Part shown: positions 1 to 64,000 of the stretch, piece after piece
Numbering within the stretch: position 1 is the first letter of the stretch
How the letters are laid out: each line of letters begins with the position of its first letter
From: Gammaproteobacteria bacterium
GTDB lineage: Bacteria; Pseudomonadota; Gammaproteobacteria; Ga0077554; Ga007554
Length of the DNA stretch: 64,000 nt
Direction of reading: 5' to 3'
NCBI GenBank assembly: GCA_023266055.1
Contig: JAHFRW010000001.1
Span: 25,153-89,152, forward strand
Translations under genes and position numbers: made by a program
Notes under the pieces: generated by a model
Seen by the model: the letters and a program-made list of their open reading frames with translations, nothing else
Databases searched by the model: none
What the model was told of the DNA's origin: nothing

Positions 1-430
1 CTTTTCTAAAGAAGTTGCCGAGGCCATTTTTTGAAGTGACGCCCCGGTTTTCTTCCCAGCTGGTGTCGACGATATCCAGCCGTGGATCTGTTTCCAGAAC
101 GTCAAAGCCATTATCTTTCCAGAAGTCACGCAGGCGTTGTGCCAGCGGTGGCGCTTCACTTGTGATGACCAGCCAACGCAGGCTGCCATCGCGTTCCACA
201 CGAATTTCAATGTCACTGTTGACCTTGGTGACGCGAGTGTCCAGAAGGGCGGGGACACGGGTGTTTTCGTCAATGGCTGGCGTGATGAGATCCGGCGGTA
301 TTTCGAGAGACGGTAGCGACCGGCTTTTTTTGTATTCGATTTCACTTTGTGGGACGTTGCTGCATGCAAACAGCGCAGCGGTGCAGAATAGCACGGTGCC
401 CGTTTTAAACAAGCGATTGAGATGAAGCAT
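1..430 (-). CDS. bamC: Outer membrane protein assembly lipoprotein BamC (NlpB), N-terminal part; the gene runs off the left edge
   Basis: Not in the ORF track because there is no stop in the window. My reverse-strand translation from ATG 430 gives MLHLNRLFKTGTVLFCTAALFAC-SNVPQSEIEYKKSRSLPSLEIPPDLITPAIDENTRVPALL. This has a lipobox (LFAC) and the LE[IV]PPDL motif typical of BamC. It lies immediately downstream of dapA, as in many Proteobacteria. Confidence 0.8.
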   Translation of the reverse strand, partial: MLHLNRLFKTGTVLFCTAALFACSNVPQSEIEYKKSRSLPSLEIPPDLITPAIDENTRVPALLDTRVTKVNSDIEIRVERDGSLRWLVITSEAPPLAQRLRDFWKDNGFDVLETDPRLDIVDTSWEENRGVTSKNGLGNFFRK

Positions 431-509
431 AATGAATACCCTTATATGTGTGGTGAGTAGCGCAGGTGTTATCTGCAAAACGGTTATGGGCACGAAACCG
501 TTTTGCGGG

Positions 510-1397
510 TTATAGCACGCCGGCTTCGCGTAAGGCCTGTCTGATGGTGTCATGATATTGTGTTGATAACACCGTGAGCGGTAAGCGAATACCGCGCGGG
601 ATCAGCCCCATTTCATGTAACGCCCATTTAACAGGAATAGGGTTAGACTCTATAAAGAGATTTTTGTGCAATGTCATCAGGCGGTGGTTGATGTCCTCGG
701 CGTGCGCCCTGTCGCCGCGCAGAGCTGCGGCACACATTTCATGCATCGCGTTGGGGGCGACATTGGCGGTGACCGAGATGTTGCCTTTGGCGCCCAGCAA
801 TATCAACTCCATGGCGGTGGCATCATCACCGGAATACACATCAATTTTGTTGCCGCAGCGCTCCAGAATTTCCCGGCCACGCGCGAGGTTGCCGGTGGCT
901 TCCTTGATACCAATGATGTTGGATACGCCGGAAAGGCGTTCCACCGTGTCGGGTAGCATGTCGCAGGCGGTGCGGCCCGGTACATTGTAGAGTATTTGGG
1001 GTATGGGTACGGCCTCGGCCACGGCTTTGTAATGCAGGTACAGCCCTTCCTGTGTGGGTTTGTTGTAATAGGGGGTGACCAGCAGGCAGGCATCTGCACC
1101 GGCCTGCATGGCGGCGCGGGTCAGTTCAATGGCTTCAGCGGTGGAATTGGCGCCTGTGCCGGCAATGACCGGAATACGGCCGCGTACCTGGCTGATAACT
1201 TCGCGCAGCACGCTGCAATGTTCCTTTATATCGAGTGTTGCCGACTCACCCGTGGTGCCCATTGCAACAATCGCATCGGTGCCATTTTCTATATGAAATT
1301 CAACAAGCTTGGCTAGACTTTCATAGTCCAGCACGGCATTCCCGTGCGTCGCTTCGTGCATGGGGGTAACCAGGGCGACCATACTACCATGAAACAT
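510..1397 (-). CDS. dapA: 4-hydroxy-tetrahydrodipicolinate synthase
   Basis: MFHGSMVALVTPM...GTTGESATL...YNKPTQEGLYLHYKAVAE is a typical DapA sequence. The track ORF starts at 1418, but the ATG at 1397 gives the canonical N-terminus. Confidence 0.95.
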   Translation of the reverse strand: MFHGSMVALVTPMHEATHGNAVLDYESLAKLVEFHIENGTDAIVAMGTTGESATLDIKEHCSVLREVISQVRGRIPVIAGTGANSTAEAIELTRAAMQAGADACLLVTPYYNKPTQEGLYLHYKAVAEAVPIPQILYNVPGRTACDMLPDTVERLSGVSNIIGIKEATGNLARGREILERCGNKIDVYSGDDATAMELILLGAKGNISVTANVAPNAMHEMCAAALRGDRAHAEDINHRLMTLHKNLFIESNPIPVKWALHEMGLIPRGIRLPLTVLSTQYHDTIRQALREAGVL

Positions 1398-1493
1398 CTT
1401 TAAATCCCCGTACCACAAAAAGCTTCATATTACTTGGGCGGCGACACGATGACAAGGACGGGTTGTGTATTGTGGGTGGTCGAAGTGTCGGGA

Positions 1494-2186
1494 CTAGCTG
1501 CTTTTTTTCCATGCAACCTCGTCACGCAGGTACACCGGTAAGGCGTGTTCCGCGCTCACGGCAAGGCCGCGCTGAAACGCATCTGCCCCGAGCTGGGCAA
1601 TGTGCCGCGCCTGCGGGTAGCGGTGTCCGTCCCATGAGGACACCTTATTGCCCAGACGTGCCTGAAGCGGTTGAGCATAAGTGAGCCAGCCACTGCCCGC
1701 GCCCACCCAGTGATGATTTAAACCAGCATTGGGGAGCGGTACTTGCTGGGGGAGGCAGACGATTTCCTGCTCTATCTGCACTACCAGGCCGTTTTCAGGG
1801 GAGTGATAGACTCCCCAATACACTTCGCCCATACGGGCATCTATCGCGGCCAGTATGTGTGTAGCATTCATATCGGTGTGGGCGCCCTGCGCGAGTGCGG
1901 CAAGCGATGATACCGGTACGACGGGCAAGTCCGCACCAAACGCCAACCCCTGGATAACGCCATTGGCAATGCGTACGCCGGTGAAACCACCGGGGCCGCG
2001 TCCAAACGCCAGGGTGTCCATCTGCGCCAATGTCAGCCCGGCATCGGCTAGTAACGACTCGATCATGGGCAGGATGAGCTGGCCATGTTCACGCGGGGCG
2101 ATTTGATAGTGCTGGTGTACTTCACCCTCCAGCCACAGGGCGGCAGAGCAAGCCTCGGTTGAAGTGTCGATGGCGAGTAATTTCAA
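1494..2186 (-). CDS. tsaB: tRNA threonylcarbamoyladenosine (t6A) biosynthesis protein TsaB (YeaZ)
   Basis: MKLLAIDTSTEACSAAL...GPGGFTGVRI is the TsaB/YeaZ signature. Confidence 0.9.
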   Translation of the reverse strand: MKLLAIDTSTEACSAALWLEGEVHQHYQIAPREHGQLILPMIESLLADAGLTLAQMDTLAFGRGPGGFTGVRIANGVIQGLAFGADLPVVPVSSLAALAQGAHTDMNATHILAAIDARMGEVYWGVYHSPENGLVVQIEQEIVCLPQQVPLPNAGLNHHWVGAGSGWLTYAQPLQARLGNKVSSWDGHRYPQARHIAQLGADAFQRGLAVSAEHALPVYLRDEVAWKKSS

Positions 2187-2304
2187 TGTAAGCCCTTGGT
2201 TTAATTAAATCGGTATTATTTCTGGCTATTGTCGCATACGCAATAAAATTATGGCGATAATTTCATCACTTTGTTATAATTCACGCTTATTCGGAGGATA
2301 TTTT

Positions 2305-2544
2305 ATGTTTCAGGAAACTGTCTCAACAATGCCAATAACGGCTTTTCAGCGCTCCAAGCGCTTCTTTCATGTTGCCTCAGCCCAGCACAATCTGGGGGGG
2401 TGGTATTTTTATACCCGTGAAGGCGTGGATTATGGCCCTTATCTTGCCGTGGCAGATGCGCAACAGCGTTGTATGACCTATGTGCAGCAGTGTATTGCCA
2501 ATAATTTGACGGGTCGACGTGTGCAACAGCAAAAGACAGGCTAA
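2305..2544 (+). CDS. Small conserved hypothetical protein (79 aa)
   Basis: A GGAGGA Shine-Dalgarno lies 8 nt upstream of ATG 2305 (MFQETVSTMP...). The motif RSKRFFHV...GGWYFYTREGVDYGPY resembles small proteobacterial DUF proteins. I cannot assign a function. Confidence 0.5.
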   Translation: MFQETVSTMPITAFQRSKRFFHVASAQHNLGGWYFYTREGVDYGPYLAVADAQQRCMTYVQQCIANNLTGRRVQQQKTG

Positions 2545-2610
2545 CGATTGCGTTCGTTTGTAGTAAAATAGGTTTTGTCTTAAAACCGTTGCGGTACGCT
2601 CAAAGGCCTC

Positions 2611-3453
2611 GTGAATTACCGTCATAGTTACCATGCTGGCAATTTTGCCGATGTATTCAAGCATACGCAGCTGGTATTGTTGCTGCAATGTTTGTACGGC
2701 AAAGAATCACCATTTTGTTATCTCGATACTCATGCCGGAGCAGGTCGTTATGATCTGCACGGCACATCCGCACAAAAAACCGGGGAATATCTTCAGGGCG
2801 TGATGCGTTTGCGCGCGCGCGATGACGTACCCGCCGTTCTGGCTGACTATCTTGATGCAGTGTATGCCCTCAATCCTGGGGCTGATGATCTGCGTTATTA
2901 TCCTGGATCACCGTGTATTGCCCATCACTTGCTGCGTCCGCAAGACCGCATGGTGTTGATGGAGATGCATCCGGACGATGCTGTATTGCTGAAGCGTGAG
3001 TTTCGTGGTGATAAGCGTGTGCACGTGCATCATACCGATGGATACCAGGGTCTCAAGGCCTTTGTGCCGCCCATTGAAAAGCGTGGACTGGTACTGATAG
3101 ACCCTCCTTTTGAAGGTGGTAATGAATTTGAATGCCTCGTGGAAAATTTGCACATCGCTTATCAGCGTTGGCGTACCGGCATTTTTGCGGTGTGGTATCC
3201 GCTAAAGGATGATATTCGTGTGCAGCATTTTCATCGGCAACTGATGGCCAGTGGCATGCGCAAGCTGTTGCGGGTTGAGTTATGCCTGCACGCCCGGCCA
3301 CCTGTCAATACGTTATATGGTTGCGGTATGATCATTATTAATCCCCCCTGGCAATATGATCAGAAACTGCAAGCATTGCTGCCGCAATTGCTGGCCAGTT
3401 TGCAGCCTGATGGAGAGGGCAGCACGCGGGTGGAATGGCTGGTGCCTGAATAG
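2611..3453 (+). CDS. rlmJ: 23S rRNA (adenine2030-N6)-methyltransferase RlmJ
   Basis: GTG start. The N-terminus NYRHSYHAGNFADVFKH and the motif LIDPPFE match RlmJ (YhiR). Confidence 0.9.
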   Translation: MNYRHSYHAGNFADVFKHTQLVLLLQCLYGKESPFCYLDTHAGAGRYDLHGTSAQKTGEYLQGVMRLRARDDVPAVLADYLDAVYALNPGADDLRYYPGSPCIAHHLLRPQDRMVLMEMHPDDAVLLKREFRGDKRVHVHHTDGYQGLKAFVPPIEKRGLVLIDPPFEGGNEFECLVENLHIAYQRWRTGIFAVWYPLKDDIRVQHFHRQLMASGMRKLLRVELCLHARPPVNTLYGCGMIIINPPWQYDQKLQALLPQLLASLQPDGEGSTRVEWLVPE

Positions 3454-3595
3454 TCGGGCAGGGCAGTGTGCGGGGCCGTTCTGGCAGGAAAATCCTTCCT
3501 CTGGCTGATAATTCAGTCATCAGTGGTATAATGTCCTTATCTATTCGCATAAGCCCGGACACACCCGCCTGGGCAAATACCGGCCTGAATCAGTT

Positions 3596-4198
3596 ATGAA
3601 CAAGCATATGCCGTTATGGCGTTATCAACGGCAGATACCGCAGGGTGTGATTCCCTCGCCCATGCTGCCATGGTTATTTGAGGTGGATTCACTGACGCAG
3701 CGTTTGCGACAGATGTGCAATGGGCGCTTTCAGGTGCAGGTCGTACGTCAGGCACGAATGCGACCGCTGGCGGATGAACGCGATGCGTTGGATATGCGTA
3801 ACCATGAATACGCATTGGTGCGCATGGTGTACCTGCGGTGCGATGAGCAGCCGTGGGTGTTTGCGCGTACCGTGATTCCGTTGCGTACCTTGAGCGGTGC
3901 GCAACGCCGTTTGGGATGTTTGGGTACCCGGCCATTGGGTGAAGTGCTGTTTACCGATCATTCCATGCGTCGCAGTGCGGTGGAGGTGGCGCGACTGGTG
4001 CCGGGGAGTATGCTGTTTGAGCTTGCAACTGCAAGGGCAACGGCAAGCGCGGTGACGAGTCCGATGCAACAATCGCAGGACATCTGGGGCAGGCGCTCAG
4101 TGTTTTACCTGCAAGGCAAGCCGTTATTGGTGAGCGAGTTTTTTTTGCCGGCGCTGAACCCGGATGTTTCATCAATGGATACGCATCTGCATAAATGA
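3596..4198 (+). CDS. ubiC: Chorismate--pyruvate lyase
   Basis: The size fits, it lies directly upstream of and overlapping ubiA (ATGA overlap at 4195-4198), and it carries the motif WVFARTVIP...[10 protein letters not shown]. Confidence 0.75.
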
Positions 4199-5070
4199 AT
4201 ATTGATACGAAAGAACGGCTCCATCAATATTTTTTGTTGACGCGTCTGAATCGACCCATCGGTATTTTGCTGTTGCTGTGGCCAACCCTGTGGGCACTAT
4301 GGATTGCCGGGGAGGGTGCTCCCAATCTGCAAGTCGTGGTCGTGTTTGTGCTGGGTGTGGTGTTGATGCGTTCGGCAGGGTGCGTGATTAATGATTATGC
4401 TGATCGTGATGTTGATCCGCATGTCGTTCGTACCCGCGAACGTCCCATGGCGGCAGGGCGAGTGTCATCCAAAGAGGCGCTGGTATTATTTGCGGTACTC
4501 TGTCTGGTGGCGTTTGGCCTGGTGCTGTTCATGAACACATTAACCATCATGCTGTCTGTCGCCGGGGTGGTGCTTGCGATTATCTATCCGTTCATGAAGC
4601 GTTACACGCATCTGCCACAGGTGTTTCTGGGTATGGCGTTTGGCTGGGCGGTGCCCATGGTGTTTGCCGCACAGACAGGCACCGTGCCTCAGATAGCGTG
4701 GTTACTGTTTGTGGCAACGGTGTTATGGGCTACGGTGTACGACACCATGTACGCCATGGTTGATAGACCGGATGATATCCGTATTGGCGTCAAGTCCACG
4801 GCGATTTTATTTGGTGAGGCTGATCGGTTGTTGATTGGCATCATACAACTGTTGTTTCTGGTAGCAATGCTGCTGGTAGGCCGGCAACTGGAGATGAGCC
4901 TGTATTATTATGGTGGACTGGCGGTGGCGGCGGGTTTTGGGATTTATCAGCAGTATCTGATCCGAAATCGTGAGGCAGCGGCCTGTTTCAGGGCATTCCT
5001 CAACAATAGCGGGTTTGGTGCGGTTATCTTTTGTGGCATAGTACTGCATTATGCATATTCTGAAGTATAA
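4195..5070 (+). CDS. ubiA: 4-hydroxybenzoate octaprenyltransferase
   Basis: [19 protein letters not shown] is the UbiA prenyltransferase motif, and the protein is polytopic and hydrophobic. Confidence 0.95.
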
Positions 5071-6123
5071 ATGACTGGTGAGATGCACATGATGCAAAAA
5101 TCTTCGGTGGTGTCTCGGACAAACAGTGATAGCGTCGTGCCTGTGCATCTCTGCACGGCGAGCAAGCTTCAGCAGCTTGGTTTGGCGGTCATTGAGACCG
5201 AGGCCAAAGCCGTGGCTGCTCTGGCAGCGCGCATTGATGATAACTTTGTACAGGCCTGCCAATTCATGCTGGCCTGTGAGGGGCGCATTGTAGTGCTGGG
5301 CATGGGTAAGTCTGGCCACATCGGCGGTAAAATTGCAGCGACGTTGGCGTCTACGGGCAGTCCGGCGTTTTTTGTGCACCCGGGTGAGGCCAGTCATGGT
5401 GATCTGGGTATGATTACCGAAAAGGACGTGGTGCTGGCGTTGTCCAATTCCGGTGAGACCGATGAAATTCTCACGATTCTGCCGCTGATCAAACGCCTTG
5501 GCGTGCCGCTGATTGCGCTGACCGGCAATCCGGTCTCCACGCTGGCGCGTGCCGCCAATGTGCATGTTGATGTCAGCGTGACACAGGAAGCCTGTCCGTT
5601 GGGATTGGCGCCCACCTCAAGTACTACCGCGACCCTGGCGATGGGTGATGCTCTGGCGGTGGCCATGCTCGAAGCGCGTGGCTTCACTGCTGAGGATTTT
5701 GCACGCTCTCACCCCGGTGGGCGTCTGGGGCGGCGTTTGCTGCTATTGATCAGGGATATCATGCACACCGGCACTACGATTCCCAAAGTGCAGGAAAATG
5801 CCTTGCTGAAGGAAGCGCTGGTGGAGATGTCACGCAAGGGTCTGGGAATGACGGCTGTGGTAGATGCTCAACAGGCATTGCTGGGTGTTTTTACCGATGG
5901 TGATCTGCGCCGTCATCTGGACCAGGAAGTTGATGTGCACACCACTTCCATCGCGCATTTGATGACACGTAATTGCAAAACTGTGCATCCGGATAAACTG
6001 GCGGCCGAAGCCTTGCAGATTATGGAAACCCACAAAATCAGTGCGTTGCTGGTAGTAGATGATCAGGGCACGTTGGTGGGTGCCCTGAACATGCATGATT
6101 TATTACGTGCGGGCGTAGTGTAA
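5071..6123 (+). CDS. kdsD: Arabinose-5-phosphate isomerase KdsD (SIS domain plus tandem CBS domains)
   Basis: GMGKSGHIGGKIAATLASTGSPAFFVHPGEASHGDLGMI is the SIS core, followed by C-terminal CBS repeats. The true start may be one of the ATGs at 5086-5095. Confidence 0.93.
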   Translation: MTGEMHMMQKSSVVSRTNSDSVVPVHLCTASKLQQLGLAVIETEAKAVAALAARIDDNFVQACQFMLACEGRIVVLGMGKSGHIGGKIAATLASTGSPAFFVHPGEASHGDLGMITEKDVVLALSNSGETDEILTILPLIKRLGVPLIALTGNPVSTLARAANVHVDVSVTQEACPLGLAPTSSTTATLAMGDALAVAMLEARGFTAEDFARSHPGGRLGRRLLLLIRDIMHTGTTIPKVQENALLKEALVEMSRKGLGMTAVVDAQQALLGVFTDGDLRRHLDQEVDVHTTSIAHLMTRNCKTVHPDKLAAEALQIMETHKISALLVVDDQGTLVGALNMHDLLRAGVV

Positions 6124-6626
6124 CGGTGATTTGAGAGCCTGCCGAATATTGTGCTTGATCAGGAATTTTTTCAAGATTAATCATATGTTATGAAGTTAAA
6201 CTCCTGGAAATGCTCATTGTCCATGCTCAAGTTATCTCACATATAGATTTGGCTCAAAAGAAAAAACCGAATTGCAATTTCCATCAAATTTGAGCACCAC
6301 ATCGTGGAGTAAGCTTACGCTCTCAGGCAGGAGCCGCCCCGGCGGAAAAATCAACGCAGGATTTTGTGAATATTTACTATATTTTCCAAATTTCTAAGTC
6401 GCATACACAGTATATCAAGGATGGAGTGATGAAGATGGCACCTACTTAGGCGTCCGCCAACGAGAACGAGGCGAAAGCGAGCGGCGGTGGGCGCCGAACG
6501 CATATTTGTTACCGATCGCCGTCATTTTCCATGCTGCTTGAGTTCAGTTTGCAGTTTGACGTAAGCACATTAATGCGTGAACTATTTGGGGATTCTATTT
6601 GTTATTCAAAAATTTTAGGAAAATTC

Positions 6627-7163
6627 ATGCAAGACATACTCGCAAAAGCAGCGCACATAAAATTGGTGATTTTTGATGTTGATGGTGTGCTCACCGACGG
6701 TAGTTTGTATTATGACGCTACTGGCAGTGAGCTGAAGGTGTTTCATTCCCGTGATGGTCATGGCATGAAAATGCTGCAAAACACGGGGGTGGAGGTCGCT
6801 GTTATCACGGCGAGAACATCGGAAGCGGTCACCCGACGTATGGCAGGACTGGGTGTCAAGCATGTGTATCAAGGTCAGCAGGATAAATTGGTTGCCTTTA
6901 AAGGTCTATTGGCCACGCTTGATCTTGCGGCCAGCCAGGTTGCCTATGTCGGTGACGATGTCATTGATTTACCGGTGATGCTGCGTGTGGGGCTGGCGAT
7001 CGCGGTACAGGATGCCCATGCATTGGTTAAGCATCACAGTCATTGGCAAACCCCCTGTCCTGGCGGACGTGGTGCGGCACGCGATGTGTGCGAGTTGGTA
7101 ATGGAGGCGCAGCATACGCTTGAGCCGCAGTTGCGGGGTTATCTTGCGCTTGAGCCCCTCTGA
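6627..7163 (+). CDS. kdsC: 3-deoxy-D-manno-octulosonate 8-phosphate phosphatase KdsC
   Basis: MQDILAKAAHIKLVIFDVDGVLTDG is the HAD motif I. The track ORF begins at 6531, but that N-terminal extension has no KdsC-like sequence. Confidence 0.9.
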   Translation: MQDILAKAAHIKLVIFDVDGVLTDGSLYYDATGSELKVFHSRDGHGMKMLQNTGVEVAVITARTSEAVTRRMAGLGVKHVYQGQQDKLVAFKGLLATLDLAASQVAYVGDDVIDLPVMLRVGLAIAVQDAHALVKHHSHWQTPCPGGRGAARDVCELVMEAQHTLEPQLRGYLALEPL

Positions 7164-7178
7164 TATCATGGTCTTGAT

Positions 7179-7769
7179 ATGATAAGGGAGATAAGGAATC
7201 ATTGGCGTCTGGGGAGTGCCTTGCTGGTGTTGACCGCCATTGCCGTCTTCAGTGGTTGGTTGCTGCAAACGGCTGAACGTGTCAGCACGGCACTTCCTGG
7301 CAAAGAGCGTCATGATGCTGATTTTTATTTAAAGGACTTTACGCTTACCACCATGGACAAGGCGGGTGCGCTGCGTAACCGCCTAACCTCTCCTTACATG
7401 GTACATTATGCCGATGACGACACGTCTGAAGTGGACGAGCCGCGCATGCAGATATTTAACAAGGGGGCACCTCCGTGGCATATTGATGCAGGCAGGGGCA
7501 TAATACTATCTGAAGGAAAAACCGTATTTTTACGTGATGGTGTGATCATTCATCAGATTGATGAGCAACAGAAGCGTTATACCACGCTCCGCACAGCGGA
7601 TTTAACCGTTAAGCCGGATGATGAGTACGCTGAAACTGCCAGTCCAGTGAATTTTACGGATAGCGCGGGTAATGTCGTTGATGCTGTGGGTATGCGTGCC
7701 AATCTCAGGGATGAGCACCTGGAATTACTTTCTCAAGTGCGTGGAACCTATGCTGCAACAAAAAATTAA
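7179..7769 (+). CDS. lptC: LPS export protein LptC
   Basis: It has a single N-terminal TM helix (LGSALLVLTAIAVFSGWLL) and sits between kdsC and lptA. Confidence 0.8.
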   Translation: MIREIRNHWRLGSALLVLTAIAVFSGWLLQTAERVSTALPGKERHDADFYLKDFTLTTMDKAGALRNRLTSPYMVHYADDDTSEVDEPRMQIFNKGAPPWHIDAGRGIILSEGKTVFLRDGVIIHQIDEQQKRYTTLRTADLTVKPDDEYAETASPVNFTDSAGNVVDAVGMRANLRDEHLELLSQVRGTYAATKN

Positions 7770-8346
7770 GCGGGATATTCGTTGGTTATGGTTGTGTTCA
7801 TGCCTGTTTTTACCGGGCATCGGTGCGGCCATGACAAGTGATAAGGAGCAGCCGATTACGATTGAGGCGGATCGGGTTGATATTGACGACAAAAAAGGTG
7901 TAAGCGTCTACCAGGGGAAGGTGCGTGTGACTCAGGGGAGTATGGTAATGACGGCAGATACTGTCACTACCTATGCGGTGGGTGACAAGCAGGCAAAACA
8001 GCGGGAGATGGAAAAGATGGTTGCAGTGGGCGTGCCGGCGCACTTCCGTCAGTTGCTTGATACCAAAGAACCTAGAACCGGTAAAAATGAAGAAATGCGT
8101 GCTCGGGCGCAACGTATAGATTATTTTGCCAAAGAGGAGCGTTTGGTGCTGCAGGGAGGGGGATACATATGGAAAGAGGGCAATGAGTTTTCTGGCAACA
8201 CTATTGAATACCATCTTGTGGACGAAACGGTAAAGGCGGCGACGGGACAGGCAGGGGGAGTTGCTGCGCCAGAACGGGTGCATGCGATTATTCAGCCCCG
8301 CCGTAAAAAAAATGACGCGTCTGTACCGGAAGGCAAGACACCGTGA
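7750..8346 (+). CDS. lptA: LPS transport periplasmic protein LptA
   Basis: ATG 7750 gives a signal peptide ([17 protein letters not shown]) followed by the OstA-like [30 protein letters not shown]. Confidence 0.85.
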
Positions 8347-8356
8347 ACGTTTTTCC

Positions 8357-9100
8357 ATGAGCATATCGGCGGGCAGCAGTGTTTTGGCGGCGCATCATAT
8401 TGCCAAGCGGTACCGCGCGCGCCATGTTGTGAATGATGTTTCTCTTGAGGTTCGCAGTGGCGAAGTAGTAGGTTTGCTGGGCCCTAATGGTGCCGGTAAA
8501 ACCACCTGCTTTTATATGATGGTGGGTCTGGTGCCCTGTGACAGTGGTGTCATTAAGGTGGATGATCAGGATATTACGGGTTATCCCATGCACGCCCGGG
8601 CACACCTGGGGCTGGGTTATCTGCCTCAGGAGGCTTCTGTTTTCCGCAAGCTGAGCGTGGCGGATAATATTCTGGCGATTTTACAAACCATACGCGGGTT
8701 AAGTCGTGATCAGCAGCACGCACAATTGGAGCAATTGCTTCAGGAGTTACATATTGGTCATATTCGTGCCAGTCTGGGCATGAGTTTGTCGGGAGGGGAG
8801 CGGCGGCGTGTGGAAATTGCGCGCGCGCTGGCGACACGACCACGTTTTATCTTGCTTGATGAGCCATTTGCGGGCGTGGATCCGTTGTCGGTGATTGATA
8901 TTCAAAACATCATTAACCACTTGTGTGCCAAAGGTATAGGGGTGTTGATTACCGATCATAATGTGCGTGAGACCCTGGGCATTTGTGGGCGGGCTTATAT
9001 TATGAATGCCGGTGCTGTTATCGCGGCGGGCTCACCAGATGATATATTGAATAATCAGGAAGTTAGAGATGTTTACCTGGGGCAGCAGTTCCAGTTGTAG
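8357..9100 (+). CDS. lptB: LPS export ABC transporter ATP-binding protein LptB
   Basis: Walker [13 protein letters not shown] signature LSGGERRR and Walker [10 protein letters not shown] are present. The start is taken at ATG 8357. Confidence 0.95.
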
Positions 9101-9186
9101 TAAATTATGGTTACACTATCACCCCACGCGAGGCCATGGCATGATATATTATTCTGAAGTTACTGACTGAGCCGCCCTTTTATAAT

Positions 9187-10770
9187 ATGAAACAGTCACT
9201 TCAGCTTCGACTTGGACATCATCTGACCATGACGCCTCAATTGCAACAGGCAATTCGCCTGTTGCAATTGTCTACTCTTGAATTGCAAACAGAGGTGCAG
9301 CAGGTTTTAGAGTCTAATCCCCTGCTGGAACTTGCCGAGGAAGGCGAGCCAGAATCCCCTGCAGCCTTCGAGCAGGAAATGGAGTCTTCGCGTCAGGCGG
9401 CTGAAGACTCACTGTATGCGGCTGAGCATTCCGAAGCGCAGGAATATATGTCCACCGAGATTACGGGCGGTATCATGGAAGGTCCATCCACTGTCACGGG
9501 AAGCGATAATGTGGATCTTTCGAATGGAGAGATGCATGAGTCTGACCTGGGCATGCAACTTTCCGAAATCCCCGATGACCTGCCTGTGGATAGTTCGTGG
9601 GACGAAATTTATGATGCCTTGCCCCAGACGTCCAGTAGCAGTGATCAGGATGGGCGCGAATACGAGGTTCGTGGAGAATCTACGGAAGCATTGTATGATC
9701 ATCTGACATGGCAGATGCGCATGACGCCTTTCAGCGAAACAGATGCGGAAATTGCCACCGCCATTATTGATTCGATTAACGACGATGGTTACCTGACAAG
9801 TACACTGGACGACATCTGGGCAGGCCTTAAACAAGAACTGGATGTGGATCTTGATGAGGTGAGATCAGTGTTGCAGCATGTACAGACCTTTGATCCTCCT
9901 GGTGTAGCGGCACGTGATTTGCGCGAATGCCTGTTAATCCAGTTGCAGCTCTATGAGCTATCGACCCCGTGGCGTGAACAGGCCTTGCAGATAGTGCGTG
10001 AGCATCTGGATTTATTGGGGAGCCATGATTATGCGCAGTTGATGCGTCGTATGAAAGTGTCCCAGCCAGAGTTGACACAAATTAATGCACTAATTCAAAA
10101 GTTGAACCCACGCCCCGGCAGCCCCTTCTCCAGTAAAACCTCGGAATATATTATTCCGGACGTTATTGTAACAAAGCTGCGCGGGGTTTGGCGGGTTGAG
10201 CTTAACGCGGATGCCATGCCGAAAGTACGCATCAATTCACAATATCTGAATTTGATCAAACGCGCCGACAATAGCACGGAAAATACTTATTTGAGAAACC
10301 ATTTGCAGGAAGCGCGCTGGTTTATCAAAAGTCTGCAAAGTCGCCATGAAACATTATTACGCGTAGCATCATCCATTGTAGAGCGCCAACGTGCCTTTCT
10401 TGATCATGGCCCGGAAGCCATGAAACCACTGGTGTTACATGACATTGCCGAGGTGGTCGGCATGCATGAATCCACGATTTCACGCGTGACTACCCAGAAA
10501 TACATGCATACACCTCAAGGTATCTTTGAGTTGAAACATTTCTTTTCAAGCCATGTTTCCACTGCAGAAGGTGGAGTGTGTTCGGCAACGGCAATACGTG
10601 CGCTAATCAAGAAATTGGTTGCCTCGGAAAATCCGCAAAAGCCACTCAGTGATAGCCAGATTGCTGATCTTCTTTCCCAGCAAGGTATCAACGTAGCCCG
10701 TCGTACGGTGGCTAAATATCGTGAAGCATTGACGATTGTCCCTTCCAGTGAACGCAAACGCCTAGCGTAA
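9187..10770 (+). CDS. rpoN: RNA polymerase sigma-54 factor
   Basis: The N-terminus [33 protein letters not shown] and the C-terminal RpoN box [10 protein letters not shown] are present. Confidence 0.97.
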
Positions 10771-10938
10771 AGAAGGCCGAATTACCCTAGATTTTTGTTG
10801 AAGTTTTTTAAACAGCATCCATGATTGGAACAATGTTGTCGATAAAGGTTTTACGGATACTCTGGATTGGTTATATAACATGGGTACGGGGTAAGAGTAC
10901 AATAACCCTTATTCCTGGTGAGGTGCTTTGAAAGCCAT

Positions 10939-11433
10939 ATGCAAATAGCAGATTTAGTAACCCTTGAACGTGTTGCCTGCAATGTCAAAATCAGCAGCAA
11001 GAAGCGCATGTTCGAATTGTTGGCCGAGTTACTTGCAAAAAATCAGCAGGGTTTGACCCAGCCGGAAATCATGGAGAGTCTGCTGGCGCGAGAACGCCTT
11101 GGCAGCACAGGTTTGGGCCACGGTGTGGCCATTCCACATGGCCGCAGTAAAAAACTGAGCCAGGCGATTGGCGCGTTTGTGCAGCTGCAAGAGGGCATAG
11201 ATTTTGACGCCCTCGATAATCAACCGGTAGACCTGTTATTTGTTTTGCTGGTGCCGGAGCAGTGTACTGACGAGCATCTGCAAATATTGGCGAGTCTGGC
11301 TAAAATGCTGGGAGATGAAGAGATGCGTGACAGACTCCATACGGCCAGAAGTTGTGAAGAATTGTGTGGATTAATGGCTGTTTCCGATAAACGAGAACAG
11401 GGTGTTGATATGCCCCGCATGACACATACCTGA
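10939..11433 (+). CDS. ptsN: Nitrogen-regulatory PTS protein EIIA-Ntr
   Basis: GLGHGVAIPHGR is the active-site His region, and the gene lies downstream of rpoN. Confidence 0.9.
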   Translation: MQIADLVTLERVACNVKISSKKRMFELLAELLAKNQQGLTQPEIMESLLARERLGSTGLGHGVAIPHGRSKKLSQAIGAFVQLQEGIDFDALDNQPVDLLFVLLVPEQCTDEHLQILASLAKMLGDEEMRDRLHTARSCEELCGLMAVSDKREQGVDMPRMTHT

Positions 11434-11438
11434 CGCCT

Positions 11439-12443
11439 ATGCCCTCATCCCTTGCCACTGGCGTGTTGTTTGACTACCACCGCGAGAAGTTGATGCTGGA
11501 GTGGTTGGCGGGGCGTGCGGGTGAGGGGCGCACCATTAATTTGTACAAGCATCCCTCTGTCATTAGCTCCGCTACGTGCGGATCGTTGCCGGTATCATCT
11601 CGTGTTGCCAATGTTGCATTGGTAGGGCACCTTAATCTTATCTATCCCAATCGGATACAGGTGTTAGGTATTTCGGAATTGTCCTATCTGACCGGGTTAG
11701 GCAAAAATTCACATGATGATGCGCTACGGCAGCTGTTTGACGGTGAGCCTGCATCCATCATTATTGCTGATCAGCAACACGCGCCCGAAGATCTGACGGC
11801 CGAGCTGATTCGTTATGCCGAACTGACGGGCACGGCGTTATTTGCCTCGCCATTGTCCGGCGATGCGCTGGTGAATCACCTGCAATATTACCTGGCCAAC
11901 TTTCTGGCTGATAAGGTCATATTGCATGGAGTATTTATGGAGGTATTGGGTATAGGCGTCTTGCTTACAGGCGATAGTGGCATGGGCAAGAGTGAATTGG
12001 CTCTGGAGCTGGTTAGTCGCGGAAATCGTCTTATTGCGGATGATTCCCCGGAGTTTTCGCGTGTGGCACCTGATACATTGAATGGCACTTGCCCGGCATT
12101 ATTACGGGATTTTCTCGAAGTTCGCGGGTTGGGGGTGTTGAATATCCGCGCCATGTTTGGCGATAGCGCGATCAAGAATAATAAATATCTGCGACTGATT
12201 ATTCATCTTAAACAAATGAACGATGAAGAGTTGCGGAACATGGATCGCTTGCAGGGTAATCACAGTATTTCCAAGATTCTCGATGTTGATGTGCCGCAAA
12301 CAGCATTACCGGTAGCGCCAGGGCGCAATCTTGCGGTGCTGGTTGAAGGTGCGGTACGTAATCATATCTTGTCCTTTAGTGGTTATAGTGCAGCCAATGA
12401 TTTTACAGAACGACAACGTCAATACATGGCACAAAATCAGTGA
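11439..12443 (+). CDS. hprK: HPr kinase/phosphorylase
   Basis: The P-loop GDSGMGKSELALELVSRGNRLIADD and the motif FLEVRGLG are HprK/P signatures. Confidence 0.92.
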   Translation: MPSSLATGVLFDYHREKLMLEWLAGRAGEGRTINLYKHPSVISSATCGSLPVSSRVANVALVGHLNLIYPNRIQVLGISELSYLTGLGKNSHDDALRQLFDGEPASIIIADQQHAPEDLTAELIRYAELTGTALFASPLSGDALVNHLQYYLANFLADKVILHGVFMEVLGIGVLLTGDSGMGKSELALELVSRGNRLIADDSPEFSRVAPDTLNGTCPALLRDFLEVRGLGVLNIRAMFGDSAIKNNKYLRLIIHLKQMNDEELRNMDRLQGNHSISKILDVDVPQTALPVAPGRNLAVLVEGAVRNHILSFSGYSAANDFTERQRQYMAQNQ

Positions 12444-13291
12444 TGAAACTGCTCATTGTTAGTGGATTGTCCGGCTCTGGCAAGAGTATTGCGCTCCATG
12501 CGTTAGAAGATCTGAATTACTATTGCATTGATAATCTTCCCATGGAGTTATTGTCAGCATTCGCCGGCCAGATGGCCAGCGCCAAGAGTCAATATAGTGA
12601 CTCTGCAGTGGGTGTTGATGCGCGTAATCTGGCGACCGACTTCCAGAATTTTCCGAAAATTATCAGTAGTATTAGAAGCGCCGGATTACAATGCGAGATA
12701 TTTTTTCTGGATGCTGATGATGGTACGTTGTTCAAACGATTTAGTGAGACCCGCCGTAAGCACCCCTTGACGCGTGCCGAGGTATCACTTGCCGAGGCGA
12801 TACGTGCCGAACGCAGACTGCTTGAGCCTATTGCAGCGCTTGCCGATTGGCACATTGATACCAGTCGTACCAATATTCATCAATTGCGTAGTTTGATCCA
12901 GTCACGTGTGGCACGACAAGTGTCATTGTCGCTGTCCTTTATTTCTTTTGGCTACAAGCATGGTGTACCTGTGGATGCCGACTTTGTGTTTGATGTGCGA
13001 TGCCTGCCTAACCCGCATTGGGAGCCGCCCATGCGACTGTTAACAGGGTTGGACACGGACGTGGTCAGTTTTCTGGAGAGCCATTCTCTTGTAGGGCAGA
13101 TGTTTGAGGATATCAAATCATTTCTGGAAACGTGGATCCCACGATTTGAGGCCGAAAATCGCAATTATGTGACCGTCGCCATTGGGTGTACGGGTGGGCA
13201 GCATCGTTCTGTGTATCTGGTGGAACGGCTGGCCGCCTATTTTTTAAGTACGCGACCTAATGTATTGAGACGCCATAGAGAGTTGGCTTGA
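12443..13291 (+). CDS. rapZ: RNase adapter protein RapZ (YhbJ)
   Basis: MKLLIVSGLSGSGKSIALHALEDLNYYCIDNLP matches RapZ. There is an ATGA overlap with the hprK stop. Confidence 0.93.
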   Translation: MKLLIVSGLSGSGKSIALHALEDLNYYCIDNLPMELLSAFAGQMASAKSQYSDSAVGVDARNLATDFQNFPKIISSIRSAGLQCEIFFLDADDGTLFKRFSETRRKHPLTRAEVSLAEAIRAERRLLEPIAALADWHIDTSRTNIHQLRSLIQSRVARQVSLSLSFISFGYKHGVPVDADFVFDVRCLPNPHWEPPMRLLTGLDTDVVSFLESHSLVGQMFEDIKSFLETWIPRFEAENRNYVTVAIGCTGGQHRSVYLVERLAAYFLSTRPNVLRRHRELA

Positions 13292-13689
13292 TGATTGGAT
13301 TATTGATAATCACTCATAATAATATTGGTGCCGAGTTGGTTAAAACGGCTACGGTGATGTTGGGCATGTGTCCGATAATGGCGCAGGTGCTGACGGTCAT
13401 GCCAAATAGTGATCCTGATGTTGTATTGAGTGAGGCGCGGCGTTATTTGCGCGATCTCAACCACGGGGAAGGGGTGCTGGTATTAACGGATATGTATGGA
13501 TCAACTCCCAGTAATATCGCCGCGCATCTTGCGGATGAAAATCAGGTAAAGGTTATCGCGGGTATCAATTTGCCGATGCTGGTACGTGTACTTAATTATC
13601 CACAACTTGGTTTGCATGAATTGGCAGAGAAGGCGCTCAGTGGTGGGCGTGATGGTATCTTGTTATGTAAGCCCCTGTCGGAGGAATGA
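13291..13689 (+). CDS. PTS EIIA component, mannose/fructose family
   Basis: IGLLIITHNNIGAEL (active-site His) and LVLTDMYGSTPSN match the family. There is an ATGA overlap with the rapZ stop. Confidence 0.8.
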   Translation: MIGLLIITHNNIGAELVKTATVMLGMCPIMAQVLTVMPNSDPDVVLSEARRYLRDLNHGEGVLVLTDMYGSTPSNIAAHLADENQVKVIAGINLPMLVRVLNYPQLGLHELAEKALSGGRDGILLCKPLSEE

Positions 13690-13697
13690 TTTTTATT

Positions 13698-13967
13698 ATG
13701 GTGCGCAAAGAAATTATAATTATTAATAAACTGGGTTTACATGCCCGGGCTGCCTCCAAGTTTGTAATTCTGGCATCGGGGTTCAAAAGTGAAATCTACC
13801 TGGCGCGTGCTGATCGTGAAGTTAATGGAAAAAGTATCATGGGTGTCATGATGCTGGCTGCTGGTCGCGGTACATCCATAACATTGACCGCGGAAGGTGA
13901 TGACGAACTGGTTGCAGCACAGGCGCTGGAGAATTTGATTAATGAACGTTTTGGCGAAGATGAGTAA
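13698..13967 (+). CDS. ptsH: Phosphocarrier protein HPr/NPr
   Basis: NKLGLHARAASKFV carries His15 and NGKSIMGVM carries the Ser46 context that HprK would target. The start could instead be ATG 13686. Confidence 0.88.
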   Translation: MVRKEIIIINKLGLHARAASKFVILASGFKSEIYLARADREVNGKSIMGVMMLAAGRGTSITLTAEGDDELVAAQALENLINERFGEDE

Positions 13968-14097
13968 GTTTATCCAGAGACGAAAAGAAAAAATATAACG
14001 TTTACTTTCCGCCACTCTTTATGCCGCAGGGATTTTCGGATAAATCAGAGATTTTTTAATAATAACTGGTTTTTTACAGGATGGTTGTTCTGGCGCT

Positions 14098-15834
14098 ATG
14101 GGATTGATACTGACAGGGGTGGGTGTATCAAAAGGCATTGCCATTGGCAATGCCTGCCTGCTGAAAGGTGATCAACTTGAAATTAATGAATATGTTTTAC
14201 CTAAACATTTAATCGCTGAAGAAGTCGCCCGGTTTCGCCTGGCGCTGGCTACAGCCAGAAAACAGCTTAAAGACATCCATCGAAAAATTCCTCGCAATAC
14301 GCCGGTTGATATTGCTTCTTTTCTTGACACGCACTTGTTGATGCTGGATGACAGTGCGTTATCTGATGCCCCTGTGAAGTTGATAAAAACCCAGCAATGC
14401 AACGCAGAATGGGCATTGATGCAACAACGTGATATGTTGGTGAGTGTGTTTGATGCCATGGATGATATCTATCTGCGTACCCGCAAGGATGACGTTGATC
14501 ATGTGGTGCATCGTGTTTTACGCATTTTACTGAATCATGCCCCTCATTCTTTTGAAGCTCCTGATAGTCGACTTGCCGGTGGCATTGTGGTGGTAGAAGA
14601 TTTATCTCCTGCCGATTCATTGCTGATGCACCAGCAGGGTGTGGCCGCTTTTGTAACCGAGTCAGGAGGCGTGACTTCACACACTACCATCCTGGCGCGT
14701 AGCCTGGGTGTGTCTGCCGTGGCGGGTGTACGCCATGCGCGACGCGATATTCCACATAACGCCATGTTGATTATTGATGGTCAGCAAGGGTTGGTGCTGG
14801 TTGATCCTGATGAGCACGCATTGCGTTATTTTCGTGCCAGACAGCGTGAAGAAAAACGCTACGCTGTTGCGCTCACCAGACTCAAGGATCAGCCTGCGGT
14901 GACGCGTGATGGTGTGGCTATTGCGCTGCATGCCAATGTTGAATTGCCTGAGGATTTTCATTCATTGAAGCGGGTTGGGGCAGAAGGTGTAGGTTTGTAT
15001 CGTACGGAATTTCTTTTTATGAACCGTACGCATCTTCCTGATGAGGAAGAGCAGTTGCAAGCCTATTTACGCATTGTCCGTGGCATGAAGGGCGCACCTG
15101 TAACAATTCGAACACTCGATCTGGGGGCAGACAAAATGTTGAATGGATATCAGGCGGGCACCCAGAATGCCATCAATCCTGCGTTAGGGTTGCGTGCCGT
15201 GCGTTTATGCCTGAAGGAACCACTGTTATTTCGTCCGCAGTTACGTGCGATTCTACGTGCTTCAGCGTATGGTGCAGTACGGATGATGGTGCCCATGTTG
15301 ACCACGCCTTACGAGTTGACGCAGGTTTTGCAGCTGGTGCGCCAGATACAGGAGGAATTGCGGAGTGAAGGGTGCAAGTATGATGAAAATATGCCAGTGG
15401 GTGGTATGATTGAAGTGCCCGCTGCAGCGTTGATGGCGGATGCGTTTGCGCGTCAACTGGATTTCATGTCTATCGGCACCAATGATCTGATTCAATACAC
15501 GTTGGCGACGGATCGTATTAATGAAGCGGTAAACTATCTTTATAACCCTTTGCACCCTGGTGTGTTGCGGTTGATCAATATGACTATTGGTGCGGGTCGT
15601 AAGGCGGGTAAGCCGGTTGCCATGTGTGGCGAAATGGCGGGTGATGTGCGGTATACCCGGTTGTTATTGGGGATGGGACTGAGCGAGTTCAGTATGCATC
15701 CGGCAATGTTGCTGGAAATCAAAAGTATTGTTCAGGACAGCAGTTTGACCGATTTAGGGAAAATGGCGCGTAAAGTATTGAAATGTTCAGATCCCGATGA
15801 GATTAATGTTCTGGTAGACAGGATGAATGCCTGA
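14098..15834 (+). CDS. ptsI: Phosphoenolpyruvate-protein phosphotransferase (Enzyme I), without an N-terminal GAF domain
   Basis: TSHTTILARSLG (active-site His), GLYRTEFLF and SIGTNDLIQY are present. At 578 aa the length matches sugar-type EI. Confidence 0.92.
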   Translation: MGLILTGVGVSKGIAIGNACLLKGDQLEINEYVLPKHLIAEEVARFRLALATARKQLKDIHRKIPRNTPVDIASFLDTHLLMLDDSALSDAPVKLIKTQQCNAEWALMQQRDMLVSVFDAMDDIYLRTRKDDVDHVVHRVLRILLNHAPHSFEAPDSRLAGGIVVVEDLSPADSLLMHQQGVAAFVTESGGVTSHTTILARSLGVSAVAGVRHARRDIPHNAMLIIDGQQGLVLVDPDEHALRYFRARQREEKRYAVALTRLKDQPAVTRDGVAIALHANVELPEDFHSLKRVGAEGVGLYRTEFLFMNRTHLPDEEEQLQAYLRIVRGMKGAPVTIRTLDLGADKMLNGYQAGTQNAINPALGLRAVRLCLKEPLLFRPQLRAILRASAYGAVRMMVPMLTTPYELTQVLQLVRQIQEELRSEGCKYDENMPVGGMIEVPAAALMADAFARQLDFMSIGTNDLIQYTLATDRINEAVNYLYNPLHPGVLRLINMTIGAGRKAGKPVAMCGEMAGDVRYTRLLLGMGLSEFSMHPAMLLEIKSIVQDSSLTDLGKMARKVLKCSDPDEINVLVDRMNA

Positions 15835-15920
15835 GTCCGGATATGTAAAGTTGTAATTTTTATTTCCAATTCTCCTGCATTTTTCATACACTTGCGGCTA
15901 TTAACCAAAAAAGCCGACCG

Positions 15921-17288
15921 ATGACTGAATCCTCCCCACAAGAAACACGTCAAGGACGTATCAAGACCCTGACCACTGCGCTGGCGACAGCGCTGGAAAG
16001 TGGGGCGTTGATTAACGTCCGTAAAATGCTCAATAGTTTACACCCGGCGGAAATCGCACGGCTTCTGGAGTCCCTGCCAGCACGTGAGCGGCGTTTGGCA
16101 TGGGAGCTGATTGAGGCTGACCTGGAAGGCGATGTGCTGTCCTATGCCGGTGACGAGGTACGCATACTGCTGATGCGGGAAATGGATGCGCAGGAGCTGG
16201 TCGCGGCCACGGAAGGACTGGATACAGATGACCTGGTGGATATTTTACAGGATTTACCTGATGTAGTTATCCATACCGTGTTGCATTCCATGGACGAGCA
16301 GGATCGCTACCGTGTGGTGTCGGCGTTGTCTTACCCCGAAGATACTGCCGGTGGGTTAATGAACACGGATACCATTACGGTACGTCCTGATGTGACACTG
16401 GATGTGGTGTTGCGCTACTTGCGTCAACGTGGCGAAATTCCCGAAACCACTGACAGCCTGATTGTGGTGACGCGCGCGGATCAATACATTGGCTTGTTAT
16501 CGTTGGCGGATCTATTGACGCGTAATCCTGCACTGACGGTTGCTGAAGTCATGATACGTGATGTGGCAGGTATTCCTGCCAGCCTGCCTGTCAATGAGGT
16601 AGCGCACCTGTTTGAACAGCATGATTTGATCTCTGCACCTGTAGTCGATGTTGATGGCAGTCTGTTGGGCCGTATTACCATTGACGATGTGGTTGATGTG
16701 ATTCGCGATGAAGCGGAGCATTCTGTGATGAGTATGGCGGGACTGCACGAAGAAGATATTTTTGCACCGGTTGTCGCCAGTGCGCGCCGTCGTGGAGTAT
16801 GGTTGGGCATTAACCTGGCCACGGCATTTCTGGCGTCATGGGTGATTGGTCTGTTTGAGGCAACTCTCCAGCAAATCGTTGCGCTTGCTGTACTCATGCC
16901 GATTGTTGCCAGCATGGGCGGCATTGCCGGTAGTCAAACCATTACGCTTGTCATCCGAGGTATGGCATTGGGACGGGTTGGCGTCGCGAATGCACGGCGA
17001 TTGATTATGAAAGAACTTGCAGTGGGTGCCTTGAACGGGCTGTTATGGGCCATTGTCGTGGCGTTAGTGGCGGGCCTGTGGTTTCAGGATGCCAGGATCG
17101 GCGCCATCATTGGTGCTGCCATGATTATTAATCTGGTAGTAGCAGCGTCAGCGGGAGCCATGTTGCCATTAATAATTCGCAGAATGGGCGTAGATCCTGC
17201 TTTGGCTGGTACAGTCATTTTAACCACTATCACCGATGTCGTCGGCTTTATGGCATTTTTGGGTCTGGCAACGATATTTTTGCTGTAA
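15921..17288 (+). CDS. mgtE: Magnesium transporter MgtE
   Basis: An MgtE N-domain, tandem CBS domains and a C-terminal TM domain (GGIAGSQTITLVIRGMALG) are present. Confidence 0.95.
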   Translation: MTESSPQETRQGRIKTLTTALATALESGALINVRKMLNSLHPAEIARLLESLPARERRLAWELIEADLEGDVLSYAGDEVRILLMREMDAQELVAATEGLDTDDLVDILQDLPDVVIHTVLHSMDEQDRYRVVSALSYPEDTAGGLMNTDTITVRPDVTLDVVLRYLRQRGEIPETTDSLIVVTRADQYIGLLSLADLLTRNPALTVAEVMIRDVAGIPASLPVNEVAHLFEQHDLISAPVVDVDGSLLGRITIDDVVDVIRDEAEHSVMSMAGLHEEDIFAPVVASARRRGVWLGINLATAFLASWVIGLFEATLQQIVALAVLMPIVASMGGIAGSQTITLVIRGMALGRVGVANARRLIMKELAVGALNGLLWAIVVALVAGLWFQDARIGAIIGAAMIINLVVAASAGAMLPLIIRRMGVDPALAGTVILTTITDVVGFMAFLGLATIFLL

Positions 17289-17305
17289 CGTGAGAGAGGA
17301 AGAAA

Positions 17306-17336
17306 CCCGTTGTGGCAAAGTGTGTTCCACAACGGG
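17306..17336 (-). terminator. Stem-loop between the convergent mgtE and hpf genes; likely intrinsic terminator for hpf
   Basis: CCCGTTGTGG (17306-17315) pairs with CCACAACGGG (17327-17336). On the minus strand the stem is followed by TTTCTTCC. Confidence 0.6.
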
Positions 17337-17361
17337 CTGAACATACACAAGATGGGATGGG

Positions 17362-17688
17362 TTAATGTGTTTTTACATCGCCGCGCTGACGATGTGCGAA
17401 CTCCTGTAACTGCCGACGTGCGGCGTCAAAGGCATCGCGGATGGCGACATACAGATCTTCGTGAGATTCCCGCTTTACCACCAGTTCTGATCCAGGTACG
17501 GTTAAGTCAATACGCACGTTATACAACATGCCTTGATGCTGGTGGCGGTGCGGAGTTTCAACCAGTACACGGCAGCTCATGATTTTGTCATAAAATGTAT
17601 CCAGTTTGGCCGCTTTTTCCCGGATCGACTGATCGGCCACCTCGGAAAGGGAGACATCACGTGCTGTGATCTGTAATGGTAGTTTCAT
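17362..17688 (-). CDS. hpf: Ribosome hibernation promoting factor (short HPF/RaiA family)
   Basis: MKLPLQITARDVSLSEVADQSIREKAAKLDTFYDKIMSCRVLVE matches the family. An AAGGAG Shine-Dalgarno precedes ATG 17688. Confidence 0.9.
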   Translation of the reverse strand: MKLPLQITARDVSLSEVADQSIREKAAKLDTFYDKIMSCRVLVETPHRHQHQGMLYNVRIDLTVPGSELVVKRESHEDLYVAIRDAFDAARRQLQEFAHRQRGDVKTH

Positions 17689-18281
17689 ATTGATCTCCTT
17701 GAGTGTTAACAAAGACGTGTTGATAAATTGCTCTGGTGCGCAAGAACCCGATCCAGACTAGGTGCATTCTGCAATGACTGGAGAACCTTTTCCCAAGGTG
17801 AGCACTTCCCTGTCATCCTCCGGCTCAAATTCTCGGTACTCCCGTGGGAATCCGTTTGATCTTCCCGATTTCTCAAGTTACCCTAATTACGAAAAATTCT
17901 CAAATGTTTAGAAGGTTCTTTTGCGCAGGGTAAAAACAGCTAAAATAACTCCACGGGTTGGAGTCTCTATCAAGTATATATCCAAAGGTGATGGTCGTGA
18001 TATAGATTTGTATAACAATATGAATTTTATATTAAAAATTAAAGTTTCAGGCAAAGGGCCGTCAAGATGAAGCAGTGCTTCAGGATGGGCGGGCACTCCC
18101 TCGCGTAGCGCTCAAGTCAACCTTTGTCTGGTCGATACATAGCTTGAATTGGTCTGTACCTTGAGCTATAACATTATTATGGCAGGCTGGAGGTCTGGAT
18201 CAGGTCTGTGGCGGCGCATATTTTGCACTATGTATTATGCGTTGCGGCGAGCCGCGTTCTTTAAGCAAAAATGGAGGAGTA

Positions 18282-18578
18282 ATGACAACACTTGTTGAGC
18301 CTGTAATAGGTGAGTGGTACAAAATGCCCGAAGGTGAGGTTTTTGAGGTTGTCGCTATTAATGACCATGATGGCACGATTGATGTGCAATATAATGACGG
18401 CACAGTAGGCGAGTTTGATGTGGAAACGTGGGGCGCACTGGAGCTGGTAACGGTTGCACCGCCGGATAATGCTACGGGCGCCTATGATGATATTGACGGC
18501 GATGATTATCGTAGCATCAGCGATCTGGACGGTGTGGGTGATGATTGGGTGCAAAATAATCTGGATGATTATGATTGA
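18282..18578 (+). CDS. Small, very acidic hypothetical protein (98 aa)
   Basis: A GGAGGAG Shine-Dalgarno lies just upstream of ATG 18282. The sequence is MTTLVEPVIGEWYKMPEGEVFEVVAINDHDGTIDVQYNDGTVGEFDVETW followed by a D/G-rich tail. I recognise no function. Confidence 0.55.
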   Translation: MTTLVEPVIGEWYKMPEGEVFEVVAINDHDGTIDVQYNDGTVGEFDVETWGALELVTVAPPDNATGAYDDIDGDDYRSISDLDGVGDDWVQNNLDDYD

Positions 18579-18599
18579 AAGATGCAGAAGCCGACATCT

Positions 18600-19304
18600 C
18601 TAGTTTTTCAGGGCCAGTAACCAGCGGCTATATAGTGCATCTGCCACCTGGTGTAATTCGGCAATGCGTGTTTCCAACTGTTCTGTCATTTGCTCAGCAT
18701 TTTGTACGGTGTGTGAAGGATTCGCAAGCTCATGGGGTGATTCACGTACCCACTCCACTACCATATTGGCGGTCATCTCTACGTGGCATTGTAGGCCTAA
18801 GATGTTATTAATCACAAACCCCTGATTGGCACAATGCTGACTTTTCAGAATATGCGTTGCACCGCCGGGAAGGCTAAATGTCTCACCGTGCCAGTGAAAC
18901 ATTAACAGGCGTCTGGGTAACCCCTCAAGCCATGTGCGTGCCACTGCATTATCCGTTTGTTCAACATCAAGCCATCCAATTTCTTTTACGGGGTTCGCCG
19001 TAATGCTACCTCCCAACGCCTTGCTGATAAGCTGGCTGCCCAGGCAATGGCCCAATACCGGCATATTCACAGCGGTCGCCTGACGGATCAACGCCAGCTC
19101 CTGATTAATCCACGGTAGTGGGTCGTTCACGCTCATGTTGCCACCCATAAAGACTAGTGCACTGGCGTGCGCTATGCTCTCAGGTACGGCATCACCCTGA
19201 TCGATACGAATCACTGTATAAGGAATATGCCGCTGCTCCAGAAAGTCCGCGAAATAACCTGGACCTTCGTGTTCAAGATGGCGAAAGATATAAACTGGTT
19301 TCAT
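18600..19304 (-). CDS. Class I glutamine amidotransferase-like protein
   Basis: LVFMGGNMSVND...PVLGHCLGSQL carries the nucleophile Cys elbow of GATase1. Confidence 0.8.
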   Translation of the reverse strand: MKPVYIFRHLEHEGPGYFADFLEQRHIPYTVIRIDQGDAVPESIAHASALVFMGGNMSVNDPLPWINQELALIRQATAVNMPVLGHCLGSQLISKALGGSITANPVKEIGWLDVEQTDNAVARTWLEGLPRRLLMFHWHGETFSLPGGATHILKSQHCANQGFVINNILGLQCHVEMTANMVVEWVRESPHELANPSHTVQNAEQMTEQLETRIAELHQVADALYSRWLLALKN

Positions 19305-19337
19305 GGTTGGCTTCCTGGTGTGATGGGTCGGGTATTT

Positions 19338-19925
19338 TCAGAGCATGTCTTTGTAGTCGGGCAATGTCTTGATGCGATCAATCCATGCCTGTATCGCGGG
19401 ATAATGCTCGAGTGTGATACCCGCATCCGGTGCAAGGAGCACATAGGGATAGCAGGCAATGTCGGCGATAGTGGGGTGTTTTAGTGCCAGCCAGTCACGG
19501 TTTTCGAGATGTTGTTCCATCACTTCCAAAATACCGGTGCCGATAGTCTGGTATTCCTGCAAGTCTCCCGCGCGCTTGAAAAGAAGCATTGCGCGTGCGC
19601 GTGCGATACCGTAGAGAATTTCATTTTGGGCGACAGCCAGCCATTGACCCACCATCGCCAACTCTATGGCATCCCGTGGTAACCATGACTCATTACCATA
19701 GCGGCGCGCCAGATACATCAATATAGCCGTGGAATCCCATATGACAAGATCATGGTCTTCCAGTACCGGAACCTGCCCACGTGGATTGAGCTTCAGGAAC
19801 ATGGCGGTTCGGGTGTCTCCGGCAGCGGTATTCACGGGAATGGTTTCATATTCCTTGTCCAGCAATGAAAGAAACAGGCGAACCTTATAGCAGTTTCCTG
19901 ACAGCGATATGTCATATAGTTTCAT
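19338..19925 (-). CDS. Glutathione S-transferase family protein
   Basis: The N-terminal thioredoxin-like region reads LNPRGQVPVLEDHDLVIWDSTAILMYLARRYG. Confidence 0.85.
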   Translation of the reverse strand: MKLYDISLSGNCYKVRLFLSLLDKEYETIPVNTAAGDTRTAMFLKLNPRGQVPVLEDHDLVIWDSTAILMYLARRYGNESWLPRDAIELAMVGQWLAVAQNEILYGIARARAMLLFKRAGDLQEYQTIGTGILEVMEQHLENRDWLALKHPTIADIACYPYVLLAPDAGITLEHYPAIQAWIDRIKTLPDYKDML

Positions 19926-19940
19926 GATACTTGCCTTGTG

Positions 19941-20528
19941 TTACAAATCTTCTGCAGTATTGATGTTTTTAAATGCCTGTGATTGATCCGAGAAATCAGC
20001 CAGGACAAAGCGGTGACTGGTTATCCAGCGTTCCACTTTATTATGCCCGCGCGTCAGGGATTGCAGCATATCTGCGGCAAGTTCTCGCCGCAGCAAAATA
20101 ACAACGGGTTGCATGCGTGTGCCATCGTGCGCAACGGCGATTGCAGCGTGTGCCTGCATGAATGCGGTGGCCAGACGCGTTACCAGATCATGAGGCAAAT
20201 GCGGGGAATCACACGGGACTATCAGGGCATACTCCGTCCTTGTCACGAACAAGGCGCTGGCCATGCCTGATAGCGGTCCTGCCGGATCAGGTGAGGTATC
20301 CTGAACAACCGGATAGCCATAAGCATGGTAGTGATCAAGGTTACGATTAGCATTAATGATCAGGCAGCCGACTTGTGGTTTGATAGTGTCAATAACATGG
20401 GTGATAAGCGGTTTGCCGTGTAATACAAGGAGTCCCTTATCTACACCATTCATCCGGCGAGCCTGGCCACCCGCGAGAATCACACCCGTAATCTGATGTG
20501 CAGGGATGCTCGAATGCTGTGGCTGCAT
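19941..20528 (-). CDS. mobA: Molybdenum cofactor guanylyltransferase
   Basis: ITGVILAGGQARRMNGVDKGLL is the MobA N-terminal signature. Confidence 0.9.
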   Translation of the reverse strand: MQPQHSSIPAHQITGVILAGGQARRMNGVDKGLLVLHGKPLITHVIDTIKPQVGCLIINANRNLDHYHAYGYPVVQDTSPDPAGPLSGMASALFVTRTEYALIVPCDSPHLPHDLVTRLATAFMQAHAAIAVAHDGTRMQPVVILLRRELAADMLQSLTRGHNKVERWITSHRFVLADFSDQSQAFKNINTAEDL

Positions 20529-20539
20529 AAATGTGTTTG

Positions 20540-21817
20540 CTATGAAAGCAACTCTGTAAACGGAATAAAATTAGCCATTTGTCCGCGTTGTACTGTTGTG
20601 CCTTCTGTAATACAGATCAGACCGTGCGCCCAACTGACAGACGTCAGTGCAGCAGAACTCTGGTTGGGGTAAATAATGGCACGGGTAGCGCCATCCGTGC
20701 CAGTGTTTAAGCGTGCCCGTAAATATTCGCGGCGATTACCACTCTGGAGCCAATCAAAATCGGCACACACCGGGACAGGCTGTGGCAACAATGGATGCGT
20801 CATACCTTGACGGCGCAGAATAAATGGACGCACGAAGAGGCAGAAGGTAGCGAATACTGATACCGGGTTACCGGGTAATCCAAAGAAGGGTGTTGGTGTG
20901 TCATGCGCTGGAACATCAATGCTGCCGAAGGCCAGGGGTTTCCCTGGCTTCATGGCAATGCGCCACATATCAAGATGCCCCAATGCCTCAACGGCGGCTT
21001 TAACATGGTCTTCGTCGCCTACCGAGACACCACCGCTGGTGATGATGAGATCACTTTGCCGGGCGGCTGTTGCAAGCACGGTGCGCGTGGCGGCCATATT
21101 ATCAGGTACAATACCAAAATCAATGACCTCGCAGCGTAATGCATGCAGCAGCCCAGTGAGGGTGTAACGGTTGGCGTTATATATTTTCCCCGGTACCAGG
21201 GCGGCACCAGGCATGGTTAATTCATCGCCGGTGCAGAAGATTGCGACACGCAGTGGGCGATATACGGGCAAATGTGCAACACCAATGGACGCGACAAGCC
21301 CCATGTCCTGTGGCCGTAATTTCATGCCGGACTCCAGGATCGTCGTATCTTTTTTAACGTCCTCACCACGCTTGCGGATATTGTTTCCGGGGTGAAAGGG
21401 TGGTGAAATAATGACGCTGCCATCATCCATCATGCGGCAATGTTCCTGCATCACGACGCTATCAGCACCAGACGGGATGGGTGCGCCTGTGAAGATGCGT
21501 GCGGCGGTGCCAGGGACAAGTGGCTGGCTGGTTTGTCCCGCCGCGATTCGTTGTGATACGGGTAGTCGTATATCACCATCATCGCTAATAGGGGTGGCAT
21601 CATGGCTGGCGAACGCAAAGCCATCCATTGCACTGTTGTCGGTAGGCGGAACATCAATGGTGGATATTTGTGATTGTGCCAGCACGCGACCCAGCGTACG
21701 TGAGACCTCCAGATCCTCAATGTCAGCAATGGGCGCAGCCTTGCTTAGGATAAAGGCCATAGCATCATCTACGCTCATGAGCCCGGGTGCTGTGGGGAAG
21801 CATGCATCTGTTGTCAA
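20540..21817 (-). CDS. moeA: Molybdopterin molybdenumtransferase
   Basis: VPPTDNSAMDGFA and SGGVSVGDEDHVK are MoeA motifs. Confidence 0.95.
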   Translation of the reverse strand: MTTDACFPTAPGLMSVDDAMAFILSKAAPIADIEDLEVSRTLGRVLAQSQISTIDVPPTDNSAMDGFAFASHDATPISDDGDIRLPVSQRIAAGQTSQPLVPGTAARIFTGAPIPSGADSVVMQEHCRMMDDGSVIISPPFHPGNNIRKRGEDVKKDTTILESGMKLRPQDMGLVASIGVAHLPVYRPLRVAIFCTGDELTMPGAALVPGKIYNANRYTLTGLLHALRCEVIDFGIVPDNMAATRTVLATAARQSDLIITSGGVSVGDEDHVKAAVEALGHLDMWRIAMKPGKPLAFGSIDVPAHDTPTPFFGLPGNPVSVFATFCLFVRPFILRRQGMTHPLLPQPVPVCADFDWLQSGNRREYLRARLNTGTDGATRAIIYPNQSSAALTSVSWAHGLICITEGTTVQRGQMANFIPFTELLS

Positions 21818-21821
21818 AATA

Positions 21822-22352
21822 TTACCCTTTTTTCAGGCGCGGCATGAGTTCCACAAAATTACAGGGGCCATGGCGACTGTCGAGCTGATACTTCAGAATA
21901 TAATTCCAGGCAGTGTGGCATGCATTGGTAGATCCCGGTATGCAGAATATGAACGTACCATTGGCCATGCCTGCAAAAGCGCGCGACTGCAAGGCCGAGG
22001 TCTGAACCTCCTGATAGGAGAGGCTGCGAAACATTTCGCCAAAACCGGTAATTTCCTTATCGAGCAGCGGTAAAACTGCTTCGGGAGTAACATCGCGCCA
22101 GGTAATGCCGGTGCCGCCAGTCATCAATATGACATCAATCGCAGGTTCTGCTATCCAGCGTGACGCGATTGCGCGAATCTGATAAATATCATCAACACTA
22201 ATCACTTTTTCGACAAGGCAATGTCCCATACCCGTCAAGCATTCCACGAGTGCCTTTCCGGACGTATCTGTTGCCTCGGTGCGTGTGTCAGACACAGTGA
22301 GCACGGCAATATTAACAGGGATGAATGCCTGATTTTTAGGGGGGTGTGGCAT
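21822..22352 (-). CDS. moaB: Molybdenum cofactor biosynthesis protein B (MogA/MoaB family)
   Basis: [21 protein letters not shown]...[16 protein letters not shown] matches the family. Confidence 0.88.
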
Positions 22353-22474
22353 AAATCAATATTCCTCATGGTAATCGCCTCATTATACGGATTCTGCATT
22401 GGCTGTGGCAAAGTTTGTGGTGCATGTACAGGAGAAATTATACGCACCGTAATGGATCGTCAGAGGGTGAGATA

Positions 22475-22490
22475 TCACCAGAAAGGTGCA
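22475..22490 (+). promoter_or_regulatory. Candidate NtrC-type enhancer site upstream of the nasT sigma-54 promoter
   Basis: TCACC-AGAAA-GGTGCA resembles the NtrC consensus TGCACC-N5-GGTGCA. It lies about 100 nt upstream of the -24/-12 element. Confidence 0.35.
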
Positions 22491-22579
22491 CGATGTTGTG
22501 TGTAACAAAGAAAGCTTTCCGTCATGAAAATAGTTTTAAATGATTGAATAATATTGTTAAATATAACATATTTCGAAGG

Positions 22580-22595
22580 TGGCATATTATTTGCT
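22580..22595 (+). promoter_or_regulatory. Sigma-54 (-24/-12) promoter upstream of nasT
   Basis: TGGCAT-attat-TTGCT matches the consensus TGGCAC-N5-TTGCW. It is intergenic, correctly oriented and 58 nt upstream of ATG 22653. Confidence 0.7.
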
Positions 22596-22652
22596 AAGTT
22601 AGGTCGTGAAGTAGGATTTTATGCGATAAAACAGATTGTTTCGAGGCGACTA

Positions 22653-23231
22653 ATGAAGCTGCGTATTATGTTAGTTGATGCCGACCTGCAACGCATGGAT
22701 TTGCTGATGAACACCTTACAGGACACAGGACATTGGGTGATAGCGTGCAATGATGAGGCTGGAAGCCTTTGTAAACATGTACGCGATATTCAACCTGACG
22801 TCATTATTATCAATACGGACTCGCCTATCCGCGATACTTTGGAACATCTGTGTGTGATTGATCGAGATGAGCCACGTCCGGTAGTGATGTTTACACATGA
22901 TAATGACAAACAAAAAATGCGAGCGGCAATACGGGCCGGTGTCAGCGCCTACGTTGTAGATGGAATGACCGGTTCGCGTGTCCAGTCAATTATTGATATT
23001 GCAATGGCGAGATTCGAAGAACATCGCACTCTTAAAAACGAACTGGAGAAAGCGACAGCCACGCTTGCGGAACGCAAAAAAATAGAGCGTGCCAAAGGAT
23101 TTGTAATGAAGCAGCGTGATTGCAGTGAAGATGAGGCCTATCGTTTAATGCGCAAGATGGCAATGAATGGTAACAAAAAACTGTCTGATATTGCAGACAA
23201 TATAAATATTGCCGCCGATATTTTTGTTTGA
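22653..23231 (+). CDS. nasT: ANTAR-domain response regulator NasT (nitrate-responsive antiterminator)
   Basis: The REC-like N-domain (PDVIIINTDSPIRDTLEHLCVIDRDEPRPVVMFT) is very similar to Azotobacter/Pseudomonas NasT as I recall it. The C-terminal ANTAR domain reads ERKKIERAKGFVMKQRDCSEDEAYRLMRKMAMN. Confidence 0.9.
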   Translation: MKLRIMLVDADLQRMDLLMNTLQDTGHWVIACNDEAGSLCKHVRDIQPDVIIINTDSPIRDTLEHLCVIDRDEPRPVVMFTHDNDKQKMRAAIRAGVSAYVVDGMTGSRVQSIIDIAMARFEEHRTLKNELEKATATLAERKKIERAKGFVMKQRDCSEDEAYRLMRKMAMNGNKKLSDIADNINIAADIFV

Positions 23232-23272
23232 GTTTCTGAATAAATCAAACAAGTGTCAGTGATTTTTAAATT

Positions 23273-23354
23273 AGGTAAGCCAACGGCGGTTTACCTGTGG
23301 ACAAAGGCGTCCATTTGCATGAGATACATTCTCGTTCAAGTGGACGCCTTTTTT
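23273..23354 (+). promoter_or_regulatory. ANTAR-target leader 1: dual hexaloop hairpins overlapping an intrinsic terminator
   Basis: Hairpin 1 is AGGTAAGCC[AACGGC]GGTTTACCT (23273-23296). Hairpin 2 is TGGAC[AAAGGC]GTCCA (23298-23313). Both hexaloops have A1 and G4 as in the ANTAR consensus. The terminator GGCGTCCA (23306-23313) / TGGACGCC (23341-23348) plus T6 shares its 5' arm with hairpin 2. Confidence 0.8.
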
Positions 23355-23365
23355 ATTGAAAAAGG

Positions 23366-24319
23366 ATGCCCATGGGCACAATAAGTTATCTAAGTATTAT
23401 TGAACGCTATCATGAATATCGTGGAGCAATACAGGAATTGCTGGCATCGATGATTATTGGTATTGCCGATGAACGGCTGTTAAATGATGCAGAATCTCAA
23501 GGTAAATCAATCCAGTGTCTGGCACAGTACTATCCTTTTGTTGATCTTTTGTATGTTTTGGACGCCCATGGTATTCAAGGCAGTGACAATATAAATACGC
23601 ATGGAAAAATCATGGCGGCCAGTGAGGGTAGGGGAAGGGATCGTAGTCAGCGACCTTATTATCTTCTGGCGCGTGATAGCGAATCCGTGGTGGTAACAGA
23701 GCCCTATTTGTCCAGTGCGAGCAGAAATTTGTGTATATCCACAGCAATAAAGTTACTGGATGAGAAACAGCAGGTCAAAGGCTATGTGGTGCTTGATATT
23801 GATCTGGGAGAGACTATTGAATTTCTTATGGGCGATATTGGAAGACGTCGTTTTCAGCCGTATTTCAAGATGGTTTATATCCTTATTATGATGGGATTGT
23901 TTTCCGTGGTTGCAGCGTTGCTGCATTCTGCATTTACTGAAGTGGTGTCACTTCTTTATGTGGAGCACAATACACATGAATTGCAATTGAAACCTTTTAG
24001 CGTGATTGTTTTTCTGACATTGGCATTAGCGGTATTTGATCTTGGTAAGACCACGTTGGAAGAAGAAGTATTGATGCACAAGGATATTTTTCGCCACAGT
24101 TCGACACGCCGTACCATCACGAGATTTATGGCGGCAATTCTTATTGCGGTATCAATAGAATCTTTGTTGTTGATGTTTAAATCCGCGCTGGGTGATGGCC
24201 ATGATCTTGTTCAGGTTGTATGGATGATGTTGGCGGCAGTGGGTTTGCTGGTGGGTTTGGGATTGTATGTTTTTCTTGGAGCGAAGGCAGAGGCGGTGTT
24301 GTTGAAATTACGTAAGTGA
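23366..24319 (+). CDS. Orphan membrane protein: N-terminal Cache/PDC-like sensor fold (no preceding TM or signal peptide) plus about 4 C-terminal TM helices and no output domain
   Basis: DRSQRPYYLLARDSESVVVTEPYLSSASRNLCISTAIKLLDEKQQVKGYVVLDIDL fits the Cache/PDC pattern. Hydrophobic segments are FKMVYILIMMGLFSVVAALL, FSVIVFLTLALAVFDLG, FMAAILIAVSIESLLLMF and VVWMMLAAVGLLVGLGLYVFLG. The start may be ATG 23372. Confidence 0.75.
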   Translation: MPMGTISYLSIIERYHEYRGAIQELLASMIIGIADERLLNDAESQGKSIQCLAQYYPFVDLLYVLDAHGIQGSDNINTHGKIMAASEGRGRDRSQRPYYLLARDSESVVVTEPYLSSASRNLCISTAIKLLDEKQQVKGYVVLDIDLGETIEFLMGDIGRRRFQPYFKMVYILIMMGLFSVVAALLHSAFTEVVSLLYVEHNTHELQLKPFSVIVFLTLALAVFDLGKTTLEEEVLMHKDIFRHSSTRRTITRFMAAILIAVSIESLLLMFKSALGDGHDLVQVVWMMLAAVGLLVGLGLYVFLGAKAEAVLLKLRK

Positions 24320-24432
24320 ATATTTTGTCAATGATTAATTTTATTTTTTAGGGTGCGGATTTTTTAAAATATTTTTTGCGCAGTTAATGGAATTATAGAT
24401 ACCTATCATAGGGATTTATTTTAGTTGATCAC

Positions 24433-24514
24433 GTAAACCAACGGCGGTTTATTCCTGGACAAAGGCGTCCATTTGCAAGGGATAGATTCCTGATGCGGAT
24501 GGGCGCTTTTTTTT
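24433..24514 (+). promoter_or_regulatory. ANTAR-target leader 2 (paralogue of leader 1) upstream of nrtA
   Basis: Hairpin 1 is GTAAACC[AACGGC]GGTTTAT and hairpin 2 is TGGAC[AAAGGC]GTCCA. The terminator is GCGTCCAT (24465-24472) / ATGGGCGC (24499-24506) plus T8. The core CCAACGGCGGTTTA..TGGACAAAGGCGTCCATTTGCA is shared with leader 1. Confidence 0.8.
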
Positions 24515-24536
24515 ATAAAAATTAAGCGTGGAGTGA

Positions 24537-25853
24537 ATGATTATGAGTGATGACAAGAAAGAAAAAGAGATTGATGTCAATGTTGTTGTCTCAAAGGTGA
24601 CCAATGATGTTTCCCGCCGTAGTTTTATAAAAACGACCGGGTTGGCGTTAGGCGGGTTGGCAATGATGGGAATGATTCCTCCCGGAATTCGTAGCGCAGC
24701 TTGGGCGGCAGGGTCGGATGCGCCTGAAAAAACATCACTCAAGATTGGATTCATACCGCTTACGGATTGTGCCAGCGTGGTAATGGCGGGTGAATTGGGA
24801 TTGTTCAAGAAATATGGTTTGGATGTGACTGTGACAAAAGAAGCAAGCTGGGCGGGAGTGCGTGACAAGCTGGTTAACGGTGAGCTGGATGCCGCGCATG
24901 TTTTATATGGCTTGATGTATGGCGTGCAAATGGGGATTGGTGGTCCCAAGAAAGACATGGCGGTATTAATGTCCATTAACAATAATGGACAGGGTATTAC
25001 TATATCAAATCAATTAAGATCCAAGGGCGTGGTCGATGGCGCATCATTAAAGAAATTGATTGATAAAATTGATGGTGAAAAACGCGAGTATACGTTTGCT
25101 CAGACATTTCCGACAGGAACACACGCGATGTGGCTTTATTACTGGTTGTCTGCATATGGTATTAATCCGTTTACAGACGTTAAAAACATTACTGTTCCAC
25201 CGCCACAAATGGTTGCAAACATGCGGGTTGGAAATATGGATGGTTATTGCGTGGGAGAACCCTGGAATGCACGTGCTATTTACGACAAAGTAGGTTTTTC
25301 TGCGGCAACGACGCAGGATATATGGAAGGATCATCCTGAAAAAGTATTAGGAACTACACTGGAATTTACGCAAAAATATCCTAATACCACGCGGGCCATG
25401 CTGATGGCTGTTCTGGAGGCGTCTAAATATATTGATACGATTTCAAATCGTCCGGCTGTAGCCAAGGTAATTTCAAGAAAGTCATATGTTAATGCGCCGG
25501 AAGATGTTATCGAGGGACGGTTCCTTGGAGATTATGACAATGGTCTGGGAAGAAAATGGAAAGACCCGGATTACATGAAATTCTACAACGACGGAACGGT
25601 TAACTTTCCATATCTCTCAGACGGAATGTGGTTTTTGACTCAACATAAACGCTGGAAATTATTGAAAGATGATCCTGATTATCTTGCGGTTGCAAAAAAA
25701 GTGAATCAAATAGATATATACAAGGAAGCCGCATCGCAGGTGAAAGTTCCTGTGCCAAAAGATGTAATGCGTTCTAGCAAGCTCATTGACGGTGTTGTTT
25801 GGGATGGATCTGATCCAAAAAAATATGCCAACAGTTTCAAGATAAAAGTGTAG
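24537..25853 (+). CDS. nrtA: Nitrate ABC transporter substrate-binding protein (Tat signal)
   Basis: The twin-arginine signal SRRSFIKTTGLALGGLAMMG is followed by the NrtA/CmpA-like LKIGFIPLTDCASVVMA. Confidence 0.92.
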   Translation: MIMSDDKKEKEIDVNVVVSKVTNDVSRRSFIKTTGLALGGLAMMGMIPPGIRSAAWAAGSDAPEKTSLKIGFIPLTDCASVVMAGELGLFKKYGLDVTVTKEASWAGVRDKLVNGELDAAHVLYGLMYGVQMGIGGPKKDMAVLMSINNNGQGITISNQLRSKGVVDGASLKKLIDKIDGEKREYTFAQTFPTGTHAMWLYYWLSAYGINPFTDVKNITVPPPQMVANMRVGNMDGYCVGEPWNARAIYDKVGFSAATTQDIWKDHPEKVLGTTLEFTQKYPNTTRAMLMAVLEASKYIDTISNRPAVAKVISRKSYVNAPEDVIEGRFLGDYDNGLGRKWKDPDYMKFYNDGTVNFPYLSDGMWFLTQHKRWKLLKDDPDYLAVAKKVNQIDIYKEAASQVKVPVPKDVMRSSKLIDGVVWDGSDPKKYANSFKIKV

Positions 25854-25863
25854 GAGGTGTCGC

Positions 25864-26778
25864 GTGGCTGTTATCAGTATTAATCGAAAAATAAAAGAGG
25901 ATGTTGTTCCATCAATAGCCGGGGTTGAAAAGAGCGTGATAAATATTCCGGTGGGTGATAAGCAACCCGACAAAACGTCTGCAAGGCGTAAAGTGATGTT
26001 CTTTTCAAAATCACTACTAGATACTTTTTTTAAAAAAATATTGCCCCCCTTGTTGGGTCTGACATTATTTGTTGTGGGATGGGCTTTTCTGGCACAAAAG
26101 AGTGAAAATTTACCAGGGCCAGATAAAACATGGTATTCGGCAGTGGAATTATTCAGTGATCCGTTTTATGACAATGGGCCTAATGATAAGGGAGTGGGCT
26201 GGAATATTCTGAATTCACTGGAGCGTGTTGGTATTGGCTTTGGTATGGCGGCACTGATTGGTATTCCTCTGGGATTCATGATTGGGCGATTCGCATTTTT
26301 CAATGGCATGGTATCGCCTGTTATCAGCTTGCTGCGTCCGGTTTCTCCATTGGCGTGGTTGCCTATTGGCTTGCTGGTATTCAAGGAAGCCCAGCCTGCC
26401 GCTATCTGGGTGATTTTTGTATCCAGTATCTGGCCCATGGTTATAAACACTGCCGTAGGGGTTGCCCGGATTCCTCAGGATTACATGAATGTTGCGCGTG
26501 TTTTGAATCTTTCAGAATGGAAAATATTTACAAGGATTTTATTTCCCGCTGTGATGCCATACATGATGACGGGTGTCAGGTTGTCAATCGGTGTCGCCTG
26601 GTTGGTAATTGTTGCTGCGGAAATGCTTACTGGTGGTGTCGGTATAGGATTCTGGGTTTGGGATGAATGGAATAATCTCAATGTGGAGCACATTATTATT
26701 GCCATATTTATTATAGGTATTGTCGGGTTGATTCTTGAGAAATTTCTGATGTTGATTGCGAAACGATTTGAATATTGA
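25864..26778 (+). CDS. nrtB: Nitrate ABC transporter permease
   Basis: GTG start with an AGGAGG Shine-Dalgarno. The protein is a polytopic BPD-type permease (ISLLRPVSPLAWLPIGLLVF). Confidence 0.92.
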   Translation: MAVISINRKIKEDVVPSIAGVEKSVINIPVGDKQPDKTSARRKVMFFSKSLLDTFFKKILPPLLGLTLFVVGWAFLAQKSENLPGPDKTWYSAVELFSDPFYDNGPNDKGVGWNILNSLERVGIGFGMAALIGIPLGFMIGRFAFFNGMVSPVISLLRPVSPLAWLPIGLLVFKEAQPAAIWVIFVSSIWPMVINTAVGVARIPQDYMNVARVLNLSEWKIFTRILFPAVMPYMMTGVRLSIGVAWLVIVAAEMLTGGVGIGFWVWDEWNNLNVEHIIIAIFIIGIVGLILEKFLMLIAKRFEY

Positions 26779-26805
26779 TTGCCTGATTATTGCTGGAGAA
26801 AAATC

Positions 26806-27597
26806 ATGAATAAATATGTACAAGTAGAAGGTGTGAAGGTGGTATTTGAAACAAAGAGTGGGGACTTTGTGGCTATCCAGGATATTGATTTATCCATTCA
26901 ACAAGGCGAATTCGTTTCAATCATCGGGCATTCAGGCTGCGGTAAATCCACCTTGCTTAATCTGGTGGCAGGCTTGATTGAGCCGGCCGAGGGTGCTTTA
27001 TTCTGCGCTGGAAGAGAGGTGAGTGGTCCAGGGCCGGAGCGAGCAGTGGTTTTTCAGAACCATTCCTTGCTGCCGTGGTTGACCTGCTTCAGCAATGTAT
27101 ATTTGGCTGTAGAGCGTGTTTTCAGTAAAAATGAAGATAAGGCCAGTTTAAAAAAACGTACATATGATGCTCTTGATTTGGTCGGTTTAAGTCATGCAGC
27201 GCAAAAGTTTCCTCATGAAATATCGGGTGGAATGAAGCAGCGCGTAGGGATCGCCCGCGCACTGTCAATGCAGCCCAAGGTGTTGTTGCTGGACGAACCC
27301 TTCGGTGCACTGGATGCTCTGACACGGGCCAATTTGCAGGATGAGTTGTTGCGTATTGTCGCGGCTTCCGGCACAACTTCAATTATGGTGACACATGATG
27401 TAGATGAGGCGGTACTGTTGTCGGACCGCATTGTGATGATGACTAATGGGCCTGGGGCAACCATTGGGGAGATTTTGCATGTCAATCTGCCGCGGCCCCG
27501 TAATCGTTTGGCATTGGTGGAAAATTCTGAGTATATGCATTTGCGTGGTGATGTTCTTAAATTCCTTTATGAACGTCATGCTAAAAAAGCGGCATAA
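26806..27597 (+). CDS. nrtD: Nitrate ABC transporter ATP-binding protein
   Basis: Walker A GHSGCGKST, signature ISGGMKQR and Walker B LLLDEPFGALD are present. Confidence 0.92.
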   Translation: MNKYVQVEGVKVVFETKSGDFVAIQDIDLSIQQGEFVSIIGHSGCGKSTLLNLVAGLIEPAEGALFCAGREVSGPGPERAVVFQNHSLLPWLTCFSNVYLAVERVFSKNEDKASLKKRTYDALDLVGLSHAAQKFPHEISGGMKQRVGIARALSMQPKVLLLDEPFGALDALTRANLQDELLRIVAASGTTSIMVTHDVDEAVLLSDRIVMMTNGPGATIGEILHVNLPRPRNRLALVENSEYMHLRGDVLKFLYERHAKKAA

Positions 27598-27636
27598 AGC
27601 CTTATATTAATTAACTGAATATTGATGGGGAATGAA

Positions 27637-28923
27637 ATGAAGACGTTGTTTTTTAAAAGAAATATTGTGAGTTCTGTTTATGCTGGTGTCGGTGTTGCAT
27701 CACTGATGTTTTTTCCAGTATCCGCGATGTATGCAGCGGATACGGTTGTCGAAGCATTGGGAGGGGGTAAGGTGTCAGGCCAGTTCCGTTATCGCTACGA
27801 ATGGGTGGATGACCAGACCAAAAATAAAAATGCTGATGCGTCGACCATGCGTACCCGCCTTGGTTATATGACGGGTGATTATCTGGACATTTCAGGTTTT
27901 GTGCAATTTGAGGATGTTCATGTTGTAGGCGGGAGTGAGATTTATAATAGCACTGTTAATGGTCGTACTGAATATCCTGTGGTTGCCGATCCGGAAGGAA
28001 GTGAGATCAACCAGGCATTTTTGATGTATAAGGGCGTACCTGATACGGTATTTAAATATGGACGTCAGGCCATTAATCTGGATAACCAGCGTTTTATAGG
28101 TACGGTGGAATGGCGGCAAAATGCCCAGACATATGATGCGTTTACGATAACCAATACTTCCTTGCAGGATACTACGATTTTTTATGGGCATGTGAGTGGT
28201 GTAAATCGAATTTTTGGGCCAAAGAGTGCACAGGGTGATCTGGATATGGCTGGTGACTTGCTGAATATTACGTATAAGGGATGGTCAGCCGGTAATCTGA
28301 CGGGTTATGGATATTTTCTGGATTATATGCCGGGACAATCTATTTCCAATGCCTTGTCGAATCAAACGGCAGGATTACGTTTTGATGGTGGTTATAAACC
28401 GGAATCAATGAGTTCCCGGTTTTTATATACGGCTGAATTTGCCAGACAGAGTGATTATGCAGATGGTGGCTCACCAATAGATGGTGATTATGCCAATTTG
28501 ATGTTGGGTGTTGATGTGAGCAATGTGCAGGTTAAGCTTAATTATGAAGTGCTGAGTGGTGATGGGATTTATGCATTTGCAACACCCTTCGCGACGTTGC
28601 ATGCTTTTAATGGGTGGGCAGACAGGTTTCTGGTAACCCCCAGGGATGGTCTCAAGGATATTTTCTTGAGTGCCAGCGCGGTTGTGCTGGAGGGCATTAA
28701 TCTTTCCGGGGCATATCATTGGTATTCTTCTGACAACCTGGGGTACGACTATGGTTCCGAGTTGAATCTCCAGGTGGCCAAGAAGATTAATAAATCGCTG
28801 GTGGTGACCGCCAAGTATGCAGCCTACAGTGCTGATGCCAATGCCAGCAATGTTGCGCGCAATGCTGCGGGTGCAGCGAAAGATCTGGATAAATTCTGGG
28901 TAATGCTCGACGTGCAGTTTTAA
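27637..28923 (+). CDS. Outer-membrane beta-barrel porin (alginate-export/AlgE-like family) encoded at the end of the nrt operon
   Basis: It has a signal peptide (SVYAGVGVASLMFFPVSAMYA), alternating beta-strand sequence, aromatic girdle residues and a C-terminal ...WVMLDVQF. Confidence 0.7.
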   Translation: MKTLFFKRNIVSSVYAGVGVASLMFFPVSAMYAADTVVEALGGGKVSGQFRYRYEWVDDQTKNKNADASTMRTRLGYMTGDYLDISGFVQFEDVHVVGGSEIYNSTVNGRTEYPVVADPEGSEINQAFLMYKGVPDTVFKYGRQAINLDNQRFIGTVEWRQNAQTYDAFTITNTSLQDTTIFYGHVSGVNRIFGPKSAQGDLDMAGDLLNITYKGWSAGNLTGYGYFLDYMPGQSISNALSNQTAGLRFDGGYKPESMSSRFLYTAEFARQSDYADGGSPIDGDYANLMLGVDVSNVQVKLNYEVLSGDGIYAFATPFATLHAFNGWADRFLVTPRDGLKDIFLSASAVVLEGINLSGAYHWYSSDNLGYDYGSELNLQVAKKINKSLVVTAKYAAYSADANASNVARNAAGAAKDLDKFWVMLDVQF

Positions 28924-29072
28924 GGTTGTGGGTAGTGCGCTGGAATGGATGCTGGTGCACTGCCCCTTATTTTGCGCCCCAAATAAGGGCAAGCATGGAT
29001 TTGTTTATTCAAGTTGGTGCGGTCTGGATATCGTCAGAGGCTCATCGCAAACCCTCCGCTGTATGATTTATT

Positions 29073-29093
29073 TTGATTAAAATCAATATCTTG
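29073..29093 (+). promoter_or_regulatory. Perfect FNR/CRP-family palindrome overlapping an exact IHF core consensus, upstream of the transporter promoter
   Basis: TTGAT-TAAA-ATCAA (29073-29086) equals the FNR consensus TTGAT-N4-ATCAA. AATCAATATCTTG (29081-29093) equals the IHF core WATCAANNNNTTR. Confidence 0.4.
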
Positions 29094-29111
29094 ATTTGTT
29101 TTTCACGTGTC

Positions 29112-29126
29112 TGGCATGAGGTTTGC
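29112..29126 (+). promoter_or_regulatory. Sigma-54 promoter upstream of the MFS nitrate/nitrite transporter
   Basis: The match is TGGCAT-gaggt-TTGC(T). It is intergenic and correctly oriented. Confidence 0.7.
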
Positions 29127-29211
29127 TTAATCTGTTGCGTCACATGCACTTTTTTCGTCACCCGGCGTTTAAAGTGGCCCACTCGATACACGCTAAAATA
29201 CAGAGGCAAAC

Positions 29212-30486
29212 ATGAATTTTCAGGATTTTAAAAAAGCGGGGCATTGGCCGACGTTACTGGCAGCGTTTTTGTATTTTGATGTCAGCTTTATGGTGTGGGT
29301 GGTGCTGGGGCCACTATCACTGTATCTGACCCAGGATTTGGGGCTGTCCATAGAGGAAAAGTTTGGCATTGTCGCTGTACCTATTCTGGCAGGTGCCTTG
29401 TTGCGTGTGCCGATGGGCATGCTGGCTGATCATATCGGGCCCAAGCGTGCGGGCCAGCTTGGACAAATCATTGTCATGGTTGGACTGAGTTATGCCTGGA
29501 TATTTGGCTTGCATTCCAAGCTTGAGGTGGAGTTGCTGGGTGTCCTGCTGGGGTTTGCCGGTGCAAGCTTTGCGGTTGCCTTGCCGCAGGCCAGCCGCTG
29601 GTATCCGCCACATTATCAGGGTGTTGTGCTGGGTATTGCCGGGGCCGGTAATATGGGCGTGGTGCTCGACTCCATGATTGTGCCCTCGCTGGCTGAAAAT
29701 TATGGCTGGCAGGCGGTGTTTGGCTTTTTATTGATCCCCGTTGTTATCGTGTTTTTACTGTATAGCTGGATGGCTAAGGATGCGCCGATGCAGTCCAAGC
29801 CTGTGACATTGGAGAATTATCGTGCAGTGCTTAAGGATGTGGATGTCTGGTGGTTCATGTTTTTCTATTCGATCACATTTGGTGGTTTTGTAGGCTTGGG
29901 CAGTGCATTACCTTTGTATTTTACCAACTGGTACCATGCCTCGGGTGTGGCGGCAGGCATGATGGTTGCGATCGTTGTGTTTGCAGGTTCCATGTTCCGA
30001 CCGGTAGGTGGATGGATGGCCGATCGTATGGGCGGCATCAGGACATTGCAGATTCTGTTTTTTGTCGTGGCCTTGTCATATCTCGCCATATCCCTGATGC
30101 CGGAAGGGCCGGCGCCGCTTGTTGCAACGGCAGACAAGGTCAGTGGATGGGGGCTGTTTGAGTTACCTGCTGTAGCGTGGGGTGCAGTGCTGATTTTCTT
30201 TATCGGTGCGATGGCATTGGGCATGGGTAATGGTTCGGTATTTCAGCTGGTGCCACAGCGTTTTCGCCATGAAATGGGTGTGGTGACGGGGTTGGTCGGT
30301 GCCGCAGGGGGTGTGGGTGGCTTTGTGCTGGCCAAATCCCTGGGCTGGTCGAAAGGCATGACGGGTGACTTTGCGATGGGTTTTTGGGTATTTGCAGCGC
30401 TTGCCATGCTGGGTCTGGTTGGGTTGATCCGGGTGAAAATGCGCTGGCGCACCACATGGGGTGCAGTGTCCGGGGCAAAAATATAG
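29212..30486 (+). CDS. MFS nitrate/nitrite transporter (NNP family; NarK/NasA type)
   Basis: It is a 12-TM MFS protein with NNP-type motifs (AGALLRVPMGMLADHIGPKR; GAGNMG). Confidence 0.9.
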   Translation: MNFQDFKKAGHWPTLLAAFLYFDVSFMVWVVLGPLSLYLTQDLGLSIEEKFGIVAVPILAGALLRVPMGMLADHIGPKRAGQLGQIIVMVGLSYAWIFGLHSKLEVELLGVLLGFAGASFAVALPQASRWYPPHYQGVVLGIAGAGNMGVVLDSMIVPSLAENYGWQAVFGFLLIPVVIVFLLYSWMAKDAPMQSKPVTLENYRAVLKDVDVWWFMFFYSITFGGFVGLGSALPLYFTNWYHASGVAAGMMVAIVVFAGSMFRPVGGWMADRMGGIRTLQILFFVVALSYLAISLMPEGPAPLVATADKVSGWGLFELPAVAWGAVLIFFIGAMALGMGNGSVFQLVPQRFRHEMGVVTGLVGAAGGVGGFVLAKSLGWSKGMTGDFAMGFWVFAALAMLGLVGLIRVKMRWRTTWGAVSGAKI

Positions 30487-30560
30487 AAGCGGTTTGGCTT
30501 GTATCTTTATAAAGGTCTCTGTACTCTGTTTCGATATTGCAACAACCTTGTTTGTGAAAT

Positions 30561-32258
30561 ATGTCCAACGAACAGCCCCAGACCCGCATCGGTTTTGTCA
30601 GCAGTACCGGAAAACGCGCCGACAATCAGGATTATGTCGGCGCATGTCTGGAGGATAGTCGTCATTCCAGCCTGAAAGGCATGGTGGTTGCCGTGGCCGA
30701 TGGTGTGGGTGGCAACAAGGGTGGACGCCAGGCGGCAGAAACCACGGTGCGGGGTTTCATTGAGGGTTATTTTGGTTTACCCGAAACGCTGGGTGTAGAG
30801 CGGGCGGCGGGTCGGGCATTGGTGGCGATGAACCGCTGGATTCATATGCAAGGGCGGCATGACCCGTTCCTTGCAAATATGTCGACCACCTTCAGTGCAC
30901 TTATCTTTCGTGGTCGCCAGGCTCATGTGGTGCATGTGGGCGATACGCGCATCTACCGTCTGCGTGGCAAGCAGCTCATGCGATTGACCGTGGATCATAC
31001 CCTGTCCAATCCTGATCTCAATCATATATTGTTTCGTGCAATTGGTCTGGAAGAAGGCCTGCGTATTGATTATGTGGTGCATAGTCTGGAGCCGCATGAT
31101 CGTTTTCTGCTATGCAGTGATGGCGTGCATGGCGTGCTCACTGATCGGCGGATTCAACCTTTGCTGGTACAGTACGCCGCCCCTGAGGAATGTGCGCAGG
31201 CCATTGTGCAGGCGGCCTCGGAAGCAGGGAGTCAGGATAATATTACCGCGCTGGTGATGGACGTTATCGGCTTGCCTGCTGCCGATCAGATTGACCTTGA
31301 AACAACGATTGACGCATTGGTTATCCGTGAATTGCCCAGCGAAGGTGATGAGGTTGATGGCTTTAAATTGTTGAGTAAAATTTCGGATGGCCGATACAGC
31401 CGTTTGTTCAAGGCGGAAGATAGCGTGGAAAAACGCATTGTCGCGCTTAAATTCCCGCATCCGCGGGTAGCGAGTGAGGCGGCTTACCGGCGTGCCTTTG
31501 TACGTGAAGCATGGATAGCCGCGCGCGTGCTCAGTCCGTGGATTGTGGGTGTCATTGGCCTGGCGCCAGGCCGTCAAACGCGATTGTATTCAGTGATGCC
31601 CTATTATGAAGGTATTACACTGGAGGAGCGTTTAAAACAGCCTGTAAAATTATCGCTTGAGAAAGGTGTTGATATCGGCATCAAACTCGCCAAAGCCGTG
31701 TATGCGCTTAACAGATTGCGTATTGTTCACCGTGACATCAAGCCCGATAACGTATTGTTACAGGAAGGCGGTGGCCTGAAATTACTGGATCTGGGTGTTG
31801 CGCGGTTGCCTGGATTTCCGGAGTTTGAGGAAGAGGAAATTCCTGGAACACCCAGCTACATGGCACCGGAGCTGTTTGAAGGCGAGCGAGGTGACGATTC
31901 TTCAGATGTATATGCATTGGGTGTCACTTTGTATCGTATCTTCAGTGCCGGTTACTATCCCTATGGTGAAGTCGAGCCTTTCAGCCGCCCACGGTTTAAT
32001 AAGCGCGCATCGCTGACGCACTATCGCTCTGATTTACCTGCATGGCTGGATATACTATTGACGCGAGCCGTCGCTGTTGAAAAATCCAAACGGGTCGGTG
32101 ATGCCATGGAGCTTGCATTTGAGCTGGAGAATGGTTTGGCGCACGGTGTGCGTGCCGTGCCCTCCCAGCTCCCTTTTTACGAGCGTAATCCGGTGTTATT
32201 CTGGCAGATCATTGCGTTGATGCTTGCGTTGGCGTTGCTCACCGTCCTGGTCTTGTAG
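30561..32258 (+). CDS. Bifunctional PP2C-type Ser/Thr phosphatase / Hanks-type Ser/Thr kinase with a C-terminal TM anchor
   Basis: PP2C motifs are VADGVGGNKGG, GDTRIYRL, LCSDGVHG and GSQDNITALVMDV. Kinase motifs are VALKF, VHRDIKPDNVLL, DLG and SYMAPE. The C-terminal helix is VLFWQIIALMLALALLTVLVL. Confidence 0.88.
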   Translation: MSNEQPQTRIGFVSSTGKRADNQDYVGACLEDSRHSSLKGMVVAVADGVGGNKGGRQAAETTVRGFIEGYFGLPETLGVERAAGRALVAMNRWIHMQGRHDPFLANMSTTFSALIFRGRQAHVVHVGDTRIYRLRGKQLMRLTVDHTLSNPDLNHILFRAIGLEEGLRIDYVVHSLEPHDRFLLCSDGVHGVLTDRRIQPLLVQYAAPEECAQAIVQAASEAGSQDNITALVMDVIGLPAADQIDLETTIDALVIRELPSEGDEVDGFKLLSKISDGRYSRLFKAEDSVEKRIVALKFPHPRVASEAAYRRAFVREAWIAARVLSPWIVGVIGLAPGRQTRLYSVMPYYEGITLEERLKQPVKLSLEKGVDIGIKLAKAVYALNRLRIVHRDIKPDNVLLQEGGGLKLLDLGVARLPGFPEFEEEEIPGTPSYMAPELFEGERGDDSSDVYALGVTLYRIFSAGYYPYGEVEPFSRPRFNKRASLTHYRSDLPAWLDILLTRAVAVEKSKRVGDAMELAFELENGLAHGVRAVPSQLPFYERNPVLFWQIIALMLALALLTVLVL

Positions 32259-32327
32259 CCGGTGTGCACTGTGTCGGGGCTGTATACGCGATGTGCGCAC
32301 TATATAATGATGACACATTAGCGTCAT

Positions 32328-32344
32328 TGCACCAAAACAGAGCA
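32328..32344 (+). promoter_or_regulatory. Candidate NtrC-type site upstream of nirB
   Basis: TGCACC-AAAAC-AGAGCA compares with the consensus TGCACC-N5-GGTGCA. It lies about 120 nt upstream of the sigma-54 element. Confidence 0.3.
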
Positions 32345-32449
32345 TCCCTTCCTTTCAGAGCAATTCCCGATATTGTTCCGGCTGTACGGGAGCGGCGTAA
32401 CCTATTATTCTATAAATAATTATTTTGCCATTTTTGCATGTTATATAAT

Positions 32450-32465
32450 TGGCATCCATATTGCA
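32450..32465 (+). promoter_or_regulatory. Sigma-54 promoter upstream of nirB
   Basis: The match is TGGCAT-ccata-TTGCA. It is intergenic and 63 nt upstream of ATG 32528. Confidence 0.7.
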
Positions 32466-32527
32466 GTGTTAATTTTAAATAAAGTGAGCCATGAGGCTCA
32501 ATATGAAGTGTTGATGAGGGTCAGGTC

Positions 32528-34966
32528 ATGAAAGAAAAATTGGTTCTGGTAGGCAATGGCATGGCTGGTGTACGCACCCTTGAAGAGCTATTGAAACTTG
32601 CACCGGACAAATACGATATTACCGTTTTTGGTGCAGAACCCTACGGCAATTACAACCGTATTTTATTATCACCCGTGTTGGCGGGTGAGAAGACCATTGA
32701 CCAGATTATGCTGAACGACAAGCAATGGTATGCTGACAACGGTATCACGCTGCACTGTGGTAAGGAAATCACGCACATTGATCGGCGTAACCGTAAAGTG
32801 GTTGCTGCGGATGGCACCGAGGCCGCCTATGATTATCTACTGTTAGGCACGGGTTCAAATCCCTTTATTATTCCGGTGCCCGGCCATGATCTGCCAGGCG
32901 TGGTGACATTCCGCGATATACGCGATGTTGATCTGATGCTGGATGCGTCGAGTAAACACAAGCATGCCGTCGTGATTGGCGGTGGTTTGCTGGGACTGGA
33001 AGCCGCCAATGGATTAATGCTTCAGGGCATGAATGTCACTGTAGTTCATATTATGGATACCTTGATGGAGCGCCAGCTCGATAAGGAATCAGGCACGATG
33101 CTGCGTAAATCACTGGAAGAGCGCGGCATGAATTTTTATATGCCAGCGCAAACGGTTGCCATTACCGGCGAAGACCGCGTGCGGGGCGTTCGTTTCAAGG
33201 ATGGCAGTGAACTGTACGCGGATATTGTGGTGATGGCCGTAGGCATACGTCCCAATATGGAGCTGGCGAAAAAATCCGGCATACACTGTGAGCGCGGTAT
33301 TGTTGTTAACGATACCCTGCAAACGTATGATCCGCGTGTGTATGCCGTGGGTGAGTGCGTGCAGCATCGTGGTCAGGCCTATGGTCTCGTGGCGCCTCTT
33401 TTCGAGCAGGCCAAGGTGTGTGCAAATCATCTCGCCCATCTTGGTTATGCGCGTTATGAAGGTTCGGTAACTTCCACCAAACTCAAGGTCACGGGAATAG
33501 ATTTATTTTCTGCGGGTGATTTTACCGGTGATGACACCACCGAAGAAATCGTGATGAAAGACGCTGCGCGCGGCATGTACAAAAAAATTGTGCTTAAGGA
33601 CAATCGTATTCAAGGTGCTGTCATGTATGGCGACACTGTAGATGGTGCGTGGTATTTCCAGCTGATGCGTGACGGCACGGACATTTCGGCATTTCGTGAT
33701 GCCTTGATGTTTGGTGAGTCACACCTGGGCGATGCGGGTCATGGTGGTCAGAACAAGGCTGCCTCCATGAGCGACAGCATGGAAGTGTGTGGCTGTAATG
33801 GCGTATGTAAAGGTACCATCGTCAAGGCTATTACCGACAAGGGTCTATTTACCCTGGATGAAGTACGTGCGCATACCAAGGCATCGTCATCATGTGGTTC
33901 GTGTACGGGTCTGGTGGAACAGATCATGGCCTCAGTATTGGGTGGCGGTTATTCTGCCGCGCCCAAGGAAAAACCCCTGTGCAAGTGCACGGAATTAACG
34001 CACGAGACGGTGCGTCAGACGATACGTAGCAAGTACTTTGCCTCTGTTGCCGAGGTGATGCGCGAGTTGAACTGGCATACCTCTGACGGTTGTCATTCAT
34101 GCCGTCCCGCATTGAATTATTATTTGCTGTGCGGATGGCCCGGCCAATACAGGGATGATCCACAGTCGCGTTTTATTAATGAACGCGCCCATGCCAATAT
34201 TCAAAAAGACGGTACCTATTCGGTAGTACCACGTATGTGGGGTGGTCTGACTACACCCAATGAATTACGCACCATCGCCGATGTGGTTGATAAATTTAAA
34301 ATCCCCACTGTTAAGGTGACAGGTGGACAGCGCATTGATCTGTTGGGTGTGAAAAAGGAAGATCTGCCGGCAGTATGGGCGGATCTTAATAAAGGCGGCA
34401 TGGTATCCGGCCATGCGTATGCCAAGGGGTTGCGCACCGTGAAAACCTGTGTGGGTAAGGAATGGTGTCGATTTGGCACGCAGGACTCTACCAGCATGGG
34501 TGTGTTGCTGGAGAAGCGTACCTGGGGTTCGTGGATGCCGCATAAATTCAAAATGGCGGTATCAGGGTGTCCACGTAACTGTGCGGAAGCGACGATCAAG
34601 GACTTTGGTGTAGTGGCGGTTGAGTCAGGCTGGGAGTTGCATGTCGGTGGTAATGGTGGTGTGAAAATACGTGCAACCGATTTGTTATGCAAAGTGACCA
34701 CCGATGCGGAAGTGGAGGAGTATTGTTATGCCTTTATTCAATTCTATCGTGAAGATGCCTATTATCTGGAACGTACGGCGCCCTGGATTGAGCGGGTTGG
34801 TCTGGAATATGTGAAGAAGCGTGTCGTGGAAGATGCCGAGGGCCGTAAGGTGCTGGCGCAACGCTTTCTTGACTCCCAGCAATACGCGCAGATTGATCCA
34901 TGGCAGGATCGTGCCAGCCATGATGTGGAAAAGCACGAATTTATTCCACTGAAGAAAGTCGGCTGA
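32528..34966 (+). CDS. nirB: Assimilatory NAD(P)H nitrite reductase large subunit
   Basis: It has the FAD/NAD fold LVLVGNGMAGVRT, the BFD-like CGCNGVCKG motif, and the sirohaem/4Fe-4S region TCVGKEWCRFG...SGCPRNCAEA. Confidence 0.96.
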   Translation: MKEKLVLVGNGMAGVRTLEELLKLAPDKYDITVFGAEPYGNYNRILLSPVLAGEKTIDQIMLNDKQWYADNGITLHCGKEITHIDRRNRKVVAADGTEAAYDYLLLGTGSNPFIIPVPGHDLPGVVTFRDIRDVDLMLDASSKHKHAVVIGGGLLGLEAANGLMLQGMNVTVVHIMDTLMERQLDKESGTMLRKSLEERGMNFYMPAQTVAITGEDRVRGVRFKDGSELYADIVVMAVGIRPNMELAKKSGIHCERGIVVNDTLQTYDPRVYAVGECVQHRGQAYGLVAPLFEQAKVCANHLAHLGYARYEGSVTSTKLKVTGIDLFSAGDFTGDDTTEEIVMKDAARGMYKKIVLKDNRIQGAVMYGDTVDGAWYFQLMRDGTDISAFRDALMFGESHLGDAGHGGQNKAASMSDSMEVCGCNGVCKGTIVKAITDKGLFTLDEVRAHTKASSSCGSCTGLVEQIMASVLGGGYSAAPKEKPLCKCTELTHETVRQTIRSKYFASVAEVMRELNWHTSDGCHSCRPALNYYLLCGWPGQYRDDPQSRFINERAHANIQKDGTYSVVPRMWGGLTTPNELRTIADVVDKFKIPTVKVTGGQRIDLLGVKKEDLPAVWADLNKGGMVSGHAYAKGLRTVKTCVGKEWCRFGTQDSTSMGVLLEKRTWGSWMPHKFKMAVSGCPRNCAEATIKDFGVVAVESGWELHVGGNGGVKIRATDLLCKVTTDAEVEEYCYAFIQFYREDAYYLERTAPWIERVGLEYVKKRVVEDAEGRKVLAQRFLDSQQYAQIDPWQDRASHDVEKHEFIPLKKVG

Positions 34967-35018
34967 TACTGCGGTTCACGCAAAGATATTACGTTCATAC
35001 ATTGGAAATTTTTATAAA

Positions 35019-35345
35019 ATGACAGATTGGATTGAAGTGGGTGTGTTGGAGGATATCCCTTGTTTGGGCGCGCGCGTAGTACGTACTGCTGTGGGTGATA
35101 TCGCCGTGTTTCGCACAGCGGGTGATGAGGTGTTTGCCTTGCGTGACGCATGTCCCCACAAAGGCGGGCCGTTGTCACAGGGCATCGTGCATGGCAAGCG
35201 CGTAACATGCCCGTTACATAACTGGGTGCTGGAGTTGGGTGATGGCTCGGCATTGGCCCCTGATGTGGGGTGTACACCCTATTACCCTGTGAAAATTGAA
35301 AATGGTGTGATCAGCCTGTCCTTGCAGCCACAATCTGCACTTTGA
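35019..35345 (+). CDS. nirD: Nitrite reductase small subunit (Rieske-like)
   Basis: CPHKGGPLSQGIVHGKRVTCPLHNW matches NirD, and the gene follows nirB. Confidence 0.92.
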   Translation: MTDWIEVGVLEDIPCLGARVVRTAVGDIAVFRTAGDEVFALRDACPHKGGPLSQGIVHGKRVTCPLHNWVLELGDGSALAPDVGCTPYYPVKIENGVISLSLQPQSAL

Positions 35346-35366
35346 ATCGTGGCCATTGACGCAGGC

Positions 35367-38051
35367 ATGACGCAGGCTGTAAAAACCACTTGCCCTTATT
35401 GTGGTGTGGGTTGCGGTGTCATGGCAACACCCACGGTCGATGGCCGTGTTGAGATTCATGGTGATAAGGATCATCCGGCGAATTATGGTCGTCTCTGTTC
35501 CAAGGGTTCGGCGCTGGCTGAAACCATTGATCTGGATGGCCGCTTGCTGTATCCCGAAATACGGGGTGAGCGTGTCGACTGGAGTGCTGCCCTGACGGTG
35601 GTCGCGGAAGGCTTTTCACGTATTATTCGTGAGCATGGGCCAGAGGCGGTGGCGTTGTATGTGTCCGGCCAACTGCTTACAGAAGATTATTATGTGGCCA
35701 ACAAATTCATGAAGGGATTTGTCGGCACGGCGAATATCGACACCAATTCCCGATTGTGCATGGCCTCAAGTGTGGCCGGGCATAAACGGGCATTTGGTGC
35801 GGACACCGTGCCCGGTAATTACACGGATCTTGAGCAGGCCAATCTGATTGTGCTGGTAGGTTCCAACACGGCCTGGTGCCATCCGGTCATTTTTCAGCGC
35901 ATTGTGCACGCCAGAACACAAAATCCTGACCTTAAAGTGGTTGTCATTGATCCACGTCGTACGCAAACCTGTGATATTGCTGATTTGCATTTGCCGCTCA
36001 AGCCGGGCACCGATACGCTATTGTTTAATGGCTTGCTGGCTTATCTGCATGGCAATGGTGACAGTAACCCGTACTTTATCAATGCGCATACTGAAGGATT
36101 GGATGCGGCGCTTCAGGCCGCCACTTTCAGTGCACCCTCGGTTGAGTCTGTGTCACATTCCTGTGGTTTAAAAGAGGCGGATGTCGAATTATTTTATCGC
36201 TGGTTTTCGTGTACCGAAAAAGTGGTGAGCGCTTATTCACAAGGCGTTAATCAGTCATCCAGCGGCACAGATAAGGTGAACGCCATTATCAATTGTCACT
36301 TGCTGACAGGACGTATCGGCAGACCAGGCATGGGGCCGTTTTCCATTACCGGTCAACCCAATGCCATGGGGGGACGTGAAGTGGGTGGTCTTGCCAATCA
36401 GCTTGCCGCGCACATGGATCTTGAAAACCCCGCGCATCGCACGATTGTGCAGAATTTCTGGAAATCTCCCGTAATCGCAGATAAGGCCGGGCTCAAAGCG
36501 GTTGATATGTTTCAGGCGATAGGTGATGGGCGTATAAAGGCGGTCTGGATTATCGCTACTAATCCAGTTGATAGCCTGCCGGATGCTGATCAGGTGCGCA
36601 AGGCGTTACAGACCTGTGAATTAGTGGTCGTGTCTGATTGTATGCGCAACACGGATACTACGGCGCACGCACACATTTTATTACCAGCGTTGGCATGGGG
36701 TGAAAAAGACGGCACAGTGACTAATTCCGAACGACGCATTTCCCGGCAGAGAGCGTTTCTTGCGCCACCGGGTGAAGCGCAGGCCGACTGGTGGATGGTT
36801 GCTGAAGTGGCCAGGCGCATGGGTTTTGCCGCATCGTTTGAGTATGCGTCTGCGGCACAGATTTTTACCGAGCATGCCGCGTTATCCAGCGTCAATAATA
36901 AAGGTAGCCGTGACTTTGATCTTGGTGGATTGGCCTTGCTGGATAAGGCAGGGTATGACACGCTGTCACCGATACAATGGCCGGTGCCGCAACAGCAACC
37001 GCAGGGTACAGAGCGTTTGTTTGGTGACGGACGTTTTTATACACCTACGGGTAAAGCACGCTTCATTGCAATTACACCGCGCGCCCCCGCGTATGCCACC
37101 GATGTGGAATTTCCCTTTGTTTTAAATACCGGGCGTGTGCGTGATCATTGGCATACCATGACGCGTACCGGAAAATCACCACGTTTATCGGCACATATTA
37201 CCGAGCCGTATGCCGAACTTCATCCCGAGGATGCAGCGCGTGTGGGTGTCAAAGAAGGAGCGCTGGCACGCATTAACAGCCGTTGGGGTGCGATGATCGC
37301 GCGCGTGAAAGTAACGGCAGATCAGTTGCGCGGCAACATCTTTGTGCCGATTCACTGGACGGATCAGTTTGCCAATCGTGGTCGTGTCGATGCGTTGGTG
37401 AATCCCGTGACCGATCCAGTATCAGGCCAACCAGAGTCCAAACATACCCCGGTACACATTCAACCCTATGCGCCGACGTGGCATGGTTTTCTTTTATCAC
37501 AGCGTCGTTTGAATTTTCAGGATCATTTGCAATCCAGAGAAGTGGATTACTGGGTCAGTGCTGCTGGAAAGGATTTCTGGCGCTACGAACTGGCAGGCGA
37601 ACAGGTTCCCGAGAATTGGGCACGCTGGGCGCGTGACTTGTTATGTGCGCCGCATGAGAAGGTGGAGTGGGCAGATTATCTGGACAAAGCGGCCGGCCGT
37701 TACCGTGGTGCGCGTATTGTGAATAACCGCCTGGAAAGTTGTGTGTTTGTGGCGCCAACCTTTGAGTTGCCACCCCGCACCTGGTTGGCAGGGTTATTTG
37801 CCAGGGATGCACTTTCTCCTGAAGAGCGTGCCAGTGTGCTGGCCGGCCGTCCTGGTAAAGGCCAGGCTGATGCAGGCCGTATTGTGTGCGCCTGCTTTGC
37901 GGTGGGGTTGAATACCATTACGGACGCCATACGTAGCCAGCAACTCACCACGCCCGAGGCGATTGGTCAGATATTAAAGGCCGGCACTAACTGTGGTTCG
38001 TGTATTCCTGAGTTGAAAGCGTTGCTTGCAGAGACGTCGCGAGTTACCTGA
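35367..38051 (+). CDS. nasC: Assimilatory nitrate reductase catalytic subunit (bis-MGD molybdoenzyme with a C-terminal BFD-like 2Fe-2S domain)
   Basis: TTCPYCGVGCGV is the N-terminal 4Fe-4S motif and CACFAVG...GTNCGSCIPEL is the C-terminal motif. An alternative GTG start lies at 35349. Confidence 0.95.
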   Translation: MTQAVKTTCPYCGVGCGVMATPTVDGRVEIHGDKDHPANYGRLCSKGSALAETIDLDGRLLYPEIRGERVDWSAALTVVAEGFSRIIREHGPEAVALYVSGQLLTEDYYVANKFMKGFVGTANIDTNSRLCMASSVAGHKRAFGADTVPGNYTDLEQANLIVLVGSNTAWCHPVIFQRIVHARTQNPDLKVVVIDPRRTQTCDIADLHLPLKPGTDTLLFNGLLAYLHGNGDSNPYFINAHTEGLDAALQAATFSAPSVESVSHSCGLKEADVELFYRWFSCTEKVVSAYSQGVNQSSSGTDKVNAIINCHLLTGRIGRPGMGPFSITGQPNAMGGREVGGLANQLAAHMDLENPAHRTIVQNFWKSPVIADKAGLKAVDMFQAIGDGRIKAVWIIATNPVDSLPDADQVRKALQTCELVVVSDCMRNTDTTAHAHILLPALAWGEKDGTVTNSERRISRQRAFLAPPGEAQADWWMVAEVARRMGFAASFEYASAAQIFTEHAALSSVNNKGSRDFDLGGLALLDKAGYDTLSPIQWPVPQQQPQGTERLFGDGRFYTPTGKARFIAITPRAPAYATDVEFPFVLNTGRVRDHWHTMTRTGKSPRLSAHITEPYAELHPEDAARVGVKEGALARINSRWGAMIARVKVTADQLRGNIFVPIHWTDQFANRGRVDALVNPVTDPVSGQPESKHTPVHIQPYAPTWHGFLLSQRRLNFQDHLQSREVDYWVSAAGKDFWRYELAGEQVPENWARWARDLLCAPHEKVEWADYLDKAAGRYRGARIVNNRLESCVFVAPTFELPPRTWLAGLFARDALSPEERASVLAGRPGKGQADAGRIVCACFAVGLNTITDAIRSQQLTTPEAIGQILKAGTNCGSCIPELKALLAETSRVT

Positions 38052-39333
38052 AAACTCCCTTCGCCAACAACGCCGCGCCATAGGCGGCATCTTGTTGTTC
38101 GGTGTTGCATATCGGTACATTAAGCATTTGTTCCCGGATGGCTTTCCATGCGTTGTTACGCGCACCTTTTCCGGCAGTATATATTGAAGCCGGGTAGGGC
38201 GCGCCCAGTTCGGCAAGTCGTTGATAGCCTTGTTTCTCAATACGCGTGATACCCTCCAGCATACCCTGAAAAAACTGTACGTCCTCAACGGGGCGTGGGG
38301 TTAGGCGGGGTGCAAACATGGGGTCGTATACTGGAAAGCGTTCGCCAGGCGCAGGCAGGGGATAATAATCCAGGCCTGTTGCTTGTGCGGGTTGCAGTTG
38401 ACGAGTCATGGCGGTAAGTTGGTCTTGAGTAAAATATTTCAGCAGTACGGCGCCGCCACTGTTTGATGCGCCACCTGCCAGCCACAAATCACCTAAACGA
38501 TGGCTGTATACTCCATAGGTGGGTACGAATATCGGGTGAGGTGAAATGACTTTGATGACCAATGTTGACCCGAGGGATGTTACCGCTTCACCGATAGCAT
38601 GTGCGCCAGTTGCCAGAAAGGCGGCCGTGCTGTCAGTGGTGCCGGTGATGATGCGTGTTTCAGGTGACAGGCCAAACTCCTGTTGAATCTGTGTTGTGAC
38701 AGTGCCGATAGGGGTGCCGGGGGGCAACACCTCCGGTAATAATTTTTTATTGATTCCGATATTGTCCATCCAGGCGGGCCACTCGCGTTTCACGGCATCA
38801 TAACCGAGTTTTAATGCATTATTCTCATCGCTGACCCCGAAGTGGCCACTGAGCTGCCCCATGATCCAATCGGCCTGATGCAGGGCGTGGCGCGCCTGGG
38901 TAAGATCAAATTGCTGATGAAAATGGAGTAATTTGGCAAGCGCAGAGGTCGCGCCATGTGCGCCACTTTCGGGGGGGGCAATGTTTTTGACGTGTCTGGC
39001 TTCCTGCGTACTGCGGGCGTCATGGTACATCAAGGCAGGGTAGAGTGGGTGTCCACGGGCATCGGTGAGCAGCAAGGTGGCCGAGGTGCCATCCACGGCG
39101 ATGGCCCGTATCTGTTGTTTTGTCTCTTCTGCTGGCAGGGAACGCAATAGATCATGCAAGGCATCCTGTACGGCTGACCACCATAGATGTGCATTCTGCT
39201 CTACGGCGTCACCATGACGCAGAGGTGTGGGCAGTGCCCGGCTGCTTTGGGCACGTATTGTGCCGTTATTATCAATGGCAATAATGCGGCAACCTGAGGT
39301 GCCAATATCAATGCCAAGATAAAGCTCAGTCAA
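38044..39333 (-). CDS. FGGY-family carbohydrate kinase
   Basis: [21 protein letters not shown] matches the family. Its stop overlaps the convergent nasC stop by 8 nt. Confidence 0.85.
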
Positions 39334-39719
39334 GGTAGCGTCACAGGTATGGGCGGCACCCAGGCGTTGTTGCGATGCTCGACCACCACATTGGTATAAA
39401 TGCCACCGCGTACATTGAATTTTGCGGTAATGCGCATGAAATGCGGTTCACAGGCACGCACCAGATCGTCAAGAATACGATTCGTCACGGCTTCATGAAA
39501 AGCACCTTCGTTGCGGTACGACCAGATATAGAGTTTCAGTGACTTGAGCTCGACACAGTGCAGATTGGGCACATAGGCGATCTCGATCGTCGCAAAATCG
39601 GGTTGGCCGGTTTTGGGGCACAGGCAAGTAAACTCCGGTACGCTGATATGGATGGTGTAATCGCGGCCTAGTATCGGGTTGTCAAAAATTTCAAGCTGTC
39701 TGGTGGCCTGGGTGGTCAT
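39330..39719 (-). CDS. queF: NADPH-dependent 7-cyano-7-deazaguanine (preQ0) reductase
   Basis: [23 protein letters not shown] is the QueF motif with the catalytic Cys. Confidence 0.93.
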
Positions 39720-39745
39720 AAGGGTTCCAATCGATATTTTTGAGT

Positions 39746-40624
39746 TTAATGTTTGATGGTGGGTGCAGCGATGTCAGAGAACTCACCGAAGGTGGCAAAG
39801 ATTACTTCGGCGTCAATGGGGTCGATTTCATAATGTTTGCCACAAAATTCGCAATCCACGCTCACGGCACCCTGTTCACGCAGGATGCCGTGTACTTCGT
39901 CATGGCCGAGCATGCGCAACACACCCGCTACGCGTTCGTGCGAACATGAGCAACGGAAGCTGACTGGCTCGCTGTCAAACAGGCGCACATTTTCTTCGTG
40001 ATACAAACGATAGATAATTTCGGGTGCGGTCAGTGCCAGCAGCTCATGTTGTGTAATGGTCGCGCCTAAATGTACAGCATGTGGCCAGACATCCTCATCG
40101 CTCTCGTTGGGCAGGCGTTGCAGTAACATTCCTGCGGCGTGGTGTGCATTGGCTGCCAGCCACAAGCGGGTATCCAGTTGTTCAGAATGAATCAGATAAT
40201 GTTGCAGCACTTCGGCAATGGTGTTGCCCTCCAGGCTGACGATGCCCTGGTAGCGTTCCTTGCCATGTTTGGGGTCAATGGTGATGACCAGTTTGCCATC
40301 CCCCAGTAGCTCCGTCAGAGAGGCAGGCTGCACGTCCTTGTCCCACTGCGCGAGTGCGCGCAAGGTACGTTCGCTGGTACATTCCACCACCAGTAGTCTG
40401 ACGGGCCCGTTACCCTGAATCTGCATAATCATCGAGCCATCAAATTTGAGAGTGGCTGACAGCAAGGCCGCCGCTACCATCATTTCACCCAGCAGATCAC
40501 GCAGGGGGGGAGGGTAGTTGCGGCGTTCCAGCACGGCGCGCCAGGTGGCATCAAGCTGCACTATCTCGCCCCGGATGGGCGCTTCTTCAAAAATAAAGCG
40601 TTGTAGGGTATCGCTGGACGGCAT
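39746..40624 (-). CDS. hslO: Redox-regulated chaperone Hsp33
   Basis: The C-terminal zinc centre is CSCSHERV...CEFCGKHYE. Confidence 0.93.
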
Positions 40625-40809
40625 GACAACCTTTGTTATAATGAATTTGTCAAATTTTTCATTTTAACATAAATATACCGGGGCGTGTCGTGCCAGAGTC
40701 CCGGGCGGCGCTGTCGGGAATGTTTGGGCTTATTGGCCAGTCCGGTGTTTTTGCCCTTGACCGCAAGGGTACCCTGCAAGTACTATACCCGTCCACCGTT
40801 TATCGTTAT

Positions 40810-40885
<76 letters not shown>

Positions 40886-41092
40886 TTTTTGATAATACCT
40901 GCCACCATGCCTGCCAGGGGCCTGCCATAATCTCATGGCGTTTCCCCAGGTGTTGGGTAATCCCCTGCACAAGACTGCCCGTCACCCTGTATCGCTAATA
41001 CTTGCCGCCTTGCGGTAACGGCTTGCCGTTTTTTCTTTATCCTCCCCACTGTGTTTAACGTAACTATATGTTAAATATTATCTTTTATTTTG

Positions 41093-41108
41093 TGGCATGA
41101 ATGATGCA
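41093..41108 (+). promoter_or_regulatory. Sigma-54 promoter upstream of flgB
   Basis: TGGCAT-gaatg-ATGCA has the correct GG-N10-GC spacing and lies 45 nt upstream of ATG 41153. Confidence 0.6.
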
Positions 41109-41152
41109 TTTTGCTTGTGCGTGATGTTCTATTGCAAGTGAAGGATGTATTC

Positions 41153-41560
41153 ATGCCATTCAATATTGACTCAGTATTTGGAATTTATCCACAAGCACTT
41201 ACGCTGCGTGCTCACCGGGCAGAAATTCTGGCGGCGAATATGGCTAATGCAGATACCCCCAATTACAAGGCGCAGGATGTTGATTTCAAGGCAGCACTTA
41301 AAAACAGTATGAGTGCTGTGCAGGATAGCTCAAATAGTTTAAAGCGTACCCAGACAGGACATATCGGTATTGATACTGATATGGAGGCAATGGGGTTGGT
41401 GATGTATCGGGTGCCTAATCAGTCATCTCTGGACGGTAATACCGTTAACACTGAAACAGAGCAGGCCGAATTTACGCGTAACGCGATTCAGTATCAGGCC
41501 ACTCTCACATTTCTGAATGGTCGCATCAGAACCATGATGACCGCTATCAGGGGAGATTAA
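41153..41560 (+). CDS. flgB: Flagellar basal-body rod protein FlgB
   Basis: LAANMANADTPNYKAQDVDF...DGNTVNTETEQAEFTRNAIQYQATL matches FlgB. Confidence 0.93.
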   Translation: MPFNIDSVFGIYPQALTLRAHRAEILAANMANADTPNYKAQDVDFKAALKNSMSAVQDSSNSLKRTQTGHIGIDTDMEAMGLVMYRVPNQSSLDGNTVNTETEQAEFTRNAIQYQATLTFLNGRIRTMMTAIRGD

Positions 41561-41563
41561 GTC

Positions 41564-41977
41564 ATGGCGTCATTTAATATTTTCGATATCGCGGGTTCAG
41601 GGATGAGCGCGCAATCATTGCGTCTCAACATTACCGCAAGCAATCTGGCAAATGCCGAGAGTATCAGCGGTAGTGCCGCGGATGTATATCGGCCACGCGA
41701 GCCGGTTTTTGCCGCGTTACTGGATCGTGAAACTGGTAATGGGTCTGCTGCACGCGTTCAGGTGTTGGGTGTTACCGAGAGTAATCTGGAGCCGCAGATG
41801 CGCTATGAACCGGGTCATCCCCTGGCAGATGAAAAGGGTTATATCTATGCGCCCAATGTGAACGTGGTGGAACAAATGGCGAATATGATTTCAGCGTCAC
41901 GTTCTTATCAGAATAATGTTGAGATATTGAATACCGCGAAACAACTGATGTTGGCCACTTTGAGAATGGGACAGTAA
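41564..41977 (+). CDS. flgC: Flagellar basal-body rod protein FlgC
   Basis: FDIAGSGMSAQSLRLNITASNLANAES...APNVNVVEQMANMI matches FlgC. Confidence 0.95.
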   Translation: MASFNIFDIAGSGMSAQSLRLNITASNLANAESISGSAADVYRPREPVFAALLDRETGNGSAARVQVLGVTESNLEPQMRYEPGHPLADEKGYIYAPNVNVVEQMANMISASRSYQNNVEILNTAKQLMLATLRMGQ

Positions 41978-41999
41978 CAGGCAGGACTGGAGAAAAAAC

Positions 42000-42683
42000 A
42001 TGGCGAATAATATTGATGCAAGCATTTTGGCGAAATTGGGCATTTCAAATGAAAATACTACACAGGCTGCAGCGTCGTCTAAAGACAAGCTGGGCCAAAA
42101 GGATTTTTTGAAACTGATGGTCGCCCAGCTTAAAAATCAGGATCCAATGAAGCCCATGGAGAATGGCGATTTTCTGGGTCAAATGGCGCAATTCAGCTCC
42201 GTGACAGGGCTTCAGGATTTGCAGGCGTCGTTTAATCAGTTAGCCGGGGTTATGCAATCCAGCCAGGCATTACAAGCTTCGGCGTTGGTAGGACGGTCGG
42301 TACTCATGCCGAGTAACGCGGCAGTTTTATCAGCAGGTCAACCGGTGTTGGGCGCGGTTGATGTGCCTGCCAGTACATCAGATGTAACATTGACTGTCAC
42401 TGATCAAACGGGACAAATGGTTCGCGTCATGAATATGGGTCAACAGGCCGGGGGTTTGGCGCGTTTTGAATGGGACGGAAAAACAGACGCAGGGGATATG
42501 ATGGTGCCAGGAAGATACAAAATAACGGCCAGCGCCGTTATTGATGGAAAAATACAGGCGGTTGACACATTGGTGGCCGCCAGAGTCGAAAGTGTCACGC
42601 TGGGTCGTGGTGGCCGGGAATCAACACTCAGTCTTGCAGGACTGGGTTCTTTAGAGATGTCAAAAATTCGTCAAATTATGTGA
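42000..42683 (+). CDS. flgD: Flagellar hook assembly protein FlgD
   Basis: FLKLMVAQLKNQDPMKPMENGDFLGQMAQFSSVTGL matches FlgD. Confidence 0.93.
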   Translation: MANNIDASILAKLGISNENTTQAAASSKDKLGQKDFLKLMVAQLKNQDPMKPMENGDFLGQMAQFSSVTGLQDLQASFNQLAGVMQSSQALQASALVGRSVLMPSNAAVLSAGQPVLGAVDVPASTSDVTLTVTDQTGQMVRVMNMGQQAGGLARFEWDGKTDAGDMMVPGRYKITASAVIDGKIQAVDTLVAARVESVTLGRGGRESTLSLAGLGSLEMSKIRQIM

Positions 42684-42708
42684 TTTTATTTTTTAGAGGA
42701 GCATAGAA

Positions 42709-43986
42709 ATGCCATTCCGTATAGCTTTAAGTGGTATTAACGCAGCTGCAGCAGAATTGCGAACCATTGGTAATAATGTCGCCAATGCCACGACCACTGG
42801 ATTCAAGAAATCACGCGTCGAGTTCGGTGACGTATATGCAACCAGCGCTTTGGGGGTTTCCCAGAATGCGATTGGTAGCGGCGTGCGTGTGACTTCCGTG
42901 GCGCAACAATTCAGTCAGGGTAATATCGGATTCACGAATAATAATCTTGATCTGGCAATTAATGGACAAGGTTTTTTTGTGTTGAATGATGGGGGGGTTC
43001 CGGCGTTTACCCGTGCAGGTGCTTTCCAGGCAGATAGAAATGGATATATTGTTAACAGTGAAAACCAACGTCTGACCGCCTATCTGGCCGATCCAACCGG
43101 TAATATCACGGGTGCACGAGGTGACTTGCAGCTAAGCACGGCGGATATTTCACCGCAGGCGACGACCACTATTGATGTTTCTGCAAATTTGAGTGCCAAT
43201 GCTACAACGTCTGCACCTTATCCTGCATTACCGGTGTTTGATAGAACCGACCCTACCAGTTATAACAATTCAACTGCATTGACAGTCTATGATTCACTGG
43301 GTAACCCGTTGCTGGGTACGATGTATTATCGCAAGACCACCAACGCCAATGAATGGGAAACGCATTTATGGGTTTCCAACACTACAGGGGCACCTGTTGA
43401 AGTGATTCCTGCCGGGAATGTGGCGGGTCAGCCTGCACGGTTGAATTTTTCCAGTGCAGGCGTGATCACATCCGTTACGCCATCAGTGGGTGGTACACGA
43501 AGGGTTGATTATGGTGCTGTTAATCCTCTTACAGGTGCGGCAAATATGTTATTTGATGTTAACTATACTTCAGTATCGCAATTCGGCAGTCCATTTAGTG
43601 TTAATGCATTGACTCAGGATGGTTATGCCACAGGCCGTCTTAGCGGCATAGATATTAACGAAACCGGCATTGTACAGTCTCGCTATACCAATGGTCAGTC
43701 ACGTGCATTGGGACAGGTCGCAATGGCAAATTTCAGTAACAGTCAGGGACTGCGTCAATTGGGCGCAACGGCGTGGGCTGAAACCTATAATTCTGGTGCG
43801 GCGCTGATAGGACAGCCGGGGGCGGGAAGTTTGGGGCTGGTTCAATCAGGTGCTCTGGAAGGTTCGAATGTTGATCTGACGGAACAGCTGGTACAAATGA
43901 TTACCGCCCAGCGTAGTTTCCAGGCGAATGCGCAGGTGATTACCACGGCTGATGCCGTCACACAAACTATCATTAATATCCGTTAA
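42709..43986 (+). CDS. flgE: Flagellar hook protein FlgE
   Basis: IALSGINAAAAELRTIGNNVANATTTGFKKSR...SNVDLTEQLVQMITAQRSFQANAQVI matches FlgE. Confidence 0.95.
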   Translation: MPFRIALSGINAAAAELRTIGNNVANATTTGFKKSRVEFGDVYATSALGVSQNAIGSGVRVTSVAQQFSQGNIGFTNNNLDLAINGQGFFVLNDGGVPAFTRAGAFQADRNGYIVNSENQRLTAYLADPTGNITGARGDLQLSTADISPQATTTIDVSANLSANATTSAPYPALPVFDRTDPTSYNNSTALTVYDSLGNPLLGTMYYRKTTNANEWETHLWVSNTTGAPVEVIPAGNVAGQPARLNFSSAGVITSVTPSVGGTRRVDYGAVNPLTGAANMLFDVNYTSVSQFGSPFSVNALTQDGYATGRLSGIDINETGIVQSRYTNGQSRALGQVAMANFSNSQGLRQLGATAWAETYNSGAALIGQPGAGSLGLVQSGALEGSNVDLTEQLVQMITAQRSFQANAQVITTADAVTQTIINIR

Positions 43987-44013
43987 AGGTTCCAGTTGCA
44001 GGTGGGGTAGTGT

Positions 44014-44754
44014 ATGGATCGCATGTTGTATGTGGCAATGTCGGGTGCCAAGCAGATTATGTTGGCACAGGCAGTTAATAACAATAACCTGGCAAATGTT
44101 AATACTTCGGGATTTCGTGCTGATCTCGATGCATTCCGCAGTATGCCGGTATATGGCCCGGGTTATCCCAGCCGTGTTTACACTGCAACGGAGAGACCGG
44201 GCACGGATGTATCATCTGGTGCGCTCACCACGACGGGACGTGAACTGGATGTAGCAGTGAATGGTACGGGATGGATGACGGTGCAGGCACCTGATGGCAG
44301 TGAAGCCTACACCCGTGCGGGTGATTTTCGGGTTTCGGTCAATGGCCAGCTGGAAACGGGTGCGGGGCATCCTGTTATGGGTAATGGTGGACCGATTGCA
44401 ATTCCACCCTTTGATAAAATTGAGATAGGTGCGGATGGAACGATTTCAATCTTGCCCGTGGGTCAGTCTCCCAATGCATTGGCAGTAGTCGATAGAATCA
44501 AGTTAGTGAATCCTCCATCACGTGATATGGAAAAAGGTGTAGATGGTTTAATGCGCGTCAAGGGCCAACAGGATGCACCGTCAGATGCTTCGGTAAACCT
44601 GGCAAACGGTGTGCTGGAATCCAGTAATGTGAATGCTGTTGCAGCAATGGTGAAAATGATAGAGCTCAGTCGGCATTACGAAACACAAATTAAAATGATG
44701 CGGGTTGCACAGGATAATGACGTGGCAGCGACACAAATGATGAAAATGGGTTAG
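44014..44754 (+). CDS. flgF: Flagellar basal-body rod protein FlgF
   Basis: [38 protein letters not shown] matches FlgF. Confidence 0.93.
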   Translation: MDRMLYVAMSGAKQIMLAQAVNNNNLANVNTSGFRADLDAFRSMPVYGPGYPSRVYTATERPGTDVSSGALTTTGRELDVAVNGTGWMTVQAPDGSEAYTRAGDFRVSVNGQLETGAGHPVMGNGGPIAIPPFDKIEIGADGTISILPVGQSPNALAVVDRIKLVNPPSRDMEKGVDGLMRVKGQQDAPSDASVNLANGVLESSNVNAVAAMVKMIELSRHYETQIKMMRVAQDNDVAATQMMKMG

Positions 44755-44802
44755 TAGTAGAGCATTAGTAAACAACAAAATTAACAGCAGAGGGATACCG
44801 AT

Positions 44803-45588
44803 ATGAACCCAGCCTTATGGATTGCCAAAACCGGATTGGATGCACAGCAAACCCGTATGGCGGTCATTTCAAATAATCTGGCCAATGTAAACACCACCGG
44901 GTTCAAACAGGGCAGAGCAGTATTTGAAGATTTGTTTTATCAGAATGTTCGACAGGTAGGATCGCAAACATCCCAGGATACGGTTCATCCATCCGGTTTA
45001 ATGCTCGGAACGGGTGTGCGCACGGTGGCAACCGAAAAATTATTTACCCAGGGTAATGTGGTGCAAACGGGTAATACACTGGATGTGGCGATTCAGGGGC
45101 GAGGATTTTTTCAGGTGTTGTTGCCGGATGGTAGCCTGGCTTACAGCCGTGATGGTTCTTTTCAGGTCAATTCACAGGGGCAAGTGGTTACTGCCAATGG
45201 TTATGCGGTACAGCCCGCTATCAGTATTCCTGACAGTGCGCAAAGTATCAGTATCGGCAGTGATGGCACGATAGGCGTGACCTTGCCGGGTTCTCCCACC
45301 CCCACCCAGGTAGGTGCATTACAACTCGCAGATTTTATTAATCCGGTAGGGTTGCAGCCGATGGGCCAGAACCTTTATCTGGAATCTGCAGCCAGTGGAT
45401 CTCCCCAGGCGGGTAATCCTGGCACCTCCGGATTAGGAACCCTGGCACAGGGCTCGGTAGAAAGCTCCAACGTTAATATTGTTGCGGAACTGGTAAACAT
45501 GATTGAAGCCCAGCGTGCCTATGAAATGAATTCCAAGGCAATTGCAGCGGCCGATCAAATGCTGAAGTATGTGACCAATAATTTATAA
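44803..45588 (+). CDS. flgG: Flagellar distal rod protein FlgG
   Basis: [41 protein letters not shown]...[24 protein letters not shown] matches FlgG. Confidence 0.96.
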
Positions 45589-45596
45589 TCATGCTC

Positions 45597-45612
45597 TGGC
45601 ATATATCTTGCA
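45597..45612 (+). promoter_or_regulatory. Sigma-54 promoter between flgG and flgH
   Basis: TGGCAT-atatc-TTGCA lies in the 77-nt flgG-flgH gap, 54 nt upstream of ATG 45666. Confidence 0.65.
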
Positions 45613-45665
45613 TTTTGAACAGACGTAAGGTTTCTGGTCAGATTAATATTTTGGAGAGTGATTGA

Positions 45666-46388
45666 ATGGCCGCCATAAAGATACCAGCCAATATAAGAGT
45701 GGCTTTAATGGTGACACTGCTGATGTTGTCTGGCTGTACCACTACCCCCATGAAAAGCGATCCCGCCTTTGCACCTACCCGTCCTGTGTCACCTCCTCCC
45801 TCCATGAGGAGTCAGGGTGCAATCTATCAAGCGGGTTATGGTATGACCTTGTTTGAGGATATCAAGGCGCGTCGTGTCGGCGATATTCTGACGGTAGTCT
45901 TGATGGAAAAGACAGATGCCAGCAAAAAGGCAGGGACCTCATCCAAGAAAAAGACAGGGGTAGATATTGCCGCCCCGGTAATTTTTGGTTCTCCTGTGCA
46001 GTTTAATGCCTCGGGACTGATCCCGTTGGCAAATAATAACGGCAACAACCTGAGTGCGGGCATAAATTCAAATCAGAATTTTTCAGGTGAGGGTGATAGT
46101 AGTCAAAGCAACAGTTTGAGTGGTCGTATTACGGTCACTATTGCTGAGGTCTTACCCAATGGAAACATGCTGGTGCGTGGTGAAAAAATGCTGGCCATTA
46201 ATCAGGGTAACGAATATGTGAGATTTTCAGGCATTGTACGTCCACTTGATGTACAACGTGATAATACCGTGCTTTCAACATTGGTCGCAGACGCGAAAAT
46301 CAGTTATGCCGGTGAAGGCGCAGTTGCCGATGCCAATACTTCGGGCTGGGTAGCACGTTTCTTTAATAGCGCGTGGTGGCCTTTCTAG
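45666..46388 (+). CDS. flgH: Flagellar L-ring lipoprotein FlgH
   Basis: The lipobox is LLMLSGC and the FlgH motif is ARRVGDILTVVLMEKTDASK. Confidence 0.94.
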   Translation: MAAIKIPANIRVALMVTLLMLSGCTTTPMKSDPAFAPTRPVSPPPSMRSQGAIYQAGYGMTLFEDIKARRVGDILTVVLMEKTDASKKAGTSSKKKTGVDIAAPVIFGSPVQFNASGLIPLANNNGNNLSAGINSNQNFSGEGDSSQSNSLSGRITVTIAEVLPNGNMLVRGEKMLAINQGNEYVRFSGIVRPLDVQRDNTVLSTLVADAKISYAGEGAVADANTSGWVARFFNSAWWPF

Positions 46389-46447
46389 GGTATGGAGACC
46401 CATAGCCCTAAATTGATCTACATCTATACGCAGAACGAGATAATAAA

Positions 46448-47560
46448 ATGCAAATGCGAGTTATAAAATTATTTTTATATATTTCTTGTTTGGGTTTGTG
46501 CATAACCCCGGTGCATGCAGAACGTATCAAGGATGTCGCAGTAGTCGATGGCGTAAGAATAAATCAACTGGTGGGTTATGGCTTGGTGGTGGGGTTGGAT
46601 GGCAGCGGTGACCAAACTACCCAGGCGCCCTTCACAGTGCAAAGCATGAAAAGCATGCTTGCCCAGTTTGGTATTGTCCTGCCTCCCAATATCAATCCTC
46701 AGCTTAAAAATGTGGCGGCAGTGGCCATCCATGCTGAATTACCCCCCTTTGCCAAGCCGGGTCAAAGCATCGACATCACCGTCTCTTCACTGGGTAATGC
46801 CAAAAGCCTGCGCGGTGGTAGTTTGCTCATGACGCCGCTCAAGGGTGCTGATGGTGAAGTGTATGCCATTGCACAGGGAAGTCTCGCCGTCGGTGGTTTG
46901 GGTGTATCGGGTAGTGATGGATCAAAGATCACCGTGAATATTCCGAGTGTAGGCCGCATTCCTAATGGCGCGACCATCGAACGTACATCGCCTACATCAT
47001 TTGGTGATCTGGATAGTTTGGTTTTTAATTTACATACTTCTGATTTTACAACGGCAAAACGACTGGCGGATACCATTAATGCCACGATTGGTGCAGGCAC
47101 AGCCGAGCCATTGGATGCCTCCTCGATTAAAGTCAGTGCACCGCAGGATCAAGCGCAACGCGTTTCGTTTATTTCAGTTCTGGAAAACCTCACATTGGAA
47201 CCTGGTGAAGCTGCTGCAAAAGTCATCGTGAACTCCCGTACTGGAACCGTAGTGATTGGGCGATACGTACGCGTCATGCCTGCAGCTGTATCTCATGGAA
47301 GCCTGGTAGTCACCATTTCCGAGAGAGCGCGGGTCAGTCAACCAGAGGCTTTTTCAGGGGGTAATACCGTTGTTGTTCCAACTACCAATATTCAGGTAAC
47401 AGAAGAAAATCGCCGCATGTTTTTATTTGATGCGGGTGTATCGCTGGATGAAATTGTGCGCGCCGTAAATCAGGTAGGTGCAGCGCCCGGTGATCTCGTT
47501 GCTATTCTTCAGGCGCTCAGGGAATCAGGTGCATTACGCGCAGAACTTATTGTAATTTAA
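46448..47560 (+). CDS. flgI: Flagellar P-ring protein FlgI
   Basis: A signal peptide is followed by [32 protein letters not shown]. Confidence 0.95.
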
Positions 47561-47561
47561 A

Positions 47562-48461
47562 ATGATATCTAACCCCGACATTTATACTGATTTACAGGGA
47601 TTGAGCCAATTGCGTCGCCAGGCGCAGAGCAACTCTCCCGAAGCCTTGCGTGCGGTAGCAAAGCAATTTGAAGGATTATTGATGCAAATGATGCTCAAGA
47701 GCATGCGTGACGCGAGCACCGGTGATGGTTTGATGGATAATGAGCAGACGGAATTTTATCAAGGCATGTTTGATCAACAGTTAGCGTTATCCTTATCCAA
47801 TGGACAAGGGATGGGACTGGCAAACATGTTGATCAAACAACTGGGCGGCAATTTTTCAGAGCCACCCAAAGACAGGAATGAGGGTGTAAAAGATAGACCA
47901 TTCACTTTTCCTGGCGCAAGCGCAATGCCATCAGTGGCATTGCCGCAGGCATCTAATAACGTTGACCCTCAACCAGTATTCGGATCCCCCGAGGAATTTT
48001 CAAAATCATTGTGGCCACTGGCTCAGAAAACAGGAAAAGAGCTGGGTATTGCACCTCAGGCTATTCTGGCACAGGCAGCACTTGAAACCGGCTGGGGGAA
48101 ATTTATCATTAAACATTCGGATGGCCGCAGCACCCATAATTTGTTTGGTATAAAGGCAGACCAACGTTGGCAAGGTGAGCATGTCGTCCTGCCCGCTCTG
48201 GAGTACGCAGATGGCCAAGCGGTAAAACGCAAGGAATCATTTCGTTCCTATGATTCGTATGCCGCCAGTTTTTCTGATTACGCAAATTTTCTACGCTCTA
48301 ATCCCAGGTACGAAAAAGCCTTGATGTCAGGTCACGATCCGATGTTGTTTACCCAGGCATTACATGCGGCAGGCTATGCCACAGACCCTGATTACCATTC
48401 AAAAATTAATAATATAATTAACAGTTCGGCGATGATATCAAGGCTGACACCATGGCTGTAA
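47562..48461 (+). CDS. flgJ: Flagellar rod assembly protein / peptidoglycan hydrolase FlgJ
   Basis: The N-terminal rod-binding region is AKQFEGLLMQMMLKSMR. The C-terminal glucosaminidase region is AILAQAALETGWGK...NLFGIK. Confidence 0.93.
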   Translation: MISNPDIYTDLQGLSQLRRQAQSNSPEALRAVAKQFEGLLMQMMLKSMRDASTGDGLMDNEQTEFYQGMFDQQLALSLSNGQGMGLANMLIKQLGGNFSEPPKDRNEGVKDRPFTFPGASAMPSVALPQASNNVDPQPVFGSPEEFSKSLWPLAQKTGKELGIAPQAILAQAALETGWGKFIIKHSDGRSTHNLFGIKADQRWQGEHVVLPALEYADGQAVKRKESFRSYDSYAASFSDYANFLRSNPRYEKALMSGHDPMLFTQALHAAGYATDPDYHSKINNIINSSAMISRLTPWL

Positions 48462-48542
48462 AAGCCGTTAATATAAGCGCCGGAAATCACCACTTTCAGT
48501 TTAGGAAGAGGGGGGGTAAGTTGACTCAAGACGAGGTAGTGC

Positions 48543-50711
48543 ATGGCGGGTGACATACTAGGTATAGGAATCTCGGGATTGCTGGCATATCAGCGTTCGC
48601 TGGCTACGGCTGGTCATAATATTACCAATGTAAACACGGAAGGCTATAGTCGTCAGCGCGTTGATCTGGCTACTCGTCCCGCAATATTTTCCGGGGATGG
48701 TTATGTAGGTACAGGTGTCAGCGTAGAAAATGTGCGGCGTATGTATGATGGTTTTCTGACGACACAGGTGCGTAACAGCACGGCATCTTTTAACCAAAGT
48801 GATTATCTTCACACGCTGGTTAGCCGCATTGACAATCTTCTGGCCGATCCACAGGCAGGACTAACGCCCGCACTACAGGGCTTCTTCAATGGGGTACAAG
48901 GTGTTGCGAATGCCCCAGGCTCTCTTTCAGCGCGTCAGGTATTATTGAGTGAGTCCACCACGCTGGTGGATCGGTTCCATTATCTGGATGCGCGATTTTC
49001 TGAGCTAGGTAATTCAATTAATGTTGATATCGGAAATGTTGTTAAGGAAATAAACAGTTTCGCGCAGGGAATTGCCAGTGCGAATCAGGATATTGCACTG
49101 GCAACAGGCTCTTTTTCTGGCGCGCCTCCCAATGATCTTATTGACAAGCGTGATGCATTAATTGTAGAGCTATCCAAGCGTATCGCTGTTACCAGCATTC
49201 CACAGGATGATGGATCAATAAATATTTTTATAGGTAACGGTCAGGCGCTTGTCTCTGGTTATCGTGCTCAATCATTGAGTGAAGTACAAAATCAGTTTGA
49301 TCCCTCACGTATCGATGTGGGTTATAAAGTGGGTGCCAGCGTAGTAAATGTAACTGACCAGTTAAATGGTGGTAAATTGGGTGGAATGCTGGATTTTCGT
49401 AAAAACATACTGGATGAATCAAGAAAATTACTGGGTAATATAGCTATAGGTTTATCGGACACCTTTAATGACCAGCACAAACTTGGCCAGGATATTAACG
49501 GCCAATTGGGCAGTGATTTCTTTACCGTGCCAGCTATTCAAGTGCAGCCTCGCGTATTGAATTCTGGTTCAGGACTGGTCACGGCATCATTGGTCAATCC
49601 AGATGCCGTCACTACCAGTGATTACCGCTTGACCTATGGCGGTGGAAATACTTATACCTTGCAGAGGCTTTCTGATAACCAGACATTTCCGATAAATACG
49701 GGCGGTACGTCACCTTATACTACGGAAGAATTTGATGGATTTTCACTACAACTTACAGCAGGTGCAGCCGTTAATGACAGTTTCCTGATTCGGCCTGCTT
49801 ACTCAGCGGCTCAAAACATTGGTTTATCCATCAAGGATCCGAAGAATATTGCAGCGGCGGCGCCTATTCGTACATCAACAGCAATCTCGAATACCGGATC
49901 GGGAGCCATTAGTCCCGGGATAGTTAATTCACCCAATAATCGTGTCAGTCTGCAATTTACATCAGCCACGACATATAACGTGACAGATATCACTACGGGC
50001 GTCTCGTTGGCCCAGAACTTGCCTTATGTGTCTGGAAATAATATTCAATTCAATGGATGGACAGCACAGGTCAGCGGTGCTGTTGTGGCGGGCGATAAAT
50101 TTTATATTGACAAAGCGGTCACTACTGCCGATACAGCTAATGTCGGGGTTGGTGCCATCAGTCCTGCGACGGTTAACCCGCCGGACCCAAACTTGCGGGA
50201 TACCGTTACTATTACATTCAACAACCCGCCGACAACCTTTAATGTAGCAGGTGCTACCACAGGTAGTCCGGTTGCAGTGATACCTTATGTGAATGGTCAG
50301 GCGATCAGCTTCAATGGATGGACAGTCAAGCTGACAGGTGCGCCAGCTGCAGGAGATGTGTTTACGGTCGGTGCTAACACGAATGGTGTAGCAGACAACC
50401 GTAATGCTTTATTGCTGTCCCAGTTCCAGACGCAACGTACATTGAATAATGGCACAGCAACGTATCAGGATGCCTATGGTCAGTTGGTGGCAAGCGTTGG
50501 GACGCAAACCCATCAGGCCAAAATTTCACGGGATGTGCAGGAAGTTTTGAAGAATCAGGCCATTGAGTCGCGAGATTCATTGTCTGGTGTGAATCTTGAT
50601 GAAGAGGCGGCTGATCTGGTGCGTTTACAACAAGCTTACCAGGCTGCCGCGCAAGTTATCTCGGTAAGTGATACCTTGTTTCAGACGCTACTCGGTGCAG
50701 TAAGAAGGTAA
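48543..50711 (+). CDS. flgK: Flagellar hook-associated protein 1 FlgK (enlarged, 722 aa)
   Basis: The N-terminus is ISGLLAYQRSLATAGHNITNVNTEGYSRQRV and the C-terminus is VNLDEEAADLVRLQQAYQAAAQVI. Confidence 0.95.
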   Translation: MAGDILGIGISGLLAYQRSLATAGHNITNVNTEGYSRQRVDLATRPAIFSGDGYVGTGVSVENVRRMYDGFLTTQVRNSTASFNQSDYLHTLVSRIDNLLADPQAGLTPALQGFFNGVQGVANAPGSLSARQVLLSESTTLVDRFHYLDARFSELGNSINVDIGNVVKEINSFAQGIASANQDIALATGSFSGAPPNDLIDKRDALIVELSKRIAVTSIPQDDGSINIFIGNGQALVSGYRAQSLSEVQNQFDPSRIDVGYKVGASVVNVTDQLNGGKLGGMLDFRKNILDESRKLLGNIAIGLSDTFNDQHKLGQDINGQLGSDFFTVPAIQVQPRVLNSGSGLVTASLVNPDAVTTSDYRLTYGGGNTYTLQRLSDNQTFPINTGGTSPYTTEEFDGFSLQLTAGAAVNDSFLIRPAYSAAQNIGLSIKDPKNIAAAAPIRTSTAISNTGSGAISPGIVNSPNNRVSLQFTSATTYNVTDITTGVSLAQNLPYVSGNNIQFNGWTAQVSGAVVAGDKFYIDKAVTTADTANVGVGAISPATVNPPDPNLRDTVTITFNNPPTTFNVAGATTGSPVAVIPYVNGQAISFNGWTVKLTGAPAAGDVFTVGANTNGVADNRNALLLSQFQTQRTLNNGTATYQDAYGQLVASVGTQTHQAKISRDVQEVLKNQAIESRDSLSGVNLDEEAADLVRLQQAYQAAAQVISVSDTLFQTLLGAVRR
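49620..50372 (+). repeat. Three tandem ~58-aa domain repeats inside flgK, with a fourth copy in flgL at about 51354-51555
   Basis: The repeat ends are FDGFSLQLTAGAAVNDSFLI, IQFNGWTAQVSGAVVAGDKFYI and ISFNGWTVKLTGAPAAGDVFTV. Repeats 2 and 3 share the identical 16-mer TTCAATGGATGGACAG (50049 and 50310). The FlgL copy reads LSFNGVQTRVSGTPANGDTFTV. Confidence 0.7.
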
Positions 50712-50714
50712 TAT

Positions 50715-51923
50715 ATGCGAATTTCCACACAACAACTACAACAGCAAGGCATCAATTCTATGCTGGAGCAGCAGGGAAAACTGGGCAAGACCCAGTTACA
50801 GGTTTCTACGGGACGGCGTATTTTAACACCAGGAGATGATCCTGCTGCGTCGGCTCAAGTATTGAATCTGACTCAGGCCAAAGAAGCGACGCAGCAATAT
50901 CAGGCAAACACAGAGGCGGCACGCACGCGACTTTCCCTGGAAGAAAATGTTTTGTCAGGTGTGGGTGATCTTTTGCAGCGTGTTCGGGAGTTGACAGTAC
51001 AGGCCAATAATGCGCCCTTGAGTAATAGTGATCGTAAAGATATCGCACAGGAAGTTCGCCAACGTTTGGACGAGCTTCTTGCTTTGTCAAATACTCGTGA
51101 TGCCAGTAATGAGTATTTGTTTTCAGGATATCAAGGTCTGGCGCAACCTTTTTCTCCTGCTTCATCGGGAAATTATAACTATAATGGTGACGAGGGTCAG
51201 CGCTATCTTCAAATAGGTTCAAACCGACAAGTAGCGATAGGTGACTCTGGAACATCCGTGTTCCGCGCCATTCGCAATGGCAACGGGATTTTTTCCACTC
51301 AGGAAAATCCTGCTAATACGGGTACCGGGGTTATTGATCCTGGGACAGTCAATGGCACGTTCGTGCCTGATACCTATACATTAGCCTTCATTCAGGTGTT
51401 ACCTACAGATCCGGTGACTTACACCGTCACAGGTGTAGCAAGTGGTGTGGTTGCTTCGGGTACCCATACCAATGGCGGCAGTCTCTCATTCAATGGTGTG
51501 CAGACCCGTGTTTCAGGAACACCGGCTAATGGAGATACATTTACCGTTTCACCCAGTGCCAACCAGGATATATTTTCGACAGTGCAAAATCTCGCACAGG
51601 CACTGGAAACGTCTGTTGGCAGCCCAGCAGGTCAGGCACGGTTCAATAATGCAATGAACCGCACGCTGATAGATCTGGATCGTTCTCTGGATAACATCAT
51701 TGATGTCAGAACCAGAATAGGATCACGGCTTAATGCCATTGATGCCCAGCGGAACCTCAATGATTCATTCAAGTTGCAACTTCAGGAAACCATTTCCAAT
51801 CTTCAGGATCTGGATTACGCTGAAGCAGTCAGCAGACTGAATTTACAGATTACCGGGCTACAGGCGGCACAACAATCCTTTATCAAGATTCAGGGTTTAT
51901 CATTGTTTAATTTTCTGCGTTAG
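50715..51923 (+). CDS. flgL: Flagellar hook-associated protein 3 FlgL
   Basis: MRISTQQLQQQGINSMLEQQGKLGKTQLQVSTGRRILTPGDDPAASAQVL matches FlgL. Confidence 0.94.
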   Translation: MRISTQQLQQQGINSMLEQQGKLGKTQLQVSTGRRILTPGDDPAASAQVLNLTQAKEATQQYQANTEAARTRLSLEENVLSGVGDLLQRVRELTVQANNAPLSNSDRKDIAQEVRQRLDELLALSNTRDASNEYLFSGYQGLAQPFSPASSGNYNYNGDEGQRYLQIGSNRQVAIGDSGTSVFRAIRNGNGIFSTQENPANTGTGVIDPGTVNGTFVPDTYTLAFIQVLPTDPVTYTVTGVASGVVASGTHTNGGSLSFNGVQTRVSGTPANGDTFTVSPSANQDIFSTVQNLAQALETSVGSPAGQARFNNAMNRTLIDLDRSLDNIIDVRTRIGSRLNAIDAQRNLNDSFKLQLQETISNLQDLDYAEAVSRLNLQITGLQAAQQSFIKIQGLSLFNFLR

Positions 51924-52186
51924 ATTCAGTGGTTCTTTGGAGGGATTTATAGGGCAGAACACTGAATAACAGGTTTATACTCAATCAAAATCATACCAAG
52001 ATGTAATAACTTCTGCTTTTCGACCGTGTATTAAATGGCTCGTTAATCAAATACTCTTGCCAGTCTCACAGCTTGTATTTTTATAATAAACAATACGTTA
52101 TTTTCGTTTCGGTTGTGCCATAAGATATCGGGTATCGGGTAAGCGCTCATGCTTAACGCCTTAAAGCATTTTTCTGATAATTTTCC

Positions 52187-52214
52187 TAAAGTTCAGTTTC
52201 TCGACAACCGATAT
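52187..52214 (+). promoter_or_regulatory. Sigma-28 (FliA) class promoter upstream of fliC
   Basis: TAAAGTTC-N11/12-(A)ACCGATAT compares with the consensus TAAAGTTT-N11-GCCGATAA. It lies about 110 nt upstream of the fliC ATG. Confidence 0.65.
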
Positions 52215-52326
52215 CTTTGTTGGTAGCGGTGAATGGGTCCCTTTGAGGAAACATATCCGCTAAGTATAAATCTCCGCAGACAGGTCACCTTATGGGTGAA
52301 ATCTGCGGCACGATGGAGAAAATCTC

Positions 52327-53901
52327 ATGGCTCAAGTTATTAACACTAATATTGCTTCACTTAATGCACAGCGTAATCTGAACACCTCTCAAAGCTCCCT
52401 GAATGTTTCCTTGCAACGTTTATCCTCGGGGTTGCGTATTAACAGCGCCAAGGACGATGCTGCAGGCCTTGCCATTTCAGACCGTTTCACTACCCAGATT
52501 CGTGGTTTGAATCAGGCCAGCCGTAATGCCAGTGATGGTATTTCACTGTCTCAGACATCCGAATCTGCCCTGGCCGAGATTGGCAATAATCTGCAGCGTA
52601 TTCGTGAACTGGCGGTACAGTCGGCCAATGCCACGAACTCGGCTTCAGACCGTTCGGCACTCGACCTTGAAGTTCAACAACGCATCGCTGAAATTGATCG
52701 TATTGCAAGTCAAACTTCATTTAATGGCCGGAAAGTACTGGATGGTAGTTTCGGCAGCGCTGCCTTTCAGGTGGGCGCCAACGTGGGTGAAACTATTACT
52801 GTTGGCCTCAGTTCCAGCGTAAAGGCAGCAAGCATTGGCGCCTATGTCAGCCAGGCGGGCGCTACAGCAGTGACAGTCGCTGCTGCAGGTGCGGGTACCA
52901 ATAACACCAGTACCTTGCCTGCAAGTGCATCGTCCTACAACGGTGTTTCTGCCACGGCATTCAATGGAACGAACTTTAGCTTGAATGGCACAAACATTCT
53001 TAACTCTGCCAACTATACCGGTACGGCTGCACCTACCCAGCAGGATTCCACGAGCGCCTTTGCCAAGGCAGCTGCAATTAACGCTACAGGCATTGCAGGC
53101 ATCACGGCAAGCGCAGATACGACCAAGACTTTTGCGGCCTCTGTTACTGGTACAGCGGGTACCAGTGATTTCCTTAACTTCAGTTCCTCCGCAGGTGTTC
53201 TGTCCTATTCTCTGTCGGTCAATGGACAGGCAGTATTGAGTGCAACTGGTAACGTCAGCATTGCTGCAGCGGTTCAGAACATTAACTCGTTTTCATCAAC
53301 CACGGGTGTGGTGGCGTCATTACAGGGAACATCGTTACAGCTTCAGGCTGCCGATGGGCGTAATATTGATATTAACGAAAGTTTTGCCGTTACAGGAACG
53401 ACCACGACGAGTGATATCGTTGATTCTGTGTTCTCCATTAATACCTCAACAGGTACTGCTGGCTTCAGTCTGGCCGCAGGAACGGAAACCTATCGCGGGA
53501 AGATCACATTGAGCTCTCCGGCTTCTGTCACATTGGGTGGAACACAGGCAACGGCCGGATTTACCGGTACACTACTCTCAGCTTCCAGCAGTATCCAGTT
53601 GCAAACAGTCACCTCTGTTGCCAATGCCAATAATACAATTCTGGCGGTGGATGCCGCATTGACATCAGTAAGCAATCTGAGGAGTACCTTCGGTGCGATT
53701 CAGAATCGTTTTGAATCGGTTATTTCCAATCTTGATACGATATCTGAAAATCTGACTGCTTCACGCAGTCGGATTCTGGATACGGATTTTGCAGCGGAAA
53801 CAGCAGCGTTGACCCGCGGTCAGATCCTGCAACAGGCCGGTACGGCGATTTTGGCTCAGGCTAATGCGTTGCCGAACAACGTATTGTCACTGTTACGGTA
53901 A
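52327..53901 (+). CDS. fliC: Flagellin (524 aa, large S/T/A/G-rich central domain)
   Basis: The N-terminus is [51 protein letters not shown] and the C-terminus is [25 protein letters not shown]. Confidence 0.97.
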
Positions 53902-53911
53902 ACCTGAAAAT

Positions 53912-53950
53912 AAATTCACCCAAGCAGGGACGCCTGGGTGAATTTCTTTA
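53912..53950 (+). terminator. Intrinsic terminator after fliC
   Basis: AAATTCACCCA (53912-53922) pairs with TGGGTGAATTT (53935-53945), followed by CTTTATT. Confidence 0.7.
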
Positions 53951-53963
53951 TTGAAGGCATGAG

Positions 53964-54338
53964 GTGTACAGTATGATGCCAAATGTTATACAAGTTGTAA
54001 CCACGAATTCACCCATATCACCACCAAGGAATAATTTACAATCTGTGACTGAGAAACCTGCTGCTTTATTGCCTGTCGTAGATATTAAAAAACAGGATAT
54101 CGAACCCAGTCAACAGGAGCTTGATCATGCCGTGAGCAGACTTAATGAATATATACAAAACTCACGACGTGATTTACATTTCAGTGTAGATAAAGACAGT
54201 GGCAGAGTGGTAGTGAAAGTGATTGATTCTGAAACACGTGAAGTTATTCGCCAGATCCCATCTGAAGAAGTGATCGCTTTGGCACACGGAATAGGGTTAA
54301 AAGAACCTTCTGGGGTATTGCTACATAAAAAAGCATGA
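53964..54338 (+). CDS. flaG: Flagellar protein FlaG
   Basis: LNEYIQNSRRDLHFSVDKDSGRVVVKVIDSETREVIRQIPSEEV matches FlaG. The start is GTG 53964 or ATG 53973. Confidence 0.9.
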   Translation: MYSMMPNVIQVVTTNSPISPPRNNLQSVTEKPAALLPVVDIKKQDIEPSQQELDHAVSRLNEYIQNSRRDLHFSVDKDSGRVVVKVIDSETREVIRQIPSEEVIALAHGIGLKEPSGVLLHKKA

Positions 54339-54445
54339 TTATAAATGGAAACATTAAAAATGTATGTATCCTGAAATATATTAACAGGAATAATGTGACG
54401 AAACTCAATATAAATACATATGCTTTAGTGAAGGTATATTAAAGT

Positions 54446-56497
54446 ATGGCAACCATTACATCTACAGGTATTGGTTCGGGTCTGGACGTCTCAGGGTTGG
54501 TCAAACAATTAATGGCGGTTGAGCGTCAGCCCTTGGCTATTCTGGATAATAAAGAGGCTTTTATTCAGGCCAAGCTCAGTGCCTATGGAAATTTTAAGGG
54601 CGCTCTTTCATCATTTCAATCATCAATGAGTGGATTGTCCAACCTTTCAAAATTTACGGCATTCAAAGCCACGTCTTCTGACTCGACGGTTGTTACATCT
54701 TCAGCTTTCGCTAATGCCGCTCCGGGTAGTTACGCCGTTGAAGTCACAACGCTGGCTCAAGCTAATAAACTTCGATCCAAGACATTCGCTGATATTACAA
54801 ACAATGTTGGAACAGGAGTCCTGACTTTTCAATTTGGAAAGGTGAGTGGAACGTCATTTATTGCCAATAGTGAAAAACCATCGCAAACGGTTACCATTAG
54901 TCCTGAAAAAAACAGTGTCAGCGGAATACGTGATGCCATAAATGCGGCAAATATTGGCGTAAGTGCTGCCATTTTAAATGATGGGACAGGGAATCGTTTG
55001 ATTTTTACATCGAAGGATAGTGGTGAAAATAATAGTCTTAAAGTTACTGTTGCAGATACCAGTGACGCCAGTAATGTGGATGATTCAGGATTATCTCAGA
55101 TCGCTTATGACCCGTTGGGTACCGTGGGTAACGGTAAAAATTTAACAGAGTCAATTGCCGGACAGAATGCGACACTTAAAATCGACGGAATATCCGTCAG
55201 TAAATCCACCAATACGGTGACGGATGTCATTCAAGGAGTCACACTGAATTTATTCAAGACAAGTACCACAGGTGTAGCAACAACGGTTGCTGTGGTACGT
55301 GATGTGGAAGTGGTTAAAACATCCATCGATTCCTTCGTCAAAGCCTTTAATGATATTAATAAAACGGTTAAGGATCTGACCGCATATGATGCCGCGACTA
55401 AACGTGGATCTATTTTGCAAGGCGATATCTCTGCCTTGTCAGTGGTCGCGCAGGCACGTAAAACGTTAAATGCAACATTAACGGGATTGAATGGTAATTA
55501 TACGGCACTTTCCACGATCGGTATTTCCTTTCAGAAGGATGGTTCATTGCAGCTGGATGCTGCCAAATTACAGAAGGTAATTGATACCAATTTCAATGAC
55601 CTTGCCGGGCTATTTGCTGCTCAGGGCAGACCCACTGACAGCTTAGTAAGTTATATCAATGCTACAGATAAAGTTCAACCGGGGAGTTATGCAGTTTCGG
55701 TAAGCCAGTTGGCAACGCAAGGCGCTAAATCAGGTGTCGCTACAGCATCATTAGCCGATACCGCAGGAACATTTACGACGCCTTTTGTTATTGATGCTAA
55801 TAACGACACCTTTGCGCTGAAGTTGAACGGTATACAATCGAATACCATTACCTTGACACAAGGAAGCTATGCTACGGCAGCGGCGCTTGTGGCAGAGATT
55901 CAGTCAAAAATTAATGGTGATGCTGCATTTAAAACGGCAGGAGTAAGCTTGTCGGTGTCATTTGATAGTGCGACGGACAGTTTGTCGTTGACTTCGAGTC
56001 GTTATGGTGCGGCATCGTCGATAGAGATTACAAATGTCGACACTGCCACGGCGGCGACTCTGGGGTTCAGTGCAGGTACTGGCACGTTGGGTGTGGATGT
56101 GGCTGGCACGATTAATGGCGTTGCAGCAGCGGGAGCGGGTCGATTTTTAACGGGCGCGTCAGGTGATGCGGCCGAAGGACTGAAGCTTGAAATTGCTGGA
56201 ACCGCTACAGGGAGTCGTGGTACGGTCAATTATTCTCAGGGTTATGCTTATCAGTTGGACAAATTGGCAGGTCGATTGCTTGCGAGCACAGGTCCGATTG
56301 CTACTCGAGCTAGCGGTCTGGATAGTAACATTAAAGAGATTAATCAGCGCCGCGTAATTCTTAATCAACGTTTTGATGAAATTGAAAAGCGTTACAGGGC
56401 ACAATTTTCTGCCCTGGATAGCGTGCTTGGGAAGTTGCGTAATACCAGTGATTTCCTGACGCAGCAATTGGCGACACTGCCAGGTTCAGGTAAATAG
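54446..56497 (+). CDS. fliD: Flagellar filament capping protein FliD (enlarged, 683 aa)
   Basis: STGIGSGLDVSGLVKQLMAVERQPL and the C-terminal QFSALDSVLGKLRNTSDFLTQQL match FliD. Confidence 0.95.
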   Translation: MATITSTGIGSGLDVSGLVKQLMAVERQPLAILDNKEAFIQAKLSAYGNFKGALSSFQSSMSGLSNLSKFTAFKATSSDSTVVTSSAFANAAPGSYAVEVTTLAQANKLRSKTFADITNNVGTGVLTFQFGKVSGTSFIANSEKPSQTVTISPEKNSVSGIRDAINAANIGVSAAILNDGTGNRLIFTSKDSGENNSLKVTVADTSDASNVDDSGLSQIAYDPLGTVGNGKNLTESIAGQNATLKIDGISVSKSTNTVTDVIQGVTLNLFKTSTTGVATTVAVVRDVEVVKTSIDSFVKAFNDINKTVKDLTAYDAATKRGSILQGDISALSVVAQARKTLNATLTGLNGNYTALSTIGISFQKDGSLQLDAAKLQKVIDTNFNDLAGLFAAQGRPTDSLVSYINATDKVQPGSYAVSVSQLATQGAKSGVATASLADTAGTFTTPFVIDANNDTFALKLNGIQSNTITLTQGSYATAAALVAEIQSKINGDAAFKTAGVSLSVSFDSATDSLSLTSSRYGAASSIEITNVDTATAATLGFSAGTGTLGVDVAGTINGVAAAGAGRFLTGASGDAAEGLKLEIAGTATGSRGTVNYSQGYAYQLDKLAGRLLASTGPIATRASGLDSNIKEINQRRVILNQRFDEIEKRYRAQFSALDSVLGKLRNTSDFLTQQLATLPGSGK

Positions 56498-56578
56498 GAT
56501 GGTTATACAACGTATCAAGGTGAGGTAGGCCGTGGAGTTCTGGCTTGCCGTGTCAGTATTAAAGATGGGGAGATAGCA

Positions 56579-57034
56579 GTGAATTATCCTGGAAAGAGCT
56601 CGGCATTACAGCAGTATGGGCAGGTAAGCGCACAATCAGGCGTGGCTTACGCGACTCCCCATAGACTGATTCATATGTTGTTTGATGGTGTATTGGATAA
56701 GCTTGCATTGGCTCGTGGCCATATGCAGCGTGGTGAGGTGGCCCTGAAAGGTAGCCATATTGGTTGGGCTATTTCAATTATTGATGGATTAAGAATGAGT
56801 CTGGATAAAGAGGCTGGAGGTGAGATAGCTCAAAACCTTGATGCACTATATGATTATATGCAGCGCCGTTTATTGCAGGCCAATTTGAAAAATGATGCTG
56901 AAATACTTGGTGAAGTGTCATCATTATTGCGTACCTTAAAAGATGCATGGGGCCAGATTCCTGAAGAGTTGCATAATACTCCCCAGGCCGCAGCAGCGGA
57001 AGCGGTAGCGGTGATTGCTGATGCAGGTCGATGA
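56579..57034 (+). CDS. fliS: Flagellin-specific chaperone FliS
   Basis: YGQVSAQSGVAYATPHRLIHMLFDGVLDKLALARGHM matches FliS. GTG start. Confidence 0.9.
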   Translation: MNYPGKSSALQQYGQVSAQSGVAYATPHRLIHMLFDGVLDKLALARGHMQRGEVALKGSHIGWAISIIDGLRMSLDKEAGGEIAQNLDALYDYMQRRLLQANLKNDAEILGEVSSLLRTLKDAWGQIPEELHNTPQAAAAEAVAVIADAGR

Positions 57035-57386
57035 AATGCGTCTGGGTCAGACGCATGCAACGACTCCAGATCAGGAGCCGTCTTTGCGTGTGATTGTAGG
57101 GTTAACCCGGCACATGTTGCAAATAGCGCAATACGAAGATTGGCTGACTTTGGTGTCCCTGGAAGAAGCAAGAAGTGAATTGATTGCCGCTTTTTTCGCA
57201 CAACCGGTTGCTGATGATCATGCGTCTGATATTGCAAATGGTATTCGTGAAATACTTGCAATGGATCAGGACATCATGCTGCTCAGCGAAGGAGGGCAAC
57301 AGCAGGCAGTTAATGGTCTGCGCCAACTCCATCGTGCGACTCATGTCATACAGGCCTACGGTGACGGTCAGGCACAGATGGCGTAG
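57021..57386 (+). CDS. Probable FliT-like flagellar export chaperone
   Basis: It is a small helical protein directly after fliS, overlapping it by 14 nt. The motif LTRHMLQIAQYEDWLTLVSLEEARSELI resembles FliT-family proteins at the same position in Pseudomonas-type clusters. Confidence 0.55.
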   Translation: MQVDEMRLGQTHATTPDQEPSLRVIVGLTRHMLQIAQYEDWLTLVSLEEARSELIAAFFAQPVADDHASDIANGIREILAMDQDIMLLSEGGQQQAVNGLRQLHRATHVIQAYGDGQAQMA

Positions 57387-57548
57387 CGCTTCTTGTGGCC
57401 AGATAATCATTGTACGGTAGCCCGGTTTACTTTGTAATTGGCTGCGTCCGTGGAAAAATCAGACTATCGGGTTCCCATGGCTGTGTTTTGACTTAATTTT
57501 TGTTGTTCCCTCTTGTATTGTCCCCTGTATATCTTGTATCTTTTCCAA

Positions 57549-58121
57549 ATGACTAATTTACCTTTGATTCCCGGTATAACCGGTTTGATTTATGAGGATG
57601 TTATGCCTTTGCGCTGGATGCAGCTCACGCAAATGCTGACAGAGGCGCAGCGTATTCAATGTCAGGAGTTAAATGAAGAAGTCCTGCGTACCATTACTTT
57701 GCTGGACGAGCATTTTTCGGAAATGAACGATGAGCATGATGTGACGACCCAAGGGTTGCAGCGTATTGATTTCAAGCTCAATCTGGTGCTGGACTTGGTC
57801 GGCCAGGTATTGGCGTATAATCTGACGTTACCGGACGCTGTCAGTGTCAGTTTTAATACGGATGCTGTTCAGTGGGAAGGGCTGTCTGCGCCGGATCCCG
57901 GCACAATGGTGAAAATAGAGCTCTATGTGAGCCGCAAATATCCCCGTGCTATCGTGCTGTACGGCAAGGTACAGGCAGTGCAACCTCTGGCGGGTACGTT
58001 TAAGACAGGGGTGATACTGGAAGGTTTGAGTGAGATCGCGCGTGATGGCCTGGATAAACTCATTTTCAGGCACCACCGTCGTCGTGTTGCACACGCTCGT
58101 CGCATCAATCATGTCCCATAA
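57549..58121 (+). CDS. Atypical PilZ-like protein (helical N-region plus beta-barrel C-region), between fliT-like and fleQ
   Basis: The region LQRIDFKLNLVLDLVGQVL ... VSVSFNTDAVQWEGLS...GTMVKIELYVSRKYPRAIVLYGKVQAV...TGVILEGLSEIARDGLDKLIFRHHRRRVAHAR resembles atypical PilZ families. The canonical N-terminal RxxxR and DxSxxG motifs are not evident. Confidence 0.5.
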   Translation: MTNLPLIPGITGLIYEDVMPLRWMQLTQMLTEAQRIQCQELNEEVLRTITLLDEHFSEMNDEHDVTTQGLQRIDFKLNLVLDLVGQVLAYNLTLPDAVSVSFNTDAVQWEGLSAPDPGTMVKIELYVSRKYPRAIVLYGKVQAVQPLAGTFKTGVILEGLSEIARDGLDKLIFRHHRRRVAHARRINHVP

Positions 58122-58496
58122 ATCATTGAAAACAAGATAATTTGTTGCGTGTAATATAGCCTTTGTGGCTAATGCGCACTCATATTTTTGGTAATTTTTT
58201 GATAAATATGAAGTTTTACCTCCCGACAAAATTTTGACTTCTTCCCTTATCAGTGTTTAACTTAAGGAATATTGGTGCGTGTCATTATGTGTGTAATGAA
58301 ACGCTCTGGCCCTTAGGCATTGGGGCAGTTCAATATGGATTTCTCCGTATAGCCTGGTAGTAGGGGGTACACGAGCATTGTGAGTACATGGATGTATATG
58401 AACAGCCCGGCGTAATGGCCGAGTCCCGCAAAAGCGTTGCAGGAATGGCACACCAATAACTTCAAATCAGTTTCTTGATGAAACAGGCCGTATTTA

Positions 58497-59993
58497 GTGG
58501 ATATGGGGGTTGTAATGTCATCGTCCAGTGTATTGGTCATTGATGCAGATGAGCGAAGGTGTTTGAGCCTTAAAGCCATACTTGAGTTTATTGATCATGG
58601 CCCGGTGCAGATTACCGCGCCAGGCGTGTGGCAAGAGAGTCTGGCCGAGCCGGAGAGTATTGCGGCGATTCTGTTGGGTAATTGTGGGTCTGACGAAATT
58701 CAGCTGGAAGTGATGGGTGTCTTGAAGGAAAATCACCCGAATATACCCGTCTTGTTGGTAGGGGATGGCCGCGAAGAAGCACAATACCCGGAAGCTGTCA
58801 GAGCCGCTGCGTTCAGCTATCTCGAGACGCCGGTAAAGTACCGCGCATTAACCACATTGCTACAGCAGGCGCAAACCCATCGCGCGCTTTTACGTGATAG
58901 TGAGCAACCACCTGCACTACGTCCGGATCGTTCCCCCGAGTTGTTTCGTAGCCTGGTCGGTAATAGTCGTAGTGTTCGTCAGGTACGCAAGCTGATTGAG
59001 CAGGTGGCGACGTCAGATGCAACCGTTCTGATTTTGGGTGAATCAGGTACTGGCAAGGAAGTGGTTGCCCGTAATCTGCATTACCATTCCATGCGTCGTG
59101 CCAAGCCGTTCGTGCCAATTAATTGTGGTGCCATTCCCGCTGAATTGCTGGAAAGTGAATTATTTGGACATGAGAAAGGTGCTTTTACCGGTGCCATCAG
59201 TGCCCGGCAAGGGCGTTTTGAAATGGCAGAAGGTGGTACGCTGTTTCTTGATGAAATTGGTGATATGAGCTTGCATATGCAGGTAAAGCTGCTGCGTGTA
59301 TTGCAGGAGCGCACCTTTGAGCGGGTAGGTAGTAATAAAACCATTATTGCTAATGTACGTATCGTTGCGGCCACACATCGCAATCTGGAAGAAGCCATTA
59401 AAGAGTCCAGATTCCGGGAAGACCTGTACTATCGACTGAATGTATTTCCCATTGAAATGCCCCCCTTGCGTGAGCGTTTGGATGATACGCCCTTGTTGGT
59501 GGCTGAACTGATTACACGGTTGGAGCATGAAAAGCGTGGTTCAGTGCGTTTGACGCCTGCAGCAATGATGGCGCTGTGTCAGTATCACTGGCCGGGGAAT
59601 GTACGTGAATTGGCAAATTTTATTGAGCGTCTCGTGATCATGCATCCGTACGGAGTGGTGGATGTGCAGGATATGCCGGATAAATTTCGGCCAGCAGGCG
59701 GTGTGATTGGAGAGTTACATTTGGTATCTGATGCCCAGTTCGATGATACATTACTGAGCGATGAATCCTTTCAGGCCAGTTACGACAAGGTGTCAGTACC
59801 GCCACGGCTGCCACGAGAAGGACTCGACTTAAAAGAGCATTTACATAATCTGGAGTATGATCTAATTCGTCAGGCTTTGGAGGATGCGGGCGGTGTTGTT
59901 GCGCATGCTGCCGAGCGTCTTAAGCTACGCCGTACCACCCTGGTTGAGAAGCTGCGTAAATATGGTTTGCATCGTGGTGATGAAGCGCCATAA
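58497..59993 (+). CDS. fleQ: Sigma-54-dependent flagellar master regulator FleQ/FlrA
   Basis: It has a FleQ-type N-domain, an AAA+ domain (GESGTGKEV, GAFTGA, ESRFREDLYYRLNVFPIEMPPLRER) and a C-terminal HTH. LFRSLVG and VARNLHY are present. Confidence 0.9.
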   Translation: MDMGVVMSSSSVLVIDADERRCLSLKAILEFIDHGPVQITAPGVWQESLAEPESIAAILLGNCGSDEIQLEVMGVLKENHPNIPVLLVGDGREEAQYPEAVRAAAFSYLETPVKYRALTTLLQQAQTHRALLRDSEQPPALRPDRSPELFRSLVGNSRSVRQVRKLIEQVATSDATVLILGESGTGKEVVARNLHYHSMRRAKPFVPINCGAIPAELLESELFGHEKGAFTGAISARQGRFEMAEGGTLFLDEIGDMSLHMQVKLLRVLQERTFERVGSNKTIIANVRIVAATHRNLEEAIKESRFREDLYYRLNVFPIEMPPLRERLDDTPLLVAELITRLEHEKRGSVRLTPAAMMALCQYHWPGNVRELANFIERLVIMHPYGVVDVQDMPDKFRPAGGVIGELHLVSDAQFDDTLLSDESFQASYDKVSVPPRLPREGLDLKEHLHNLEYDLIRQALEDAGGVVAHAAERLKLRRTTLVEKLRKYGLHRGDEAP

Positions 59994-60055
59994 CTTTGAC
60001 AAACAAGCGCTGCCCCTATATTCAAGCAGTTGATTATATAAATAATTTCTTCGTA

Positions 60056-60071
60056 AGGCACGTTTTTTGCT
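60056..60071 (+). promoter_or_regulatory. Sigma-54 promoter upstream of fleS-fleR
   Basis: AGGCAC-gtttt-TTGCT has the correct GG-N10-GC spacing and is intergenic. Confidence 0.65.
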
Positions 60072-60083
60072 CTAAAGCTGTAG

Positions 60084-61340
60084 GTGAGAGAATTATTCTC
60101 ATCAGACAGTTTTTCATTATGGAGAGCAAAAAGCGTGACGATTTCATCAAATGCACCGTCGACACAGGATCTGGCGGGTGCATTCCAACTCTTCGCTCAG
60201 GTTTCGGAGCAGCTTGCAGCGTCTTACCATGTACTGGAAGGGCGTGTTGTTCAGCTGACGGCTGAACTTGCCACAGCACGTAGCGAGCGTCTTGTCCATC
60301 TCACGGAAAAAGAGCACCTTGCCAACCGCCTTGAGCATCTACTGAATGCCTTGCCGGGCGGTGTAGTTGTGCTTGATGGGGTGGGTTATGTGCAGGAATG
60401 CAATCCGGCAGCCCTGGAGCTATTGGGAACACCACTCCATGCCGTGCGCTGGCTGGATGTCATTGACCGCGCTTTTGCACCACGTTCTGATGATGGTCAC
60501 GAGGTATCGTTACGTGATGGTCGTAGGGTAGGTATCTCCACCTGCTCACTTGGTTCACAGTCGGAGAATGCGCAGCCGGGTCAGATTCTATTGATCAATG
60601 ATCTTACTGAAACACGTGCCTTGCAAGAGCAGCTGGCACGTCATCAACGCCTTTCCGCAATGGGGGAGATGGCGGCTTCGCTTGCGCACCAGATTCGCAC
60701 ACCATTGTCTTCCGCCATGTTGTATACCTCCAATCTTTTCCGTTCCGACCTGGATCTGGTTTCGCAACGGCGATTTTCAGAAAAATCCCTTGCCAGTCTG
60801 CGTCACATCGAAAAAATGGTAAATGACATGCTGATGTTTGTGCGGGGTGGTGGTGCCATGGATCATGATGTTGCAATTCCTGTATTGCTTAATGAATTCC
60901 GCCAGGTCATTGAGCCGCAGTTACAACTTTATTCAGGAACGCTTGAGATACTTGATGAAACCACAGGAAGTATCAATGCGCGACATATACATGGAAATAA
61001 AGACGCATTACTGGCTGCAGTATTGAATCTTGCAACTAATGCCATGCAGGCATGTGGTGAAGGAATACGACTGCGTCTCAATATAACAGGTGACAGTCAT
61101 GCGGTATATTTTAAGTTGAGTGATAACGGACCGGGAATTCCAGAACAATTTCGGGAACGCATCTTTGAACCATTTTTCACTACACGCTCATCAGGCACAG
61201 GCTTGGGATTAGCTGTAGTACGTGCTGTAGTGCAAGGGCACCATGGTGAAGTTTTCCTGGATTCGTCACACAATAAAGGTTGTACATTTACGATACGGTT
61301 GCCAATAGCGCATGTTGCCGCTCATCAGGAGGTGGCATGA
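60084..61340 (+). CDS. fleS: Flagellar two-component sensor kinase FleS/FlrB (cytoplasmic PAS-HK)
   Basis: The H-box is MGEMAASLAHQIRTPL and the ATPase motifs are DNGPGIP and GTGLGLAVV. A more likely start is GTG 60135, 8 nt after GGAGAG. Confidence 0.87.
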   Translation: MRELFSSDSFSLWRAKSVTISSNAPSTQDLAGAFQLFAQVSEQLAASYHVLEGRVVQLTAELATARSERLVHLTEKEHLANRLEHLLNALPGGVVVLDGVGYVQECNPAALELLGTPLHAVRWLDVIDRAFAPRSDDGHEVSLRDGRRVGISTCSLGSQSENAQPGQILLINDLTETRALQEQLARHQRLSAMGEMAASLAHQIRTPLSSAMLYTSNLFRSDLDLVSQRRFSEKSLASLRHIEKMVNDMLMFVRGGGAMDHDVAIPVLLNEFRQVIEPQLQLYSGTLEILDETTGSINARHIHGNKDALLAAVLNLATNAMQACGEGIRLRLNITGDSHAVYFKLSDNGPGIPEQFRERIFEPFFTTRSSGTGLGLAVVRAVVQGHHGEVFLDSSHNKGCTFTIRLPIAHVAAHQEVA

Positions 61341-62704
61341 ACGTCATGGCAGCAAGAATACTGGTAGTAGAAGATGATACGGCATTGCGTGAGGCATTAT
61401 GTGATACGTTGGAATTGGCAGGTTATTACGTGTCATCTGCATCTGACGGACAAATGGCATTAGATATTTTGAAAAGTAATGCTGGCGAAGAAATCTGCAT
61501 GGTAGTGAGTGATATACAAATGCATCCCATGGATGGGCATCATTTATTGAAAGCTATTAAGGTGCGTTGGCCAGCATTGCCAGTTTTATTGATGACAGCA
61601 CATGGCTCAATCCCTCAGGCCGTTGCAGCAATACATGATGGCGCAGTGGATTATCTGGTTAAGCCCTTTGAAGCAGAAGTACTGGTGGTAATGGTAAGTC
61701 GTTATATCAGGGAACCGTCAGAAAAAATCAATGAGCCGGATGTTGTTTCTGCAGATCCACGTACACGTGAGATCATGGATCTGGTGCGACGTGTAGCAGG
61801 CAGTGATGCCACAGTATTAATCAGCGGTGAGAGCGGAACAGGCAAGGAGGTATTTGCACAAAGTATTCATCGCCACTCCAGTCGTTCATCAGAACCGTTT
61901 GTTGCCATTAATTGCGCGGCTATTCCGGAGAATATGCTCGAAGCGGTATTATTTGGATATGAAAAAGGTGCTTTTACGGGGGCTTATCATGCTGCACCTG
62001 GAAAGTTTGAACAAGCTCAGGGAGGCACGTTACTGCTGGATGAAATTTCTGAAATGAGCCTTGGGTTGCAGGCCAAATTGTTGCGGGTTTTGCAGGAGCG
62101 TGAAGTGGAGCGATTGGGTGGACATAAAACGATTGCCCTGGACATAAGAATTATAGCAACGTCCAATCGTAACTTGCATGAGGAAGTTTCCCAATCCCGT
62201 TTCCGTGAAGATCTTTTTTATCGATTAAATGTTTTTCCACTCCACCTGCCAGCATTACGGGAACGTAACAGGGATATTATACCATTGGCGCAGCGCTTTA
62301 TAGAACGTCATCATCATGATGAAGGTGCGCTGCCTATATTATCGGAGGATGCTATAGCGCAATTGATGGCGTATCCGTGGCCAGGAAATGTGCGGGAGTT
62401 GGACAATGTAATACAACGGGCATTGATCATGAAGTCAAGTGCAATTATTAACGCCAGAGACCTGTGCTTCCAGAATTCGATTGTAAAAATTAATGAACAG
62501 ACCGGTGCGGAAAATAATAATGTACAAGAGCCCGTATTTTTGGAGAGTGATTTGAAGAGTCATGAGCAAAAATTGATTGTTGAAGCATTACAGGAAACAC
62601 AGGGTAATCGTAATGATGTTGCAAAGAAGCTGGGTATCAGTCCACGTACGTTGCGCTATAAGTTGGCGAGATTACGTGCGTCAGGAATTACCATACCAGA
62701 TTGA
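61337..62704 (+). CDS. fleR: Sigma-54-dependent response regulator FleR/FlrC
   Basis: It has a REC domain (ILVVEDDTALRE...VVSDIQMHPMDG), an AAA+ domain (GESGTGKEV, GAFTGA) and an HTH. There is an ATGA overlap with the fleS stop. Confidence 0.92.
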   Translation: MNVMAARILVVEDDTALREALCDTLELAGYYVSSASDGQMALDILKSNAGEEICMVVSDIQMHPMDGHHLLKAIKVRWPALPVLLMTAHGSIPQAVAAIHDGAVDYLVKPFEAEVLVVMVSRYIREPSEKINEPDVVSADPRTREIMDLVRRVAGSDATVLISGESGTGKEVFAQSIHRHSSRSSEPFVAINCAAIPENMLEAVLFGYEKGAFTGAYHAAPGKFEQAQGGTLLLDEISEMSLGLQAKLLRVLQEREVERLGGHKTIALDIRIIATSNRNLHEEVSQSRFREDLFYRLNVFPLHLPALRERNRDIIPLAQRFIERHHHDEGALPILSEDAIAQLMAYPWPGNVRELDNVIQRALIMKSSAIINARDLCFQNSIVKINEQTGAENNNVQEPVFLESDLKSHEQKLIVEALQETQGNRNDVAKKLGISPRTLRYKLARLRASGITIPD

Positions 62705-62718
62705 TAATAGAGGGACAT

Positions 62719-63045
62719 ATGGATAACAAGATAGATGTAAATCAGTTGCTGGCACAGATGCGTAGCATGTCAGCACAAGCGCAGAAAAAGCCGGATATTT
62801 CTGAAAATCTTCCGGCAGGACAGGCCAGTTTCGCCAGTCTCTTAACCAGCAGTATCAATAGTGTGAATGACGCCCAGCAACACGCAGGAAGTCTGGCGCA
62901 AGCCTTTGAAGTAGGTGACTCAAAAGTTGATATTAATGAAGTCATGATCAATCTTCAAAAGGCTAATATCTCATTTCAGGCCATGACACAGGTGAGAAAT
63001 AAACTGGTATCTGCTTATCAGGAAGTAATGAGTATGCCTATGTAA
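62719..63045 (+). CDS. fliE: Flagellar hook-basal body complex protein FliE
   Basis: SFASLLTSSINSVNDAQQHAGSLAQAFEVGD...VMINLQKANISFQAMTQVRNKLVSAYQEVMSMPM matches FliE. Confidence 0.92.
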   Translation: MDNKIDVNQLLAQMRSMSAQAQKKPDISENLPAGQASFASLLTSSINSVNDAQQHAGSLAQAFEVGDSKVDINEVMINLQKANISFQAMTQVRNKLVSAYQEVMSMPM

Positions 63046-63123
63046 ATTGAATAACAGATTAGAATAATCGATTTTTTAAAATTTTATGGCAATGTACGCT
63101 TAACCAAAGATACGAAGTTAAAA

Positions 63124-64000
63124 ATGGCAACCACTAAAGCAGAAAATATGTCAGCATCAATGCGTGGTTTTGGTAATTTACCGATACTTCGCCAGTTGGG
63201 ATTAATGATTGGATTGGCTGCCAGCGTGGCACTCGGTGTAGCCGTTGTTCTATGGTCTCAAACGCCTAATTATCGTGTTTTGTACAGTGGTCTGGCTTCT
63301 CAGGATGCCTCACAGATCGCCGACATTCTTCAAAAAGATGGTATTGAATATAAGGTTGATGAAACAACCGGTGCGGTTATGGTAGGAGCTGATCGTGTAC
63401 ACGCTGCGCGCCTTAAGCTAGCGGCCCAGGGTCTTCCAAAAGGTACAACACAGGGTTTTGAATTTCTTAATGAGCAAAGCACCTTTGGTTCCAGTCAATT
63501 TATAGAAACCGCCCGCTATCAACATGCTTTGGAAGGTGAGTTAAGCCGCACGATCTCGACACTGGGTAATGTACAGAACGCGCGCGTACATTTGGCCGTT
63601 CCCAAGCAATCAGTATTTGTCAGAAATCGGGAACAGCCTAGTGCATCAGTGCTCATCAGTCTTTTCCCGGGCCGTGAACTGTCGGAAGGTCAGGTATCTT
63701 CCGTGGTGCATTTGGTTGCGTCCAGCGTGCCAAATATGAATTCTGAGCGGGTTACCGTGATAGATCAAAAAGGACGTTTATTAACTGTCCCCGAGTCATC
63801 ACGTGGTATGCAGCTAACCACGAATCAATTTGAACATCGTCGTAAACTTGAAGATTATTATATCAAACGCATAGAAGATATTATTTCACCGATATCGGGT
63901 GTTGGTGGTGTTCGTGCCCAAGTTGTCGCGGAGCTGGATTTCAATATTACAGAAGAAACCAAGGAAACGTATAATCCGGAACAAAGTGCTATACGGAGTG
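63124..64000 (+). CDS. fliF: Flagellar MS-ring protein FliF, N-terminal part (runs off the right edge)
   Basis: This is my own translation: MATTKAENMSASMRGFGNLPILRQLGLMIGLAASVALGVAVVLWSQTPNYRVLYSGLASQDASQIADILQKDGIEYKVDETTGAVMV. It is not in the ORF track because there is no stop in the window. Confidence 0.9.
   Translation, partial: MATTKAENMSASMRGFGNLPILRQLGLMIGLAASVALGVAVVLWSQTPNYRVLYSGLASQDASQIADILQKDGIEYKVDETTGAVMVGADRVHAARLKLAAQGLPKGTTQGFEFLNEQSTFGSSQFIETARYQHALEGELSRTISTLGNVQNARVHLAVPKQSVFVRNREQPSASVLISLFPGRELSEGQVSSVVHLVASSVPNMNSERVTVIDQKGRLLTVPESSRGMQLTTNQFEHRRKLEDYYIKRIEDIISPISGVGGVRAQVVAELDFNITEETKETYNPEQSAIRS

Follow-up and report, generated by a model that had tools for sequence, protein, structure and literature searches.

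Among the described systems closest to the locus studied here are NasS–NasT, of Paracoccus denitrificans, Azotobacter and Pseudomonas, and AmiC–AmiR, in which, as here, a gene for a cytoplasmic small-molecule sensor lies beside a REC–ANTAR antiterminator gene and a two-hairpin leader overlaps a terminator. NasS and AmiC are soluble and have the NrtA-like fold of periplasmic binding proteins, whereas the protein encoded after nasT in the 64 kb stretch of DNA analysed here (the window) combines a PDC/Cache fold with a module of four transmembrane (TM) helices, and is called Cache-4TM in the following. The same plan, an N-terminal Cache/PDC domain with four TM helices in about 300 residues, is found in PglG (WlaM) of the Campylobacter N-glycosylation locus, and phmmer linked the Cache-4TM protein to a C. 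ureolyticus-type PglG representative (P0168; E-value 6.7e-23, 27% identity) encoded directly after pglB-A-C-D-E-F, i.e. at the position of pglG. PglG differs, however, in belonging to a distant subfamily that lacks the RPYY pocket motif and the RHSSTRRT loop, as well as in its genomic context. It is the sole named member of the family and to our knowledge has gone without an assigned function for some two decades; the PglG papers stated no known function for it, and we found no literature on the family in nitrate assimilation. An initial annotation of the window had proposed that the Cache-4TM protein is a membrane-anchored small-molecule sensor that substitutes for or complements NasS in controlling NasT, or that couples to the transporters.

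The Cache-4TM gene was found to be real, with a product that is a membrane protein having a ligand-sensing domain predicted to face inwards (Table 1). Its true start is probably the second ATG, because the database copy of the protein (P0001) comprises 315 residues, as compared to 317 in the open reading frame, and the spacing to an AAGGA Shine–Dalgarno sequence is also better there. Pfam dCache_1 (PF02743) matched residues 42–154 with an E-value of 1.1e-11 and a marginal score of 45.2 bits against a cut-off of 45; most close homologues carried the same precomputed match, and 21 out of 38 diverse family members matched. Only profile positions 54–159 of 240 were covered, which corresponds to one PDC module, and a second tandem module was absent, the approximately 165 residues before TM1 giving room for one. 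An AlphaFold2 model (mean pLDDT 79, with 83–92 in the Cache region) contained the PDC fold, with its long N-terminal helix leading into a central antiparallel sheet, and its top Foldseek matches in the PDB were the sensor domains of KinD, Tlp3, DctB and PctA (E-values 3e-7 to 1e-4, probability 1.00). Profile match and structural comparison hence agreed with the Cache/PDC fold that had been called from the sequence. Further down that search, at rank 21, came WalK–YycH. YycH and YycI of the WalK system are output-less accessory membrane proteins of PDC fold, thought to act via TM contacts with their partner, and resemble the Cache-4TM protein in that a membrane protein without enzymatic output bears a sensor domain of PDC-like fold, a likeness at the level of the generic fold only; unlike the Cache-4TM protein, they span the membrane with one TM helix, and their domain is extracellular.

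As had also been noted initially, neither a signal peptide nor a TM helix precedes the Cache region, with a maximum of 1.09 in 19-residue Kyte–Doolittle windows over the first 160 residues. Four hydrophobic segments follow it, at about residues 168–190, 208–227, 251–272 and 284–306, and domain profile searches of the protein gave no kinase, MCP, GGDEF or other output domain, so that the description of four TM helices without a known output domain held. Because the K+R counts in the flanking segments were 3/0/5/0/4, the positive-inside rule predicts that both termini lie inside (N-in, C-in) and that the Cache domain is cytoplasmic, in line with the location first suggested. Related Cache domains are found at the C-terminus of the MCP-signalling proteins P0249, P0255 and P0263, i.e. 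in the cytoplasm as well. Among the extracellular sensors of bacteria, Cache domains are the commonest type; an inward-facing one driving a 4-TM module that has neither a Pfam family nor a solved fold would constitute a new output type for Cache sensors.

Table 1. Features of the window around the Cache-4TM gene, with the evidence or details for each.
Feature	Position	Strand	Evidence or details
rpoN	9187-10770		
Sigma-54-type promoter-like site upstream of nasT, TGGCAT-N5-TTGCT	22580-22595	+	Consensus match only
nasT, REC-ANTAR antiterminator	22653-23231	+	192 aa from MKLRIML start; Pfam ANTAR 2.2e-19, Response_reg 3.6e-07
ANTAR leader 1	23270-23358	+	P1 23273-23296 (AACGGC), P2 23297-23314 (AAAGGC), alternative terminator 23297-23356 + U-tract
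Cache-4TM gene, PglG-like family	23366-24319	+	317 aa ORF; likely start 23372, giving 315 aa
Single-module PDC/Cache sensor domain, cytoplasmic (predicted)	23489-23827	+	Residues 42-154; Pfam, Foldseek, PDB profile alignment
4-TM module	23858-24316	+	Residues 165-317; alignments, stand-alone homologues
ANTAR leader 2, upstream of nrtA	24428-24517	+	P1 24433-24452, P2 24456-24471, terminator 24456-24515 + U-tract
nrtA (Tat signal), nrtB, nrtC, nitrate/nitrite ABC transporter	24537-27597	+	nrtA 24537-25853; Pfam NMT1_2 1.9e-106, BPD_transp_1, ABC_tran
Outer-membrane porin of nrt operon	27622-28923	+	Pfam Alginate_exp 1.2e-08; synteny with the Cache-4TM gene in 13 loci
narK (MFS nitrate/nitrite transporter) + fused PP2C phosphatase/Ser-Thr kinase with C-terminal TM anchor	29212-32258	+	Kinase gene 30561-32258; domain profile searches
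nirB, putative nirD, nasA	32528-38051	+	nirB 32528-34966 (Pfam Pyr_redox_2, NIR_SIR); small gap between nirB and nasA taken to be nirD; nasA 35349-38051 (Pfam Molybdopterin, Molydop_binding, Fer2_BFD)

The pocket of the Cache domain was compared with those of the dCache_1AA amino-acid sensors (PctA, Mlp37, Mlp24, Tlp3 and CtaA), which were the best matches among solved proteins in both sequence and structure. Profile alignment to the PDB placed the domain with Mlp37, Mlp24, PctA, CtaA and a proline-binding diguanylate cyclase at E-values of 1.6e-5 to 9e-3. The AA_motif of these sensors consists of Y121, R126, W128, Y144 and D173 in PctA numbering (PMC8915833), and residues R96, Y98, Y114 and D144 of the Cache-4TM protein align to the last four of them with identical spacing, including 18 residues from the Arg to the Tyr in both, such that the R-P-aromatic, P-Y and D positions are conserved. 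R96, Y114 and D144 are the same residues as R126, Y144 and D173, and all three are invariant in the subfamily, whereas two out of the five motif positions are substituted (W128 by Y98, and Y121 by K/R91), so that the pocket departs from a canonical amino-acid site. The dCache_1AA proteins also differ in having two PDC modules, located extracytoplasmically between two TM helices and coupled to MCP, kinase or GGDEF outputs, where the Cache-4TM protein has one module, predicted to be cytoplasmic, no N-terminal TM helix and the 4-TM part instead. Judged from these alignments, the pocket resembles amino-acid-binding dCache domains more closely than any known nitrate site. In distant family members the RPY motif (R96-P-Y98) is lost.

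We found the 4-TM module to be the most conserved part of the protein. The 38 diverse members, at 22–56% identity, all have D225, L226, F254, A261, I264, E265 and L267, and the family was recognized by a full-length Cache module joined to a 4-TM module with the motifs FDLxK...EEEV and ALSIE. Within the subfamily, a cytoplasmic helical hairpin, LEEEVLMHKDIFRHSSTRRTITRF, is invariant, and so is a basic, Ser/Thr-rich cytoplasmic turn, KDIFRHSSTRRTITRF, where pLDDT is low at residues 241–244. The module also occurs as a stand-alone protein, and three such genes that were looked up were monocistronic and in unrelated contexts with no transporter nearby, none of these three loci having a conserved partner gene. 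Given this conservation and its free-standing occurrence, the 4-TM module is more than an anchor. The "membrane-anchored" role first given to it understated its part, since its conservation exceeds what an anchor needs and the module exists without the sensor. Searches with the isolated C-terminus, the stand-alone homologues and the 38 diverse members returned no Pfam or NCBIfam family for it, only scattered chance matches, and a TM-only AlphaFold2 model (pLDDT 78) found no solved fold in the PDB, with a best Foldseek E-value of 1.5. One faint Pfam match, together with the phosphate-transporter-like neighbourhood of a Nitrotoga paralogue, had brought PsiE to mind, and homology to it was rejected on an hhalign probability of 0.5% with the PsiE sequence of E. 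coli.

That the 4-TM module could be an oligomeric pore for ions or solutes (e.g. nitrite, protons or cations), gated by the Cache domain and filling a NirC/NasH-type role in nas clusters, we regard as unlikely. Such a pore would agree with the autonomy of the module, with its charged residues D225, K228, E265 and K272, which are invariant family-wide and lie in or at the membrane, and with its helices, which in the model reach well past the bilayer as in some channel families. Furthermore, no NirC/NasH-type gene was seen among the scanned genes of the nas cluster (22653–38051), and in six of the loci collected below (L033, L036, L037, L040, L044 and L057) the Cache-4TM gene follows nirBD, i.e. 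it takes the position that nirC has in the nirBDC-cysG operon of E. coli. However, this positional analogy is weak, no structural match to a channel or transporter was significant (Orai and PomA scored E-values of 3–6), no Pfam transporter family matched, and invariant acidic residues would be unexpected along an anion pathway.

The invariant basic turn could also be imagined as the target of a conserved signalling protein, either the membrane-anchored PP2C/Ser-Thr kinase encoded after narK, acting on the RHSSTRRT loop, or a highly conserved nitrogen regulator, PII for instance, docking there, with the Cache-4TM protein as substrate or adaptor. A fully conserved surface implies a very conserved partner, and the Cache-4TM gene, narK and the kinase gene are contiguous in L022, L033, L036 and L037, with a kinase gene present in the window too. 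We nonetheless consider such a role highly improbable; the RHSSTRRT loop is limited to the proteobacterial subfamily and absent from distant members, and many nas-linked loci (L001–L004 and those of the L010 type) have no kinase within 10 kb.

The two leaders that the initial annotation had placed on either side of the Cache-4TM gene, about 1160 nt apart, were both recovered (Table 1). They are direct repeats, measured at 1158 nt from start to start, with 84% identity over 62 nt, and each forms two hexaloop hairpins, with loops AACGGC and AAAGGC, in which the first base is A and the fourth is G; the second hairpin overlaps the 5' arm of a long terminator stem that is followed by a U-tract. Folding z-scores were -8.4 for leader 1 (MFE -45.9 kcal/mol) and -5.5 for leader 2, and a covariance model (R1) scored them at 90.6 and 81.9 bits, respectively. 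Compensatory changes were seen in 12 of 13 base pairs, with 91% of cells paired as compared to 20–55% when the partners were slid, and none of 500 shuffles reached the observed score. The combination of a dual hexaloop hairpin and a terminator is shared with the Rfam narK RNA (RF03032), to which the leaders matched partially, at model positions 31–70 of 72, with 30.2 bits (leader 1) and 26.6 bits (leader 2), below the gathering score of 43.2; unlike that RNA, they precede the Cache-4TM gene and nrtA, not narK. The gene in the window is thereby positioned between two diverged copies of a NasT/ANTAR terminator–antiterminator leader. In other genomes (160 loci, examined by hairpin scan and R1) no leader was found directly 5' of a Cache-4TM gene but only before nrtA or nrtA-like genes, and bracketing by leaders is for this reason specific to the window.

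A transcript meeting both attenuators would probably originate from the sigma-54-type site upstream of nasT. The window holds seven sigma-54-like matches, which is not significant against 4.8 expected, of which three lie 60–100 nt upstream of nasT, narK and nirB; none was found by the consensus scan between nasT and nrtA, including the stretch from the Cache-4TM gene to leader 2. At the equivalent of that latter stretch, a related locus (L082) has a good sigma-54 promoter match.

To compare the surroundings of nasT, we used 80 independent NasT loci. A signal-less NrtA-like (NasS-like) gene was found in five of these and a Cache-4TM gene in two, most having neither nearby, and in 64 of the 80 the covariance model placed the leader directly after nasT, usually followed by nrtA with a signal peptide. 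A nasT neighbour other than nasS is therefore the norm for this NasT clade and not an anomaly, which removes the expectation of a NasS gene beside nasT from which the initial annotation had started. Its observation that the window lacks nasS and holds a single NrtA homologue with a Tat signal was borne out, as tblastn gave no second NrtA/NasS paralogue in the 64 kb besides NrtA itself with its twin-arginine signal (SRRSFIK). The Cache-4TM protein has a PDC fold with no NMT1 match and is without the NrtA/NMT1-type periplasmic-binding-protein fold of NasS. In the locus of the nearest NasT relative, L081 (NasT 84%, MoaB 87% and kinase 90% identical), the order is nasT-cynS-leader-nrtA with no Cache-4TM gene, while in L082 (NasT 83% identical) it is nasT-cynS-DUF1348-CacheTM-leader-nrtA, the single leader of these two loci being 82% identical to leader 2. 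The gene being missing from one and present in the other, it is a facultative and movable accessory. In L072, a signal-less NasS-like gene, a globin gene and the Cache-4TM gene stand in a row, showing that the NasS-like and Cache-4TM genes are not mutually exclusive.

As a substitute for NasS, the Cache-4TM protein would act as a membrane-anchored anti-antiterminator, keeping NasT inactive at the membrane until nitrate, nitrite or another inducer is bound by the Cache domain and NasT is freed, in place of NasS or complementing it. The gene adjoins nasT in the window and in eight other loci, among them L001–L004, where a CacheTM–nasT pair lies upstream of the attenuator as nasS–nasT does, and L040, L044 and L057; the window and the seven loci just named have no NasS-like gene, and the predicted cytoplasmic sensor would share the compartment of NasT. 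The canonical acceptor position of NasT is Asn54 here and D, N, G, K or A among orthologues, which suggests control by a protein partner instead of phosphorylation, as in AmiC–AmiR and NasS–NasT (PMC3795266). Against this stand the many NasT loci with neither a NasS-like nor a Cache-4TM gene (78 of the 80 lacking the latter), the closely similar NasT proteins of L081 and L082 irrespective of whether the gene is present, and its co-occurrence with a NasS-like gene in L072. Nor is it adjacent to nasT in about 18 nas-linked loci, and in 13 loci it comes last behind the attenuator and far from nasT. The cytoplasmic loop of the protein is moreover invariant between lineages with NasT proteins of only 36–61% identity, which would be surprising if the two co-evolved; the 4-TM module is conserved beyond the needs of an anchor and exists without the sensor; and homologues of about 60% identity from gamma-proteobacteria show no nas linkage. 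The case for a NasS substitute is weak and the evidence does not support the Cache-4TM protein as the missing partner of NasT, a role that we consider improbable.

The Cache-4TM (PglG-like) family is large, highly conserved and uncharacterized. Searches gave 1364 matches at E-values of at most 1e-3, and each of the best 120 showed 60% identity or more along the whole protein; relatives are encoded in 461 species genomes, and metagenomes hold more than 1300 sequence clusters. The Cache-4TM protein is 85–88% identical to relatives whose loci show lower values for NasT (61% and 83%), MoeA (69–77%) and MobA (54–74%), and it is hence under stronger constraint than most of the locus. When the 80 closest genomic loci of the family were analysed, 27 were nas-linked; among the 30 loci with flanks of 5 kb or more on each side the count was 13, and in the clade to which the window belongs, which is of beta-proteobacterial type (Gallionellales, Nitrotoga, Sulfuriferula and Burkholderiales-type MAGs), it was 26 of 29. 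The clade displays at least five nas-linked gene orders: moaB beside CacheTM-nasT-leader-nrtABC-porin, nasT-leader-nrtABC-porin-CacheTM, nirBD-CacheTM-narK-kinase, nirBD-CacheTM-cbiX-nasT and cynS-DUF1348-CacheTM-leader-nrtA. An association of the family with nas/nrt loci across genomes, on which the initial annotation had made its proposal depend, was accordingly found, and in the window's clade the gene has persisted as a facultative accessory to the nitrate-assimilation cluster. Directly next to it lies a gene of the transport machinery (for a porin, NarK or NrtA) in roughly 20 loci, and nasT in roughly eight.

Of the 80 closest homologues, however, about 50, from gamma-proteobacterial sulfur oxidisers, lie among housekeeping genes (lysS, prfC, rlmI, lolCDE-like) with no link to nas. 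A general function in membrane homeostasis, unrelated to nitrate, with the nas position as inherited synteny of one clade and the leader duplication as incidental, would account for most homologues outside the clade being unlinked and for a nas locus such as L081 managing without the gene. We nevertheless hold this to be quite unlikely, as the linkage has outlasted at least five rearrangements in the clade, suggesting that it is itself selected for, an independent nas-linked case occurs in an Ectothiorhodospiraceae genome (L042), and the gene in the window has gained what is predicted to be its own NasT-dependent gate. This tight but rearranging linkage, seen in beta-proteobacterial lineages that oxidise iron, sulfur or nitrite, offers a first clue to the function of the family and points to an extra layer of control of nitrate uptake or assimilation where NasT has no NasS beside it. 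A second Nitrotoga paralogue (L005 and L069) adjoins a porin gene and a four-gene ABC-transporter operon, which can be read from its translations as pstSCAB and would then be another oxyanion uptake system.

Our tentative reading, which we would still put at less than even chances, is that the Cache-4TM protein is an accessory cytoplasmic metabolite sensor acting at the membrane on oxyanion uptake, and not an equivalent of NasS. Transcripts from the sigma-54 promoter-like site before nasT would stop at leader 1 unless NasT is active, and read-through of the Cache-4TM gene would then meet a second NasT gate before nrtABC; synthesis of the protein would therefore be restricted to nitrogen-limited cells in which NasT is active. 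As the pocket keeps the Arg/aromatic/Tyr/Asp constellation of amino-acid-binding dCache sensors, it could bind a small cytoplasmic carboxylate-amine metabolite reporting nitrogen status. The signal might pass via the juxtamembrane helix to the 4-TM module and the invariant cytoplasmic hairpin, with the module throttling an inner-membrane step of oxyanion uptake through NrtABC and/or NarK. Such post-translational feedback would resemble in its role that exerted by the regulatory domain at the C-terminus of NrtC in cyanobacteria, or the control of nitrate uptake by PII. The frequent adjacency to transport genes speaks for such a modulator of uptake, as does NrtC of the window, which has 272 residues and only the ABC domain with no extra regulatory domain. 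On the other side, the stand-alone 4-TM genes fit an intrinsic activity (e.g. conductance) at least as well, L081 runs a nasT-leader-nrt locus without the gene, PglG resides in a glycosylation locus, the many closest homologues among housekeeping genes are not nas-linked, and the sigma-54 assignment is a consensus match only.

A more general and rather doubtful possibility is that the family as a whole constitutes a new inner-membrane signal device, in which the Cache domain would read a nitrogen-status or oxyanion-derived metabolite and the 4-TM effector would directly control either NasT or nitrate/nitrite uptake. If true, this would supply many NasS-less chemolithoautotrophs with a missing post-transcriptional or post-translational control of nitrate assimilation. 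The order nasT-leader-gene-leader-nrtABC as such provides a compact natural case of two antitermination checkpoints in series.

The initial annotation proved accurate in its description of the feature, as the open reading frame, the Cache/PDC domain, the four TM segments and the two leaders were all present. The frame holds a second ATG at 23372, located 6 nt 3' of an AAGGA Shine-Dalgarno sequence, and because the database copy of the identical protein (P0001) has 315 aa, this ATG is suggested to be the true start. The claimed Cache-like fold was borne out by Pfam as well as by structure comparison. Residues 42-154 matched dCache_1 (E 1.1e-11, 45.2 bits, cut-off 45) over only profile positions 54-159 of 240, equalling one PDC module; MCP-like_PDC_1 (Pfam) also matched, more weakly, and NCBIfam gave no match. 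An AlphaFold2 model built from 32 homologues (mean pLDDT 79; Cache core 83-92) displayed a helix-helix-strands arrangement followed by long helices at 164-198, 203-240, 244-275 and 281-316, and Foldseek searches of the PDB with this model returned solely PDC/Cache sensor domains (KinD with pyruvate, Tlp3, DctB, PctA/C, Mlp24/37, CtaA and CqsR; E 3e-7 to 4e-4). The view that no signal peptide or TM helix precedes a cytoplasmic sensor also held. Residues 1-160 contained no membrane-like segment (maximum 19-residue Kyte-Doolittle score 1.09), and hydropathy gave four clear hydrophobic segments after residue 160. The Lys plus Arg counts (before TM1, 3; loop 1, 0; loop 2, 5; loop 3, 0; tail, 4) lead to a predicted N-in, C-in topology in which the Cache domain is cytoplasmic; the frame could not be extended upstream, and there is therefore no hidden first TM helix.

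The family comprised 1364 clusters at E<=1e-3, the best 120 of which all reached 60% identity or more along the full length, with 138 representatives at E<=1e-10 at the 50%-identity cluster level, and a pattern scan found relatives in 461 species-level genomes. Nearly unchanging among close homologues is FDLGKTxLEEEVLxxKDIxRHSSTRRTIxRF-AAILIAVSIE, which runs from the last part of TM2 through a cytoplasmic helical hairpin and on through TM3; in 38 members down to 22% identity, D225, L226, F254, A261, I264, E265 and L267 were invariant and K228, E232, E234 and K272 nearly so. The 4-TM module is autonomous and more strongly conserved than most of the locus. Stand-alone 4-TM proteins of 150-175 aa carry the same motifs, their genes being monocistronic with no conserved neighbour, and the Cache-4TM protein was 85-88% identical where NasT was 61% and 83%, MoeA 69-77% and MobA 54-74%. 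The module matched no Pfam family and no solved fold (TM-only model pLDDT 78, best Foldseek E 1.5); a relationship to PsiE was considered and was not detectable. A role of the protein as ligand-gated conduit is in our view rather unlikely. The Cache subtype is apparently used cytoplasmically in other architectures too, since a related domain with RPWF and LSSAT motifs is C-terminal in the MCP-signalling proteins P0249, P0255 and P0263. Named relatives are called only 'PDC sensor domain-containing protein' or 'general glycosylation pathway protein', and the gene for one of Campylobacter ureolyticus type (P0168; 27% identity, E 6.7e-23) lies directly 3' of pglB-pglA-pglC-pglD-pglE-pglF. The family has hitherto been known merely as an annotation label and via the orphan pglG, and we found no literature connecting it to nitrate assimilation.

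Among PDB sequences, the family profile matched only amino-acid-binding dCache receptors (Mlp37, Mlp24, PctA, CtaA and a proline-binding diguanylate cyclase; E 1.6e-5 to 9e-3). R96-P97-Y98, Y114 and D144 aligned at identical spacing with R126-P-W128, Y144 and D173, the residues by which the published AA_motif (PMC8915833) contacts the carboxylate and the amine. The site appears related but non-canonical, because Y121 of that motif corresponds to K/R91 and W128 to Tyr, and RPY is lost in distant family members. A carboxylate-plus-amine ligand would thus be a reasonable guess; no sequence feature specifically indicating nitrate or nitrite was seen in the protein.

Genes of the nas/nrt type were found within the available flank at 27 of the 80 closest Cache-4TM loci, and at 13 of the 30 whose flanks extend 5 kb or more in both directions. 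The closest relatives (L001-L004, 86-88% identity) showed CacheTM-nasT-leader-nrtABC-porin beside a divergent moaB, and 13 loci nasT-leader-nrtABC-porin-CacheTM; further orders were nirB-nirD-CacheTM-narK-kinase (L033, L036, L037; L022 similar), nasA-cobA-nirB-nirD-CacheTM-cbiX-nasT (L044, L057; L040 similar), NasS-like-globin-CacheTM (L072) and globin-CacheTM-nrtABC-like (L042). In a neighbour-joining tree, the nas-linked genes formed essentially one clade (Gallionellales, Nitrotoga, Sulfuriferula, Burkholderiales-type MAGs and the window), with 26 of its 29 members linked. The association of the family with nas/nrt loci, on which the initial annotation had made its proposal depend, thus stood in this clade but failed in the gamma-proteobacterial sulfur oxidisers (Chromatiales, Ectothiorhodospiraceae, Thiodiazotropha, Thiotrichales), where all but L042 were unlinked and the genes stand among housekeeping genes. 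Persistence of the linkage through at least five rearrangements speaks for a functional connection with nitrate assimilation within the linked clade, and inherited synteny with no nas function is in our view unlikely.

Other neighbours also recurred. A second Nitrotoga paralogue (L005:7712-15279; L069) has a porin gene and a four-gene, pstSCAB-like ABC operon on one side and aquaporin-like and arsC-like genes upstream on the other, these identities being putative and read from translations. In Chromatiales and Ectothiorhodospiraceae (L035, L048, L049, L050, L058, L063), a separate conserved neighbourhood has a gene for a metallo-beta-lactamase-fold (di-iron-like) protein of ~256 aa before the Cache-4TM gene, in some loci with a ~110-aa ORF between them, and, where flank was available, rlmI and a divergent LysR/OxyR-like regulator gene 3' of it. 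A small globin gene (~137 aa) directly precedes the Cache-4TM gene (L042:9528-9944, L072:5683-6096) or stands beside nasT, with further small-globin loci in L084, L086, L114 and L155; it recalls the Bradyrhizobium haemoglobin which is reported to be co-expressed with the nitrate-assimilation system and to detoxify NO (PMC4724949). A large membrane GGDEF-EAL ORF (840-1030 aa) follows CacheTM or NasT in L044, L057, L061 and L072, which is of note because c-di-GMP has been reported as a ligand and inhibitor of NasT in Pseudomonas putida (PMC10783516).

The window holds a complete nitrate-assimilation cluster in the order nasT, leader 1, Cache-4TM, leader 2, nrtA, nrtB, nrtC, porin, narK, PP2C/kinase, nirB, nasA.

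Features of the window, in window-relative positions
Feature	Position	Strand	Remarks
rpoN	9187-10770		
PEP-utilising enzyme I-type gene	14098-15834		
mgtE	15921-17288		
moaB, moeA, mobA			molybdenum cofactor; divergent, upstream of cluster
CACCA-N4-GGTGCA dyad	22474-22491		~90 nt upstream of nasT sigma-54-like site; NtrC-site-like by eye
Sigma-54-type promoter-like sites, TGGCAT-N5-TTGCW	22580-22595, 29112-29127, 32450-32465		60-100 nt upstream of nasT, narK, nirB
nasT	22653-23231		REC-ANTAR
Direct repeat, leader 1 copy	23270-23331		62 nt
Cache-4TM gene	23366-24319	+	ORF, 317 aa
Direct repeat, leader 2 copy	24428-24489		62 nt
nrtA, nrtB, nrtC			3' of leader 2; NrtA with Tat signal
PP2C phosphatase/Ser-Thr kinase	30561-32258		fused, single ORF; C-terminal TM anchor; directly after narK
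nirB			followed by small gap (putative nirD) before nasA

The stretch 9187-17288, with an rpoN-hprK-rapZ cluster, looks like a nitrogen-PTS-like neighbourhood with no evident connection to the Cache-4TM finding.

As stated earlier by the annotation, the window has no nasS; tblastn found no second NrtA-like gene in these 64 kb. Its expectation of NasS after nasT did not hold. In 80 metagenome loci with NasT relatives at 46-84% identity, the usual layout was nasT, leader (64 loci), signal-peptide nrtA, nrtB, nrtC and then porin, nirB or nasA, with a signal-less, NasS-like NrtA gene in only five (L090, L099, L112, L125, L160). In this NasT clade a nasT lacking an adjacent nasS is the norm; what follows nasT is therefore no 'NasS position'. 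The Cache-4TM gene occurred in only two of the 80 (L082, L092) and stands together with a NasS-like gene in L072, so that co-occurrence does not support a replacement for NasS. The same data weigh against the related proposal that the protein sequesters NasT, as does its cytoplasmic loop, invariant though NasT of these lineages is only 36-61% identical; in favour of sequestration, the gene adjoins nasT in nine loci and the NasT acceptor residue is unconserved, and on balance we hold the proposal to be rather unlikely. That canonical phospho-acceptor position of the receiver domain (NasT residue 54) is Asn in the window, whereas orthologues have D, G, K or A, which suggests a pseudo-receiver under control other than phosphorylation. 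Two tandem nasT paralogues of ~30-46% identity precede the leader in L010:4178-5474, L011:4129-5387, L092 and L102.

The two closest relatives of the window NasT were L081 (nasT-cynS-leader-nrtA, no Cache-4TM gene; NasT 84%, MoaB 87%, kinase 90%) and L082 (nasT-cynS-DUF1348-like-CacheTM, sigma-54-like site, leader-nrtA; NasT 83%, CacheTM 85%), the cyanase-like cynS and, in L082, the DUF1348-like gene (L081:10635-11108; L082:2942-3953) being putatively identified from translations. Since the contents differ between L081, L082 and the window, the nasT-nrtA interval is a variable cargo slot and the Cache-4TM gene a movable accessory.

We tentatively favour, as possible though short of probable, an accessory metabolite sensor that would act at the membrane on oxyanion uptake through feedback upon NrtABC or NarK, because its immediate neighbours are mostly transport components, the window NrtC has no regulatory domain, the Nitrotoga paralogue adjoins an apparent other oxyanion ABC system and the pocket resembles an amino-acid or nitrogen-status site. 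The protein represents a Cache sensor of predicted inverted topology with a novel membrane output and a solid comparative-genomic link to nas, its mechanism being proposed only. A docking role towards the kinase or PII seems very unlikely to us. Many nas loci have narK and the kinase gene as a pair (L022, L033, L036, L037, L057, L067, L081, L117).

The repeat copies, 84% identical and spaced 1158 nt apart, each form two neighbouring hairpins whose hexaloops, AACGGC and AAAGGC, have A as first and G as fourth loop nucleotide, and in the minimum-free-energy folds (leader 1, -45.9 kcal/mol, z -8.4; leader 2, -37.6 kcal/mol, z -5.5) a long terminator stem with U-tract takes the place of the second hairpin. 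The Rfam narK RNA gave partial, sub-threshold matches (30.2 and 26.6 bits versus 43.2). A covariance model of the two leaders and nine from related loci (R1) placed the element directly 3' of nasT in the 64 independent loci counted earlier, and 61 aligned matches showed compensatory double changes in 12 of 13 base pairs, with 91% paired cells (20-55% with partners slid; 0 of 500 shuffles equalled the observed score). By their hexaloop/terminator design, covariation and placement, both leaders are genuine ANTAR-type antiterminator/terminator switches. The 64-kb window held no further copies. Leader 1 was 87% and leader 2 82% identical to the single L081/L082 leader, and the two were 76% identical to each other; L082 has no leader 5' of its Cache-4TM gene and L081 lacks that gene, and the duplication is therefore specific to the window's lineage, in agreement with the earlier impression of an insertion together with a duplicated leader.

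No sigma-54-type promoter-like match was found between nasT and nrtA in the window. If the sites listed are real, one transcript from the putative nasT promoter would pass two NasT-dependent gates in series before nrtABC, with the Cache-4TM gene between them and its expression presumably NasT-gated. In L082, the interval that separates the Cache-4TM gene from the nrtA leader contains a good sigma-54-like site, TGGCAT-GTTGA-TTGCT (L082:5150-5180). The window lacks one at the equivalent place, and transcription of nrtABC may therefore be wired differently in these two lineages.
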